Assembly (NCBI GenBank): GCA_964385615.1
Contig: CAYLPP010000001.1
Coordinates: 185,566-249,565 of the forward strand
Source: an uncultured bacterium
GTDB taxonomy: Bacteria > Omnitrophota > Omnitrophia > Omnitrophales > Aquincolibacteriaceae
Reading direction: 5' to 3'
DNA length: 64,000 nt
Part shown: positions 1-64,000 of the stretch, piece by piece
Numbering within the stretch: the stretch's first letter is position 1
How the letters are laid out: every line of letters begins with the position of its first letter
Translations under genes and position numbers: made by a program
Notes under the pieces: model-generated
The model's input: the letters and a program-made list of their open reading frames with translations, nothing else
Databases searched by the model: none
What the model was told of the DNA's origin: nothing

Positions 1-1001
1 TGGCTCACGAGAGGCGTAATATCATTAAGGACTTTGTTTAAATTAACTCTATCTGTTTGCGGGTTTTCAGTAACGGTTTGCTTCGCGAAACGCGCAAAAC
101 CTTTCATAATCTCCATGGCGCGCGTAGCGTGGTCACCAACTTTAACTAAAATCTCTTCAGCTTTCTCAACAACCTGGTCTTTACTCGTGTAAATTCCTTC
201 CTGCCGATTGGCAATAAAAGACCCAGCCAACCCTTGAATCACATAGAGAGGATTGCGAATTTCGTGGTTGATGCTTGTAGCAAGAGTGCCGATCGCGGCT
301 AATTTCCCCCGGTGCGCGGCTTGAGCGAGCTTTTCAATATTAAAAAGATTTTCGCGCATAATAAAGTAGGCCATAACAAACGGGTATAAAGGCATAATAA
401 AAAGACCGTACTGCGGAACATCCAAACCATATAAAGGCAAAAAAGTCATCCCGCCACCTAAGAAACCGAATGCGGGGGCCATAATTAACCCTTGAAGCTG
501 TGTTTTTGCATTACCACTTGTCTCTCGAAGCTTTTTAAAAAGCTCGACAAACCCCATTCCAACAACAGTAAAAAACATCACCGAAAAAAAATGATACAAC
601 GGCCCAATCCCACCATAATATCGGAAATTAACCGTCTGAATTAATCGCGGAATAAAAAGCGGATGAAAACTCACGCTGGCTAACAACAAAGAATACATTA
701 ATAAAAACCTTAACACTCGCTTATGTTTTTGCGTCTTACCGACAAAAATAGATACAAAATACAACCAAGAAATCGGAATAAATATCGCCGCCAAGTCAGC
801 CATACGCACAGACCATAACGCTGTGTCATAAGAAACATTTTCACTTATAGTTATTGCCCAGAAACATCCCCAAGCTCCTGCCATTGACGAAAAAATAAAA
901 TAAGCTTTCCCCACTGCATCATTCCGCTTCAGCCAAACTAATAGGCTAATTAAAAAAGAACAGAAAGAAAAAAATAAAACCGAAAAATTATAAGGCGTCA
1001 T
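1..1001 (-). CDS. Sensor histidine kinase, partial (C-terminus lies beyond the window start). It has an N-terminal polytopic 7TM-type membrane domain followed by an HisKA H-box.
   Basis: Reverse-complement translation from ATG at 999..1001 (MTPYNFSVLFFSF...) is open to position 1. About 230 aa of hydrophobic helices are followed by ...RGKLAAIGTLATSINHEIRNPLYVIQG..., a typical H-box. This ORF is absent from the ORF track because it is truncated at the window edge. Confidence 0.7.
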   Translation of the reverse strand, partial: MTPYNFSVLFFSFCSFLISLLVWLKRNDAVGKAYFIFSSMAGAWGCFWAITISENVSYDTALWSVRMADLAAIFIPISWLYFVSIFVGKTQKHKRVLRFLLMYSLLLASVSFHPLFIPRLIQTVNFRYYGGIGPLYHFFSVMFFTVVGMGFVELFKKLRETSGNAKTQLQGLIMAPAFGFLGGGMTFLPLYGLDVPQYGLFIMPLYPFVMAYFIMRENLFNIEKLAQAAHRGKLAAIGTLATSINHEIRNPLYVIQGLAGSFIANRQEGIYTSKDQVVEKAEEILVKVGDHATRAMEIMKGFARFAKQTVTENPQTDRVNLNKVLNDITPLVS

Positions 1002-1059
1002 ATTTTCGAGAACTCTATTTTGAAAACTTCATCCGAAACCGCGTAAAAGTTTGTGGAGT

Positions 1060-1392
1060 TCATGCGCGCGCCTCGGAAGGAACAGATTCGGCAGGATCAA
1101 CTTCAGGCGCTGAAGCGGGCTCAGGGGCCGGACCAGCCAGGGTGGTAAATTCCGCGCGAAGAAAGGTAACAACGTCAGAAGCTGCAATACGCCAGCGGGT
1201 ACCGCCGATCTTGTAGGCTCGAAGCTTGCCGGCGGTAATATAGCGGAGAATGGTCTTCCGTGATTTGATCCCCAAAAAAGACTGTACTTCGGGGATACTC
1301 AAAAACTGCTGCACCGGTAATTCCGGTGCTGTGTTTTCAACATTGGCTCGCATAAGATGACAGAGGTCAACTTCTGAAACAGAGTAAAACAA
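1060..1392 (-). CDS. Small helix-turn-helix DNA-binding protein of the excisionase/MerR-like family, with an Ala/Pro/Glu-rich C-terminal tail
   Basis: 110 aa. ...LSIPEVQSFLGIKSRKTILRYITAGKLRAYKIGGTRWRIAASDVVTFL... matches the excisionase-type HTH_17 pattern. The gene sits 58 bp upstream of the HK gene on the same strand. Confidence 0.55.
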   Translation of the reverse strand: MFYSVSEVDLCHLMRANVENTAPELPVQQFLSIPEVQSFLGIKSRKTILRYITAGKLRAYKIGGTRWRIAASDVVTFLRAEFTTLAGPAPEPASAPEVDPAESVPSEARA

Positions 1393-1985
1393 CGAGCAAA
1401 AAACTAAGAATAAAGCTGAAAACTGCTAACTTCGGAATGATTTAAAAAATAGATAAAACTAGGTAATAGTGTGCTTCAGGTGGGGCGTATTCTACGCTTG
1501 TGGTTCGAGGTTGCAACTGTTTTCTAATGAAATTCGCAGATTTTTTCTAAAAAATCTCCAGACTTTTACGCAAAAAATAATAAAAGTTTTTAGAGACCTT
1601 AAACCTTTGCAAACTCATCATGTTCGAGATTAACATTCCTATCTTCAGAACTTTTTAAAACTATTAAGCTGAGCAGATCAGACTCCATCCTGCTCGCGGT
1701 CACCTTCACAGATCCGGGATTCCTCCTCACCCCGCCTTAAAAATCCCAGGGCCAAAATCAGACTTGAGCAAAACATGGTTATCGAGAATAAGATGCACAT
1801 GAGTTTTATCTCGTACCTCCTTTTTTTAGATAACGCGGATCATAGACCTCCGCCGGTCTTCCCGCGAGAAAAATGACCGCAAAATAATAAAAATGTGCGG
1901 ACTCCGCACCTGATTAACTTGATTCAGTGCAAGATTTAGACTTTACCAAAGGAGGAAACCCGTGGCCACCGCCTCTAGGCGGTGT

Positions 1986-2594
1986 TTAGGAGGAAGATGA
2001 GCCTGTATTTGACTCAGTGTTTAACTCTTTAATGTCACGCAAAAGCTTGCGCAAAATATCATCGAGCGCATACCTCGTGGATTGATGAACCGCATTGCGG
2101 ACTGAAAAAGCTCCGCCCCAAAACATCTTACCGCCTTGAGAAAGCCCATCTGAGCTATAGAGCTTGTCGAGCAGAGTTTGGGAACCCTTCATCAGCTTAA
2201 CGTTTAAAGCCACATGAGCGGTAAACTCGCTGAATTCATAACTTTTCAAATCAAAGATCAAGAGATTGCCCTGCGCGCTGTCCGCGGTTGCCTGTTTAGT
2301 CAGCTTGCCGAAAGCGGCTTGCACACTCGGAGATTCAAGTGCCGTATCCAGCATTGAACCGAACTCAACGATCCATTTATTTGCAATTCCCGAAGTAAAA
2401 GCCCGGAAGCTGTAGGAATGACTGGACGTTTCCGGCGTGAGGTAGTAAGCGGTTTGAAAATCGGCTTTAGTAGCCATGGGCAGGAGCGGATCATTGGCCA
2501 GGTAGCTTCCAAAGTCATTTGCCAAATGATGACAGCCCGCCGACATCATTGAAAGAAAACCCACAAGACCCAAGATAAGAACTTTACGGTTCAT
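1986..2594 (-). CDS. Lipoprotein of unknown function
   Basis: Lipobox-type N-terminus MNRKVLILGLVGFLSMMSAGC. No recognisable catalytic motifs. Confidence 0.6.
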   Translation of the reverse strand: MNRKVLILGLVGFLSMMSAGCHHLANDFGSYLANDPLLPMATKADFQTAYYLTPETSSHSYSFRAFTSGIANKWIVEFGSMLDTALESPSVQAAFGKLTKQATADSAQGNLLIFDLKSYEFSEFTAHVALNVKLMKGSQTLLDKLYSSDGLSQGGKMFWGGAFSVRNAVHQSTRYALDDILRKLLRDIKELNTESNTGSSSS

Positions 2595-2612
2595 ATTACG
2601 CTCCTGATTATT

Positions 2613-3062
2613 TTAAACAGCGCCTTTTGGCACAGGATTTACCGGCTGAAGCTCAATGTAAACTTCATCAACTTTTAAGTTTCTCATGGCACCAGTCGGC
2701 AAGTCAACAAGCCAGCCGATCCCCACGCCAATCCCCAACGTCCACCAACCCCAGGCAGCCGCATTTGTCAGAGTGGAGTGGCCAAAACCCTTCCACGACA
2801 ATCCTGACTTGACTTTAACAATCTGGGTTTCATAACCCTCTTTACGCGCTGTGCAGGTATGGTTGCGGCTCTGACGCAATCCAAGACCACCGGGCGTTTT
2901 TGTCGTTTTCCCGCCGCACATAACTTCAACGTCTTCCACGTTAGACTTAAAAACAACTTCCTGCTCGTGCCGCTGGCGCCCCACGATCGTCGAGCACCCC
3001 GATGCCAGGGTCCCCAGAAGAAACAAAGAAACAATTTTAGATCCCCATCTTTTGATTAACAT
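2613..3062 (-). CDS. Lipoprotein of unknown function, with a Gly/Trp-rich hydrophobic C-terminus
   Basis: N-terminus MLIKRWGSKIVSLFLLGTLASGC is a lipobox. The C-terminal segment WGWWTLGIGVGIGWLVDLPTG is hydrophobic. Confidence 0.55.
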   Translation of the reverse strand: MLIKRWGSKIVSLFLLGTLASGCSTIVGRQRHEQEVVFKSNVEDVEVMCGGKTTKTPGGLGLRQSRNHTCTARKEGYETQIVKVKSGLSWKGFGHSTLTNAAAWGWWTLGIGVGIGWLVDLPTGAMRNLKVDEVYIELQPVNPVPKGAV

Positions 3063-3312
3063 GGTTTACCGCTCCTTTTCGAACCGATTAAGACTGGTCA
3101 TTTGATCGGCAAAATCATACGGGCAGAAGCAGAGCAAACCGAGTTGAATCTCAGAAATTTATCTTAAATGTGCTCGTCATGCACACCTTGAGCGCACTTT
3201 TAGCACTTTTATGAGCGGTGAGGTACTTTAATAGCAGGCCGTAGGGTAACTCGAGGATGAAAAATGGATCAGCAACTAATAATGTCCGAATAGCGCTTGA
3301 TCATACCTTTTC

Positions 3313-3852
3313 TTATCCATTGTCCCGTTGCGAAACAGCTGCATTTTGAGCAGCAAGCAGACGAGTGCGAATTTCCTGCGCTTTTTTCATCCCGTACTCA
3401 CTCTTGTAATATTTTACCTCAAGCTCATCAAGAAGCGCCAAAGCTTCGTCGTATCTGTTTAATTTTTCATAAGCTTTGAGAAGCTCCTTTCCAAAGAAGC
3501 TTTCGTCACCCCGCCCTATTTCATATGCTTTTTTGTACGCATTTAGAGCTTCCTCGTAGCGTCCCATTTTAAAGTAATTATCCCCTTGCCTGGAAATTTC
3601 CCAGGATTCATGGATGATTTTGATGTCACGTTCATGAGACTCAACACTTTCCCTCATTTCCGGTGACCATTTGCTTGGATCGCTCTCTTTATACTCGGGC
3701 CTTCTCTCGCCAATGAATATTCCTTTCCCATCTTCCATGTGTTCAACAGTCAATCGGCTCGCTTTAGACCTCTGCGCTAGGTTGAAAATAGCCAAAGCGA
3801 TGACTATTACGCTCACGACTAGTAAAATCATCACTACCTTTTTTTTATTCAT
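3313..3852 (-). CDS. TPR-repeat protein with an N-terminal transmembrane anchor
   Basis: MNKKKVVMILLVVSVIVIALAIF forms a TM helix. Repeated A/Y/L-rich 34-mer-like helices (EALNAYKKAYEIGRG..., ELLKAYEKLNRYDEALALLDELE) indicate TPR repeats. The start lies 8 nt downstream of the giant gene's stop, with a GGTGA Shine-Dalgarno, so the two are translationally coupled. Confidence 0.65.
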   Translation of the reverse strand: MNKKKVVMILLVVSVIVIALAIFNLAQRSKASRLTVEHMEDGKGIFIGERRPEYKESDPSKWSPEMRESVESHERDIKIIHESWEISRQGDNYFKMGRYEEALNAYKKAYEIGRGDESFFGKELLKAYEKLNRYDEALALLDELEVKYYKSEYGMKKAQEIRTRLLAAQNAAVSQRDNG

Positions 3853-3859
3853 CTTTCAC

Positions 3860-6800
3860 CTAATAAGGAAGCTCGTCCGTATCAATTTCCCAGATTCCAT
3901 TTTCATAAACAGCGGCCCCTTCGTCTCTCAAATTTTCTAGAAACGAGTTCAATGCTCCAGATTGCGTTTGATCTTTTAAAGTAGCTTCGTAAAGCCTTCT
4001 CACAAATAAGTTAGTCTTTCGGTTAATTTCTTGGGCGATTCTCTCCGGCTCAAATTGGTTGCCGGGATCATTCCACGCTGTTGCATCATAGCTGAAATCA
4101 TTGTGCCGGGCATTGAGAATTTTAATATTAATGTTCTCAATCCCGTCCGGGGCAGATCCGGTAAAATTGGCCTTTGACCATTCTGAAAGAAGGTCTGTCG
4201 GATTAGACGGTGGGCCAAAATCACTTATGACCACAGGTTTTTTACTTGGATCAATGCAAGACACGGAACCATTGGTATTGCAGCCTGGAATCTGATCGGC
4301 TCTTCTCTCTATGATTTCGTTAGGCGCTGTTCCCCACACATTGATGATGCGTTTAAGGTTGGGGTTGTCAATATGATCACTCCAATTAACGTTAGGACCT
4401 TCATAATTGATTACCGTTTGCACATCAAAATAACTGCCGTCATCTCGTGTTTTTTCCAAAGCACCCAAGAGCGGGGCAAAAAATCCAGAATGCGCAAAAG
4501 CAATCGCTTTGTCTAAAATACCCCGTTTTGGATCGGCTTCAAATGCCAGCAATTTCCGTCTGACTTCTTCTATAAGATCATTACCGCCGAATGCATTTGC
4601 TAATATTGGCAATACCGATGGTGTAATGCCCAAGGCTACGGTCTTTAAGAGATCACTTGCACTGGTTAATTTGAAAATAAAATCCTGCGCCCAGTCAAGA
4701 ATATTTCCCACAAGACCGGTTGTTTCATACATAGGAACCATCAAGGTTTTCGCAAGGTTTATGATCAGGTCTTTATTCGCAAGATCATTTATAAATGACG
4801 GCATCAACTTGTCCGGCGTATTCTCGGGAACGATTTCATTGTTAAACCCATTACCGAAAATATATTTGGAGGTATCACCCGGGGCCGCTGTGGCAGAGCT
4901 TGTTCCCGGACGCATCTCAACACTGGCCTCGGCAACTTTGCCGTCAAGAATATTGAATTTTAAGAAGAGGTTGTCAAAAAGCGTGGGCCGTTGCGGGTCT
5001 AAATCATCGGGGATTTTGATGACAACCGCCGACGGATTGATTTCTACATCTCCCCGGAGGATACGCCCATCTTCGCCCATCCAAGGCGTTTGATCACCGG
5101 GACCTTTTACAGTTATTATTGGCGTGCTCTCAATGCCATAGCTCCAACCAGAAAGTTTTCCATCGCTATAGGTTTGCTTTAAAGTCATTCCATTACTAAG
5201 GAACGTTTCAGAAGTTAACTCTTGATAGTAAGACACACCTGCCTCATCTATCCCCACACCTGTGATGTTCGCTTCACCGCCAACGCCGAAAGAATCTCTA
5301 ATATTTTGGGTTTCGGTATCATAAACAATTCGGCTATCCCCGCTTTGCCAAACCCAAGTATCACCATTATCAACCACAGTCGCATTTTTAAGCCCAGTTT
5401 CATCCGCATAGATAGCTTCCTGAGTTTCCCGGCTAAATAAAGATGAAACAGCACTGATAGCTTTCTTAAAACCTTGCGCGGTAAAATGACCAACTCCTTC
5501 AATTACTTTGGCGCCAAAGGAAATAACATTGCCGACGGCATTGACCACGTCGCGGCCAAATTTCTTAATCCCATCGCCGATCCTTGAAAGAAGCCCCAAC
5601 CCCGCATTTTCAGAACTTCCCGGCCCACCGCCCCCCGCAGCGCCTCCCGCTAATCCGGCAGCGAAGGCCCCCAGAAAATTGCTCACCAGCCCCGTCGCAA
5701 ACGAAGGTGCTCCAATAGCGTCGAGCCCAATGCTGGCACCTACGGAAACCAAACCTCCGGCTGTATCGTGAATAATATTTGAAAGAGTGTTGCCGTAACC
5801 TTCAAGGCCCAGAGAATTGCCTGTAACATTTCCGGCAACCGCGCTGATTGGAATCGAGATAAGTTGTGAGATTCTCGGATCAAGACCAATTGCGTCGCCA
5901 ATCGCCATAACCCCCACTGAGGCGAATGACGCCGCAAGCGTGGGAAGCGAATCTTTTAAACTGTCAAAACCGCCGCCGCCGAAAACTGTCGCAATAATCG
6001 CGACCCCTATGCCGATTACCGCGGAAACCGTTGGAGAGAGATGCGTGTACTGATTAAAAATTTCAGATACTCCGCTAATAATAAGCCCAATTCCTGAACC
6101 GCCGTAAATCGTGAGCACGATACCCACAATAATCTTGACGCCGGCGACAATCGTCCGGGTAATTTTTTCAGGAATCCCGATTTTGCCAAGCGCAATAACG
6201 GTTGCTTGTATCGGCGCGTTAACAGACTCTGTGCCCAGGCGGATGCCAGTGCGGATAAGCTTCCAAATATCTTTCTGAAAAATATCTTTGAAATTAAACG
6301 TGAAGAGATCTTCGAATAAATCCGCCCATTGATCTACGTGCGCGAGGACGGCGATTCGTAAACTTTCGACAACCTTAACCAGAAGGGCGTTGATGGGGTT
6401 TAAGGCTACAAAATAGGCCCCGACCAGATATCTAAAAACTTTCTTGAGGAACCCGAAGAAGGCGCCGCGGACTTGCATCTGCTCAACCGTGGTCAAAGGC
6501 TGAACGGATAAATTGGAAATTGATGCGGGTGGAGCGCGGGAGCTTAAAACGACTCCGTAACCGCTCTGGGCGATTCCTGAATTAATCCACGTCTGAGTAA
6601 ATTCCCCTTTAGAAAGCGTCTGTACCTCCGGACTGCTTTCCGGCCCCAAGCCTGGATCAATGTAAGTCACTTCGTCATTCGTAACTTTGGTGATAATCAC
6701 GAAGTGTTTATTATTAATGTGAGCCGCCATCCGGAAATCGCAAGTCTGCTCAGGATCGGGGCAAGCGTCGTCATACATAGCCTTCAAAGCAGTGTAATCC

Positions 6801-9800
6801 AGTTTAAGCGCGTAAGTTTCAAGCCCGTAATGTCTGGCCGTCTGCTTAAGCGCGTAGACTGAAAGCACCAAATCTCCGGTTTCAAGCGGGGTTAGGGTGC
6901 CGGTCAGGATATCAATCAAAATTAAACGGCTGGCGAGATCCACGCGGTCAAAATGAAGACCAGCACCTGTTAAAAGAGATTCCAAAGCCAAGTAGGCCGA
7001 CTGGCCGAAATGTAATGACTGATTCTGCAGCCACTGGAGAATGGCATCAGCTTCTGAAGAAGAAATGGAGATAGTATCTTCTGTGTCGATGCCAAGACCC
7101 TGGGCGAAAATAAGTTTTTCAGCATCGGGAAGGTCAAGATAACTCAAAAGCTCAGAAGTTACCCGCGCTTTAATCTCGTTCACCTGAGCCGTACGGCCAG
7201 ACTTTTCCTGAGAGTTTTCAAGCTGTGACTTTAAAAATTGCAGATTGAAGCCCGCTTCAAAGTCTGTAGCATTAATGACAGCATCGTATTCCGACTGTGA
7301 AGGGTCCCGGCCCAGAATTTTCCGGTACCAGTGATAAATCACAGGGGAAATCTCTTGCTTTAAAATCGAGCGGTGAGCTTTTCCGGTTTCCTCACTGATT
7401 TGGGTATAGGAATCCTGAGTTTGAGTTTCAATCTGAATTGAAAGATCATGAACTTGCGCGCTCAATTGCGTAAGAGCATCCGCTCTCTGCTGGGCAAGAC
7501 TTTCCAGCGCGCCATTAACCTGATTCATAGCACTGGCAAGTTGGTCCATAACCGATCCAACCGCGCTTTTCGCGTCTTTTCCCTTGGAAAGAAAAGCTGA
7601 AACCACCTCTACCTGCGATTGAATCTGCGCCCGAATAGCAAGCAGGCGGTCACGGGCTGTCACATACTGCCCCTCAATGGTCTGGTTAATAACCTGATCG
7701 CGATCTGCCAGGCGGGCGAGAGCTTTTTCGTGCTCTACCGCTACATCAGAACGCAGCTGTTGAACTGACATTTCAAGATGCCGGCGCATCGCTCCGTAAT
7801 GTATGTTGATTGGATCGCCTTCACTGTTATACTCATAATCAACCAGATCTTCGCCGTCTTCAGAGAAGATATTCTTAATCTTTCCGTTTTCATAAAGCTC
7901 GATCGAACCTTCTGAAAACTGGCGCGTTAACAGAACCCCCTGAGTATCGTATTCATAACGTACAGCCACAGTGTCAGGAACCTGATAAGCCTGCCAGTCC
8001 GGCATTAAAATTTCATTCCAGACCTTAAATGCCTGAGCTTGATGAAAAACCGCGGATTCGTTCGGGTTGATTAATTCCCCTCCGTCCTCAGCCAACAAAA
8101 TTTCACGGCCTGTCGCTGAAATTACAGACCAGGGTCTGCCATCCTTAAATTTTGTAATCGTGCCATCCGCGTGATAAACCGATGCGTCCATCACCCTTAT
8201 CTGCTCTTCGGTCGCGGCATCTTCATTTTCCACCGTCTGGGTCTCCAGCCGGTCAAAAGTAATACGGGTACCCTCCGCGCGTTCGACCGATTTTAATACT
8301 CCGTTTTCATAAAATGCCTGGGTACCGTCAGCTGAAGTATAGGAATCGAGATCGACCCGGTGAATCATGTCACCATCCGGATTTTCAACTAACTCAATTG
8401 TCGGAATAGTAAAAGAAAGCACTGTGCCGTCTGAAAGCGTAAAGGTTTCTTCACGTGAACCTGTCACGATTTGCGGAGCATGTTCAAACGTGTGACTGTA
8501 GTGATAGCCGTCCGGCGTGGTATGGGCCACAATCTGGCTTTGAGGGTTATATTCTTCCACAGTGCCATCTTCGGCTGTTACCAACCGGTTTCCAGAAACG
8601 GTATCCTGATATTGAAATGCATGGTAAACGCGGCCTTTATAAGAAATCTCCGTGGAGACAAGCTCTCCCCTCAAGTTGTAGGAGAAAGTATTGAGGACGC
8701 CATTACTTAACTGCCGGCTAATCAGAACCTGATCACGGTATCTTTCTGTAATTTGTGTTTCAGGGTCATAAACCGCGGTAATTTCGTTACCCTGCGGATC
8801 AAACTCATACGAATAGGAAAGCTGGGATTGGTTCGGCCGTTCCACGGAACGCACACGGCCATAGCTAAGCTGGAAGGTATTCACACCTCCATCAGCGTTA
8901 GTCACAGTTTCTGTCATGCTTTGAGGGTGATCTATGTCGGCCTCACTAAATTCAATTCTGCTGCCATCCGGCATCGTGGTTTCCACCACTCGTCCGTTTT
9001 CAATTTTTGAAACCGAGCCGTAAAATGTTTCAAATCCCGTCGCGATACCTTCAGAATCAAAATCAATTTTCGTTTCAGCTTGAAGAATCGCGTTCCAGTC
9101 AAAAATACTTTCTTCAGAAGCCTGGCTCAGCCCAAGATACTGAGCCAATGTTTGCGTACGGTCAGAATGGACTTCTTTCAGGACATTTTCCTCAGTGAGC
9201 ATACGGTCGAGCCAATCTTTGGAAGCGTCTGGCCGAAGGATTAAAAATGTCAGATTATCCACAAAAAGAGTCGGAGTGTTTTGAGAAGCCGTCGGCGAAG
9301 GAATAAATTTAATCTGAACTTGGCCCGCATTAGATTTTTCCGTATCGAGGGGAAGGTAAAAATCTTGCCATGAGGCCGTAAGATTTGAAACCGTCCATTC
9401 CTGATAATTTGCCAAGTCTTCCGGGTCTCCGAGCATAACCGTAACTGCACCTTCAGATTCTGGAAGATTCCCCTCTGCTTTTAAACTGATATGCAGGTAA
9501 TCATAGCGGGACGTCGGTACAGGTACAGAAGGCGCGGACAATGCTTCAATTTGAGTCACTTGCGCCAGAAGGAACCCGTTCCCGGTACCATATTGGATGT
9601 ACCACTTCCCATCACTTTCCTTAAAAAAAACATGATCGGGAATATGGTCACCGTTCAGGTCGGAAAGCTGACTGACTTTGCGTACAGAATCAGGTTCACG
9701 GCTATAGGAAGGTGCTCCAAAAGAGCGATAATGAGTATCATCCTGGCCTAAAGCAGTCTCCGAAGAGTTTGATCCCTCAATCCCCGTCCAGGCCTGAGCT

Positions 9801-12800
9801 TCAGCAAACCCGTTTCCGGTATTCAACTCTACCCACCAGGTATTATTAACCCCGGAAGCGGAATAATTGTCGAGCGTTACACGATCGACTCTTCCGTCAC
9901 CATTCATATCAATCAAGTCTGAAGCAATATTTCTTTTTCCTGATGCCGAGTAATCAAAAGTCCTTAAGGCCGTTCCGGTTTTTCCATCCGGAACTGTGAC
10001 ATTGCGGACTTCAGAATCCCAAAGCACAGCTCCATCAAATCCATCTCCATTGTTGTACTGAACATACCAGTCGTAGCCGGAAGCATCATCCGCGGGATTT
10101 TTAAGTTTCAGCAAGATACGGTCAGGCCGGTTATCTCCGTTGAGGTCAACCAGATCAGAAATATCACCTATCATCCCGTTATTATCGCGATACCAAGATA
10201 AGGCCCCAGCGATTTTAACGTTAGAATCAAAACTTAAATCAAGACCCGTCCAAAGCGCTGCGTCATCAAACCCGTTGCCATTATTGTGCTGGAAAAACCA
10301 ATGATCAAAAGGCGCAACATACGGGCGAATGACCCTGTCGGCACGCCCGTCACCATCCATATCAATCAAGTCAGAAACAATAGGCTGAACCGCCGGGTAC
10401 CCTTCATCATCCCTGACTTCGGAGGCATAGCTGGTATCTGCCTGCCAGTTACTCAACGGATGCACGTTGCCCCAAACCTGAGGGGCGTCAAATCCATGCC
10501 CATTATTTATTTGTACATACCAATCAGAAGATCCGCCTGATTTTTGTAATACACGATCTGGAAGACCATCACCGTTCATATCCGCAAGATCTCCTAAGAC
10601 AACGGGCCGGCGGCCGGTAAAAAAACGGAGCGCTCCCTGAGATTCTCCCGCGATCGTCAATGCGGGGTTAGGATCATAATGCCTTTCAACACCAGTCCAT
10701 TGCACTGGACTTTCAAAACCAATTCCGTTCCCAAGCTGAACCCACCAGTAGTTTTCATTTTGGCTCGAAGGCATCCAGACGCGGTCCGCAATATTGTCGC
10801 CATTAATATCAAAAAGATCGCTCGTAAGCGCCGGCTGATTGTCCCATAAATCCAAAACCGAACTTCGCGAAAGATATCCCTGATTGTAAAAACTTTGACC
10901 GGTATAAAGATTGTTCCAGACCGGGGTGTAATCTCCTGAGAATTTGTAAACACGCCCCCGCTCAGAATCTTCCACAAACTGGGCGAGAAAAATCGACCCG
11001 TCCTGGCCGTCAACCGATACTTCTGATTCAAGCTGGAGATCCGCTAATACATCAAAAGCATTTCGCCCCAAAAGAGCAGACCGTAAGGACGGGTCAGCCG
11101 GTGCATGATCTCTGTCTGTCAGGAAATGGTATAGCCGGGTTGTCCCTGCATCTCGTTTGTATTCCTGGACGGACGGTGTAAAGTTAGAAGTCCAGCGCGC
11201 GGTTCCTTTGGAAATCCGGATTTCATCAAGAGCTCCCTTAAAAAAAGAAACCATACCGTTATAGGCTGCGCCCACGCTAATACTGAAATTTCCAGAGGGC
11301 ATCTCCCCCGAAACTGTTTTTTGACTCTGAGACTGCCCATTCAAGTAAAGCGTCATAATGTCTCCATTGCGCACCAGCGCGGCATGATACCAAAGCCCGG
11401 CTTCCAGCTCCGCTCCGGTTGAGAAAAGGCCTCCTCCAAAGGGCTGCCCCCCCTTCTCAATGTAGGCATTAAGCTTGTGATCAGCTGAAATATAAAAGGA
11501 AATATTATTATTGAGACTTCCACCGGTATATTGAGACCAAAGCATCTGTATTTCAGAACCAAGCGATTCCGCCTCAAACCAAAACTCAATCGTAAAATTC
11601 TCACTCCCATACTGAAAATCCGGACTGGAGCCGTCAGGAATCCTCAAGTAATCTTGACTGCCATCCAGATTTAACGCGCCTTCTCCAAACCTTGAACGGC
11701 CTGTTTCCAAATTCGCGTCTCCAGCTAAAGCAAAGGAATCATCCTTATAAAAAGGGGCCATCAAAAGACCTTTAGGATCCAGCAAGTAAGGGATAAGGGG
11801 GTATTCGGGGGCTCCGGCTTCAGAAGCCAAACGTATCCGGGCGGATTGAAGATCTCCGGCTGCATTTTCGCCGTAGATAAACTCATAATGGCCGTTTTGA
11901 GTTTCAATAGCGCTGATAATGCCGTTTTCATAATAAATTTTCGTGCCGTCAGAACGAATGCTCCGCACTAATTTTCCATTTTCTATAATCTGACGGGTTC
12001 CATCAGCAAAAACTGTTTCTCCAGACATAATGCCCTGGGCATCAAAATCCGGCGTCTCGATTTCTCCAAAACGCGTAAAAATTCGGCTAATCTCTCCATT
12101 CTCGATTTCAGCATTCACGCCATCCATAAGCAAACTCCGCAAATCGCCATCTGGAGTAAAAGTGTGCTGAGTATGCTCCCCTGAGAAATGAATATCGGTG
12201 ATCAGGCCTTCCACGTCACGGCTGTACGAAACCGTTTCCTGACTCTGATCCGGCAAAATAATCCGAAAGGCCAACCCCTCAAAGTCATAATCAATCTCTG
12301 CCCCGGCAGGTGTAATCAATTTTACAAGTCTGCCTTTCTGAAAATATTTCCGAGTACCATCCGGCAGTTCTTCCAAAACCGTCTCAACTTCCTTTTGAGC
12401 ATTGAATCCAATCTGATTCAGTTTCCGGCCGTCAGGAAAAACAATCCCCGAAACTGTCTGCCCGCCGTAAAGCACTCGGGTTCCATCCCGAAGTTTCCAT
12501 TCCGTAAGCACCGCCTGTCTGCCGAGAGCGGTGTTCTGCATTTCATAAAGCTTCCCATCCAGAGTTTCAAAACCAGTAAGGATGCCGTTCTCGATTCTCT
12601 GCTTAATCCCATTACGAGTCTCGATAATGCCGCGCAGAATGTTCCCCTGGCTGTCCAGTTCAAAATCGCTCAACTTGTCTCCGCCATTAGTTTCAAGCAG
12701 CAGTTGGATTTCGTCTTCGTCCGTAACCTCCCCATCGCCATTCGTATCAATACGGCTCCGGCGAATCGTTCCGGCTGAAGTCTGAATTTCAGAAAGAAAT

Positions 12801-15601
12801 CCCTTCGCGTCGTAATTAAATACAGCGCCATTGCGGCTGACCTGTAAAGCATTTAAAAGTTCCTGGTTTTCCACATAAGAAAAATCCATCTGCTCGTTAT
12901 TCTCATTGACGACACTTGTAATTTTCCCGTTCTGTATAAAAATCCGAGTCCCGTTTTTGAGAACCATCTTCGTCAGACTTCCCTGCTGGGTATATTCAGC
13001 CTCAACAAGGCCTTTTTCAGGAACCGCTGTCGAGGACGCCTGATTTAAAACCAATAAATAAGAGTCTCCGCTTTGAGTTCGTTCATAAAGAAAATGGGCT
13101 CCATTTTCGTCACGAACCTCCCGGAGAATGCCATGCTCGTCGTAACGAACCAACATCCCGCCTGCGGTAAATAAGCGAGTTTCCGAGACCTGGATCTGCG
13201 AAACTTTGACAAATGAAGCATACTGAACTTTGCTGGCGAAAATCTCCCGAACCAAAAATGAGGCTGGCGTAAAATCTTCAACCGTTCCATCCGGACCAAC
13301 TCTTCTGAGAAGCGCGCCTTTCCGGATAATTTCCAGTTTCCCATCTGGATAAACAATGAGGGCATTTTGGATTTCTGAATTTTCATTCATGCTAAAATTA
13401 GTGATTCGAATATCTGAAGCGGTACGGAACTCCGCAAGATGCCCATTAACATAAAAAGCATCCACCCCTCCATCGAAAGTCATTTTAAGGGAAACTGCCT
13501 CATCAAGCGGTGCAGGCACAGGCTGATTAATCGTTTCAATCACAGTACCGTCAGCATCAGTAACTTCGATTGTATTTGAAGTATTCCGCAGATAACGAAC
13601 CTCTTCACCGCTAACATATTTATATTTTTGCACGCTGCCGTCCGGACCGTAAAAAACCTGATCTCCGGCAGGCGTGACTTCTCGAGTTAAAACCCCAGAT
13701 TCATAAAAAAGATGGGTGCCATCCTGGAGAGTTACATCACTGTTCGAAGAATGCGACTGATCGTTAATGGTATCGCTAAATAAAGCGATATTCCCGGCGT
13801 TATCTCGAAGCTGATAAAGCACTTCCTTCTGCCCATTCCCTCCGGTCAAACTCAAAGATTTCACAGAGGCGGCAGCTTCCCAAACCGTCCAAGTTTGTCC
13901 CGCATCCATCGAGAAGCGCATTTGATCAAGCCCTGAAGAGTCTGAACCGGTTAAAGTTAAAGTAACTACAGAACTTACTGTGGATTCAGCCCCTCCATTG
14001 ATCAAAATAGACCCTAGTGGAGAAGTCGTGTCCCTTTTAACCGTAAAGGAATTAGATGAGCCGGTTTTGCCGATAGTATTTTTGGCTTTGACACTGACGC
14101 TGTTATTACTCTCTTTGGTTAAATTAATTATCGCAGCCCAGGTTGTCGAATTGTTAAGAGCAACCACTTCCACATTGTTAATTAAAATAGCCGTGTTGGC
14201 TTCTTTAGTTCCGCTAAGCGTTAAAGTGGTCAGATTCGTTAAAGCGGGAATATTTGAGGTCACGCCAGGTTCTGCGGGAGAATCTACATTAATTCCTTTA
14301 ACTCGAACCCCGACCGAACCTGTCTGAGTAGACGTGTTAGACTGGGTCACGATAAAATTTAGTTGTTTTATTTTCGTTTTATCCAACGCATTCGAAATCG
14401 ACGCGACCGGAACCTGCCAATATCTTTCTGTTGAACTTGAAATATCCGTAAGCGTCCAGATATCCTTGATCCCATTAATATCTACAACCTCAAGCTTAAT
14501 CGAAGTGTTTGAACCCTTAAGACCGAAAGTCAGATTTGTTAGGGCGCTTAAATTTTGAGTCTCTACAGTACTCGTGCTGGCGTCATCAAAAGAGAGAGTA
14601 AAACCTGCGAGATCCCCCGCGTTCAAAACACTATAATCCAACGTGATTTTGTCAGAAGCCCCTGAAATGGAAGTTCCGGCTGATGTTCCTGTAACATAAT
14701 ATGGATGAGGATTTCCAGGTAAGGTAACCACACTTGAAGAGCCAAGCCCCGCGGTGTAAGAAAGGGTCCCGCCCCGCCTTAAAGTGACCTTCTCCTGCTC
14801 TTGCGCTCGATTATAAAGATCTTGCTCTGAAATAAATTGATTCAGTTCTTTCCGAGCTTCAACCTGATTCCGTTCTACCTCTGATTGCCTGACGGCTTCC
14901 GTCAGCTTCGCTAAATACTCTTCGAAAGAAAGCGGCTGCCCATGATTGAGTACCCCCTGATTGTTATAAGCGTACACCCCTTGACGAGTCATAACATATT
15001 CAGCATTTTCCACCGCATCATTAATATCCTGTCCACTCGGCCCCTCCGCAGAATATTCCCCGGGGTGAGTGTGAGATACGAACGAAGCTTTATCCGTGAG
15101 GGCTTTTACCGAAGAAAGCACGCCAATCTCATTTATATTACCGGAAGTAAAAATCACAACTTCGCCATCGAGGACAATGACACCTGTCTCAAAAGATAAA
15201 TTCATTAAGGCCTTCAAATCCTCCGATTGAATATCTTTCACAATGACGGCCGAAGCATACTCCGGGCGGAGCAAATCCAAAGCATCTTCAAATTCATAGC
15301 GTTCATATTCATAAGAAGAAGGTTCCGTAGAAACGGCCTCGGATTTAATCGAAGTGCCTTCGGGAGCATCGGTAGTCGTGAGCCTCAAGGTATCTTGAAG
15401 AAAATCCTGGGAAGTCTGTTGCGCGATAGCGGGGTCGACAACATTCTGTTTAATCTCGTTTGAATCAGCCGCACTTTTTTCAGCCTGCACTGGAACAGGC
15501 TGCGTTAGAAACTCCTGGCCGAACAGCAATTGCGTGGTCGAGAAAGTAATAATGACAGCGGAAGAAACAACTTTTTTAAATGGAAACTTTTTAAGGCGCA
15601 T
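3860..15601 (-). CDS. Giant secreted multidomain protein (3913 aa). Order: signal peptide; JAB/MPN-like motif; Ig-like beta-sandwich region; YD/RHS-repeat block 1; LamG (concanavalin-like) domain; six-blade FG-GAP/VCBS-like Ca-binding propeller; beta-sandwich; YD/RHS-repeat block 2; coiled coil; C39-like peptidase fold; Gly-rich hydrophobic region; unassigned C-terminal domain.
   Basis: The ORF is uninterrupted. The N-terminus MRLKKFPFKKVVSSAVIITFSTTQLLFGQE is a signal peptide, and the start carries an AGAGAGG Shine-Dalgarno 7 nt upstream. YD-repeat motifs include YDEHGILREV, FNYDAKGFLSEI, YSYEFDPQGNEI, YEYDTQGVLLTR and YEYNSEGDPINI. The LamG-like region is LNLDGSQDYLRIPDG...FTIEFWFE...LYLNGQ...GALDEIRISKGTARW. 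Six repeats follow of the form D[IML][ND]GD[GN]xxD[RH]V...W[YWF]VQxNNGxGF. Domain coordinates are given in the findings. Confidence 0.9.
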   Translation of the reverse strand: MRLKKFPFKKVVSSAVIITFSTTQLLFGQEFLTQPVPVQAEKSAADSNEIKQNVVDPAIAQQTSQDFLQDTLRLTTTDAPEGTSIKSEAVSTEPSSYEYERYEFEDALDLLRPEYASAVIVKDIQSEDLKALMNLSFETGVIVLDGEVVIFTSGNINEIGVLSSVKALTDKASFVSHTHPGEYSAEGPSGQDINDAVENAEYVMTRQGVYAYNNQGVLNHGQPLSFEEYLAKLTEAVRQSEVERNQVEARKELNQFISEQDLYNRAQEQEKVTLRRGGTLSYTAGLGSSSVVTLPGNPHPYYVTGTSAGTSISGASDKITLDYSVLNAGDLAGFTLSFDDASTSTVETQNLSALTNLTFGLKGSNTSIKLEVVDINGIKDIWTLTDISSSTERYWQVPVASISNALDKTKIKQLNFIVTQSNTSTQTGSVGVRVKGINVDSPAEPGVTSNIPALTNLTTLTLSGTKEANTAILINNVEVVALNNSTTWAAIINLTKESNNSVSVKAKNTIGKTGSSNSFTVKRDTTSPLGSILINGGAESTVSSVVTLTLTGSDSSGLDQMRFSMDAGQTWTVWEAAASVKSLSLTGGNGQKEVLYQLRDNAGNIALFSDTINDQSHSSNSDVTLQDGTHLFYESGVLTREVTPAGDQVFYGPDGSVQKYKYVSGEEVRYLRNTSNTIEVTDADGTVIETINQPVPAPLDEAVSLKMTFDGGVDAFYVNGHLAEFRTASDIRITNFSMNENSEIQNALIVYPDGKLEIIRKGALLRRVGPDGTVEDFTPASFLVREIFASKVQYASFVKVSQIQVSETRLFTAGGMLVRYDEHGILREVRDENGAHFLYERTQSGDSYLLVLNQASSTAVPEKGLVEAEYTQQGSLTKMVLKNGTRIFIQNGKITSVVNENNEQMDFSYVENQELLNALQVSRNGAVFNYDAKGFLSEIQTSAGTIRRSRIDTNGDGEVTDEDEIQLLLETNGGDKLSDFELDSQGNILRGIIETRNGIKQRIENGILTGFETLDGKLYEMQNTALGRQAVLTEWKLRDGTRVLYGGQTVSGIVFPDGRKLNQIGFNAQKEVETVLEELPDGTRKYFQKGRLVKLITPAGAEIDYDFEGLAFRIILPDQSQETVSYSRDVEGLITDIHFSGEHTQHTFTPDGDLRSLLMDGVNAEIENGEISRIFTRFGEIETPDFDAQGIMSGETVFADGTRQIIENGKLVRSIRSDGTKIYYENGIISAIETQNGHYEFIYGENAAGDLQSARIRLASEAGAPEYPLIPYLLDPKGLLMAPFYKDDSFALAGDANLETGRSRFGEGALNLDGSQDYLRIPDGSSPDFQYGSENFTIEFWFEAESLGSEIQMLWSQYTGGSLNNNISFYISADHKLNAYIEKGGQPFGGGLFSTGAELEAGLWYHAALVRNGDIMTLYLNGQSQSQKTVSGEMPSGNFSISVGAAYNGMVSFFKGALDEIRISKGTARWTSNFTPSVQEYKRDAGTTRLYHFLTDRDHAPADPSLRSALLGRNAFDVLADLQLESEVSVDGQDGSIFLAQFVEDSERGRVYKFSGDYTPVWNNLYTGQSFYNQGYLSRSSVLDLWDNQPALTSDLFDINGDNIADRVWMPSSQNENYWWVQLGNGIGFESPVQWTGVERHYDPNPALTIAGESQGALRFFTGRRPVVLGDLADMNGDGLPDRVLQKSGGSSDWYVQINNGHGFDAPQVWGNVHPLSNWQADTSYASEVRDDEGYPAVQPIVSDLIDMDGDGRADRVIRPYVAPFDHWFFQHNNGNGFDDAALWTGLDLSFDSNVKIAGALSWYRDNNGMIGDISDLVDLNGDNRPDRILLKLKNPADDASGYDWYVQYNNGDGFDGAVLWDSEVRNVTVPDGKTGTALRTFDYSASGKRNIASDLIDMNGDGRVDRVTLDNYSASGVNNTWWVELNTGNGFAEAQAWTGIEGSNSSETALGQDDTHYRSFGAPSYSREPDSVRKVSQLSDLNGDHIPDHVFFKESDGKWYIQYGTGNGFLLAQVTQIEALSAPSVPVPTSRYDYLHISLKAEGNLPESEGAVTVMLGDPEDLANYQEWTVSNLTASWQDFYLPLDTEKSNAGQVQIKFIPSPTASQNTPTLFVDNLTFLILRPDASKDWLDRMLTEENVLKEVHSDRTQTLAQYLGLSQASEESIFDWNAILQAETKIDFDSEGIATGFETFYGSVSKIENGRVVETTMPDGSRIEFSEADIDHPQSMTETVTNADGGVNTFQLSYGRVRSVERPNQSQLSYSYEFDPQGNEITAVYDPETQITERYRDQVLISRQLSNGVLNTFSYNLRGELVSTEISYKGRVYHAFQYQDTVSGNRLVTAEDGTVEEYNPQSQIVAHTTPDGYHYSHTFEHAPQIVTGSREETFTLSDGTVLSFTIPTIELVENPDGDMIHRVDLDSYTSADGTQAFYENGVLKSVERAEGTRITFDRLETQTVENEDAATEEQIRVMDASVYHADGTITKFKDGRPWSVISATGREILLAEDGGELINPNESAVFHQAQAFKVWNEILMPDWQAYQVPDTVAVRYEYDTQGVLLTRQFSEGSIELYENGKIKNIFSEDGEDLVDYEYNSEGDPINIHYGAMRRHLEMSVQQLRSDVAVEHEKALARLADRDQVINQTIEGQYVTARDRLLAIRAQIQSQVEVVSAFLSKGKDAKSAVGSVMDQLASAMNQVNGALESLAQQRADALTQLSAQVHDLSIQIETQTQDSYTQISEETGKAHRSILKQEISPVIYHWYRKILGRDPSQSEYDAVINATDFEAGFNLQFLKSQLENSQEKSGRTAQVNEIKARVTSELLSYLDLPDAEKLIFAQGLGIDTEDTISISSSEADAILQWLQNQSLHFGQSAYLALESLLTGAGLHFDRVDLASRLILIDILTGTLTPLETGDLVLSVYALKQTARHYGLETYALKLDYTALKAMYDDACPDPEQTCDFRMAAHINNKHFVIITKVTNDEVTYIDPGLGPESSPEVQTLSKGEFTQTWINSGIAQSGYGVVLSSRAPPASISNLSVQPLTTVEQMQVRGAFFGFLKKVFRYLVGAYFVALNPINALLVKVVESLRIAVLAHVDQWADLFEDLFTFNFKDIFQKDIWKLIRTGIRLGTESVNAPIQATVIALGKIGIPEKITRTIVAGVKIIVGIVLTIYGGSGIGLIISGVSEIFNQYTHLSPTVSAVIGIGVAIIATVFGGGGFDSLKDSLPTLAASFASVGVMAIGDAIGLDPRISQLISIPISAVAGNVTGNSLGLEGYGNTLSNIIHDTAGGLVSVGASIGLDAIGAPSFATGLVSNFLGAFAAGLAGGAAGGGGPGSSENAGLGLLSRIGDGIKKFGRDVVNAVGNVISFGAKVIEGVGHFTAQGFKKAISAVSSLFSRETQEAIYADETGLKNATVVDNGDTWVWQSGDSRIVYDTETQNIRDSFGVGGEANITGVGIDEAGVSYYQELTSETFLSNGMTLKQTYSDGKLSGWSYGIESTPIITVKGPGDQTPWMGEDGRILRGDVEINPSAVVIKIPDDLDPQRPTLFDNLFLKFNILDGKVAEASVEMRPGTSSATAAPGDTSKYIFGNGFNNEIVPENTPDKLMPSFINDLANKDLIINLAKTLMVPMYETTGLVGNILDWAQDFIFKLTSASDLLKTVALGITPSVLPILANAFGGNDLIEEVRRKLLAFEADPKRGILDKAIAFAHSGFFAPLLGALEKTRDDGSYFDVQTVINYEGPNVNWSDHIDNPNLKRIINVWGTAPNEIIERRADQIPGCNTNGSVSCIDPSKKPVVISDFGPPSNPTDLLSEWSKANFTGSAPDGIENINIKILNARHNDFSYDATAWNDPGNQFEPERIAQEINRKTNLFVRRLYEATLKDQTQSGALNSFLENLRDEGAAVYENGIWEIDTDELPY
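9542..10819 (-). repeat. Six tandem FG-GAP/VCBS-like calcium-binding propeller blades inside giant gene 1
   Basis: The blades are DINGDNIADRVWM...WWVQLGNGIGF; DMNGDGLPDRVLQ...WYVQINNGHGF; DMDGDGRADRVIR...WFFQHNNGNGF; DLNGDNRPDRILL...WYVQYNNGDGF; DMNGDGRVDRVTL...WWVELNTGNGF; DLNGDHIPDHVFF...WYIQYGTGNGF. Confidence 0.7.
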
Positions 15602-15729
15602 GGCTGACCTCTCTTTTCGGGCCGTATTTTCAGCCCAGAGAGACGGACACGCAATTTCAATCCTAAAAAAAATCAGGAAATGTTCAAGAAATGAATCAAA
15701 TTAACGGAAAGTGTGCAAAAACCGAAATG

Positions 15730-16119
15730 CTAGCGGGAAACGGAAGCGCGAACGGCCTTTTCAAGCGCTACGATCGAAATGGGTTTTTCGAAGTGGGCGT
15801 AGGCGCCGAGCCCGGCGATTTTACGCTCAAGGATTTCATCTTGATAGGCTGAGATCACAAAGACTTTCGCGTCGGGAACGATTTTCTTTAAATGAGGCAG
15901 GGCTTGATTGCCGTCCATGCGTTTCATTTTAAGATCGAGCAAAATAACCTGGGGTTTCTGGCGGGCGCAAACTTCAATAGCATCTGTGCCGTCTTCGGCG
16001 GTCTCAACCTCATAACCGCGCGGGGTGAAGTGCTGGCGCACCATATCAAGCACGCCGGGTTCATCATCAACAACAAGCAATTTTATTTTTTCGGAGGCTG
16101 GCCCGGCAGAAGAACTCAT
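15730..16119 (-). CDS. Stand-alone response-regulator receiver (REC) domain protein, CheY-like
   Basis: 129 aa. LLVVDDEPGVLDMV...ILLDLKMKRMDGNQAL...KVFVISAY shows conserved D, D and K positions. Its start overlaps the stop of the upstream HATPase gene by 4 nt. Its stop lies 128 bp upstream of the giant-gene-1 start. Confidence 0.8.
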   Translation of the reverse strand: MSSSAGPASEKIKLLVVDDEPGVLDMVRQHFTPRGYEVETAEDGTDAIEVCARQKPQVILLDLKMKRMDGNQALPHLKKIVPDAKVFVISAYQDEILERKIAGLGAYAHFEKPISIVALEKAVRASVSR

Positions 16120-16598
16120 GCGGGTAATTCTATATGAAAAGCCGTGCTTCTGGCAGAAGTTTCAACGCGGATAGTGCCGGCGTGCCGGTCGAGCATTTTT
16201 TTGGCGTCATGCATTTCAGGAAAGGCGGCGAGTGGGTCAAAAATCGAGGCTAATTGGTCTTGAGGGATTTCAGGCCCGCTGTCGGAAACGCGCAGGATAA
16301 ACCGGCGCTGGCTTTTATTCTCCGGGCTTAGGCAGATTTTTTCGGCAGCTTCAATGCTGATCAATCCCGCTTTTTCGGATTTAAAAATTCTTTCCTGGGC
16401 AAAGCGGATCAGCTGAAAGAGAATTTTCTGGAGGAACCCGGGGTCTATCGGCACCGGCAAAAGGTCATGCGGAAGAATTTTAAGAACCGTGATGTTTGTG
16501 AGGGGCGATTCGCACTGAATGTCCCTAAGCACATCCTGCACGCATTGGTGAATTAAAGCGCGTTGGTCATGCTGGATCGGGTTTTCTGGGGATTCCAT
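16116..16598 (-). CDS. Stand-alone GHKL/HATPase_c domain protein with no HisKA/DHp or sensor domain
   Basis: 160 aa. ...FILRVSDSGPEIPQDQLASIFDPL...GTIRVETS... carries the G1/G2-box-like ATP lid. There are no upstream in-frame H-box codons, and a 96 bp gap separates it from the next gene. Confidence 0.6.
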   Translation of the reverse strand: MESPENPIQHDQRALIHQCVQDVLRDIQCESPLTNITVLKILPHDLLPVPIDPGFLQKILFQLIRFAQERIFKSEKAGLISIEAAEKICLSPENKSQRRFILRVSDSGPEIPQDQLASIFDPLAAFPEMHDAKKMLDRHAGTIRVETSARSTAFHIELPA

Positions 16599-16694
16599 AC
16601 TGGCCTCCAGCCCCGCTTGCGCATTGGAAACACGGCTTCACGGGGTGACTAAAAAGTACCCGGTGTTTTGAGCTTTGTCAAATGACTGAAGGAA

Positions 16695-17363
16695 TTAAAT
16701 CTGAACTTCGGTCTGCTTGCGGGCCTGGTCAGAAGCGCGGTAGTACTTCATCTGATTGCGGACTTCAGGAGCGGCGACAATCGCTTTTTGCATCTGATCA
16801 AGGGCGTCGCGCATAGCGTCAATCACGGCGTCCTGGGGGCCCAGGCCGGTGGAAAACTGGTCATCCACATTCACATAGCCGTCTCCCCGGAAAGCCTGCT
16901 GCCAGAAGATATGGCCGTCCGGGCTTTTCATAGCGACAGCCAGCGTCACCTGCCCGCGATAGGTCGGGCCTCCGTCAGAAACGTCGTTGGCCAGATCGAT
17001 AATTTTAACTTCAAAAACGGCAGGAACGTCCGGAGCTTGCATTTCAACCTGGGCTTCCGTCTGAACCAATTCAACCTTGCCGAACATTTCTCTGAAGGCG
17101 TCTTCAACCACTTCAGGCAGAGTCTGCTGGGTGTGAAAAGACTGCAGGTCACCCACGTCGTAACCGGAGCGAGGGGCCTGGTGCATGACATATTCACTTT
17201 CAACATTCAGAATAACTTTTTGATTAAATTCGGGCGGAACATCAAGGTGCTTAAAACCCAGGCCTTCGCTAACAGCCGCGCAGCCTTGAAAAAAGAAACC
17301 GGCGAGAGCTAAAAACAGAAAAAGCCGGGCCTGTTTAAGGGCCCGGCTTTTTTGCTGAATCAT
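16695..17363 (-). CDS. Lipoprotein of unknown function
   Basis: The track ORF runs to 17459, but the likely start is MIQQKSRALKQARLFLFLALAGFFFQGC, which is a lipobox. An upstream extension would overlap the preceding gene. Confidence 0.5.
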   Translation of the reverse strand: MIQQKSRALKQARLFLFLALAGFFFQGCAAVSEGLGFKHLDVPPEFNQKVILNVESEYVMHQAPRSGYDVGDLQSFHTQQTLPEVVEDAFREMFGKVELVQTEAQVEMQAPDVPAVFEVKIIDLANDVSDGGPTYRGQVTLAVAMKSPDGHIFWQQAFRGDGYVNVDDQFSTGLGPQDAVIDAMRDALDQMQKAIVAAPEVRNQMKYYRASDQARKQTEVQI

Positions 17364-17382
17364 CGAATCAGGATTCCTAGAA

Positions 17383-18006
17383 TTACTGCTTCTCGAAAGC
17401 AACCTGATCAATGGAGATCGTTCCCGTCTTCGGGCTGGAGTTGATATCATCAAACACAACCACGAATTCGTTCATGGAGCTCCAATCCGTAATACGGCGG
17501 AACTTTTCGAACGGGACTGAAATCTTCTGCCACTGGTCCGTGATTCCGGAAACAATGTACGGTGATGACTTGTTGCTCATGTCCTTCATCTCAATCTTGA
17601 CGCGCTTGGTGAAACTAGCGGCATCACCCTTGATGTAGAAGGTCAACGTATTGTACGCGGTAGCATTCTCGCCATTCAGCTTCATCCAAAAACCATTGTA
17701 AGCCGGGTTAGGAGAATCCACATCGTAGGCTAACTTTACGGAATAACCCGCGGGATCACCGAGAGCATCATCCGGTTCAAAAGACATCTTCGTGCTCTGG
17801 GTTTCATCGTTGGGGTCCTTATCCCAAGCGCCGAAATCCCCGCCGATATTATTGGGCTTATCCCCCGTGTCAAAATCAGCAACGACAAGAGCGTTTGAAT
17901 TCGCCTTGTCAGCAGCCATTGCCGGCTGAGCAAAAGCAACGGCAAACGCAATCACTGCCAACATGGCTATTAAATTGAGCTTCTTCATGCTTGCTACTCC
18001 TTTCAA
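17383..18006 (-). CDS. Secreted beta-sandwich protein, possibly CBM/CIA30-like
   Basis: Signal peptide MKKLNLIAMLAVIAFAVAFAQPAMA; the true start is probably at 17988. The mature part is rich in aromatic and Gly residues (NGFWMKLNGENATAYNTLTFYIKGD...TGTISIDQVAFEK). Confidence 0.5.
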   Translation of the reverse strand: MKGVASMKKLNLIAMLAVIAFAVAFAQPAMAADKANSNALVVADFDTGDKPNNIGGDFGAWDKDPNDETQSTKMSFEPDDALGDPAGYSVKLAYDVDSPNPAYNGFWMKLNGENATAYNTLTFYIKGDAASFTKRVKIEMKDMSNKSSPYIVSGITDQWQKISVPFEKFRRITDWSSMNEFVVVFDDINSSPKTGTISIDQVAFEKQ

Positions 18007-18080
18007 TTCGATGAATTCCCTTTTAAATTAAAAAGGTCTCGATGCCCATTCAGACGTCGAGGAGGCTTATTGTATTCATT

Positions 18081-18521
18081 TTAAAACTTTGTTTCCAGTA
18101 CAATTATCAGGACCCCACCCTGGGCCGGAGGCCCCCCCAGGAAGACCACCCCTGGCCTCAAAATAGAGACAACGGTATCAAGGTATTGGACATTATCCTT
18201 ACGGATAACGGCTTGAACCTGGACCCTCTTGTTTTCTACTGTTTGAAGAGTCAGGGTAAGTTTGTAGCCGTCAGGCAGGTCCACAGATTCCCGTTTGGAC
18301 CGCTCGAGGTTAAAAGTCGTCTCACCGGTCTGGCTGTACGCGCTGTAAGAAAACAGCTGAATCAGCTGGCGCCGGTAAACATCATTAATGGGAGTGGAAT
18401 CAATCCCATCATTCGAAGCAACCAGCACGGCGGCTTTAACTTTCACCGTTTCGCCGGCCCGCACGGGCACAGCCGTTAAAAGAATTGAAAAAAAGACGGC
18501 GGAGAAAATTTTTATATTCAC
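18081..18521 (-). CDS. Small secreted protein of unknown function
   Basis: Signal peptide MNIKIFSAVFFSILLTAVPVRAG. Its start overlaps the stop of the anti-sigma gene by 4 nt. Confidence 0.5.
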   Translation of the reverse strand: MNIKIFSAVFFSILLTAVPVRAGETVKVKAAVLVASNDGIDSTPINDVYRRQLIQLFSYSAYSQTGETTFNLERSKRESVDLPDGYKLTLTLQTVENKRVQVQAVIRKDNVQYLDTVVSILRPGVVFLGGPPAQGGVLIIVLETKF

Positions 18522-19021
18522 GTAGGCATCCCCGGTTGCGGTGTTTTATTGAGCGTCTGCGGAGGAGGCGTGAAAACCCAGACAATGGTCACGGGAACCT
18601 CGTCCACTTTTTTCTGGTAAACCATGGGCTGGCCGACTTGGCTCACGGCCCTTTTAACCCAAATTCTGGGAATTCTAAAAAACCGCTTTTTCTTTTTCAC
18701 GGAAGGGTCGGTGACCTCAATGCGCGAAACCGGCGCTGTCTCCTGGGAAACGGCGGAAGCCGACGAAGCCATCACCGGCTGGAGATTTTTCACGGGCCGG
18801 ACGCCGAGACCCGGCGCGATGTAAAGAAAAAACAGGAAAAGTCCGGCCAAAGCCAGAGAGGCCGCAAAGGCGCCGCCTTCCGGCACCAGCACTGGAGCAG
18901 GCTCAAAAAACCGGGCCATGAAAAGCTTCTTATCCCGCGCGACTTCAGGGCGCGCGAGCTCATCCGCCATCAGGCTTCGGTAAACTTCAATCGCTTTCTC
19001 TTCAGGATCCATGTTTTCCAT
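18518..19021 (-). CDS. Putative anti-sigma factor with a cytoplasmic N-terminal domain and a single TM helix
   Basis: Located immediately downstream of the ECF sigma gene, with a 20 nt overlap. A short N-terminal helix (EKAIEVYRSLMADELARP) is followed by the TM segment AFAASLALAGLFLFFLYIAPGL. Confidence 0.5.
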   Translation of the reverse strand: MENMDPEEKAIEVYRSLMADELARPEVARDKKLFMARFFEPAPVLVPEGGAFAASLALAGLFLFFLYIAPGLGVRPVKNLQPVMASSASAVSQETAPVSRIEVTDPSVKKKKRFFRIPRIWVKRAVSQVGQPMVYQKKVDEVPVTIVWVFTPPPQTLNKTPQPGMPT

Positions 19022-19616
19022 AACTGTTTTTTTTCATTTCAAGCTTCGGCGCCAAAACTTCCGCTAATTTTTTGCGCGCGTAAAAAAGACGCGACATGAC
19101 GGTGCCGGTTTCAATGCCGAGTGATTCGGCGATTTCTTCATAGCTCAGGCCCTGCCATTCTCTCAAGACCAGAATCGCCCGGTGCTCCGGCGAAAGCTCT
19201 TCAAGCGACTTAAAGATCAGCGAGCGCAACTCCGACTGTTCGGCCTCTCCGGCCGGCCCCGCTCCGGGGTCTTTAATAATGACCGGCGCCCGGTCGTCAT
19301 CATCGCTGGCATCGGTGGCATCCAAAGATTCCATCGGTCTTTTGTGACGCCGGCGTTCATCAATGGCCGCGTTCACCGTGATTCTGTAAATCCAGGTCTT
19401 GAATTTAGACTTCCCTTCGAATCGGGGCAGTTCCCGGTGAGCTTTAATGAAAGCTTCTTGCGTCACGTCCCGGGCTGCTTCCCGGTTGCGCAAAATACCG
19501 AAAGCGACCGCGTAAACCATCTCATAATGGCGGTCGACCAGTTTGCCGAAAGCGGCTTGATCCCCGCTTCGAGCCTGTTCCAGAATGGGTTCATCAGAAT
19601 CGGGCATTCGGGTCAA
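19002..19616 (-). CDS. ECF (sigma-70 family group IV) RNA polymerase sigma factor
   Basis: Region 2 is ...AFIKAHRELPRFEGKSKFKTWIYRITVNAAIDERRR.... Region 4 is LSPEHRAILVLREWQGLSYEEIAESLGIETGTVMSRLFYARKKL. Confidence 0.9.
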   Translation of the reverse strand: MTRMPDSDEPILEQARSGDQAAFGKLVDRHYEMVYAVAFGILRNREAARDVTQEAFIKAHRELPRFEGKSKFKTWIYRITVNAAIDERRRHKRPMESLDATDASDDDDRAPVIIKDPGAGPAGEAEQSELRSLIFKSLEELSPEHRAILVLREWQGLSYEEIAESLGIETGTVMSRLFYARKKLAEVLAPKLEMKKNSYGKHGS

Positions 19617-19651
19617 GTTACCTCATAAGACGAGCAAAGACAATGACTTAT

Positions 19652-21631
19652 TCACGGTTCGGAGTCTATTTCTTCCCAGGAACTGCGGTATCCGCCCTCC
19701 GCTTCGGCGTATTCGATAAACCGCTTATAAAAAGGGATTTTAGAGAGGGTCGAGCTGTCGCCGATCACGACTAATTTACGTTTGGCACGGGTCATGGCCA
19801 CATTCATACGGCGGGTGTCGGCCAAAAATCCCAGCTCCCCTTCCATATTGGAACGCACCAAAGAAAGCATGACCAATTCTTTTTCTCTTCCCTGGAATCC
19901 ATCAACACTGTCCACTTCAATGGCGGGGTCAGGCATTTTGCTGGTTAATAAACGCACCTGGGCGCTGTAAGGGCTGATCACGGCGATTTCCTCCGGCTTC
20001 ACGCCCAGCGCCAAAAGTTTTTTCAAATGAGTGAGCACCAGCCCCGCTTCTTCCTGATTGAAACGGCTTTCGCTTCCCGGTTCACGGGCTTCTTCAAATC
20101 CCCGGCCGGCGGTATCAAGAAACAGAAACGGCTCCGTGGTTTCCGGCGCTTTTTCAACATGAGGCAAGTCCGCGAGGGTGTGGGATTTCACAGAATCATC
20201 CGCGATCAAATTGCCTTCGTAAAATTCCCGCGAAGAAAAGTTCATGATCTTTTCATGCATCCGGTACTGAATCTTCAAAAGAATCTTCCGTTCCTCGCCC
20301 GCCAGAGGGTGCAGTCTTTCAAAGAGCGTCAGCCCCAGACCGCCCTCTTCCGCTTTCTTGGAACGCACGGTCGGCGGAAGCTGAAAATGATCCCCCGCGA
20401 AAATAATTTTCTGCGCTTTTAAAATCGGAATCCACGCGCCCGGCTCAATCGCCTGAGTCGCTTCATCCATAACCAGCAGGTCAAAAACCCGGCCGCGCAA
20501 AACCGGGTCGGTCGCGCTGGTCAGCGTGCCGACCATAACGGGGCAGGTTTCCAGAACCTGTTTGAGGATGTGATCGTCCAGCTGTTTGATTTCATGCTTC
20601 AGCGTTTTAATCTCATCATTGATCTGCTGACGCAGTTCACGCGACAGCCCCCCGCGCTCTTCACGGCGCTGGCGCTTAACCTGAAGGGTGTGAATTTCAG
20701 ACTCCATTTCATCCACGGTCTTCCCCAGCGGGTGGGCGGCCAGTTTAAAATCAAGCGTGTGATCGCGCAGACTGCGCATAATCCGCGCGGGATGACCCAG
20801 GCGAATCGCGTTCACACCGGCATCCACCAGACATTCCAATAGATGGTCACAGGCGGTATTGCTGGGCGCGGTCGCGAACACAAATTTATTTTCCGCGGTC
20901 GTCTGGCGGATGATTTCGATCAAAGCCGTCGTCTTCCCGGTTCCCGGAGGCCCATGCACCAGCCCGACATCGCGTGAAGCCAGCGCCATACGCACCGCTT
21001 CTTTCTGCCAGGGGTTGAGATTGGAATTCAGAAATTTAATCTGATCCATCGGCAGAGGGTCAAAACTTTCAGGTTTCTTCAGACCCAGGGAAACATCCCG
21101 GAAAAAAGCAATGCGGGAATGATCTTCGCTCTGAACGCGGTTAAGCGTCTCCAGCATCTTTTTGTAAGTGGCCCGGCTTCCGCCGATACTCAGGTCGTAA
21201 AGCCCTTCTTCATGCACCCAGTCCGGCAAAGCGCGGTTGAAAGCCGCGGTAATGGTCGCGGGCTCTTTTTCATAAACCGTGCCGAAAGGAGGATCGAAAT
21301 TTTCACCGGCGTATTCCGAAAGCGTGACCGGGTCGCCGATGTCCGGCGAGTAAATCGGAAAATTACGGCCGTCGAAGTAGCTGAAGCTGACCAGGTGATG
21401 CCCCGCCGCGGTAAAATGAAATTCCACCGCTTTTAAACGGAGAAGGGCCTTGCCGGCCTTCTGGCGTTCTTCCGGAGTTTTTTCCAAAAAGGAAAGGCGG
21501 AACTGCTCAATCTCCTCAGCCTCTTCGAAACCCAGTAATTCCTTAAGACGATTGAAGTGTTTTTCGATTTCTTTCATTAGAGCCTTATCATCACAAAAGC
21601 GATTATGGCGATCAGGGCCGCCAAAATCCAA
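19652..21631 (-). CDS. Superfamily-1 Upf1/DNA2-like helicase of the AAA_11/AAA_12, COG1112 type
   Basis: Walker A GPPGTGKTT, Walker B/motif II LLVMDEATQA, and a C-terminal VAMTRAKRKLVVIGD. A non-catalytic N-terminal domain of about 220 aa precedes the helicase core. Confidence 0.8.
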   Translation of the reverse strand: MDFGGPDRHNRFCDDKALMKEIEKHFNRLKELLGFEEAEEIEQFRLSFLEKTPEERQKAGKALLRLKAVEFHFTAAGHHLVSFSYFDGRNFPIYSPDIGDPVTLSEYAGENFDPPFGTVYEKEPATITAAFNRALPDWVHEEGLYDLSIGGSRATYKKMLETLNRVQSEDHSRIAFFRDVSLGLKKPESFDPLPMDQIKFLNSNLNPWQKEAVRMALASRDVGLVHGPPGTGKTTALIEIIRQTTAENKFVFATAPSNTACDHLLECLVDAGVNAIRLGHPARIMRSLRDHTLDFKLAAHPLGKTVDEMESEIHTLQVKRQRREERGGLSRELRQQINDEIKTLKHEIKQLDDHILKQVLETCPVMVGTLTSATDPVLRGRVFDLLVMDEATQAIEPGAWIPILKAQKIIFAGDHFQLPPTVRSKKAEEGGLGLTLFERLHPLAGEERKILLKIQYRMHEKIMNFSSREFYEGNLIADDSVKSHTLADLPHVEKAPETTEPFLFLDTAGRGFEEAREPGSESRFNQEEAGLVLTHLKKLLALGVKPEEIAVISPYSAQVRLLTSKMPDPAIEVDSVDGFQGREKELVMLSLVRSNMEGELGFLADTRRMNVAMTRAKRKLVVIGDSSTLSKIPFYKRFIEYAEAEGGYRSSWEEIDSEP

Positions 21632-21885
21632 AAATACTTTCCGTTTGAAAGCCAGCCGACGATCCGGCCGAGAGCTCCCGTTTCGTAAAAAACCTTTTCC
21701 CCGCAGTACAGACAGGTTAAGCTTCTGCGCTCAATCCATTTCCCGCAGTGAGAGCACGGCACGGTCTGCCTGCCTTCAAACTCATCCTGAAAATCTTCAC
21801 TTTCCCATTTCCTGCGGAGCTTTTCCGGCTGTTCCTCTTCAGGAACCTCCGCGAAATCAGATTCATCGTCGTCATCCATCAGCAT
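21577..21885 (-). CDS. Small protein with an acidic N-terminus, a zinc ribbon (CxxC-x15-CxxC) and a C-terminal TM anchor
   Basis: MLMDDDDESDFAEVPEEEQ... CSHCGKWIERRSLTCLYCGEKVF ... WILAALIAIIAFVMIRL. The gene overlaps the helicase start by 55 nt. Confidence 0.55.
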   Translation of the reverse strand: MLMDDDDESDFAEVPEEEQPEKLRRKWESEDFQDEFEGRQTVPCSHCGKWIERRSLTCLYCGEKVFYETGALGRIVGWLSNGKYFWILAALIAIIAFVMIRL

Positions 21886-21898
21886 CGCGCGTTCCCGG

Positions 21899-23017
21899 TC
21901 ACGTTATTTTTTTAAGCTGAAATGGAATCATGCCTTCAAGAAGGAGAATAAAAGCAATAAAGAGCGTATAAGCATCTTCCCAATGCCGGTCCATCGCAAA
22001 GTACTGCTTGGCAATTGCCGTCAGGCTTAGATAAATCAGGAAAAACCGGGCAGAAAGAGCCAGGGTCCGGCGGAGTTTTGGGTGAAGAAAGTCAGCATCA
22101 GGGCGGGAAAGTAAAATACCCGCTCCTGAAAAGAGCAAAAGGCAGAGCATCGAAACCGGCTGCCACATGGATTCCAAACTTTTAAAACTCAGCCAGTAAG
22201 TCACGGCATTCCAGGCGTTGATCAAAGGAATCACCAGCACCAAAACAAAAAAACCGAACCGCTGAGGCGTCAGAATATCCTCAGCCGGCTGACGGCGAAA
22301 TTTAAAATTTTGCAGACTGCTGATCATCCCCCAGAAAAGGAACCCGGCGGTAAACCCCAGAATTTGATCGCGAAGCGCCCACCAGGCCCACCCTTGCCCA
22401 AAATATTCCTGATAGCCCGCGCTGAGTACTAAACCCGAAAAAAGAAAAGCCATGCTCCAGGCCAGCGCGCCGGTCAGGGCGGCCATCCAGACGATTTGCG
22501 ATTTTCTTGACACAAAGTTATAAGCTTGCAAGAAAACCGTTCCGGCAATCAGCAAAGGCATATCCAGAAATCCAAGTCCGGGAAGGCCGGGAAGCACCGT
22601 CCAGGCAAGAATAACGGTCGCAAGCATCAGAACATCGAGACGATTCAAACTTTTCTCAGAAAATCCAAACCCCCAGAAAGTGGCGCCGGAGGCTCCCCAG
22701 ATCAGGCCGACGCAAAAAATATCAAACAACTCTTTTTTGATTTGTCCAAACGCGGAGGCTTGAACCACCGTATCGAAAAAAGCTCCGTAGCTTAAATGCC
22801 CGCCCGCCGCGAAACCGGCCGCAGTCAGAATGACCGCCCGCCCAAATGATTCCCGCCAATGCTCTTCACGCATACAGAAAGCCGGAAGAATGGCCAGACA
22901 AGCGCCCGGGATCATCGCGCCTTTCAGATGCCCGAACTGCCCGCGCAAAGACCAGGCCAACGCCATAAGAATCCCCGCGAAAAAGCACTCAAATAAAATT
23001 TTTTTCGGATTTTTCAT
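21899..23017 (-). CDS. Polytopic inner-membrane protein of unknown function, about 10 TM helices
   Basis: 372 aa. Hydrophobic helices run throughout and are rich in Trp, Phe and Gly. There is a 4 nt overlap with dinB. Confidence 0.6.
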   Translation of the reverse strand: MKNPKKILFECFFAGILMALAWSLRGQFGHLKGAMIPGACLAILPAFCMREEHWRESFGRAVILTAAGFAAGGHLSYGAFFDTVVQASAFGQIKKELFDIFCVGLIWGASGATFWGFGFSEKSLNRLDVLMLATVILAWTVLPGLPGLGFLDMPLLIAGTVFLQAYNFVSRKSQIVWMAALTGALAWSMAFLFSGLVLSAGYQEYFGQGWAWWALRDQILGFTAGFLFWGMISSLQNFKFRRQPAEDILTPQRFGFFVLVLVIPLINAWNAVTYWLSFKSLESMWQPVSMLCLLLFSGAGILLSRPDADFLHPKLRRTLALSARFFLIYLSLTAIAKQYFAMDRHWEDAYTLFIAFILLLEGMIPFQLKKIT

Positions 23018-24108
23018 TGAAACTGAAACTCCCCAAAGAGGTCTTTTTGTTTCGTGGGAGAAAATTCGGTTTCTTCCGTCAACCCTGAAATCCCCAACCC
23101 CAGCAGACGCACGGGTTTTTTTCCCGCTTCGGTTTTTAGATCCAAAAGCTCCGCGGCCGTGCGGTAGATTTCTTCAACGCCCGGAAACCGGTCCAGGGTT
23201 TTGGAACGGGTGATCTGTTCAAAATCATGATATTTAACTTTCAGCACAATCGTCCGGCCTTTTTGCCCGCGTTCCTTCAAACCCTCAAAAATATTGCCGG
23301 CGTATTCCTGAAGTTTTAATTTTAAAAATTTTTTATCGAGTACATCCGCTGAAAAAGTTTCTTCTTCGCTGAACTGCTTGGCGGGCGCGTCGGGCTCCAC
23401 TTCCCGTTCATCCACTCCCCGGGCACGGTCGTAAAGCGCGTGGCCCCATTTCCCAAACCGCTCAATCAGAAACGCTTTGCTTTTCAGTGCGAGCTGACCG
23501 CAGGTTTTAATTCCTAAATCTTGCAGTTCCTTTTCACCCACAGGTCCCACGCCGGGGATTTTACGCACCGGAAGGTTTTCCAGAAAAGTTTCCACCTCGG
23601 CGGGTTTCACGACGGTTAACCCGTCCGGCTTCTGAAAATCGGACGCCACTTTGGCCAGAAAAAGGTTAGGGGCAACGCCCGCTGAGGCGGTTAAGCGCGT
23701 GACGGCGGTAATATTCTGTTTAATCATGGAAGCGATCATGACCGGATCCTCGAGCCCGAAGCGGTGGCGGGTCACATCCAGATAGGCTTCATCGAGCGAA
23801 AGCGGTTCAACCCAATCGGTGTGCTGGCGGAAAATCGCGCGCAGGGTGCGTGAAACCAGCTGGTACTTTTCAAAATGCGGGCGGATAAAAATTCCCTGCG
23901 GGCAGAGCTTGCGGGCCTGAGCGGACGGCATGGCGGAGCGCACTCCGAATTTCCGGGCTTCATAAGAAGCGGTGCTGACAACTCCCCGCCCAAAAGGGTC
24001 TCCGCCCACGATCAGCGGTTTGCCCCGGTATTGCGGGTTGTCACGCTGTTCAACCGCCGCAAAAAAAGCATCCATATCGATATGGATGATCTTTTTCTTC
24101 CAAGTCAT
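23014..24108 (-). CDS. dinB: DNA polymerase IV (Y-family translesion polymerase)
   Basis: MTWKKKIIHIDMDAFFAAVEQRDNPQYRGKPLIVGG...SYEARKFGVRSAMP... is a canonical DinB N-terminus. The ORF track extends to 24297 with an atypical 63-aa leader, so an internal start at 24108 is preferred. Confidence 0.85.
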   Translation of the reverse strand: MTWKKKIIHIDMDAFFAAVEQRDNPQYRGKPLIVGGDPFGRGVVSTASYEARKFGVRSAMPSAQARKLCPQGIFIRPHFEKYQLVSRTLRAIFRQHTDWVEPLSLDEAYLDVTRHRFGLEDPVMIASMIKQNITAVTRLTASAGVAPNLFLAKVASDFQKPDGLTVVKPAEVETFLENLPVRKIPGVGPVGEKELQDLGIKTCGQLALKSKAFLIERFGKWGHALYDRARGVDEREVEPDAPAKQFSEEETFSADVLDKKFLKLKLQEYAGNIFEGLKERGQKGRTIVLKVKYHDFEQITRSKTLDRFPGVEEIYRTAAELLDLKTEAGKKPVRLLGLGISGLTEETEFSPTKQKDLFGEFQFQ

Positions 24109-24229
24109 CGCTTGGCAGGGCCTTTTCCCAGGGACAGTTTTCGGCTTTGCATGCCGTTGATTATACTGCGGAATCACGGTTTGATCTTGGAGAAAATGGC
24201 CTGTACTCTTTATAAGATCGGAGGTTTCA

Positions 24230-24472
24230 ATGTCTGAAGATAAAATCACGCTGAATCTGGGAGGCCGGGAAGTGGAAGCGGTTCCCGTGGAAGTCAACCA
24301 GGCCCATGAGGTCTGGAACGACTACCTGCTGGAAGACGGAACGGTGCTCAAGATGAAGCTGATTCTCAAGAAGGTTTTCAAGGTGGCCAATGAAGTGGAC
24401 GCGGAAGGCAACCCGGTCTACGTGATGCAGTCCACTAACGTTTCGACGGTTAACGCACCGAAGAAAAAATGA
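24230..24472 (+). CDS. Hypothetical 80-aa protein
   Basis: Open frame MSEDKITLNLGGREVEAVPVEV... with no recognisable motifs. It overlaps the 5' extension of the dinB ORF on the opposite strand, so its coding status is uncertain. Confidence 0.3.
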   Translation: MSEDKITLNLGGREVEAVPVEVNQAHEVWNDYLLEDGTVLKMKLILKKVFKVANEVDAEGNPVYVMQSTNVSTVNAPKKK

Positions 24473-24696
24473 TTGGTTTTTAAGCCTGCTCTCCCGAATC
24501 CCCCAGGGCCGGAAGGTGAATTCCTTCAGGAGCCCAATCCCAATAGCGCCTAAGTTGTTTTATGAAAACAATTTAGATTAAATTTTAATTCGCTTTTTAA
24601 GCGGCTCCCCCCTTTGTTTTATCCCACCCTTTCGAGTATATTTTAAGAAGGTGGAAATACGGGGTCCGACCACAACACAAAGCGCCAGAATCAGTT

Positions 24697-27600
24697 ATGA
24701 AAAAAATTGTAGCCCTTGTCACAGCCATTACCTTCTCTTTTTCCGGCCATTCCACTTATGCCGCGCCTTTCCCCCAGATGGAAACCGCGGCGGATCTTCC
24801 TGCCGGGCAATGGATCAACCCCCTCACGATTTCATTCCCCCCACCCATCGGTGAAATTAAGGAAAAATTCGAGGGGCAAAATAAGCGCTTGGTAGTTCTC
24901 ATCCAGGATGCTCACGCGATCCCTGACGCGCAAAAAAATATCCGTCACTTGATTGAATATTCTGAAAAGAACTATCAAATACCCTTGGTGGCGCTTGAAG
25001 GCTCCGCCTCGGGCATGGACTCCTTTCTTTTTAAAACATTCCCCGATCAAAAGCTTTTGCGGAAAGTACTTGAAGACTATTTTGAAAAAGGAGAGCTCGC
25101 CGGCGGAACCGCCGCCGCCATTTTAAATAACTCCTCAAGCCTTTATCACGGCATTGAAGAATGGTCCTTATACGAAGAAGGTCTCCGAGATTTCCTCAAC
25201 GCCATGGCGCATGAACAGGATATAAATTCGGAGTTAGCGTCTAGAGTTCAAGAGCTGAGGGAGGATAAAGCGAGAACCTATTCAAAAAATCTTCTGGCTC
25301 TGGATCAGGAATTAGAAAAGTTCCGTGAGAACATCGCCGATTTCATCTCAACCCTTAAAGCACTAGCGGCCGTCAAACCTCCTGAAAAAAATTCGCATCT
25401 GGCTTTACTCCTGGAAGAATCCGTTCGGGAAGAGGGAAACGATTCCATCCTAGGTATTGAAATTCAAAAGGCAGCCTCTTTCATACGGCAGAATTTAGAA
25501 AAAACTCACTCCGAAGAATCCCGGAAGGATTTGCGGACATTCCATGAGCAATCCCAAAATTTCAAAACCTCTCATATCTCCGCGCAAGATTTCGCTTTGT
25601 TTTTAAAGGAGCTTTCAAAAAAGCACCATATTCGGGTCCGGGTTTCTTCAAAACTCAATCAACTTACGGTCCGTCAAAAAAGAATAAAAGATATCGAGGG
25701 AACAAAACTCTTTGAGGACTTTGAAAAATACTCGCAGTCAGTAAAAGAAACGCTCTTTAACAGCCTGGAAGAAAGACACCTGGACCAAAGAAGTCATCAA
25801 ATTGATTTGCTCACGCGCCTTCAAAAACTCGAGCTCTCCCCTAAAGATTGGGCGGAAATTAAAAATCTCACGGCCGAAGCCGGCTATTGGGATATTCGCT
25901 TCGACAGGGTAAACGAAGGGCAGGATATCTCGAGCCTACTCTCAAACATGAAACCCAACCTTGACTTCTACCAAAACGCGGAAAAACGCACCCAAAGCTT
26001 TCTAAAACAAACCGTGCGACTAATGCTGAAAGACAAGACCCAGACGGCCGTGCTGGTCGCAGGAGGCTTTCATGCCGAAGGCCTGACAGAGCTTTTCCGC
26101 TCCGAAGGTATTTCCTATGTTCTCGTCATGCCTAAAATAGCCCAGATCCCGGAAAACATTCATTACCGAGAACATATGCGCGGGGAGGTTTCCTGGAACC
26201 GCTATTTTCAGGTTCAAAACGGCCAAGTCAATCTTTACAACGCTTTTGTCCGAGGAACAAGAGACCGGCTTTTGGAACTATCCTCCGAGAACCCAAACGG
26301 AGTACTCAAAGCTTGGAGGGATAACATTATTCTAACTCTTGCGAAGGAAGGACGCGTTAAAGAAAGCCGTCAATATACAAAATTCATCGACGAAATCCGC
26401 TCAGCACCCGGCTCCGCCGGAGGCGGTGATCTGGCTTTGCGGTGGAAAAAAAATATCGATCAATTCATAAAGAATCTCCGCAAGCTCCATGACCAAAACG
26501 AAATCACGGAAGAAAATATCTCAAAATTATTTCAAACTGGCCTAATTCCCCCGGCCCCTGACGCTCCAGTTGTTCTCTCTCCTGGCATTAAACTTTCCGC
26601 AGAACTAATTCCCCAATTGAAGTTTTCCAAAAAAAATCAAAATCGGAACATTTTCCCTAGCACACAGCGGCGCTCCGAAATGCGGCGGACGGGAACTGCT
26701 TCTTCCAGAACAGTTCACGAAAATATTTTAAATGACTTTTTGGAAAATCCTGATCTGAAGAGCACCCTTTTTTACACTCAGGAAGCCAACGCGCTGGATC
26801 GATACCTTCTTGGGCATTCCAAAAAAGAAAAACTGAACTATGTGCGGGTTTCTCTGCGTTCACGCGCCGATCTGGCCCGTTTGATTTCCGATTTAAGAAC
26901 CGCCGCTGACGGTAAAGGTCTAAAAAACGTTCCGGGAGAACTCTGGAACGCGCTGGAAAATGGCGGGATTTTACTGATCGATTACGCAGGCTCCACTCCC
27001 GCTCTCGCTGAAGAATTCAACTCTCTTTTTGACAAAAACGCTTATTTCCAGGAACTCAAGAAAATTTTCCCTGATCTTAAAATCATCGGGGCAATGAAAC
27101 CGGAGCAAAACAACGGATATACGAACGCTCTGCAGTCGCGTTACAATCGGACCTATTTATTCGAGTTCGAAAATCCGCCCCAAAATCCTTTAGCCCCCAT
27201 TTTCGAAATGGTGAACGATGAAGATGAACTTCCCGGCGATGCTGTAGTCATTGATCTCTTTGACGGCGACCCTTTTGACACAAGCCTGCCGCGGCCTCTA
27301 GTCAGCGGAGTCCGTATTGACGCGCAAGGAAGAATGACTCTGGAAGAAGGCGATCTCGCGCGGGCCGTGAAAAGCGGTAAACCTATTGTCATCCGCAGGG
27401 GTAACTTCAAAGAGGGTTCCTCTCTGATGCAGTTTCTGACACGCGCCGCGGTTCTGGGGTTTCAAATAGATGGCGAGCCCTACACTCTTCCTCTGAAAAT
27501 TTATGGAATCCCACATGAATCCCCGGAAAATCAAAAAATCGCCGAAGAAAAGAAGCTGATCACTCCGGAAGAAGCCCAGGAAGGCTCACCCGAAAACGTT

Positions 27601-30600
27601 TGGACTCTCAACAGCACCAACGCGGCTTCTCTTTTTGACAGACTTCAGATTGACAGTGAAGGCCGGATAGTCCCGCTCACGCCCATGCTGAAAATTCCGG
27701 GTGTCCGGATCCGTGTCACAGGCAATCTCCCGCTTTCAATCTGGCACCGGTTGATGGAAAGTCCCGAGATCGTTCAAATTGAAATCGCTCCAAACGTGCA
27801 CGTTCCCGCACCCTACCGTAGCCAACGCTCGCAAAATCTGGTTAAATCATCAAATCAGGCTTCTTCACAAGAACAAACCTGGGAGGAAGCCGCTCCGCAA
27901 AAAGTTATCTATGTTGAAACCAGTGACTTGGGCATAACGGCGGAATCATTAAGGCAGAAATTCGGGGGTACCTCGATTTTTTCCTGGAACGTGAACCCCG
28001 ACGACACCGTAACTCATATCACCGGCGAAGTCGAAGAAATTGAGCCGGGCATTTACCGTCATACGGGAGAAAGCAACGGCACAGAAATTTTAGAAGCTCT
28101 CACGCGTGGCGAAACCGTTTTTATCACCGGTCTGGATTCCAATGCCGCGCTGGCTGAAGATCTCTCCACTTTGAACGCTCCGGAACCCTATCTTGTGATA
28201 AACGGCGAACGGCGGTTTTTGAAAGATTTCCCAGGCCGTATCATCCTCGCCTTCGCGCCTTCCATGAAGCAAAATCGTCCAGCAAAACGAGTTGTTGAAG
28301 ATGGCTCAGGCGAAAAATTAAAGTCGGTTCTTGAGCAGGAATTTAAAGAGGAGCTTACTGAGGAACGCTGGGAACAAATCAACCGGCTCAAAGAGGCTCT
28401 AGCGAAAAATTTTCCTGATGTTTCCCTAAACTGGGGACTCAACCGTATGCGCCTTTTACTGCGTCAGGTCAGGCGTTCCGGAGGAGACTGGGAGAGCGCC
28501 CTTCAGGATGTGATCGGAAATCATTTTCAGGAAGACCGTGAAAAGCGCGCTTTTGTCCGGCTTTTAATCCGCTACGTCTTTAAAATTGAGGGGAAAAACC
28601 GTAAGCCTAACACGGCCGCCTGGGAGCGTCTCCGGGAAATCATGGAAGAAAAAATGATTGAGCCCCTGACGTGGGATCACTTCGGGTGGGAAATCGCGGA
28701 TGCTTTAAGCCTGGATTTGATCCTGAAAATCTGGGATAAAGAAACTCCCAATCTCGCTCAAGGTCCTTCAAGAGCTTTCAGCGCAGTCAAACAAGCCCTT
28801 GACCCGGCCAAACCCGCCGCGGCCCCGAGTCTCGATCTTGAATTTGAAAAAGACCTTGATATTCAAGAACGTCAGCTTGATAAGGTCTATCAAATTCTCA
28901 AAAACGAGCGCGCCGCCATGATTATCGGAATCCCCGGCGTCGGCAAAAGCTACAGCGCCGATCAGCTGGCCAAAAGGCTGGGCTACTCCAAAGAACAAGT
29001 GATTAAATTGACCGTTGGAGCCGGCATAAAAGCCGATGACTTGAAGGGGAACAAAGAGTTCCAAAGAAAAGGTCTGGAGGATTGGGCCAACTCAAAAAAC
29101 GGCGGATTGCTTTTAATAGATGAAGCAAACCTGACAGACCCGGATTTCTGGAATTTTCTGCGAGGTTTTCTCTCCGGTCAGCTGACGGAAAACCACCGGA
29201 TTCTTTTCACGGGAAATCCTTATTCAATGCCCGGCCGTCAGCTTCAGAAACTCCTGCAAGAATTCGTAATCACAGTTCCTTACGAAGAATTTTCTCCGAA
29301 GTTTTTGAGAGAATGGGTAGAAACAAATCTAGACCCGGCGACACCTGAGCGTGAAGCAAGAGCAGAACTCATTTATGAAATTTATACGGCGGTCAGAAAA
29401 GTTCCTGGGATGTCAAGTGAGCTTTCACTCAGAGATTTGAGCGAATTAACCGAACGCGTTAATACTCTCCTTGAGCCTGAAGAACGCACCCGTGAAAATA
29501 TACTATGGACGGCCTGGCGCCAATTCCGCGGAATGCTGACCGTGGAACAGCGGGAAGCCTTACGGCTTTACTTGCACACAACTTTGGGCGGCACGGACCT
29601 AAATTTGAAAGAGAGAGAGGAAACCTTCCCCGAGGGAAAAGATTTCGAGCTTACCGTGATGACCGAAAGCACGGGCCGATTTTTGAACGGCATTGAAGAC
29701 GCGTTAACCATGCGGGATGCCAACATCAGGAAAGCCGCTCAAGCCCGCGGAAAAGGCACTCTTTATGAAAACAAGGGCAAGTCCGGTTTGATCGCGGAAG
29801 GACCTTCCGGACGCCTGAAAAGCGAAGGCATTGTGACTGTTTTGAAAAGCCGCGGTTTTGCGGAAGCCGAAGAAGCGCCGGCAAACTGGCCCGCCAATAA
29901 AAAGTATTACCGTGTGACCGCCTCCCCCGGCTCCGCCCAGCAGTTAATCGAACAGATCCGAAAAGCTCAGCGCGAAGGCGCGGTGGTGGTCATTGATGAA
30001 CTCAATCTTCTGCCCTCGAATTTCCTGGAAGGCATTCTTAATGATGTTCTGACGGGCGCCGCGGAACCCGGTTTTTTTCTTTTTGCAAGCATGAACACCG
30101 CGGACTTCGAAGGCCGGCAAAAATTGTCATCCGCCCTGCAGAACCGCGTGATTTATCAGCGCCTCGAACCTTACTGGCAATCCGAATTAGCCGAAATCGC
30201 CAAGAAGGACCTTTCCCCCGGAAAATCAAAGAAAGCCGCCGAGGGCCTGGCCAACCGGCTCGCACGCTTTCAGGTCTGGCTTCAGAGAAAAATTGAGGCC
30301 CCAAGCCGCCGGCCCACGGTGAGAGAACTGCGAGCCGCGGCACAAGCCATTGCTCAGGGTAAGACCTTTGAAGAAGCTGTCGAATCTGTTTACGGCACAC
30401 GTTTTTTTGAGCTTCTCCGGCCGGACGGTAAAACCGAAATTCCCGCCTCGGTATTTAGCGATTCACCCTATCCGGCAGCCAATGAAGCTGGTCAGGATTT
30501 ACTAAAGACTATTCAGATTTTTGCCGCCATGTTTTTCCCCGAGGAAATGAAATTGCCAAGAATTGAAGTCATTGAAAGCCCAACAAAAGGAGGAAGCAGG

Positions 30601-33600
30601 ATCAGCTTAACCCACACCATTCGAATCAATCGTAACAGGCTATACGGTGAAGATGAGTGGCTTGAAATCCTCCTGCATGAAATCAGTCACGGTCTTTTTA
30701 CTACGGAGGGAGGATTATTAGGCGCAGGCGATGCGATTTGGCAGGATTTGGAAGATATCCGCCATCAACGGGCATTTGAACGTTTATTCCCCAATGGGAA
30801 GTTAGGCAACGTTCCTCTTCAAGATCGATTGGAGCGGCCATCCTCCTCCGAAGAGGAATTCGCGGAAATGATCCGCAAGCGGAACTATTCAGCATTTAAA
30901 AATATTATTTTAAAAACCTCCGTTTCTCCACGCCAGATTTTTCAGCTAATTCTCACAGTCTCCGCTAGAGAGCTTGTAACGGACCAGCAATTACAAGGTT
31001 TTTTAACAGGATTGACAGAAAATGAGCCAGATGTACTAACCCTGCTTCCCGTCAATCCTTTCAGCGAAGCCCTGCCGTTTACTCAAGCGGCCAGAAACTA
31101 TGTGAAGTTTGTCCCCCATAAGGGTGCTTCCCGCTCTGAGATTGAAAGTTTTTTCAAGCAGGCTTTAGCTCAATTGGATGGGATCGAAAACGCGGCCGCC
31201 CGGCTTTCCTCAGACCCTGTTCTAGAAGCTGAAGCGGGCGAAAAAAAGCCGGCTCTGAATCAAAATCCATCGGCTTACCGCCAGCCGCCAGCAAACTTAC
31301 ACAATCTCATCGCTAAAGGCCTTCAGCAGCATATCGAAAAAGCACGTGTGCAACTAAATGAAATAAAAGACGATCTTGAAAGTCCGGAAGGCGTCACAAA
31401 AGAACGGCTTGAAGAAATCCTGGGACAATTAACAAACCCTAACCATCCTTATTCACTTGTACGGGAACTAGAAACACTTAAGGATGACGGATTGACTCAA
31501 TTAAAGCGTGCAGTTCTCGAGATAATCAAAAACCGGGCCCGATCCCAGACTGCCCTTCCCGGCAAGCCCTCTTATTTCAACTCCCTATTGGATTCCCTCA
31601 TAGCCGGGTTGATCGGGCTGGCAACTCGGACCCAGGGGCCAGAAATCGGGCCAGCCAAGAAAAAGCCCCGTCCCCCGGAAGCCGCCCCCCCCTCCCCCCG
31701 GAAAGCACGCTACGCGAGCTCCGGCCATGGTGCACACGGCGACCAAACAAAAGAAGAAGCCCCGGTCATCATTGAAGCAACAGGTCAAGTTGCGGAAAAC
31801 GCAGCGGTGCCTACCGCCGGCCTTAATCTTCCTGCGCGGGATCCCATTCTTCACGAAGTCACCCGCCAAGATGAAAGCGAAGATGCTTTTTTAAATATCC
31901 TTCAAAAATTATTTTTTAATCAAAATCTTCCTGAAGGTGATTTCGGAGCGCGTGGAGAATTTAAAATCGAACAATTTCTTCGAACCCATCAAATATCCCA
32001 ATCCCATTATTATCTGAATCCAAATGAAGCGAACCTGGTTCCGCGCCCTTTCGTATTACGTTTAGAGGGTCCTGGGGACTTCAATGGAAACCCGCTGATT
32101 TTTGAATTTTTTCATTACCTGTTTGAACGGGGATTTTCTGTCACGGTTTACTTCAATGACAAAAGACGGCAGGTCCATATCCGGGATTTTAAAACTCTAA
32201 CGGCCGCTCTCTTCCAGAGCCAGCCAGTCCCGGAAGAGGTCATCCGGCAGGATTACAAAAACCGGGGCGAAACAGCCCCGCCTATTTTTTCAATTTCACA
32301 GCTTCAGGCCATGGTAGAGGGTGAAGTTTATCTCGCCGGCATTTTACGGAAAACCGCGCGCGGGGAAGTCATTGCGGCACCGTCCGGCACTCAAATCCCT
32401 CCCGAAAAATCAGGGGCTGAATCTGCGCCAGCTCAAACACAGGAATCCTCCGAAGTCCGCAAAACACGGATTGAAGCCAGACTGCGGGATTTAATCGATA
32501 GAAAAATGCTTCCGGAATCCACCCAATATAAAGTTTCGATCCGAGATAACCTCGTTGAAGTTAGTTTTTCTGGAAATAAATTTTTTGACGATCCCCAGTG
32601 GAAACTCGCTTTACAGGCCGCTGAAGGCGTTGACAATCTGGATCTGACCGGCACCCACATTGGAGACTTAAGTCCGATCCCGCGCACCGTAAAAAAACTG
32701 GTTCTATCCTCAGCCGCACTCATTTATCACTGGGAACCCCTTAAAAATCTCCCGCTTCTTGAAGAGCTTGATTTAAGTTTTTCCATGTTCAAGGATTTGA
32801 ATTTGCTTCCACCCGGACTAAAAAAATTATACCTGGCAGGAGGAATTAGCATCACAGACGGCTGGGCGCCAATAAAAAACTTATCACAGCTGGAAGTCTT
32901 GCACGTGGGTTCCGCCGATCTTCAGGATGAAGATCTTCATTTCCTTCCCGCCAGCCTCAAAAAACTAAACATAAGAAATAACCCTGAAATCAAGAACTGG
33001 ACTCCGTTGAAATCCTTGACCCAGCTTGAAATATTAGATTTAATGAACAACAAAGCTCCAGAAGAAGATCTCTTTGAACTGTCGCCCGATCAGACAAAGG
33101 GATTTCAACTTATTGGCACTAACGGAAAGTTAAAAGGCCGGTGGCAATTCAAACAAACTCCCGCTGAGGAGCGCCTGGCCCGAATCAAAGATAATATTGA
33201 GAAAATGATCGGCAAAAAAATCTTGGCCCGCGATCAGGTGCCGGTTATTAGACTTTTTAAAGGAAGAGTTCAGGTTCATTTATCTAAGATATTCAAGATC
33301 CCCGAAGCCTGGGAAACTGTACTCAAAGCTTTGGAGGGTGTGGATGAATTAGTTCTGTCAGATACGAACATTATTGATTTAAGTTCAATTCCGGCCAGTG
33401 TCAAAAAATTATCCCTATGGAATTCCAAGAACGTCCCGGATTGGACTCCGCTTAGGGAGTTGCCTCATCTTGAGCAGCTAAGTTTACGCGGAACCCCATT
33501 TTCCGTAACCATCCTACTCGAACCATCGCTTGATCCCGCAAAAGGATTTCAGCTTTTAGATACTCAGGAAGATCCAACCGTTCGCTGGCAATTTAAAAAA

Positions 33601-35178
33601 ACCCCCAGGGAGCGCGGAGATCAAATTAAAGCCAGGCTTAAGAAGCTAGTTGATAGAAAAGTTCTGTCCAGCACCCAGGTCCCGAAAGTCAAATCTTTAA
33701 ACGGGGAATTTGAAGTCTGGGTAGAATTTTATGAACTTTCAGTGACTCCCGAGGTCTGGAAATCAATTTTCGAGACCATAACTGACGTTGACGGCTTATA
33801 CTTTTATAATACGAATATTTCGGATTTAAGCGCGATTCCGGTCGATACAAAAAAACTTCTCTTGATAAACTCTCAAAACATACGGGATTGGACTCCGTTA
33901 AAAAAACTGGCCCATCTTCAAGAGATAAATTTAAACGGAACCCGATTCCCCGAGGGAGATCTCTTTGAACCTTCACCCGATACAACCACGGGATTTCTAA
34001 TACGGGGTACTGACGGAAACTTGAAAGACGGCCGATGGCGGGTTAAAACTCCCCCCCATTTCGAAAAGCAACCAGGAGCTGAAATCCAGTTTGAGCTTTT
34101 TTCCCAACTAAAAATTCTGGAACCCTCTCTTCAGGATCCCGCGAGAGCTTATTCCGCGGCCCTGAATCGTCTGGACCGGGAGGGGTATGGTGACTTCGTG
34201 CGCGCCTTCAAGGAGCAGTATCAAGCCCGGTTTCAAAAACCGGTTCCGGGCAGTACCGGCGAGACTACCGCTTCCGCGCGCAGTGAAGCGCGAACCGCGA
34301 TAGCGGATTCAGCGGCCGAAACCGCGGGAGTGGTTGTCGATAAGTTAAACCCCGAATCAAGAGGAAGGCCGGAACCGGCTGACCTTCGAGAGATTTACAC
34401 ACGTTCACTTTCTGATTTGGATAAATTCGAATTGGATATCCGAGAAGACTTGCGGAAGAAAGTTTCTTCCGCGGGAATCAATTCACTGGAAGCCATTATG
34501 GATTTTTCGGAAAAACTTCTGGCAAAGATGCCGTCGAAGCCCATGACTTTAGCAGTGAATTTCTCTAAATCCGGAAAACGCCCCTCTTTTTTCAACGAAC
34601 TCCTAAGGTCAATTCTTAAAACCAGCAGCGGCGCGGAACTTTTTCTAGACTCTTCCAGTTACCACGAGGTTTCCCGTCAAATGAATCCGCAAACACGCCA
34701 GAAGGCTGCCCTCCGGAAATTAAAACCAGACACTATGACCGCGGGCATTCAAGTAACCGCTTATCAGGATCTGCCGGCCATCCCGATTGCCGTTGATAGA
34801 GCTGCCGCCTCTCTTCACGAAACTTTTCAGGGGCTTTTTCTTGATTCAAATGGAGTGAATAAAGATCAAGACACTCTTTACGCGAGTGAAGTGTTATTTG
34901 CCGCGCTTTTAATTCGCCTGGGATCTATTTCTTTGGAAAAAGGAGATGAACTTAAAAAACGTCTGCAGGGCATCTCTAAGCCGTCAAAAAGGGCTCAAAT
35001 CCGTGCGGATTATTTAAAAGCCGAGCTGATCAAAGCAATTCAAGAAGCGGGCTATAACAAGATTGATCCCGGCGCCTTTGAGTCTAATCAGGGCATCATC
35101 AGCATCCTGGCGAATTCCCTCATAGCTTCAATCACGGCCGAATTCCAGGCCCGGTCCAAATTCGCTGAAGCGGCTTAA
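24697..35178 (+). CDS. Giant multidomain protein (3493 aa). Order: signal-peptide-like N-terminus; TraB/TIKI/GumN-like domain; at least four AAA_5 (MoxR/dynein/midasin-type) ATPase modules; HEISH zinc-peptidase motif; three tandem LRR-containing modules; helical C-terminal region.
   Basis: N-terminus MKKIVALVTAITFSFSGHSTYAAP. TraB-like motifs KRLVVLIQDAHAIPD and TAVLVAGGFHAEGLTELF. One canonical AAA module has Walker A GIPGVGKS at 28927..28950 and Walker B GLLLIDEANL. Three degenerate modules: GGILLIDYAGS...IIGAMKPEQNNGYTNALQSRYNRTY; GETVFITGLDS...IILAFAPSMKQNRP; GLIAEGPSGRLKS...VVVIDELNL...FFLFASMNTADFEGRQKLSSALQNRV. HEISH at 30676..30690. LRR segments such as LDLTGTHIGDLSPIPRTVKKLVLS...LEELDLSFSMFKDLNLLPPGLKKLYL. 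Confidence 0.9.
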   Translation: MKKIVALVTAITFSFSGHSTYAAPFPQMETAADLPAGQWINPLTISFPPPIGEIKEKFEGQNKRLVVLIQDAHAIPDAQKNIRHLIEYSEKNYQIPLVALEGSASGMDSFLFKTFPDQKLLRKVLEDYFEKGELAGGTAAAILNNSSSLYHGIEEWSLYEEGLRDFLNAMAHEQDINSELASRVQELREDKARTYSKNLLALDQELEKFRENIADFISTLKALAAVKPPEKNSHLALLLEESVREEGNDSILGIEIQKAASFIRQNLEKTHSEESRKDLRTFHEQSQNFKTSHISAQDFALFLKELSKKHHIRVRVSSKLNQLTVRQKRIKDIEGTKLFEDFEKYSQSVKETLFNSLEERHLDQRSHQIDLLTRLQKLELSPKDWAEIKNLTAEAGYWDIRFDRVNEGQDISSLLSNMKPNLDFYQNAEKRTQSFLKQTVRLMLKDKTQTAVLVAGGFHAEGLTELFRSEGISYVLVMPKIAQIPENIHYREHMRGEVSWNRYFQVQNGQVNLYNAFVRGTRDRLLELSSENPNGVLKAWRDNIILTLAKEGRVKESRQYTKFIDEIRSAPGSAGGGDLALRWKKNIDQFIKNLRKLHDQNEITEENISKLFQTGLIPPAPDAPVVLSPGIKLSAELIPQLKFSKKNQNRNIFPSTQRRSEMRRTGTASSRTVHENILNDFLENPDLKSTLFYTQEANALDRYLLGHSKKEKLNYVRVSLRSRADLARLISDLRTAADGKGLKNVPGELWNALENGGILLIDYAGSTPALAEEFNSLFDKNAYFQELKKIFPDLKIIGAMKPEQNNGYTNALQSRYNRTYLFEFENPPQNPLAPIFEMVNDEDELPGDAVVIDLFDGDPFDTSLPRPLVSGVRIDAQGRMTLEEGDLARAVKSGKPIVIRRGNFKEGSSLMQFLTRAAVLGFQIDGEPYTLPLKIYGIPHESPENQKIAEEKKLITPEEAQEGSPENVWTLNSTNAASLFDRLQIDSEGRIVPLTPMLKIPGVRIRVTGNLPLSIWHRLMESPEIVQIEIAPNVHVPAPYRSQRSQNLVKSSNQASSQEQTWEEAAPQKVIYVETSDLGITAESLRQKFGGTSIFSWNVNPDDTVTHITGEVEEIEPGIYRHTGESNGTEILEALTRGETVFITGLDSNAALAEDLSTLNAPEPYLVINGERRFLKDFPGRIILAFAPSMKQNRPAKRVVEDGSGEKLKSVLEQEFKEELTEERWEQINRLKEALAKNFPDVSLNWGLNRMRLLLRQVRRSGGDWESALQDVIGNHFQEDREKRAFVRLLIRYVFKIEGKNRKPNTAAWERLREIMEEKMIEPLTWDHFGWEIADALSLDLILKIWDKETPNLAQGPSRAFSAVKQALDPAKPAAAPSLDLEFEKDLDIQERQLDKVYQILKNERAAMIIGIPGVGKSYSADQLAKRLGYSKEQVIKLTVGAGIKADDLKGNKEFQRKGLEDWANSKNGGLLLIDEANLTDPDFWNFLRGFLSGQLTENHRILFTGNPYSMPGRQLQKLLQEFVITVPYEEFSPKFLREWVETNLDPATPEREARAELIYEIYTAVRKVPGMSSELSLRDLSELTERVNTLLEPEERTRENILWTAWRQFRGMLTVEQREALRLYLHTTLGGTDLNLKEREETFPEGKDFELTVMTESTGRFLNGIEDALTMRDANIRKAAQARGKGTLYENKGKSGLIAEGPSGRLKSEGIVTVLKSRGFAEAEEAPANWPANKKYYRVTASPGSAQQLIEQIRKAQREGAVVVIDELNLLPSNFLEGILNDVLTGAAEPGFFLFASMNTADFEGRQKLSSALQNRVIYQRLEPYWQSELAEIAKKDLSPGKSKKAAEGLANRLARFQVWLQRKIEAPSRRPTVRELRAAAQAIAQGKTFEEAVESVYGTRFFELLRPDGKTEIPASVFSDSPYPAANEAGQDLLKTIQIFAAMFFPEEMKLPRIEVIESPTKGGSRISLTHTIRINRNRLYGEDEWLEILLHEISHGLFTTEGGLLGAGDAIWQDLEDIRHQRAFERLFPNGKLGNVPLQDRLERPSSSEEEFAEMIRKRNYSAFKNIILKTSVSPRQIFQLILTVSARELVTDQQLQGFLTGLTENEPDVLTLLPVNPFSEALPFTQAARNYVKFVPHKGASRSEIESFFKQALAQLDGIENAAARLSSDPVLEAEAGEKKPALNQNPSAYRQPPANLHNLIAKGLQQHIEKARVQLNEIKDDLESPEGVTKERLEEILGQLTNPNHPYSLVRELETLKDDGLTQLKRAVLEIIKNRARSQTALPGKPSYFNSLLDSLIAGLIGLATRTQGPEIGPAKKKPRPPEAAPPSPRKARYASSGHGAHGDQTKEEAPVIIEATGQVAENAAVPTAGLNLPARDPILHEVTRQDESEDAFLNILQKLFFNQNLPEGDFGARGEFKIEQFLRTHQISQSHYYLNPNEANLVPRPFVLRLEGPGDFNGNPLIFEFFHYLFERGFSVTVYFNDKRRQVHIRDFKTLTAALFQSQPVPEEVIRQDYKNRGETAPPIFSISQLQAMVEGEVYLAGILRKTARGEVIAAPSGTQIPPEKSGAESAPAQTQESSEVRKTRIEARLRDLIDRKMLPESTQYKVSIRDNLVEVSFSGNKFFDDPQWKLALQAAEGVDNLDLTGTHIGDLSPIPRTVKKLVLSSAALIYHWEPLKNLPLLEELDLSFSMFKDLNLLPPGLKKLYLAGGISITDGWAPIKNLSQLEVLHVGSADLQDEDLHFLPASLKKLNIRNNPEIKNWTPLKSLTQLEILDLMNNKAPEEDLFELSPDQTKGFQLIGTNGKLKGRWQFKQTPAEERLARIKDNIEKMIGKKILARDQVPVIRLFKGRVQVHLSKIFKIPEAWETVLKALEGVDELVLSDTNIIDLSSIPASVKKLSLWNSKNVPDWTPLRELPHLEQLSLRGTPFSVTILLEPSLDPAKGFQLLDTQEDPTVRWQFKKTPRERGDQIKARLKKLVDRKVLSSTQVPKVKSLNGEFEVWVEFYELSVTPEVWKSIFETITDVDGLYFYNTNISDLSAIPVDTKKLLLINSQNIRDWTPLKKLAHLQEINLNGTRFPEGDLFEPSPDTTTGFLIRGTDGNLKDGRWRVKTPPHFEKQPGAEIQFELFSQLKILEPSLQDPARAYSAALNRLDREGYGDFVRAFKEQYQARFQKPVPGSTGETTASARSEARTAIADSAAETAGVVVDKLNPESRGRPEPADLREIYTRSLSDLDKFELDIREDLRKKVSSAGINSLEAIMDFSEKLLAKMPSKPMTLAVNFSKSGKRPSFFNELLRSILKTSSGAELFLDSSSYHEVSRQMNPQTRQKAALRKLKPDTMTAGIQVTAYQDLPAIPIAVDRAAASLHETFQGLFLDSNGVNKDQDTLYASEVLFAALLIRLGSISLEKGDELKKRLQGISKPSKRAQIRADYLKAELIKAIQEAGYNKIDPGAFESNQGIISILANSLIASITAEFQARSKFAEAA
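32464..34056 (+). repeat. Three tandem intragenic modules, each with an N-terminal helix, LRRs and a conserved KGFQL..G.W.FK.TP tail, inside giant gene 2
   Basis: The modules begin ARLRDLIDRKMLPESTQYKVS..., ARIKDNIEKMIGKKILARDQVPV... and ARLKKLVDRKVLSSTQVPKVKS.... Each ends with ...(F/L)E(L/P)SPD..KGFQLIGTNGKLKGRWQFKQTP, ...PAKGFQLLDTQEDPTVRWQFKKTP or ...TTGFLIRGTDGNLKDGRWRVKTPP. DNA-level similarity is visible between the copies. Confidence 0.7.
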
Positions 35179-36869
35179 AACCGCAAAGCGGGATTATTCA
35201 GAAAAGCGCTGAAAGAAACGGTTTCGGAAGTGCCTTTCAGGCGTGATTTGATTTCAATCTTATCTTCTTTCAGATTTCTCTCCCCCACAATAATCTGCAG
35301 AGGAATTCCCAGAAGGTCGGCATCGTTAAATTTTACGCCTGCCCGCTCTTCGCGGTCATCGTAGAAAACTTCCCGGCCGGCATCGGTCAGGAGTTTATAA
35401 ATTTTATCAGCGGCCTCACGGGTCGTAGGTTCAGCCTGATTGACCGTGATGATTTCTGCTTCAAACGGCGCGATCGCAGCCGGCCAGCGGATCCCTTTTT
35501 CGTCGTGATGCTCTTCAATGGCGGCGGCCAGGATACGATTCACACCGATCCCGTAACAGCCCATAATGACCGGCTGTCTTTCCCCTTTTTCATCCAGGAG
35601 CTCCACACCAAGCGCTTTAGTGTAGCGGGTGCCTAACTTAAAAATATGACCGACTTCCATCGTGGTGGTCAGACGAAGTTTGCCCTTACCGTCCGGCGCG
35701 AGATCGCCTTCTTTGACGAAACGAATATCTCCCGAAGCCGTGGGATTGAAATCGCGGCCGGGCGCGACATTTTTCAAATGTTTGTCCTGCTCATTTCCGC
35801 CGGTCACAAAATCCGTGCCCTGCAGAATATCCCAGTCCGCGTAAATGGGAATCGTTAAGCCGGCAGGGCCCGCGAAACCGACCGGAGCTTTTGTGGCCTG
35901 ACGGATTTCTTCGGAAGTCGCCGGACGGATGGAAGCCGCACCGATCAGCTTGCGCAATTTGCCTTCATTCACTTCACTGTCGCCGGTCACGAGCGCGGCC
36001 ACGGTTTTATTATCCGCAACAAAAATCATGGTCTTGATCATCTGAGACGGCTTGATTTTAAAACGATGGCTGATTTCATCAATCGTGCGCAGATTCGGAG
36101 TGTCAAACGGTTCGGGCTTGGCGGACTGAGGTGCCGGAGTGTTAATCTCGGGTTTGCCTCGCTGAGCGATATCCAGACTGGCCAGGTAACCGCCTTCGGA
36201 CTTGGCAACTTTATCTTCGCCGTACGGACATTCCACCATAAATTCCTGGCTCATGCTGCCCCCCATCATGCCGGAATCCGCCGTCACAACCTGAAACGCG
36301 ATTCCGCAGCGGGTAAAAATTTTGTGATAGGCGTCAGACATTTTCTGATAGCTGACATCCAGTCCCGGCAGATCCCGGTCAAAGCTGTAAGCGTCTTTCA
36401 TGATGAACTCTTTGGTGCGGATCACACCGAAACGAGGGCGGGCTTCATCCCTGAACTTGGTTTGAATCTGATACACCGTAACCGGAAGATCACGAAAAGA
36501 TTTGATTGAACCGCCGACCAGTTCCGTCACCACTTCTTCATGAGTCGGGCCCAGCACAAATTCATGGCCCGCGCGGTTTTTAAACGCGATTTTATCTTCA
36601 CCCAGCGTTTCGTAGCGTCCGGTTTTTTTCCAGAGATCCGCGGGATGCAAAGCCGGCATCAGGAGTTCTTCGGCACCGGCCCTCGACATTTCTTCACGGA
36701 TAATCTGCATGACCTTTTTCAAAACACGGAACCCCAAAGGCAGGTAACTGTAAACACCGGAAGAAAGCTGGCGGATCAGTCCGGCACGCAAGGCCAGCTT
36801 GTGGCTCGCGGCTTCAGCGTCTTTAGGAAGGTTGCGGAGTGTAGGAATGAGAGTTTGTGTCCAGCGCAT
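35175..36869 (-). CDS. proS: Prolyl-tRNA synthetase
   Basis: 564 aa bacterial-type ProRS with an editing-domain insertion. Motifs ...FRDE..PRFGVIRTKEF.MKDAYSF... and the C-terminal anticodon-binding region. Confidence 0.9.
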   Translation of the reverse strand: MRWTQTLIPTLRNLPKDAEAASHKLALRAGLIRQLSSGVYSYLPLGFRVLKKVMQIIREEMSRAGAEELLMPALHPADLWKKTGRYETLGEDKIAFKNRAGHEFVLGPTHEEVVTELVGGSIKSFRDLPVTVYQIQTKFRDEARPRFGVIRTKEFIMKDAYSFDRDLPGLDVSYQKMSDAYHKIFTRCGIAFQVVTADSGMMGGSMSQEFMVECPYGEDKVAKSEGGYLASLDIAQRGKPEINTPAPQSAKPEPFDTPNLRTIDEISHRFKIKPSQMIKTMIFVADNKTVAALVTGDSEVNEGKLRKLIGAASIRPATSEEIRQATKAPVGFAGPAGLTIPIYADWDILQGTDFVTGGNEQDKHLKNVAPGRDFNPTASGDIRFVKEGDLAPDGKGKLRLTTTMEVGHIFKLGTRYTKALGVELLDEKGERQPVIMGCYGIGVNRILAAAIEEHHDEKGIRWPAAIAPFEAEIITVNQAEPTTREAADKIYKLLTDAGREVFYDDREERAGVKFNDADLLGIPLQIIVGERNLKEDKIEIKSRLKGTSETVSFSAFLNNPALRF

Positions 36870-36885
36870 GGAATTTCCTTAATGA

Positions 36886-37989
36886 TTAAGACTTGATGAA
36901 GATATTTTTAACTTTATCAACCACATCAAGGTTGATGATGTCATTGTAAACCACAAAAACCATAAGCCCCAGCAGAAGGTAAAAACCAACCTGGGTCGCT
37001 TTCTCCTGAACTTTCAAGCTGACCGGCTTGCGGATAATGCCTTCGATCAGCAGAAACAGAAAGTGCCCGCCGTCAAGCGCGGGAATCGGCAGAAGGTTGA
37101 TCACGGCCAGCGAAATACTCAGCGACGCCGCGAGCTGAAGCAGATAAATCCAGCCCAAATGCACCGCGTCACCTGTCATCGTCACAATACCGATCGGCCC
37201 TGAAAGGGTTTTCATGGAAAGCTTGCCCATCGCCAGATAAATCACAGCTTTGTAGGTCATGGAAGCCTGAAAATAAACTGTGTCCCAGGCCATCTTTAAG
37301 GATTCGGCAAAGCCGTATTTTTCAAATTCACTGGCGGCCGGATCAGGGGTGATTCCAAGCCGTTTCAATTTAACTTCGTGCCCGAAAACATCTTTAACAT
37401 CATCCGTTTTCGGCGTGATGGAAATCACCTGGGGCTGTCCGGCACGCAGAACGGAAAGCTGAAGCGCGCCTTCAGGAGCGTGATCAAGCGCGTCGGTCAG
37501 CTCACGCCAGGTTTTAACCGGCTGAGTCTGCACACTGACGATTTTATCGCCTTTTTGAAGACCGCTTTTTTCGGCAGGATAATCCGCGACAAAAGAAGCG
37601 ATCGTCGTTCCGGGAATCGGCCGGCCGGCCATAAAAATTCCGGTGAAAAGCGCGTAAGCCAGAATGTAATTCATGACCACGCCCGCGACCACGATGAAAA
37701 TTTTAGCCATCAGCGGGGCGGCGAGATAATCACCGGGCTTAGGACCGCTTTCGCCTGTTTCCCCCACGGACTCTCCGGCAGGCTTCACAAAACCGCCCAG
37801 GGGAAGAAGCGAGAGCACGTATTTGGTTTCTTTTCCCTGCCAGGAAAGAATTTCCGGACCGAAGCCGATGGAGAATTTTTCAACTTTCACGCCGGAAATA
37901 CGGCAGGCAATAAAATGACCGAACTCGTGAATAATAATCAACACGCCAAGAACGATCACCGCCGGAAGAATCGAAGCCAGAAAACTCAT
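36886..37989 (-). CDS. rseP: RIP metalloprotease RseP (site-2 protease, M50)
   Basis: HEFGHF motif within the first TM helix, a PDZ-like region, and a C-terminal LDGG. The likely start is MSFLASILP..., giving a 4-nt overlap with dxr. The track ORF extends to 38019. Confidence 0.85.
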   Translation of the reverse strand: MSFLASILPAVIVLGVLIIIHEFGHFIACRISGVKVEKFSIGFGPEILSWQGKETKYVLSLLPLGGFVKPAGESVGETGESGPKPGDYLAAPLMAKIFIVVAGVVMNYILAYALFTGIFMAGRPIPGTTIASFVADYPAEKSGLQKGDKIVSVQTQPVKTWRELTDALDHAPEGALQLSVLRAGQPQVISITPKTDDVKDVFGHEVKLKRLGITPDPAASEFEKYGFAESLKMAWDTVYFQASMTYKAVIYLAMGKLSMKTLSGPIGIVTMTGDAVHLGWIYLLQLAASLSISLAVINLLPIPALDGGHFLFLLIEGIIRKPVSLKVQEKATQVGFYLLLGLMVFVVYNDIINLDVVDKVKNIFIKS

Positions 37990-39125
37990 AAGAGGTCCTT
38001 TGCGAACTCGCGGGCCCAAGCATCGGTTTCCAGCAGACTCTCGATAGAGGGCGCTGAAACCGCGCTGTGCTTGCGCATGGTTTTTTCAATCACTTTCGGG
38101 ATGTGCATAAACGGAATCTTTTTCTCAAGAAAAGCTTCCACGGCCACTTCGTTAGCCGCGTTTAAAACCGCCGGCATACTGCCCCCCTGATACGCGGCTT
38201 CGTAGCCTAATCGCAGGCACGGAAACCGGCGGGCGTCAGGTTTGTCAAAATGAAACCGTCCCATCCCGGCAAGATCAAGACGAGGGAGGCTGTCGAGGCG
38301 TTCAGGATAAGTAAACGCGTATTGAATCGGAAGACGCATATCCGTAATGCCCATGTGGGCCATCTGGGAACCGTCAACGAATTCCACAATGGCGTGAATG
38401 ACGGACTCAGGATGAATCAGCACATCAATTTTTTCGGCCGGCATTTCAAATAAATTCGCGGCCTCAATCACTTCCAAACCCTTGTTCATCAAAGTCGCGG
38501 AGTCGACCGTGATTTTGGGCCCCATTTTCCAGCGGGGATGTTTAAGCGCCTGCTCCGGCTTCACTTTTTCAAGAGAACCTTTGTATTCACGAAACGGCCC
38601 GCCGGAAGACGTTAAGATCAGCTTCCGGACCGCGGCGGCGGATTTTCCTTCCAGACACTGCCACATCCCGGAATGTTCGCTGTCGACCGGAAGGATTTTG
38701 GCCCCGCTTCGGACAGCCTCTTTCATCAGCTGACGGCCGGCCATGACCAACGGTTCTTTGTTAGCAATCGCTACGTTCTTGCCCTTCTTGACGGCGGCAA
38801 AAATCGGTTTGAGGCCAATGGCGCCGACAAGGGCGAAAAGAAAAAGATCCACACCCGCGAGCGTGCTGACTTCTTCCAGCCCCTCTTCGCCCGCAGTAAT
38901 ACGGATTTTTTTTCCGGAGAGCCGGCTGCGCAGTTCAGGCAAAAGGGTTTCGTCATAAATACAGACGACTTCCGGACGGAATTCCAAAGCCTGCTCGGCC
39001 AGCGATTTAACATTCTTACGCGCGGCCAAAGCCTGGACTTTAAAGTGACCGGCATGAGCGCGCACAACTTCCAGCGCGTTCTTTCCGATCGATCCGGTTG
39101 AGCCTAAAATTGAAACTTTTTTCAA
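37986..39125 (-). CDS. dxr: 1-deoxy-D-xylulose 5-phosphate reductoisomerase
   Basis: N-terminus KKVSILGSTGSIGKNALEVV matches the NADPH-binding motif. The length and conserved central and C-terminal regions fit Dxr. Confidence 0.9.
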   Translation of the reverse strand: MKKVSILGSTGSIGKNALEVVRAHAGHFKVQALAARKNVKSLAEQALEFRPEVVCIYDETLLPELRSRLSGKKIRITAGEEGLEEVSTLAGVDLFLFALVGAIGLKPIFAAVKKGKNVAIANKEPLVMAGRQLMKEAVRSGAKILPVDSEHSGMWQCLEGKSAAAVRKLILTSSGGPFREYKGSLEKVKPEQALKHPRWKMGPKITVDSATLMNKGLEVIEAANLFEMPAEKIDVLIHPESVIHAIVEFVDGSQMAHMGITDMRLPIQYAFTYPERLDSLPRLDLAGMGRFHFDKPDARRFPCLRLGYEAAYQGGSMPAVLNAANEVAVEAFLEKKIPFMHIPKVIEKTMRKHSAVSAPSIESLLETDAWAREFAKDLL

Positions 39126-39933
39126 AAAGGCACCTGAAGAACGAAGTGAAGAACATAATAATACACAAACGGCACGGTGAGAATAAGACTATCCAGCACA
39201 TCCAGGATACCGCCGAGGCCGGGAATCTGGCCAGAGTCTTTAATGCCGGCCTCCCTCTTCAGAAGGCTTTCCGCGAGATCCCCCAGCTGGGACAAAATAC
39301 CGATACCGGCGCCCATCACTAATAGATGAAAAAAGGAGGCCTGCGGAAGATAGAGCTTTGAGATAAATGAGAGAAAAACCGTCGTAACCAGGCAGGCCAC
39401 AGCGCCTTCAACCGATTTGTTCGGGCTGATATGCTCGATCAGCTTGGTGCGTCCGTATTTACGGCCGATGAAATACGCACCCGCGTCGCCGCCCTTGATC
39501 AACAGAATTGTGTAGAAAGCCCAGTAGGGCCCTGAAGGCAGGCTTCGAATCTTCAGCAAATGCGCGATAAACCAGGGAACATAAATAATGCCGAAAACCG
39601 TAACGGCAGTGGAAAGCAGGGCCTGATTTTTTTCTTTCCGGTAAAAATTGGAAACCAGAAGAATCAGACAAGCCGCGGCCAGAACACCGGAAGGCGCTGT
39701 GTTGTAGTAAACTGAAAACGGCATCAGGGCGCCGAAAAAAAGCCCCAGAAATTTATTAACCAGGATGTCTTTTTTTTCCGCGATCACGAAGAATTCATAA
39801 AGGCCGATCATCGCGAAAATTTCAATCACCGAAAAGAAAAGCCACTGAGGCGCCAGAAAAATAGCATAGCAGGTTAGAGATACCAGAACGGCTGAAGACA
39901 ACAGCCTTTTACCGAGCTGGCTGACAGGGAGGC

Positions 39934-39937
<4 letters not shown>
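39122..39937 (-). CDS. cdsA: Phosphatidate cytidylyltransferase
   Basis: 271-aa polytopic membrane protein in the conserved position between uppS and dxr. It has a CTP-transferase C-terminal signature-like region (...GDLAESLLKREAGIKDSGQIPGLGGILD...). Confidence 0.8.
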
Positions 39938-43594
<3,657 letters not shown>

Positions 43595-43598
<4 letters not shown>

Positions 43599-44698
43599 TT
43601 GCCGACCTGTACTCCGGCTTTCATTTCATTCAAGGTCTCTTCAAGAACCTTGATCCCTTCGATCAAATCCTGTTTAGTGATGGAGCCCATGTGCGCGATC
43701 CGGACAACCTTGCCCTTGATCTCGCCCTGTCCGCCGGCCAAAGTCACGCCTTTTTCGTCACGCATAATTTTCACCAGCGCTTCACCGTCAATACCCGCAG
43801 GCACAACCGCCGCAGTGCAGGTGGAAGACGGCGCTTTGGAAAAAATTTCAAGGCCGATGGCTTTTAATTGCTGACGCGTAAAATCGCCCAGTTCGGCGGC
43901 ACGCTTAAAAACATTGTCCAAACCTTCTTTTTCAATCTGGTCGAGCGCTTTTTCAAGCCCAAGCACCAGGCTGATCGCGGGAGTAAACGGCGTATCCCAG
44001 TCTTTCAAAGCTTTTTCAAAAAGCGAAAGGCTCAAATAAAACTTGGGAATATTGGAAGTCTTGGAGCGTTCCTTGGCTTTCGGGCTGACGGAAAAAAACG
44101 CGAGCCCCGGAGGAAGCATCAGAGCTTTCTGGGAACCGGTCACGGTAATATCAACATGCCAGTTGTCGGTTTCAAGACGGTCGGCGCCCAGACCGGAAAT
44201 CGCGTCCACAATCAAAAGCGCCGGTGTTTTAGAAACAATTTCACCGATAGCCTTGATCGGCTGAAGCACCGCGGTTGAAGTTTCGCAAAGCTCCACGCAA
44301 ACAGACTTGATGTTCGGGTTTTTCTTCAGCGCTTCTTCAATTTCCTTGGGGTTGACCGCTTCGCCGTACTTATTCTTGATGACAATCGGCTTAAGGCCAT
44401 AGGCTTTGCCGATGTCAGTCCAGCGCTCACCGAACTTCCCGCCGTCCACAACCAGGATTTCATCCCCGACTGAATGAAAGTTCACGATCGACGCTTCCAT
44501 CGCGGAAGTGCCGGAGCCAGTCACGGTGTAAACCGTGTTCTGCGTCATGAAAACTTTCTTGATGCGTTCAGAAACCGCCTGAAACACCTTACGGTACTGA
44601 GGGGTGCGGTGATGAATAATGGGAGCAGCCATCACCTGGCGGACGGTTTCAGGAACGGGAATAGGGCCGGGAGTGAGCAGAATGTTGCGCTTTGTCAT
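43595..44698 (-). CDS. Class-V aminotransferase of the serine-glyoxylate / non-canonical phosphoserine aminotransferase type
   Basis: 367 aa. The PLP lysine lies in TGSQKALMLPPG. The gene is coupled to serA by a 4-nt overlap, which suggests a role in serine biosynthesis. Confidence 0.75.
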
Positions 44699-44722
44699 GG
44701 CAAAAACCTTTTAAGTGTTCGG

Positions 44723-45325
44723 TTATTTTTTAATATCGGGACGGCTGGTGACGACTTCATCCACAAGGCCATAGGCCCGGGCTTCTTCAGCGGACATGAA
44801 ATAATCGCGGTCCGTGTCTTTTTCAATTTTCTCAATCGGCTGGCCCGTGTGCTTGGAAAGCGCGCGGTTCAGCTGATCTTTGAGTTTCAGAATTTCCTTA
44901 GCCTGGATATGAATATCCGAAGCCGTTCCCTGCGCTCCGCCCCACGGCTGGTGAATCATAACGCGCGCATTGGGAAGGCAGTAACGCTTGCCCTTGGTGC
45001 CGGCCGCGAGAAGGAAAGCGCCCATGCTGGCAGCCTGACCGAGGCAGTACGTGGAAACATCACATTTCACAAACTGCATGGTGTCATAAATCGCGAGACC
45101 CGCCGTAACGGAACCACCCGGGGAATTGATATAGACGTTAATGTCCTTGTCCGGCTCTTCCATATGAAGGAACAGGATCTGAGCGATAATCAGATTGGCA
45201 ATCGTGTCATCAATCGGAGTGCCAATAAAAACAATGCGGTCTTTAAGAAGACGGGAATAAATATCGTAGGACCGTTCGCCTCTTCCAGTTTGCTCAATGA
45301 CCATCGGTACGAGATAACCGCTCAT
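44723..45325 (-). CDS. clpP: ATP-dependent Clp protease proteolytic subunit
   Basis: The catalytic triad context is ...[14 protein letters not shown]...MIHQPWGG.... The protein is 200 aa. Confidence 0.95.
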
Positions 45326-45344
45326 GCAACCCTCCCCTGGGTGT

Positions 45345-46643
45345 TTATTCCGGTTTAGCGTTCTTTTTCAGAAAATCGATGGCTTTTTCACTGCGAATCT
45401 GGTCGCGAAGGCTGTCGGCCGCGTCTTCATTCTCCGCGTAGTATTTCTCAACCGCTTCAACAGGCTGACGCACCTGAGAAGCAATGATTTCATAGCGGGC
45501 CTTGAGGTCTTCGGCTTTCACTTCCAGATTTTCACGGTTGGAAATTTCATCCAGAAGAAACGCCACATGCACCTGACGGCGGGCTTCCGGCTCTAGCTCC
45601 TTATTGAGTTTTTCGCGTTGTTTATTTTCTTCAGCTTCATCATGATGATGGTGATGATGCTGGTCGTGCTTCGGATGAATGGTTTCTTCGACTAAATACT
45701 TCAGCCGGCGGTCCACAACTCCATCCGGAAGATCGATCTTGTTGTGCTTGACCAGTTCCGCCAGCAGATTCTTTTCAAAAACCGCTTCGTTTTCACGGTC
45801 AACATTAGTCTGAAGGTCCTGCTGAATCCGCTCGCGCAGTTCGGCGAGCGTTTTAAACTCACCGGCTTCCTTGGCCATATCATCATTGAGCTCAGGCAGA
45901 GCCTTGCTCTTGATTTCTTTCACGGTAACTTTGAAAACGCCTTCCTTACCGGCGATTTCCTTCCGGCCGATTTTTTCAGGGAAAGTAACTTTGACTTCCC
46001 GCTGTTCGCCCGGCTTCACACCGATCAACTGCGTGGAGAACCCTTTAAGAAATTCATCTTCCTTGATTTCGAACCAGTCGTCATTGCGGTTTTCAACATC
46101 CTTGCCGTCAACGGAACACACATAATCGGCGATAACAAAATCACCTTTCGCGGCCGCGCGGTCTTCCACAGCCTTGAACTGCGCGAGAGATTCACGCACA
46201 CGCTCAAGAGACTGCTCTACTTCTTTCGGATCGACCTGTTTTTTCTCGCGTTTGACTGAAAGACCAGTCACCTTACCCAGCTTGATCTTGGGGCGGGTCT
46301 CGATACGGGCCTGATAGGAAAGCTTGCTTTCATTGAATTCGACTTCTTTAATTTCGGGGTAACCCAGCGGTTCAAGGGACTTTTCCTTGAGGGCGGTTTG
46401 GTAAGACTCGGAAATTAAATTCTTCAAAACAGCTTCGCGCGCCTGAGTGGAATAATGAAGCTGAAGCACGTTGCGCGGTGCCTTGCCGGGCCGGAAGCCC
46501 GGAACCTTCGCCTGATTGGCGATAGCTTTGTAGTATTCGTCATATTCCCGGGTGATCAAATCGGTGGGAACTTCGATTTTTAAAACCTTTTCACAATTTT
46601 TTCCATCTTGGACTGAAATCTTCAATTTAAGACTCTCTTTCAT
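45345..46643 (-). CDS. tig: Trigger factor (ribosome-associated PPIase chaperone), with a natural His6 run
   Basis: [26 protein letters not shown]... is a trigger-factor N-domain. An FKBP-like middle domain and a C-terminal domain follow. The track ORF at 46736 overlaps tRNA-Gly, so the start is moved to 46643. The HHHHHH run is at about 45642..45660. Confidence 0.9.
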
Positions 46644-46687
46644 GAAAAATTTTTGGCGGATCTTGAACAGGTGGGTAAGATTAAAAA

Positions 46688-46761
46688 TGGAGCGAGTGGA
46701 GGGAATCGAACCCTCGTAATTGCCTTGGCAAGGCAACGCATTACCACTATGCTACACTCGC
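46688..46761 (-). tRNA. tRNA-Gly (GCC), CCA encoded
   Basis: Reverse complement is GCGAGTGTAGCATAGTGGTAATGCGTTGCCTTGCCAAGGCAATTACGAGGGTTCGATTCCCTCCACTCGCTCCA. The anticodon loop is TTGCCAA. Confidence 0.85.
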
Positions 46762-46970
46762 TTGTCTTTTTGAGGACCTATTCAATCCTGAAAGCCATAT
46801 AGTGTAGGAAAAGAGGTCCTTTTTGTCAACGGATTCCCTGCTTCCCAAGGGGTTTATTTTAAAGAAGTTAGAACAAGACCGCAGTTTGAAGCGTTTCCGG
46901 CGGAAACTGACGTTCAGCTTGTAAAGAAATGCGGGATCAGGTAGAATCGCCTTCCTTTCGCACCCTTTAA

Positions 46971-47046
46971 GCGCCGATAGCTCAGCTGGTAGAGCAAGTG
47001 ACTCTTAATCACTGGGTCGTAGGTTCGATCCCTACTCGGCGCACCA
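46971..47046 (+). tRNA. tRNA-Lys (CTT), CCA encoded
   Basis: GCGCCGATAGCTCAGCTGGTAGAGCAAGTGACTCTTAATCACTGGGTCGTAGGTTCGATCCCTACTCGGCGCACCA. Confidence 0.85.
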
Positions 47047-47121
47047 AACCTCATGGTTTGACACTTCGTCGTCGCGGCTACGGAAAGCCGCGTACGGCGA
47101 AGGCTTCGTCCGGCAAACCAG

Positions 47122-47203
47122 CTCCTGTTCCGCGGCTATGGCGAAATTGGCAGACGCGCCAGACTTAGGATCTGGTCCCGTAAGGGGTGGGGGTTCAACT
47201 CCC
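47122..47203 (+). tRNA. tRNA-Leu (TAG), long variable arm
   Basis: GCGGCTATGGCGAAATTGGCAGACGCGCCAGACTTAGGATCTGGTCCCGTAAGGGGTGGGGGTTCAACTCCCTCTAGCCGCA. The anticodon loop is CTTAGGA. The exact ends are approximate. Confidence 0.75.
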
Positions 47204-47234
47204 TCTAGCCGCACTAAATCCAATGATTTAGTAC

Positions 47235-47272
47235 GGCATTGCCGCAGTTTACAGAAAACTGCGCGCAATGCC
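47235..47272. terminator. Long near-perfect inverted repeat with a 16-bp stem between convergent genes, probably a bidirectional terminator
   Basis: ggcattgccgcagttt-acag-aaaactgcgcgcaatgcc. It lies between the tRNA-Leu 3' end and the stop of the convergent M48 peptidase gene. Confidence 0.5.
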
Positions 47273-47294
47273 CGCACAGCGCTCCCCGCGCATT

Positions 47295-48143
47295 TCAAGC
47301 CGTTTTATAAATGTCTCGAATCCCCTTAGTCATTTCTAGATACTGATCCCGGTGCACATCGAAGCTCTTTCCTTGAAGCGGAAGTTTCTTGAATTGCTTT
47401 TGCATGGCCTCCGTGCGTTCAGTCGTCAGGGGCCGGGAATTATAATAATCCAGGAAATACGGAATGATTTCGCTTTTCGCGGAAGCGAACTTGTAAAAAA
47501 CATCCACCATTCCCTGAGGATCATACCCAGCCTCAACCATGTACGTCATCGCTTTGCGATCCGCGATCAACAAACGGGCCCCCGGTGTTTTCTTTGAAGA
47601 ATTATTCAACATATGGATTCCGACAAGCCCAAGCGCGGCCAGAGCCCCAAACGGCCCGAAAGCCGGCGCGATCATGGCGCCTGTTTCCGTAACCTTATTG
47701 ACTCCCCGCTTCATTTTGGAGAGCTTGGGATTTTTATACTGAAGTTCGCCGATTTCATGAGCTAAAACCGCCGCCAGCTGGGATTCATTATCAAGAAAAA
47801 AAATCATGCCGGTGGTGATATAAACCCGCCCGCCGGGTGAAGACGACGCGTAAATTCTATCGTTGTAGAGAATCGTGAATCGATACGAGAGATCTTTGCG
47901 CTCTGCTTGAGAAGCCAGCGATCCGCCGACTTTCTCGATGTAAGACACGGCCCGAGGTTCCGTGTAGGGGCGGAAATTAGAAAGGATCGACTGGTGGATT
48001 TGCTCGCCTACCACAAATTCTTCGGCCAGGCTTCCGCCTTCAGGCGCGAGACCGGATGAATTATTTTCCGCGCAAAAACCGGCCGGCGTCACCTGCTGAA
48101 CTAAAAAAACAAACAGAAAAACGGTAAGGGGGGCCTTTTTCAC
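47295..48143 (-). CDS. Exported M48-family (BepA/YfgC-like) peptidase homologue with a variant HEIGE motif
   Basis: Signal peptide MKKAPLTVFLFVFLVQQV. The motif region is AAVLAHEIGELQY, with DNA verified as cat gaa atc ggc gaa. The M48-type downstream segment is ...AMTYMVEAGYDPQGMVDVFYKF.... Confidence 0.6.
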   Translation of the reverse strand: MKKAPLTVFLFVFLVQQVTPAGFCAENNSSGLAPEGGSLAEEFVVGEQIHQSILSNFRPYTEPRAVSYIEKVGGSLASQAERKDLSYRFTILYNDRIYASSSPGGRVYITTGMIFFLDNESQLAAVLAHEIGELQYKNPKLSKMKRGVNKVTETGAMIAPAFGPFGALAALGLVGIHMLNNSSKKTPGARLLIADRKAMTYMVEAGYDPQGMVDVFYKFASAKSEIIPYFLDYYNSRPLTTERTEAMQKQFKKLPLQGKSFDVHRDQYLEMTKGIRDIYKTA

Positions 48144-48181
48144 TCGAAAATTTTACCGCTCCTCCTCCCTTCCGTCCAGCC

Positions 48182-51100
48182 TTAAACCGCCTTGCGTTTC
48201 ATGCCGAAATCCCATTTCCAGATGGCGTACATGGCCGGGTAAATCAAAAGCTCCAGGATAAATGAGCTGGCCAGCCCGCCCACCATAGGAGCGGCGATAC
48301 GCTTCATCATGTCAGCGCCCGCACCCTGCGCCCAAAGCACCGGAAGCAACCCCATGAAGGCCGCCATGACTGTCATCATTTTCGGCCGGGCGCGCTTGAC
48401 CGCACCGTGGATAATCGCGTCGGTCAAATCCGCGTAATTTTTCATTTTACCTTCTCTGACTTTTTCACCGTAAGCCAGATCCAGAAACAACAGCATAAAA
48501 ACGCCGGTTTCCGCGTCGAGTCCCATCAGCGCGATCATACCGACCCACACCGCGATGGAAATATTGTAATTCAAAAAATGGAGAAGCCAGACTGCGCCGA
48601 TCAGTGAAAACGGAACGGCTGTCAGCACGATCAAAGTTTTAACCGCGGACTTCGTGTTCATGTAAAGCAGAAGAGCGATAATAAAAACCGTCAGCGGAAT
48701 AACGATTTTCAACCGCTGAGTCACTCGCTCCATATTTTCAAACTGTCCGCTCCAGACCAGCAGATAACCTTCGGGCAATTCGAACTGCTCACGCACCGCC
48801 TTTTTCGCCGCGCGCACATAACCGCCGACGTCACGGCCGGTGATATCCACGTAAACATACCCCGCCAGCATCCCATTTTCATCCCGGATCATGGCCGGAC
48901 CTTCACTCATTTTAAATTCCGCGAAATCCCCCAGCGGAACCTGCTGGCCAAGCGGAGTCAAAACCAGAATCTGTTTCAGTTTCGCGATATTATCGCGAAA
49001 ATCCCTGGCATAACGGACATTGACCGGCGTCCTCTGCCGGCCTTCAAAGAGCGTGGTCACATTTTCACCGCCGATCGCGGAGGTCACCAGCTCCTGAGCA
49101 TCGTCCACGGAAAGTCCGTAGCGCGAAAGCTGTTTGCGGTTGAGTTCAAAATCCAGAAAGTAACCGCCCGCCGCGCGTTCCGCGTAAACGTTTCGCGTGC
49201 CGCTCAGAGGCTTTAAAACTTTCTCGAGATTTTCTCCGATTTTCTGAATTTCTTTCAGGTCGGGGCCGAGAATCTTCACGCCGACAGGAGTGCGGATGCC
49301 GGTGGCCAGCATATCGATCCGGTTTTTAATCGGCATGGTCCAGATATTCGGGATGCCGGGCAGACGCACCGCCGCGTCCATCTCATCCACCAGTTTTTGG
49401 TAAGTCATTCCCTGGCGCCAAAATTTTTGAGGCTTCAGGGTGATTGTGGTTTCGACCATGGAAAACGGCGCGGGATCCGTCGGAGTTTCAGCGCGGCCGG
49501 CCTTTCCGAAAATATGATCCACTTCGGGGAACCCCGCCAAAATTTTATCCTGAAGCTGAAGAACTTTTTGCGCTTCGGTAACCGACATTCCCGGAAGAGC
49601 CGTCGGCATATAAAGAATACTGCCTTCATTCAAAGGAGGCATGAATTCCGAACCGAGTTTGAGATAGACCGGAATCGTGCTGACAACCAGCAGACCCGCG
49701 GCAAGCACGGCGGCAAACCGGTGCTTTAAAACGAAATGAACGGCGGGCTCATAGATTTTAAAAATGATCCGGCTGACCGGATGTTTTTCTTCCGGATAAT
49801 ACTTCCCGACAAGCACTGCGTTCAATCCGCCGGAAAGCCATTTCCATCTGAATTTAAAATAATCCATGCGCGTAAAAAGCATCCGCAGGGCCGGATCAAG
49901 CGTCACCGCAAGAACGGCCGCGATCGCCATTGCGAAATTCTTGCTGAAGGCCAGCGGTTTAAAAAGTCTTCCTTCCTGATCGACCAGTGTGAAAATCGGC
50001 AAAAACGCTACCGCGATCACTAACAGCGAAAAAAAGACAGACGGCCCGACTTCTTTTAAGGCATTGAGCCGGACTTCGTGATAATCCCCCTGCCTTCCGT
50101 TCTGGTCCCAGAGTTGGAGTTTTTTATAAGCGTTTTCAACTTCAACAATCGCGCCATCAACGAGCACGCCGATTGAAATCGCGATACCCGCCAGCGACAT
50201 AATGTTGGTCGTCAGGCCCATAAAATACATGGGGATAAAAGCCAGAAGGACTGAAACCGGAATGGTCACGATCGGAATCAGCGCGGACGGAATATGCCAC
50301 AGAAAAATCAAAATGACGGCACTCACGATGATCATTTCCTCGATCAGCGTGTGCTTTAAGGTGTGAATGGAATTGGAAATCAATTCGGAACGGTCATAGA
50401 CCGGTACAATTTTAACGCCGGCGGGCAGAGTCGGCTCCAGCTCTTGAATCTTGGCCTTCACGCGTTCAATAACACGCAGGGCATTTTCACCCTGGCGCAT
50501 GACAATAATCCCGCCGACCGCGTCACCCTTGCCATCGAGCTCCGCGATTCCCCGCCGGATTTCAGGACCGGCTTCCACTTTCGCGAAATGCTTGACCAGA
50601 AGCGGTGAATTGCTTTCCGGCGTATTGCCGACGTAAATATCTTCAATGTCTTGAATGGATTTCGCGTACCCCCGGCTGCGGATCATGTACTCCGCGCCTG
50701 AAACTTCGAGCAAGCGCCCACCGACTTCGTTATTCCCTTTGCGCACCGATTCCACCAGCTGTTTAAGCGGAATGTTGTAAGCTTGAAGCCGGTTGGGATC
50801 AACATTCACCTGAATCTGCCGGACGAAACCGCCGACCGCCGCGACTTCAGAAACGCCAGGCACTGATTGCAAAGCATAGCGCAGATACCAGTCCTGCAAA
50901 GTTCTCAACTCCGAAAGATCATGCGCGCCCGTTTCATCCGTCACCGCGTATTGATACACCCATCCTACGCTTGTCGCGTCAGGCCCCAGCTCCGTCTGCA
51001 CTCCTTTCGGAAGTTTGGGAAGAATCTTGCTCAAATATTCCAGAACACGGCTTCGTGCCCAGTAAAGATCCGTGCCGTCCTGAAAAATGACATACACGTA

Positions 51101-51370
51101 AGAAAAACCAAAATCCGAAATCCCCCGGACGGCTTTGACTCTCGGCGTGCCGAGCATGGCCGTGATAATCGGATAGGTCACCTGGTCTTCCATGATGTCG
51201 GGACTGCGGTCCCAGCGGGAGTAGATGATGACCTGCGTGTCGGAGAGATCGGGAATCGCGTCCATCGGCACGTTACGCGCGCACCACACCGCGCCCGCCA
51301 CGGCCGCGGCCGTCGCAAGAATAACCAGAAATTTATTCCGGGCTGAGAACTCAATAATTTTCTCAATCAT
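48182..51370 (-). CDS. Heavy-metal-efflux (HME) RND transporter, CusA/CzcA family
   Basis: 1062 aa with 12 TM helices and two large periplasmic loops. An HME-type segment AGIAISIGVLVDGAIVEVEN is present. There is an 8-nt overlap with the upstream adaptor gene. Confidence 0.85.
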   Translation of the reverse strand: MIEKIIEFSARNKFLVILATAAAVAGAVWCARNVPMDAIPDLSDTQVIIYSRWDRSPDIMEDQVTYPIITAMLGTPRVKAVRGISDFGFSYVYVIFQDGTDLYWARSRVLEYLSKILPKLPKGVQTELGPDATSVGWVYQYAVTDETGAHDLSELRTLQDWYLRYALQSVPGVSEVAAVGGFVRQIQVNVDPNRLQAYNIPLKQLVESVRKGNNEVGGRLLEVSGAEYMIRSRGYAKSIQDIEDIYVGNTPESNSPLLVKHFAKVEAGPEIRRGIAELDGKGDAVGGIIVMRQGENALRVIERVKAKIQELEPTLPAGVKIVPVYDRSELISNSIHTLKHTLIEEMIIVSAVILIFLWHIPSALIPIVTIPVSVLLAFIPMYFMGLTTNIMSLAGIAISIGVLVDGAIVEVENAYKKLQLWDQNGRQGDYHEVRLNALKEVGPSVFFSLLVIAVAFLPIFTLVDQEGRLFKPLAFSKNFAMAIAAVLAVTLDPALRMLFTRMDYFKFRWKWLSGGLNAVLVGKYYPEEKHPVSRIIFKIYEPAVHFVLKHRFAAVLAAGLLVVSTIPVYLKLGSEFMPPLNEGSILYMPTALPGMSVTEAQKVLQLQDKILAGFPEVDHIFGKAGRAETPTDPAPFSMVETTITLKPQKFWRQGMTYQKLVDEMDAAVRLPGIPNIWTMPIKNRIDMLATGIRTPVGVKILGPDLKEIQKIGENLEKVLKPLSGTRNVYAERAAGGYFLDFELNRKQLSRYGLSVDDAQELVTSAIGGENVTTLFEGRQRTPVNVRYARDFRDNIAKLKQILVLTPLGQQVPLGDFAEFKMSEGPAMIRDENGMLAGYVYVDITGRDVGGYVRAAKKAVREQFELPEGYLLVWSGQFENMERVTQRLKIVIPLTVFIIALLLYMNTKSAVKTLIVLTAVPFSLIGAVWLLHFLNYNISIAVWVGMIALMGLDAETGVFMLLFLDLAYGEKVREGKMKNYADLTDAIIHGAVKRARPKMMTVMAAFMGLLPVLWAQGAGADMMKRIAAPMVGGLASSFILELLIYPAMYAIWKWDFGMKRKAV

Positions 51371-52568
51371 GAACGTGCTCCTTGCCGAAACTCTGCAGCG
51401 CGGCCCGGATGCGGGACTCAGAATCGATTAGAAAATTGGCGGAACTGATCACCCGCTCACCTTCAGCGAGTCCTTCCACGACTTCCTGGAAACCGCCGGC
51501 TTCATAACCCACACGGACTTCGCGCGGTTCAAACCGGCCTTCCCCTTCGGCTACAAAAACCAGGGTGCGCTCTCCGGTGCTCAGCACCGCTTCTTCCGGT
51601 ACCGCCAGTTTTTCTCCCAAAGTCACGTGGAGTGTCACATCCACCGGCATACCTTCGCGAAGCAGGTCCTGCGGATCGGCCGTTTCAATACGCACCCGGA
51701 CTGTGCGGATCGCGGCATTAGGAATTAAATCCACGGTACGCACTGTGCCTTCAAAAATCTTGCCGGGAAGCGCTGAAGCTTTAGCCGTCACTTTTTGATT
51801 CGGGCTGGCAAGATCCGACTCATTTTCAAAAAGGTCGACATAGACCCATTTAAACCCTTCAGGCAGAAACAGATCTTCAGCCGAATGCGTGTAGGTCAGC
51901 AAGCGCAGACTGCTCTGACCTATGTCTTTCATCTCTTTCATTTGCCGCGCGCTAATGCCGGAAAGGCGCAGTTTGAGGTCGGCCAAATTCATGTTCGCGG
52001 CCGCACGCTTGCGAATTTCCGCGTAAGGACTGCCGTTAAAGCGGATGTAATCATCCACAGCCTCGCGGTACTCCCCGATAATATTGTGCAGGTCAGTGTT
52101 GTAAGCCACACGGCCCAGCTCGCGCACCTTCATTTCCAAAGGCATCTTCTTGACCTCTGAAATCTTAACGCCAATCTGCTGTTGGCGCTCCGGACTGACA
52201 CTCACCGCCGCGCGCCCGGCAATGACTGTTTCATCCCCGGTTTCGGCTTCCTCATAAACAGGAATGTAATCCATCCCCATTTCATCCTTGGCGGGTACCG
52301 GGGAAGAAACCTCCGGCCTCATAGGATGGCGGTAGAACAAAATCTTTCCTTTTTTATTTTCCGTATGATGCTCAACTTTGGTCAAACGCATATGACAAAT
52401 CGGGCAGTCACCGGGCTTATCGGAGGTAATGTTCGGATGCATGGCGCATTGATAGATTTCATGATCCGCGGAAATCTGCTTCTGAGCCGGACGGCAGCCG
52501 TAAACAACGGCTCCGGAAAATATCAAGACCGCGGAAATAAATACTGATTTAAAAATGACGGCTTTCAT
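51363..52568 (-). CDS. RND periplasmic adaptor (CusB/CzcB-like) with an N-terminal metal-binding motif
   Basis: YQCAMHPNITSDKPGDCPICHMRL is the motif found in heavy-metal efflux adaptors. Beta-barrel and lipoyl-like regions follow. Confidence 0.8.
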   Translation of the reverse strand: MKAVIFKSVFISAVLIFSGAVVYGCRPAQKQISADHEIYQCAMHPNITSDKPGDCPICHMRLTKVEHHTENKKGKILFYRHPMRPEVSSPVPAKDEMGMDYIPVYEEAETGDETVIAGRAAVSVSPERQQQIGVKISEVKKMPLEMKVRELGRVAYNTDLHNIIGEYREAVDDYIRFNGSPYAEIRKRAAANMNLADLKLRLSGISARQMKEMKDIGQSSLRLLTYTHSAEDLFLPEGFKWVYVDLFENESDLASPNQKVTAKASALPGKIFEGTVRTVDLIPNAAIRTVRVRIETADPQDLLREGMPVDVTLHVTLGEKLAVPEEAVLSTGERTLVFVAEGEGRFEPREVRVGYEAGGFQEVVEGLAEGERVISSANFLIDSESRIRAALQSFGKEHVHD

Positions 52569-52634
52569 AAAGCCTCCTTTCTGAAGAAAAACACACGCGT
52601 AAACAAATCGCTTACGGTTCAGAACAGAAGGTTT

Positions 52635-52976
52635 TTAAATGCGGAGAATATTCAGAGAGAGGTAGAGACGCCGGAGATCGCGGGAACCCGGCGGACCGGT
52701 TTCAAAGCAAAAAACATTCCGGCGGGCTGAAAGCAGTCCCGCCTGAGGAAATAAAACCGCGAGGAACAGAAGAAAAATAAACGCGGGAATCGCGCTGTTT
52801 TTTTCAATCGACGGAGCGCAGTCACGGAAAAAAGTTTTCACCATGTCACAGCAGTTCATGCCGGGGCCCGACAAAACAGCTTGATGAGAGGCCATAGGGA
52901 CACAGCAATGGCAGAAGGCCAGAACAGCCGGAAAAACAATCGTCAGGACCATGAGCCAAACCAGGATTTTTCTCAT
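52635..52976 (-). CDS. Small Cys-rich membrane protein (113 aa) leading the RND operon, a putative metal-binding accessory protein
   Basis: MRKILVWLMVLTIVFPAVLAFCHCCVPMASHQAVLSGPGMNCCDMVKTFFRDCAPS... has a signal peptide or TM helix, then CHCC and NCCD clusters, then a second hydrophobic helix. Confidence 0.45.
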   Translation of the reverse strand: MRKILVWLMVLTIVFPAVLAFCHCCVPMASHQAVLSGPGMNCCDMVKTFFRDCAPSIEKNSAIPAFIFLLFLAVLFPQAGLLSARRNVFCFETGPPGSRDLRRLYLSLNILRI

Positions 52977-53003
52977 CGTTTACCTGTTAAAGAGTAGCAC
53001 ATC

Positions 53004-53954
53004 TTACGGAATATGGTCTAGGCTTTCGAATACCAGGGCGAGGGCGCCCAGGTCCCCGGCATGCCCCCCCAGGTTGGAGCGGACAATCTTTACGGCCTTA
53101 AAAGCCTGGGGCCAGGCTTCACGCTTACAGCTTTTCATCATGGAATCCCAAAAAGCTTTCGGGGAAGAATTCCAGACCCCACCGCCAAGAATGATCATTT
53201 CAGGGTTCAGAATATTCAGAATGTTGGCCAGACCGATCCCCAGATAAGAACCCGCGCAACGGTAAACGCCCAATGCCGTTTTGTCGCCTTTCTTAACCGC
53301 AGCGCCCAAAATTTTCGCACTTACCGGCTCGCCCCCGGTTAACTTTTTGAGCGCCTCTTTACTGTAAGTTTCACGGGCCATACGAGCGATCGCTGTTCCG
53401 GATCCGTAAGCTTCCAGGCATCCTTTTTTCCCGCATTTGCAGGACGCGCCGCCGGGAACTATCGTCATATGCCCGACTTCTCCGGCCACAAAACTTTCGC
53501 CTTCAAATAATTTTCCGTTAAGCACCATCCCGCTTCCAATGCCGGTGCTGACGGTGACGTAAATAAAATTGGATTTTTTCCGGCCTTGCCCGAAAACTTT
53601 CTCGCCGATGGCCGCCGCGTTCGCGTCATTATTCATGAAAATAGGCAGGCCGGTTTTTTTCTGAAGGATTTTACGGAGAGGCAGGCCTTCCCAGCCTTTA
53701 AGATGCGGTGACTTGGGGACAACTCCGCGGGCACTGTCCACAGGCCCGGGAACACCCACGCCGATCCCCTGAATCCGCCCGGCGGTCTGCCGGCGAAGGC
53801 GGTCAATTTCCTCCGCCATATTTTCAATACACCGGGCCGTCTGGGCCCCTGTCAGAGTGGGAATGATTTTCTGGGAAAGGATTTTCCCGTGATCCGTACC
53901 GGTCACAATGGAAATCTTGGTGCCGCCTATGTCAATTCCGATGGCTTTTTTCAT
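53004..53954 (-). CDS. ROK-family glucokinase / sugar kinase
   Basis: GIDIGGTKISIV is the N-terminal ATP motif. A Cys-rich zinc motif CKCGKKGCLE and the ROK signature are present. Confidence 0.8.
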   Translation of the reverse strand: MKKAIGIDIGGTKISIVTGTDHGKILSQKIIPTLTGAQTARCIENMAEEIDRLRRQTAGRIQGIGVGVPGPVDSARGVVPKSPHLKGWEGLPLRKILQKKTGLPIFMNNDANAAAIGEKVFGQGRKKSNFIYVTVSTGIGSGMVLNGKLFEGESFVAGEVGHMTIVPGGASCKCGKKGCLEAYGSGTAIARMARETYSKEALKKLTGGEPVSAKILGAAVKKGDKTALGVYRCAGSYLGIGLANILNILNPEMIILGGGVWNSSPKAFWDSMMKSCKREAWPQAFKAVKIVRSNLGGHAGDLGALALVFESLDHIP

Positions 53955-53995
53955 CTCATGAATCTATGGGGTGGCAGGAAAAATATGGTAAAAAA

Positions 53996-54067
53996 TGGCC
54001 GGGGCGTGGATTGAACACGCGACGCAGGGATTTTCAGTCCCTCGCTCTACCACTGAGCTACCCGGCC
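53996..54067 (-). tRNA. tRNA-Phe (GAA), no encoded CCA
   Basis: Reverse complement is GGCCGGGTAGCTCAGTGGTAGAGCGAGGGACTGAAAATCCCTGCGTCGCGTGTTCAATCCACGCCCCGGCCA. Confidence 0.85.
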
Positions 54068-54112
54068 GGTAAAAAGCAGGTTGAGAATCATACTTTAGCC
54101 CCTTAGGGGCTG

Positions 54113-54586
54113 TCAAGCTTGGCGCTTGGGGGCAAGAAGCCCGTCCAGACTCCAGAGGGCTTTTTTTTGAAGGAAAATTTTTCCGGCAATAATGAGGTTG
54201 ATGAAATCCATGATAAATACCTGCCAGACAGCCAGATGAATGGGCCCGTTCTGCCCAAAGCATCCGCAGTTGGAACCCGCGTTATCAAGAAGCATACTGC
54301 TCGACCCAATAACCAGAAGAAAACAAAGGCAAAGAAACGCGAGGGCCGCGGAAGTCAGCGGAAGGATGAAACCCAACAGCATAAAAATGCCGAAAAGAAA
54401 TTCCATCCAGGGAACCGTCAGCGAGACAATCGTGAGAAACGAGTACGGAATTACCTGGTATTCGGCCAGCATTCCCCTGAAATTTTCAATCGGCTCCATA
54501 AGTTTGCTGAAGCCGGCATAGGCAAAAATCAGCCCAATCCAGATCCGCAAAAAAAACATGATGTGCGGGTTGGACTCACGGTTCAT
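54113..54586 (-). CDS. DoxX-family membrane protein
   Basis: 157 aa with four hydrophobic helices. The N-terminal half (...FLRIWIGLIFAYAGFSKL...) matches the DoxX pattern. Confidence 0.6.
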   Translation of the reverse strand: MNRESNPHIMFFLRIWIGLIFAYAGFSKLMEPIENFRGMLAEYQVIPYSFLTIVSLTVPWMEFLFGIFMLLGFILPLTSAALAFLCLCFLLVIGSSSMLLDNAGSNCGCFGQNGPIHLAVWQVFIMDFINLIIAGKIFLQKKALWSLDGLLAPKRQA

Positions 54587-55287
54587 GTTTTCAGGGACTG
54601 GGAAACTTCAGATGCCGGGGGGAAAGAAGGAACTTCGGGCGCGGCCGGCTTAGGCGGAAGCGGGGGCAATCCCAGAACTTTTCGAACAATCTCTTCACCT
54701 CGTTTTTCAAGCTCAACAGGGCCTACGACTCTTTCCCCATTGATAAACAATGTCGGCGTGGAATTAACCTGAAGGCTCTGCCCTTTGGCTCTTTCATCCA
54801 GCACCTTGCGCGTAACCGCCGCGTCGGAAAGGCAGGCTGTAAACTGATTCATATCCGCGCCGGTTTCTTTAGCGTAAGAAATCAAAAGATCCACGGGGCT
54901 AGGACTCGCGGACCAGATCGGCTGAAGTTTATAAACCCGGTCATGATATTCCCAGAATTTCCCCTGCCGGTTCACGCACTCAGACATTTGATGCGCCACC
55001 CCCGCCCACCGGTGCATCGGGAGCGGAAAATGATAAAACGTCAGATTGATTTTCCCTGGGTATTTCTCAAAAAGGGCGGTAATCATAGGTTCGGCCTTCA
55101 TGCACGCCGGGCATTGAAAATCGCTGAACTCCACAATCTTCACGGGAGCATTGAGCGGTCCGCGGATTTTAACACCTGCCTCAGGCTTGATTTCTCCGGT
55201 AGGAAGACGGCCGCTGCGCAGAAGAAAAATAATGCCTGATAAAACCGCGATTAAGATGACTCCAGTGATCAGGGTACGTTTGTTCAT
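54583..55287 (-). CDS. Membrane-anchored DsbA-like thiol:disulfide oxidoreductase of the thioredoxin fold
   Basis: The CPAC active site lies in FSDFQCPACMKAEP. The N-terminal TM helix is MNKRTLITGVILIAVLSGIIFLL. The track ORF extends to 55509, which would overlap malQ, so the internal start at 55287 is preferred. Confidence 0.7.
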   Translation of the reverse strand: MNKRTLITGVILIAVLSGIIFLLRSGRLPTGEIKPEAGVKIRGPLNAPVKIVEFSDFQCPACMKAEPMITALFEKYPGKINLTFYHFPLPMHRWAGVAHQMSECVNRQGKFWEYHDRVYKLQPIWSASPSPVDLLISYAKETGADMNQFTACLSDAAVTRKVLDERAKGQSLQVNSTPTLFINGERVVGPVELEKRGEEIVRKVLGLPPLPPKPAAPEVPSFPPASEVSQSLKT

Positions 55288-55348
55288 GCGTTTTCCTTTG
55301 GGTTGAATATAGCTCAAAAAAAGCAAATGATGAAGCACATCCTTTGCT

Positions 55349-57166
55349 TTAAATACGGTCCGCGCTCCTGTGAATTTCCCGAATAAGTTCATTGCCCTGC
55401 CAACTAAGCATTTTCTCAAGCGACCAGGGAACAGCCAGACTCCAGTTCTGCTCCCCCATGGTTCCCGGAAAATTAATCCTGTAATTCCACGGATCTTCCT
55501 CAATTCCATTTTTCATTGAGAGAAGGTCCTGCAAAAGCTGGATACTGAAAATCGAAGCCGTTTGATCAGCTTTTTTAAGAGCCGCTTCGAATAAAACGGC
55601 TGAATCAAGACTTTGCTCCGGGTTCAAGCCGGCGTATTCCAGAAATTTCTTCTTCTCCCCGAAGGATTCACGGTAAAGCGCGGTGAGCGTGAAAATTTCC
55701 TGCGCCGGTTTTTCCAGATTCCAAGCCAGGACGGATTCATCAGAAATATCCTGTTTCCAGCGGAGCCGGCCGTGAGCCGACCGTTCAAAATCAAAAAGTT
55801 TATTTTTGACCTTTTCATAATCCACTCCGCATTCACGGCAGCGGCGTTTAAAAAGAGCTTCATCAACCGTTTCCGCTTCAAACGCCCACCACCCCCGGAA
55901 TGAAGTCATATCATGGTTTGAAATAACCGCCATCGAATTGGCGCGGTAGCGGGCCGGGTCGGTGAAACCATAATCCGTTTTCCAATCCCGAGTCCAACGC
56001 TGAACATCCATACCCGGCACGCCGAGTTCTTCCAGTACCTTATAAGAACAAGGCGGTACTACGCCCAGATCTTCCGCGCACGGCAGCATATCCGAAGCCT
56101 GAATCATGACTGAAAGAATTTTACGGCCGTGTTCCTCCCAGAGGTTTTCATCTGAAGGGTCAAAAACGCCGTTCAACCCCCCATTCTCCTCCGGCTCCTC
56201 TGAGCGGATAGTCCAGAGCCGGAAAGTGCCGACCACATGATCGATTCGGAAAAGATCATAAAAATTCTGCGCATACCGGACTTTTCGCACCACATAATCG
56301 TAACCGTGTTTCTCGATTTCCGGCCAATCGTACGGAGGCATCCCCCAGCGCTGGCCGTTGGCAAAAAAAGCGTCAGGCGGCGCCCCGGAAACCCGGTGAA
56401 GTTTGAAATATCCCTGATTCGACCAAACGTCCGCGCTGTCACGGGAAACCAGAAACGGCAGGTCTCCCATCAGAAAAACATTCTGCGCGAGACAAGCCTG
56501 ACGCGCGGCGCGAGCCTGCTCAAAAGCCTGCCACTGAACCCACTGGTGAAAAAGAACGGTGTCCTTGTGAGTGTCATAGAAATTCTCAACCGCGGATTTT
56601 TCCTTCCCTCTCAATCCGCCTTCCCAGCTTTCCCATCCTGATTCCGACCGCTCGTCCTTAATCGCTTTGTAGAGCGCGTAGTTTTCCAGCCAGAAAGCGT
56701 TTTCTTTAACATATCTCTTAAAAGCCGGGGATTCCCCGCGGGCATCAAACATTCGTTTGAGAATTTTCAGTTTGGCTTTTTTGACGGCGTAATTCACCCG
56801 TTTTCCGCCGGCAGGAAACTCGGAGCGCAATTTCTCAATATCTTTTTTAAAATTATCAGCGGAAATATCCGCGATTTTCTCAAGAGAGAGATAAACGGGG
56901 TCCAGCGCGAAGGTGCTGGCTGAATCGTACGGCGTAAAACGGAAAGCCGTGTCATTAAGGGGAAGCAGCTGGATAATACTCATCCCCGAGCGCCGGCACC
57001 ACTGAGCGAGCCGTTCAAGATCCGGAAATTCTCCGATCCCGATGCTTTGTGAAGAATAAATGGAGAAAAGAGGCGTGCAAACTCCCGCGCGGCGCTGGAG
57101 ACCCAGCCGTTTCCACTGAGGTGCCGTGACGGTTTTCAGGAAAGCGTCATAAGCCGTGACTTGCAT
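55349..57166 (-). CDS. malQ: 4-alpha-glucanotransferase (amylomaltase, GH77)
   Basis: 605 aa. ...FRIDHVVGTFRLWTI... contains the catalytic nucleophile region. The N-terminus MQVTAYDAFLKT...LGLQRRAGVC is typical. Confidence 0.85.
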   Translation of the reverse strand: MQVTAYDAFLKTVTAPQWKRLGLQRRAGVCTPLFSIYSSQSIGIGEFPDLERLAQWCRRSGMSIIQLLPLNDTAFRFTPYDSASTFALDPVYLSLEKIADISADNFKKDIEKLRSEFPAGGKRVNYAVKKAKLKILKRMFDARGESPAFKRYVKENAFWLENYALYKAIKDERSESGWESWEGGLRGKEKSAVENFYDTHKDTVLFHQWVQWQAFEQARAARQACLAQNVFLMGDLPFLVSRDSADVWSNQGYFKLHRVSGAPPDAFFANGQRWGMPPYDWPEIEKHGYDYVVRKVRYAQNFYDLFRIDHVVGTFRLWTIRSEEPEENGGLNGVFDPSDENLWEEHGRKILSVMIQASDMLPCAEDLGVVPPCSYKVLEELGVPGMDVQRWTRDWKTDYGFTDPARYRANSMAVISNHDMTSFRGWWAFEAETVDEALFKRRCRECGVDYEKVKNKLFDFERSAHGRLRWKQDISDESVLAWNLEKPAQEIFTLTALYRESFGEKKKFLEYAGLNPEQSLDSAVLFEAALKKADQTASIFSIQLLQDLLSMKNGIEEDPWNYRINFPGTMGEQNWSLAVPWSLEKMLSWQGNELIREIHRSADRI

Positions 57167-57167
57167 A

Positions 57168-58478
57168 TCAGCTCAAATATTTTTGAAAAATAACCGCAAA
57201 CCCGAGCAGGGTGAAAAAGCCCATAACGTCCGTAAAAGTCGTCAAAATAATATTGGAACATTGGGCGGGATCCATTCTCAGAGCTTTCATGCCGAGCGGA
57301 ATCGCCGCTCCGGCAAGACCCGCGATCACCAGATTCACAAACATGGCGAGTCCGACCACCAGCCCCAGATAAGGATTGCCGTGCCACATCACGGCAGCGG
57401 CAGCCGTCACCATCCCAACGACAATTCCGTTAATAACCCCGATTCCCGCTTCTTTAAGAATCAGGCTCCATATTTTTCCGGTACGGATTTCACGCATGAC
57501 AATCCCGCGAATGACAATGACCAGCGCCTGCGCGCCCGCGTTCCCGCCCTGACCGGCCACAACGGGAAGGTAAATAGCCAGCACGGGAAACTGCCCGATT
57601 GTTTTCTGAAATAAAGCGACGACACTTCCCGCGAGAAACGCGGTGGCCAAGTTAACATGAAGCCACGGCAAACGCATACGCAGAGAAAATCTCACAGGTG
57701 AGAACACCCTTTCATCACCGCCGGCACCGAACATCTTCTGCAAGTCTTCGGTCGCCTCTTCCTGAACGTCTTCAATGAGCTGTTCAGCTTTAATCACGCC
57801 CAATAACCGTCTTTCTTCATCTACCACCGGAGCCGCGAAATAACGGCGCTTGGTGAATTCTTCAGCAATCAACTCACGGTCCATCATGCAGTTAACCGTA
57901 AAAACATCCCGGCGCATGATAGACTCGAGACGCGTCTCAGGAGCCGCGAGAAGCAAATCGCGCATATTCATCACTCCCGCGAGACGGTTTTCTTTATCAA
58001 TGACATACGCGTAAGAGGCTGTGGATTTTTTGCGCGCAAGTTCACGAATTTTCTGAACGACGCTTTGAACGGTCATATCCGCGTGAAAAGCCAGAAACTC
58101 CGGGGTCATGATCCGGCCCGCGCTGTTTTCAGGATAGGTCAGAATTTCCCGGATTTCTTTTTTGGTCTTTTCAGGGAACCCGGCCAGAAGAGCTTCGCGG
58201 TGTTCCTGAGGAAGCTGAAGAAGAAGCGCGGCGCCCTGCTGAACATCCAGCCTTTCCGCGACCGCTGAAAGGAAATCCGGCGGAAAATTTTTAAACAGTT
58301 CCGCGGCATAATTCGGCTGAAGCTTGGTAAAAATATCACTGACAAGCGCGGGCGGAAGAAGGCCCAGAACAGCTGCGGCATCATCCTCATCCATCGCTTC
58401 CAGACAGCGCGCCGCCCTTTCGGGATCTTTCTCGAAAAATTGATTGGCTACAAAGGTCAAGGCCTCGCGTTCGGCCAT
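57168..58478 (-). CDS. mgtE: Magnesium transporter MgtE
   Basis: An N-terminal helical domain, a CBS pair and a five-TM C-terminal domain with the GNAGAQA-type motif (AGQGGNAGAQALVIVIRG). Confidence 0.85.
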   Translation of the reverse strand: MAEREALTFVANQFFEKDPERAARCLEAMDEDDAAAVLGLLPPALVSDIFTKLQPNYAAELFKNFPPDFLSAVAERLDVQQGAALLLQLPQEHREALLAGFPEKTKKEIREILTYPENSAGRIMTPEFLAFHADMTVQSVVQKIRELARKKSTASYAYVIDKENRLAGVMNMRDLLLAAPETRLESIMRRDVFTVNCMMDRELIAEEFTKRRYFAAPVVDEERRLLGVIKAEQLIEDVQEEATEDLQKMFGAGGDERVFSPVRFSLRMRLPWLHVNLATAFLAGSVVALFQKTIGQFPVLAIYLPVVAGQGGNAGAQALVIVIRGIVMREIRTGKIWSLILKEAGIGVINGIVVGMVTAAAAVMWHGNPYLGLVVGLAMFVNLVIAGLAGAAIPLGMKALRMDPAQCSNIILTTFTDVMGFFTLLGFAVIFQKYLS

Positions 58479-58489
58479 AAGTCACCCAT

Positions 58490-60961
58490 TTATATGATTT
58501 TTTTAAACTTTTCTATCTGAATCTGAAGCTCACCCGCTAACTGCAGAATATCCGGCCATATTTCACGGACCTCGGAACTCATTCTTTCAGGCGCCGCGGC
58601 CTGCTGATTCATAAAATTAAAAATAGCTTCCTGAGCGCGCCCTTTTTCCAGGTCGACTTTCATCTTCCTGGCGACTTTCTGAATATTCAGGCATTCCTGA
58701 ACCGTTTTCCGGCCCGAACCGCCGTTCAGCGCGCGGATTCTTTTTTCAAGCTCCCGCGACAGGAAATAAATCACCCCGTCTTTTTTCAGCTCAATATCAA
58801 AAGAACGCGCGGTTTCCAGCACCCGGTTCACCGCTAAAGCGTGCTGGGATGAAAAGCCATGTTCCGCTAGAAGATTAACGGCTCTTTTCAGCCTGCGGTG
58901 AAGGGTGTGTTCAGCCGCGTAACGAATCTGCTCGGGGATCGGCAAGTTGATAGAGCGGTAAATTTCGTTCAGCCTCCGGTTGTCTTCAAAAAGCTGCTCC
59001 AGATTCCCGCTGATTTTCATGACGCCCTCGCGAGTCATCTGCTTGATCAGCTTCATTCTTTCTTCCAAAGGCAGATCTTTTAGAGAGTAATATTTTTCGC
59101 CGAAAATATCATCGATTTTTCTGAATATTTCAACGATATGCAGTAACTGGAGTTCATTAAAAAACTGCTTTTCGATACTGTCCAGACCGGGCAGTTCCTC
59201 CGCGCGCCGGATCGAACAGCGGACATCGTAAAGGCCGACATGAACCGCGATAAAAACAAAATCATCCTGCTCAAGAGTGGTTGAAGAACTGACCCGGACA
59301 GAACCAAAATTCAAAGTCAAATCCCCGAAGGATTCCTTGTGATGCGAAAGAATCTTCAGATGATGCGAATAAAAGGAATCCTGCTTCCTGGGTTCCCGCG
59401 CTTCTTCAAGAAGCGACGTCATGGCGTAAAAGGCCGCGGTGTCCGCCAGGCCGATCATTTTGGAGCGGATAAATTTCTCGTAGATTTTCCGGCCGTCATT
59501 CCACTCCGGAACATTCCCTTTGACCAACGCGAGCTTTGAGAGAAATTCGGGCTCCAGGTCCCGCCCCCCGGCTTCGCGCGCCAGCTGAAGCGCCCGCGCG
59601 GCATACTCCAGATCCTGCAGAGTTTCAAGGCCTGAAATCTCCGTAAAAAACCATCCGCAGCTGGTGTACATCAGCATCGCGTGCCTTTGAGACTCCAGGA
59701 GCTTAAGGCTTTGTGATTTTTCATTCTCAGAAAGATCCTTAACCGCGTTTTTTTTAAAAAAAGACGCTATCGTTTTTTCAGAACGGTTTAAAATAACGTC
59801 GATGTAATCCTTCCGTGCCTGCCAGGCATCTTTTAAATACGCCTTTGTCCGGCTTTCAAAGATACCGGCCAGTTCATCTCTCAGCCAGTCCAGAGCGTTC
59901 CGGAACGGCTTGCGCCAGTGCTGGGTCCAGGAATCCGGCCCGCCCCCCCGGCACCCGCAATGTTCTTTCCATCTTTTGATCCCATGCTCACAGCTCCATG
60001 AAGTCCCTTCTCCGGGTTTAATCCGGACTTCAAAAGCGGGCGGGCAGATCTCGAGAAATTCTCCGTAATTGGTAATTTTATAGTGTTTTTTCGCGGCTTC
60101 CACGCATGTCAGATACGCGATGACCCTCTCACCGAAAGCTTTGTGATGTCCGTACGTTTCACCATCCGTCGCCACATGAATCAACTGGGGCTGTTTGCGG
60201 TGTTTGTCTGTCGCGGTTTCAATTCCCTGCATAAAATGCCGGGCATCGAAAAGAAAATCACCGAACCCCATCTCTTTAGAAACCGGACCGTCATAAAAAA
60301 AGAGGTCGATGTATTTACCGGGACTATTCTGGATAAAAAAACGGTAGGGGTGTTTCGGGTCAATCTGCCCTTCTGAAACATTCGTCCAGTCGCCGCCGGA
60401 AAGCGGACGGATTTTTTCGGCCTGATTCGGCGCCAAAATACAAAACCGCATCCCCGCGTTTGCCAGCACCTCCAGAGTTTCTTCATTGCACGCGGTTTCA
60501 GGAAGCCAAACGGCTTCAGGCTCCCGGCCGAAACGTTTGCGAAAATCAGCGATGCCCCAGGCAACCTGGGTTTCCTGATCGCGGCGGCTGGCCAAAGGCA
60601 TGATCATATGGTTGTAAATCTGAGCAATCGCGTTTCCGTGCCCCCGGTGCTTTTCCACGCTCACGCGGTCGGCTTCGATCACTTTCTGGTAAGTTTCAGG
60701 GTGAAATTTCTCAAGCCATGAAAGCAGGGTCGGACCGAAATTGAAGCTGATATTTTCATAATTATTCGCGATGTCAACGATCTCGCCCTTTTCATTCAGC
60801 ACCCGGGCGCGCGCATTGGGCAAATAGCATTCCGCGTGAATTTTTTCATTCCAGTCGTGGTAAGGGCGGGCGCTCTCCTGAATTTCAATGGACTCAAGCC
60901 AGGGGTTTTCCCTGGGGGGCTGATAGAAATGCCCGTGAATGCAGAGGTAATTTTCACCCAT
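58490..60961 (-). CDS. GH57-family glycoside hydrolase (alpha-amylase / branching-enzyme type) with a long helical C-terminal extension
   Basis: N-terminus YLCIHGHFYQPPRENPW is the GH57 signature. The catalytic-region motifs (...WLPETA..., ...HVATDGETYGHH...) are present. The protein is 823 aa. Confidence 0.8.
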   Translation of the reverse strand: MGENYLCIHGHFYQPPRENPWLESIEIQESARPYHDWNEKIHAECYLPNARARVLNEKGEIVDIANNYENISFNFGPTLLSWLEKFHPETYQKVIEADRVSVEKHRGHGNAIAQIYNHMIMPLASRRDQETQVAWGIADFRKRFGREPEAVWLPETACNEETLEVLANAGMRFCILAPNQAEKIRPLSGGDWTNVSEGQIDPKHPYRFFIQNSPGKYIDLFFYDGPVSKEMGFGDFLFDARHFMQGIETATDKHRKQPQLIHVATDGETYGHHKAFGERVIAYLTCVEAAKKHYKITNYGEFLEICPPAFEVRIKPGEGTSWSCEHGIKRWKEHCGCRGGGPDSWTQHWRKPFRNALDWLRDELAGIFESRTKAYLKDAWQARKDYIDVILNRSEKTIASFFKKNAVKDLSENEKSQSLKLLESQRHAMLMYTSCGWFFTEISGLETLQDLEYAARALQLAREAGGRDLEPEFLSKLALVKGNVPEWNDGRKIYEKFIRSKMIGLADTAAFYAMTSLLEEAREPRKQDSFYSHHLKILSHHKESFGDLTLNFGSVRVSSSTTLEQDDFVFIAVHVGLYDVRCSIRRAEELPGLDSIEKQFFNELQLLHIVEIFRKIDDIFGEKYYSLKDLPLEERMKLIKQMTREGVMKISGNLEQLFEDNRRLNEIYRSINLPIPEQIRYAAEHTLHRRLKRAVNLLAEHGFSSQHALAVNRVLETARSFDIELKKDGVIYFLSRELEKRIRALNGGSGRKTVQECLNIQKVARKMKVDLEKGRAQEAIFNFMNQQAAAPERMSSEVREIWPDILQLAGELQIQIEKFKKII

Positions 60962-61839
60962 TAAACACCGCGCGTTTTTTTAATTGCCTGAGGAATGAAA
61001 TCAATCAAGTCGCCGGCCAGCATTCCCGCTTCACCGGTTTTACGGACAGCCAGATCCCCGGCCAGTCCGTGAAGAAAAACCCCGAACCGCGCCGCCTGCC
61101 AGCGGGAGAAACCCTGAGCTAAGAGAGCGGCGATCATCCCGGTTAGAACATCCCCTGAACCGCCCTTGGCCATTCCGGGATTTCCGGTCTGGTTCACATA
61201 AACTTTTCCGGATGGATCCGCGACCACGGTTTTACCGCCTTTTAAAACGATAACGGCTCCGGATTTTTTCGCCGCCGTCACGGCTTTCAATTTCCGGTCA
61301 GCTTCCCGGTTTGAAACCCGCACACCGAAAGCCCTGAAAAATTCCGCGGGGTGCGGCGTCAAAACCCACCGGTTTAACGCGTATTTTAGAACAGAACCGT
61401 GATCTTTCAAAGCATTGATACCATCGGCATCTACCACCGCGGGCAGTCTGTTTTTTTTGAGAACTTCACGCGCCCAGGCGGAAGTTTCGGGAATCCGTGA
61501 AATTCCCGGGCCCAGCGCCAGAACATTCTGGGTTTTAAGGAACTTCAAACATGGCTGGACGGCTTTCCGGGAAAATCCTCCCTGCTTCGAAGCGGGAAAC
61601 GCGCGAACCATGACCTCCGCTTCTCTGCGGGCCAGAACCGTATAAACCGTTTCAGGAACCCCCAAAGTAACGAGGCCCGCGCCGGTTTTCAAAGCCGATA
61701 AAGCCGTCAGATGCGCGGCTCCAGTCAAACCTTTGGAGCCGGCAAGTACCAGAATTTTTCCAAAGTTTCCTTTGTGAGAATTTTTTTTTCGGGGTTTCCA
61801 ATGAAGACGAATTTCGCGAGCAATTGCCGCGGAAATCAT
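60961..61839 (-). CDS. nnr: ADP/ATP-dependent NAD(P)H-hydrate dehydratase (YjeF C-terminal domain)
   Basis: ...KGNFGKILVLAGSKGLTGAAHLTALSALKTGAGLVTLG... and ...GNPGMAKGGSGDVLTGMIAALLAQG... are present. Confidence 0.8.
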   Translation of the reverse strand: MISAAIAREIRLHWKPRKKNSHKGNFGKILVLAGSKGLTGAAHLTALSALKTGAGLVTLGVPETVYTVLARREAEVMVRAFPASKQGGFSRKAVQPCLKFLKTQNVLALGPGISRIPETSAWAREVLKKNRLPAVVDADGINALKDHGSVLKYALNRWVLTPHPAEFFRAFGVRVSNREADRKLKAVTAAKKSGAVIVLKGGKTVVADPSGKVYVNQTGNPGMAKGGSGDVLTGMIAALLAQGFSRWQAARFGVFLHGLAGDLAVRKTGEAGMLAGDLIDFIPQAIKKTRGV

Positions 61840-62546
61840 CGAATGAGGGATTTCATCCGGCGGACGGCACTGCGCAGTCCGGTAAAAACAGCTTCGCCGA
61901 CGATGGAGAAGCCGATGTTGTACTCTTCGATTTCAGGAATTCTCAGAAGAGGCTTCACGTTTTCATAGTCCAGTCCATGTCCGGCATGCACTTTCAAACC
62001 AAGCCGTACGGCGAGTTCCGCCGCCGCACGGATACGTTTCAGCTCTTTACGGCGTTTCGCGCCGCGGACCGCGGCGTAAGTGCCCGTGTGAATTTCAATC
62101 GCGTTCGCGCCGACTTCAGCCGCGGTACGCACTTGTTCAAAATCCGCGTCAATAAAAAGACTCACCTGAATTTTTTTCTTTTTTAACTGAGAAATCACTT
62201 TGATCAGCTTCCCCCGAGCGGAAACAGCATCCAGCCCGCCTTCGGTTGTCAGCTCCTGCCTGCGTTCAGGCACCATGCAAACTTTTTCAGGCGCGTAACG
62301 GAGCGCGATTTTCACGATCTCAGGATGAAGCGCCATTTCCAGATTGACCGGAATCCGAACGGCTTTCTGAATCGCGGGCAAATCGGCATCTTGAATGTGC
62401 CGGCGGTCTTCTCTTAAATGAATGGTAATACTGTCCGCTCCCCCGGAGCGGGCTTCAATCGCGGCTTTGACGGGACTCGGGAAAGATTCCCGGCGGGCTT
62501 GGCGTAAAGTCGCCACATGATCGATATTGACCCCCAGGCGAGGCAC
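61836..62546 (-). CDS. pdxJ: Pyridoxine 5'-phosphate synthase
   Basis: MPRLGVNIDHVATLRQARRESFPSP...ITIHLREDRRHIQ is a canonical PdxJ N-terminus. Confidence 0.9.
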   Translation of the reverse strand: MPRLGVNIDHVATLRQARRESFPSPVKAAIEARSGGADSITIHLREDRRHIQDADLPAIQKAVRIPVNLEMALHPEIVKIALRYAPEKVCMVPERRQELTTEGGLDAVSARGKLIKVISQLKKKKIQVSLFIDADFEQVRTAAEVGANAIEIHTGTYAAVRGAKRRKELKRIRAAAELAVRLGLKVHAGHGLDYENVKPLLRIPEIEEYNIGFSIVGEAVFTGLRSAVRRMKSLIR

Positions 62547-62548
62547 TT

Positions 62549-63475
62549 TTATTTCTCAATCCGGCCGTGGATGGAAACCGGTTTTTCATTTTTCTGAGTC
62601 ACACCGTCAGGCAGAATCACCTGAAGGGGAAGTTCAAAATCTCCCGAAGCCTGATCGGTTACATCCACAAACGCGTTTAAACTCCCGCTGGATAAATCCT
62701 GGAACTGCTTTCGCGGACCGCGCAAAGTCAGCGTAACCTCCGAGGGATTCAGCTGCCCCACGTTCTTACCCTGATTGCCCAGAATTTTAACCGGAATATT
62801 CTCAAATGTTTTTTCATCATAAGCTTCGATAATTGGGACATAAACGTCAATCATATCGTCACTGACCGCTTTAAGATTGGCCGGCAAGTCCAGCGAGTAC
62901 ATCCGCCGGAACGACCGCACACGGCCGACCAGGTCGATCTGGCTTGTTTTAACTGAATCCAGTTTTTCAAGCCTGGACCGGGGCCCTTCAATCAAAACCG
63001 CGTTGGGATTAATCTGAACTTCATCCGGATTGAGCCCATAACCGAAAGCCGGCTCTCCAAGGAAATTAGGTTTCACCGCGAGTTTCTGAACAATCAGTTC
63101 ATCAAGCGTGACCTGAATTGTCTCAGGCTGAATTTTAACCACTCTAATCTGAGGAGTGCGGAGATGAATTTCACCCGGCTCAAGCCTAAAGGAATAATCT
63201 CCGGGCTTACTGATATTTTCCTCAATCTCATGTTGAGCTTTCAGATTTTCCGAAGTCAAATCCGAAAGAAGCGCGCGGGGAGCAATCAGCGTCACCTCGA
63301 CATTGCGGGCGGAAACCTTGGAAATACTCATGTGAGGATTTTTGACTTTGATCTCCACAGGAATAACCCGGGTGACCTCAATTCCCTCTTCCCCCGTGGC
63401 GTAATACCAAAGCCCAACAGCCAGAAAAAAAGAAACAAGCTTCAAACCCCAGTTGTGCGTCAGCCAGCGTGTCAT
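62549..63475 (-). CDS. ybbR: YbbR-domain protein (CdaR-like regulator of CdaA)
   Basis: An N-terminal TM helix is followed by repeated YbbR-like beta domains. The position is immediately downstream of cdaA, with a 4-nt overlap. Confidence 0.75.
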   Translation of the reverse strand: MTRWLTHNWGLKLVSFFLAVGLWYYATGEEGIEVTRVIPVEIKVKNPHMSISKVSARNVEVTLIAPRALLSDLTSENLKAQHEIEENISKPGDYSFRLEPGEIHLRTPQIRVVKIQPETIQVTLDELIVQKLAVKPNFLGEPAFGYGLNPDEVQINPNAVLIEGPRSRLEKLDSVKTSQIDLVGRVRSFRRMYSLDLPANLKAVSDDMIDVYVPIIEAYDEKTFENIPVKILGNQGKNVGQLNPSEVTLTLRGPRKQFQDLSSGSLNAFVDVTDQASGDFELPLQVILPDGVTQKNEKPVSIHGRIEK

Positions 63476-64000
63476 GGATTGTCCGTTCTATGAAGAAAGT
63501 TTCTCCAGTTTTTTTCGAACAGATCCTTGATTGAAGATTTTTTATTCTGCTCCGCGGATTTGAAGAGACTCGTTAAAATCTTGCGCAATTCTTCTTCGTC
63601 CTGAGCGCGGGTCAATTTACCGTACACCGAAACGGAAATATGCCCCGTTTCTTCCGAAACAACCACGCAAACCGCATCACTTTCTTCGGTCAAGCCGATC
63701 GCCGCACGGTGGCGGGTGCCCAGGGACCGTGAAATTGCCGGATTCTGGCTGAGCGGGAAAAGCGATCCGCAGGCCGCGACGCGGTCTCCCTGAATAATCA
63801 TACCGCCATCGTGAGTCGGTGTATTAGGGCTGAAAAGCGCCAGAAAAATTTCCGCGCTGATTTTCGCGTCAAGCAGGATTCCGCTTTCGATATAATTCTT
63901 GAGCCCGACTTCACGCTCAATCGCGATCAAAGCGCCCACCCGGTTGCGGGACATCTGTTCACAAGCCTGGATCAATTCATCAATCGTTCCGCCCTTTTTC
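63472..64000 (-). CDS. cdaA: Diadenylate cyclase CdaA (DAC domain), N-terminus beyond the window end
   Basis: ...HDGGMIIQGDRVAACGSLFPLS...GTRHRAAIGLTEESDAVCVVVSEETGHISV... matches the DisA_N/DAC domain. The reading frame remains open to position 64000. Confidence 0.85.
   Translation of the reverse strand, partial: KKGGTIDELIQACEQMSRNRVGALIAIEREVGLKNYIESGILLDAKISAEIFLALFSPNTPTHDGGMIIQGDRVAACGSLFPLSQNPAISRSLGTRHRAAIGLTEESDAVCVVVSEETGHISVSVYGKLTRAQDEEELRKILTSLFKSAEQNKKSSIKDLFEKNWRNFLHRTDNP

Follow-up and report, generated by a model that had tools for sequence, protein, structure and literature searches.

Midasin (Rea1, Mdn1), an AAA+ protein of eukaryotic ribosome biogenesis, contains six AAA modules in one chain that form a ring, together with a MIDAS/VWA domain and a D/E-rich region. 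The dynein heavy chain carries a coiled-coil stalk and a microtubule-binding insertion between AAA4 and AAA5. Both proteins are held to be eukaryotic inventions that arose by six-fold concatenation of single-module MoxR-like ATPases (PMC3495828, PMC3791482). Proteins of the MoxR class (CbbQ, NorQ, and RavA) and McrB have one AAA module per chain, form homohexamers, and usually have a VWA partner. FtsH-type zinc proteases are homohexamers that join one classic-clade AAA module to an M41 peptidase in a chain that is membrane-anchored in the producer cell. How does a giant bacterial protein with several AAA modules in a single chain compare with these systems?

We analyzed a 64-kb stretch of DNA from an uncultured Omnitrophota bacterium (here called the window). 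The ORF list and the translation place a giant gene at 24697..35178 of the forward strand, the strand of all features below, encoding 3,493 amino acids plus a stop codon. A sequence-only reading had proposed this ORF as a midasin-like poly-AAA_5 protein with a TraB/TIKI-like domain, an HEISH motif, three LRR modules, and a signal-peptide-like N terminus. Each of these features was found where its coordinates put it. The genes nearby have unrelated housekeeping roles, the region upstream shows no consensus promoter or terminator, and the other giant ORF within the window shows no relation to this protein. The N terminus (aa 1 to 23; 24697..24765) has the look of a signal peptide, with MKK, a hydrophobic core, and TYA/A, after which it may be cleaved, and a hydrophobic N-terminal segment is present in 61 of 64 family members. 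No further transmembrane-like segments were found in the protein, and no secretion or translocation device other than the Sec signal was identified.

On the basis of Pfam searches, the matches of orthologous segments, and hhalign comparisons, all four AAA_5 modules proposed from the sequence hold up. The canonical one (28879..29286, corresponding to aa 1395 to 1530) belongs to AAA-A, an intact AAA_5 module with a helical lid (aa 1390 to 1645; 28864..29631). Pfam AAA_5 (PF07728) matches AAA-A at 37.6 bits (cutoff, 22), and AAA_lid_7 matches weakly. The Walker A motif GIPGVGKS (1411 to 1418), the Walker B pair D1475-E1476, and FTGNP are all present, as are N1507, R1514, and R1579, and conservation across representatives is complete (K, 91/91; E, N, and R, each 127/127). 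The three modules proposed as degenerate correspond to the predicted alpha/beta units D1 (aa 700 to 830), D4 (aa 1065 to 1215), and AAA-B (aa 1657 to 1899). AAA-B (29665..30393) is a second AAA_5 module with a lid, related to AAA-A with 98.7% probability in hhalign. Its motifs are GPSGRLKS (1702 to 1709), D1767-E1768, N1800, R1817, and a midasin-like MNTADFEGRQKLSSALQNRV stretch. The family consensus is GRGKD / SEMN, with K kept in 98/98 and E in 106/106 homologues, and a Leu stands here at the Walker A glycine position, which is Gly in 95 of 98 homologues.

D4 (27889..28341) is a degenerate module of the full-length AAA_5 type, with a predicted alpha/beta core and no P-loop; single orthologues also match Dynein_heavy D6 and AAA_9. 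D1 (26794..27186) is degenerate and AAA_5-derived, with Walker B-like (ILLID) and sensor-1-like (KIIGA) strands. The match of D1 itself to Pfam AAA_5 has an E value of 0.13 (profile positions 42 to 138), and AAA_5 is the sole family to recur among its orthologues, weakly, in 5 of 13. D1 was also retrieved by the D4 profile in HMMER, and hhalign relates it to B (92.3% probability) and to D4 (87.3%). The sequence-only reading had allowed that profile searches might fail to support the degenerate modules. Instead, AAA_5 was matched in 9 of 13 orthologous segments of D4 (best E, 4.4e-6) and in AAA-B at an E value of 5e-4.

A fifth AAA_5-derived module, D2 (aa 860 to 945; 27274..27531), was absent from the earlier list. 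This partial module is related to D4 in hhalign (91.8%; E, 7.6e-7), and a profile search aligns it to the part of midasin AAA1 that follows Walker A, a match that is not significant for the stretch alone. D3 (aa 960 to 1050; 27574..27846) is a small domain with a conserved W..H...H, beta-rich in its predicted secondary structure. Pfam gave no match to D2, and neither D2 nor D3 has a recurrent Pfam family. Comparisons by hhalign among the modules of this chain tie five of them together (D1, D2, D4, A, and B); D3 shows no kinship to the others and has no Pfam match. D4 is followed by a helical region (aa 1222 to 1365) and a linker modeled with low confidence up to aa 1388 (28360..28791), as judged from the secondary structure and pLDDT of the model. 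The order D1-D2-(D3)-D4-A-B is kept in ∼150 representative proteins. An apparent six-module layout, D1-D2-D4-A-A-B, in 25 representatives proved to be a single A module split by an insertion. The ATPase motifs (Walker A, Walker B, sensor 1, and Arg residues) are kept in A and B; D1, D2, and D4 are degenerate, and all three lack Walker A.

When the profile of the AAA block was compared to PDB sequences, Schizosaccharomyces pombe midasin was matched with an E value of 1.8e-26 and the runner-up with 3.7e-4; a single-sequence PDB search with the block gave nothing useful. The best single PDB domain match of AAA-B was midasin AAA3 (i-E, 6e-8). In the structure predicted for the block (built from 13 sequences; pLDDT, 76), the motor regions of dynein and midasin align over 600 to 760 residues. 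The best 50 Foldseek matches were all dynein (E, ∼1e-21), with TM-scores of only 0.41 to 0.44, large rmsd, and 12 to 15% identity. In sequence and in predicted structure, the block is thus similar to the AAA rings that midasin and dynein build by concatenation, and the poly-AAA_5, midasin-like reading holds at both levels and in the internal profile comparisons.

The differences from these systems are also clear. Five AAA modules are recognizable here, plus D3, compared to six in midasin, and both the MIDAS/VWA domain and the D/E-rich region of midasin are absent. Conversely, midasin is without the signal peptide, HExxH, LRR, and TIKI-fold parts of this bacterial protein. No stalk or microtubule-binding insertion like that of dynein is predicted in the block. 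Unlike in MoxR-class proteins, the modules are concatenated. A survey for VWA/MIDAS partners, as the sequence-only reading had suggested, found none in the protein, in the window, or among the neighbors of six other loci, and without such a domain or partner the protein is not a midasin orthologue. A BatD gene lies near one of these six loci.

The AAA block continues into an HExxH domain (aa 1900 to 2180; 30394..31236), and the two are contiguous in most full-length homologues. The proposed HEISH motif lies at aa 1994 to 1998 (nt 30676 to 30690), with a conserved QDLEDxR ∼20 residues downstream; among 10 homologues, the H, E, and H of the motif do not vary, nor do D2020 and R2022. All database matches of this domain are subthreshold (SprT-like, E of 0.02; M4 elastases, E of 0.5 across HExxH...E). 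An AAA+ ATPase followed by an HExxH domain in one chain is likewise the layout of FtsH-type proteases, but Pfam finds no M41 match here. A helical, low-complexity, Pro-rich linker read from the sequence (aa 2181 to 2394; 31237..31878) has no family matches. It leads to a domain of unassigned fold (aa 2395 to 2600, ...FLFERGFxVTVY...; 31879..32496) that is common to 14 cassette homologues and has no match in Pfam or the PDB. The three LRR modules were confirmed at aa 2615 to 3125 (32539..34071; Pfam LRR_4, 58.5 bits over four stretches) as LRR-bearing units with pairwise identities of 32 to 38%.

The ends of the protein are formed by two further modules. The N-module (aa 24 to 645; 24766..26631) has a core with the parallel beta-sheet fold of the TIKI/TraB/EreA/ChaN superfamily, which includes the MARTX effector RRSP and HopBA1, split by a helical insertion of ∼290 aa. 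Pfam TraB_PrgY_gumN does not match it at an E value of ≤10, and sequence searches with the N-module, as a single sequence against the PDB or as a profile, returned nothing of use. The TraB/TIKI-like assignment is nevertheless borne out by the fold and by a motif, since the N-module shares the acid-x-His...Glu...Arg...His signature of the superfamily, its 2His/2Glu catalytic motif and conserved basic residue, with Asp in place of the first Glu. Its residues D71-x-H73, E101, R431, and H459 are invariant in 96 to 98 of ∼99 homologues, and their spacing matches that of the catalytic residues of the RRSP endopeptidase, E3900-x-H3902, E3930, R4001, and H4030 (PMC6254334). The C-module (aa 3209 to 3493; 34321..35175) has no match in Pfam or the PDB and ends in [A/S]-A-COOH (Ala-Ala). 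This terminal dipeptide is invariant in 14 aligned sequences, and the C-module profile matches at the extreme C terminus in 19 of 120 family members.

Is this combination of domains a one-off? The sequence-only reading did not recognize it as a described system, and as far as we found, the literature indeed holds no bacterial description of a five-module single-chain AAA layout joined to protease-like and target-binding parts. The combination is not unique, however, and arises from modularity at two levels: a family of Omnitrophota proteins whose ends are constant while their cargo varies, and an AAA cassette found across phyla. N- and C-modules flank highly variable cargo, typically cytoplasmic enzymes, in >200 signal-peptide-bearing giant proteins of 2,000 to 6,100 aa, whose genes cluster in genomes and whose named members are nearly all from Omnitrophota. 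The cassette, with a conserved core (aa 700 to 2290) of five AAA_5-derived modules and the HExxH domain, is one cargo among several. Without the flanking modules, it occurs in Elusimicrobiota and Marinamargulisbacteria. Endozoicomonas has >25 paralogues, also without flanking modules, that retain D2 to D4, A, and B and in which a transglutaminase-like domain replaces HExxH. The sequence-only reading called such concatenation rare in bacteria; in metagenomes, the cassette is no particular rarity, with 1,134 representative clusters matched at an E value of ≤1e-3.

Constant N- and C-regions around a variable enzyme mosaic are also a feature of MARTX toxins, whose enzyme domains are delivered into another cell. 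This is a functional analogy only: the signal here is of the Sec type, compared to a type I secretion signal in MARTX, and Pfam finds neither the glycine-rich RTX repeats nor the cysteine protease domain that are MARTX hallmarks. Archaeovorin-type and other giant Omnitrophota proteins are multienzyme mosaics as well, with AAA_5 among their domains (bioRxiv 10.1101/2023.11.21.568195). These giants exceed 30,000 aa and have many transmembrane helices, whereas the 3,493-aa protein has no transmembrane segments. We found no mention of the constant N- and C-modules in the literature on giant Omnitrophota proteins. These data provide the build of one opaque giant-protein family, mostly from Omnitrophota, with a TIKI-fold N-module, an Ala-Ala C-module, and interchangeable enzyme cargo, and the cassette links Omnitrophota to a strongly expanded gene family of the animal symbiont Endozoicomonas.

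One doubtful, if conceivable, extension of these results is that bacteria own a lineage of single-chain midasin/dynein-type AAA_5 arrays, with the order D1-D2-D4-A-B and a division of labor between active and degenerate modules. Such a lineage, deployed as an exported ATP-driven effector, might be a sister or precursor of the ancestor of eukaryotic midasin and dynein or might go back to eukaryotic genes that host-associated bacteria acquired in the distant past. With a conserved bacterial five-module family for which midasin is the best solved match, the question of midasin and dynein origin becomes testable.

What might the protein do? Our tentative reading, with somewhat less than an even chance of being right, is that this giant is exported through Sec, is effector-like, and acts as an ATP-driven protein remodeler or as a protease effector. 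ATP turnover in A, and perhaps in B, would remodel or unfold a target protein held by the three LRR modules, with the degenerate modules completing a pseudo-ring or an arc of one. The HExxH domain would then cleave the target, by analogy to the logic of FtsH (AAA+ plus zincin) within one polypeptide. The N- and C-modules would probably have a role in export, processing, or delivery. The lack of ATP outside the cytoplasm counts against an exported effector; since the cassette needs ATP, its site of action would have to be the interior of another cell, either host or prey. A predatory or host-dependent lifestyle has been proposed for Omnitrophota (PMC10066038). The transglutaminase-like peptidase that Endozoicomonas has in place of HExxH fits the MoxR-peptidase linkage proposed previously (PMC3495828).

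The same architecture could be read as a midasin-type puller without proteolysis, in which the AAA array pulls the LRR-held target, the LRR modules take the role of MIDAS, and the HExxH domain is structural or self-processing only. Among solved proteins, midasin is nearest in sequence, the succession of an AAA array, a long linker of helical or low-complexity character, and a distal binding domain is midasin-like, and the HExxH domain has no significant peptidase family match. We nonetheless consider a pure puller unlikely, because the invariant H, E, and H and the downstream acidic residues argue for a working metal site and because the Endozoicomonas relatives have a different peptidase-type domain. 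Could the protein act in or on the producer cell, as a membrane-tethered quality-control machine or a MoxR-type NTP-dependent conflict system anchored by its N-terminal segment? ATPases of the MoxR class usually work inside the cell that makes them, and combined with peptidases or VWA partners they have been predicted to make up systems for degradation or conflict near the membrane (PMC3495828, PMC7159879). A PADLOC search for antiphage defense did match AAA-containing candidates, but only as generic AAA matches with low scores (22 and 17 bits) and with no significant system component. A positive-inside N-terminal segment would leave most of the protein beyond the cytoplasm, with no transmembrane segment leading back, and neither a VWA partner nor an operon was found; action in the producer cell therefore seems improbable.

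Adhesin or coat functions have been suggested for giant ORFs of Omnitrophota (PMC10066038; bioRxiv 10.1101/2023.11.21.568195), and three of the five modules here are degenerate, as might be expected of a surface protein that attaches through its LRR modules and keeps the AAA modules as vestigial scaffolding. However, the Walker A Lys, Walker B Glu, sensor-1 Asn, and Arg of A and B are kept in essentially all representatives. This conservation indicates selection for nucleotide chemistry and makes an adhesin or coat quite improbable. An assembly chimera or a miscalled ORF fusing unrelated genes is barely credible, even though the sequence apparently comes from a metagenome-type assembly and an exact-match search with the product yielded no gene record. 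The 10.5-kb reading frame is uninterrupted, and an independent homologue, P0002 (3,624 aa), is collinear over all regions, with N-module, cassette, LRR modules, and C-module in the same order. In addition, the protein collection contains the identical sequence, which comes from an NCBI contig 383,863 bp long.

The giant gene at 24697..35178 (+) is a single unbroken, solitary ORF of 3,493 aa. Genes for a DinB-type polymerase, an SF1 helicase and an ECF sigma factor lie divergently on its upstream side, and proS is its convergent downstream neighbor. Directly upstream, a putative ORF of 80 aa with a Lys-rich C-terminal tail (24230..24472, +) overlaps the start region annotated for the divergent dinB-like ORF. 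Does the giant protein carry several AAA modules, as the sequence-only reading had proposed? A Pfam scan of the entire protein returned LRR_4 and a single clear AAA_5 match (aa 1408-1488, 37.6 bits), which corresponds to the module previously called canonical (aa 1395-1530). Scanning by segments added weak AAA_5 matches at aa 729-815 (E 0.13) and aa 1754-1817 (E 5e-4), a weak midasin AAA-lid match, and a weak SprT-like match at the HEISH motif.

To delimit the modules, we used the secondary structure of an AlphaFold2 model of aa 700-1899 (13 sequences, pLDDT 76.3, pTM 0.67): D1 (aa 700-830), D2 (aa 860-945), D3 (aa 960-1050), D4 (aa 1065-1215, followed by a helical region), AAA-A plus lid (aa 1390-1645), and AAA-B plus lid (aa 1657-1899). 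When orthologous segments were searched singly against Pfam, AAA_5 was found for D4 in 9/13 (best E 4.4e-6; single members also matched dynein D6 and AAA_9 models) and, weakly, for D1 in 5/13, as the sole recurrent family there; D2 plus D3 gave no recurrent Pfam family. Profile-profile comparison linked A with B (98.7%), D1 with B (92.3%), D2 with D4 (91.8%), and D1 with D4 (87.3%). The D4-A comparison reached only 18%, yet its alignment was collinear, and D3 was related to no other module. The D4 profile also recovered D1 directly (HMMER). Thus, by Pfam and profile comparisons, the three further sites suspected of being AAA_5-type (aa 740-830, 1130-1200, and 1695-1820) do show AAA_5 homology, and the protein holds five AAA_5-derived modules (D1, D2, D4, A, and B). 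D1-D2-D4-A-B is the dominant architecture among representatives; an A-A-B architecture was rejected, as apparent cases were a single module divided by an insertion.

Catalytic-type residues are conserved throughout AAA-A and AAA-B. The Walker A Lys is present in 91/91 AAA-A and 98/98 AAA-B sequences, and the Walker B Glu, the Sensor-1 Asn, and an Arg (R1514 in AAA-A, R1817 in AAA-B) are each present in 127/127 and 106/106, respectively. The AAA-B family has an unusual consensus (GRGKD / SEMN), and in the query a Leu replaces the conserved Walker A glycine of this module.

Is the array midasin-like? With the profile of aa 700-1899 against all PDB sequences, Schizosaccharomyces pombe midasin scored E 1.8e-26 (95 bits, nine stretches), and the runner-up, McrB, E 3.7e-4. 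The best single stretch paired AAA-B with Mdn1 residues 898-1094 (i-E 6e-8); AAA-A paired with residues 1533-1660. Structural comparison of the model gave dynein 9mfv_A (19.7; 10.6 Å; 753) and 7mgm_A (17.8; 6.3 Å; 751), followed by CbbQ (14.6; 2.4 Å; 219), NorQ (14.1; 2.5 Å; 219), McrB (13.8; 3.2 Å; 202), and midasin 6or5 (13.5; 24.5 Å; 595) and 5jcs (13.1; 4.4 Å; 642). In Foldseek, dynein filled the entire top 50 (E about 1e-21), the AAA2-AAA4 arc being best, with TM-scores (0.41-0.44) that do not prove a closed ring. The dynein and midasin matches indicate that several modules superpose together. A VWA/MIDAS domain or partner, for which the sequence-only reading had suggested surveying homologues, was not found in the query (Pfam), its neighbors in the window, or the neighbors of six further loci. 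The midasin-like reading stands for sequence and predicted structure; the protein is midasin-like but not a midasin. BatD is part of the Bat operon, to which MoxR and VWA genes also belong. At one locus (L009, 4146..6041), BatD is encoded about 2 kb upstream of the cassette gene, the sole hint of a MoxR/VWA context and absent at the other loci examined.

According to reviews, most prokaryotic AAA+ proteins have one module, and the six-module chain is of eukaryotic origin from a MoxR-like ancestor (PMC3495828, PMC3791482). Our literature search brought up no relevant work on midasin-like or dynein-like proteins of bacteria, although subscription journals, in particular the 2004 AAA+ classification of Iyer and colleagues, may contain some. 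Papers on giant Omnitrophota proteins, of a size class above 10,000-30,000 aa, list AAA_5 as one of many domains (bioRxiv 10.1101/2023.11.21.568195) and describe N-terminal regions as without identifiable domains.

In the region following AAA-B (aa 1900-2180), 10 homologues showed no variation at the H, E, and H of HExxH, at the Asp of a downstream QDLED, or at an Arg; database matches were all sub-threshold. A domain at aa 2395-2600 is conserved among cassette homologues and matched no known fold (Pfam, PDB). The three LRR units are mutually 32-38% identical. The AAA modules may form a ring or arc, with the degenerate ones as its structural members, and ATP-driven remodeling of an LRR-bound target could be coupled to putative HExxH cleavage.

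The N-module (aa 24-645) gave no Pfam TraB match. D71, H73, E101, R431, and H459 are each retained by 96-98 of about 99 homologues. They are spaced (acid-x-His, 28 residues, Glu; then Arg, 28 residues, His) like the catalytic residues of RRSP (E3900-x-H3902, E3930, R4001, and H4030; PMC6254334). A helical insertion of about 290 aa interrupts the core. In several homologues of aa 26-645, a short low-complexity peptide (for example GAPLAGARSEGQ-like or QETRDKGQE-like) is inserted repeatedly, in more than one loop of the same protein.

A search with the query yielded 212 proteins; the 120 listed are 1,900-6,100 aa long, and those named are almost all Omnitrophota or Omnitrophica. In 118/119, similarity was confined to the first ~640 aa, always at the homologue's own N-terminus; a signal-peptide-like N-terminus occurs in 61/64 members starting with Met. 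The C-module (last ~285 aa) matched at the extreme C-terminus of 19 of the 120. The domains between these ends are unrelated and include methyltransferases, PEP-utilising domains, ABC1 kinase with M48 peptidase, SNF2 and SecA helicase domains, WD40, HATPase, FHA, and J domains. Members cluster within genomes, and one Omnitrophota contig (L064, 1..31415) encodes three consecutive N-module giants (about 4,100, 3,804, and 4,700 aa). An M1 aminopeptidase gene separates two of them.

The C-module, at 34321..35175 (aa 3209-3493) in the query, always closes the protein and has no known relatives in Pfam or PDB. All 14 aligned proteins end in [A/S]-A-COOH (...AEAA in the query; ...RKAA, QKAA, and GRSA in others), an invariant end that may act as a signal for sorting, processing, or degradation. 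The constant ends may serve export, processing, or delivery. The query has no hydrophobic segment other than the N-terminal one; the protein would leave the cytoplasm via Sec, and its site of action may lie inside another cell.

Among the 120 listed homologues, only P0002 and P0013 share the query's central part. When aa 700-1899 were searched exhaustively against 1.84 billion representatives, 1,134 proteins matched at E ≤ 1e-3, of which 97 reached E ≤ 1e-30; about 45 matches cover all 1,200 residues, and in many homologues similarity runs through the HExxH region to about aa 2290. With one genome per species, the full block was present in Omnitrophota, Elusimicrobiota, MAGs labelled Planctomycetales, FCPU426, Marinamargulisbacteria, and Gammaproteobacteria, mostly in proteins without the Omnitrophota N-module. 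Endozoicomonas sp. ALC020 (NZ_CP184830.1, about 0.9-1.28 Mb) carries >25 paralogous cassette genes, a large and apparently undescribed expansion in this symbiont of animals. At the locus examined (L024), two adjacent ones (2,341 and 2,573 aa) both have a full AAA_5 match and Transglut_core. The single Endozoicomonas protein examined has D2-D4, A, B, and a transglutaminase-core domain, and lacks HExxH and a signal peptide. A transglutaminase-like domain in place of HExxH agrees with the partnership proposed for MoxR and peptidases (PMC3495828).

The window also holds four tRNA genes (46691..47213 and 53996..54067), three of them clustered, with no rRNA or further Rfam match found, and a second giant ORF of 3,913 aa (3860..15601, -) with Laminin_G_3, FG-GAP, RHS-repeat, and Peptidase_C39 domains, unrelated to the 3,493-aa ORF.
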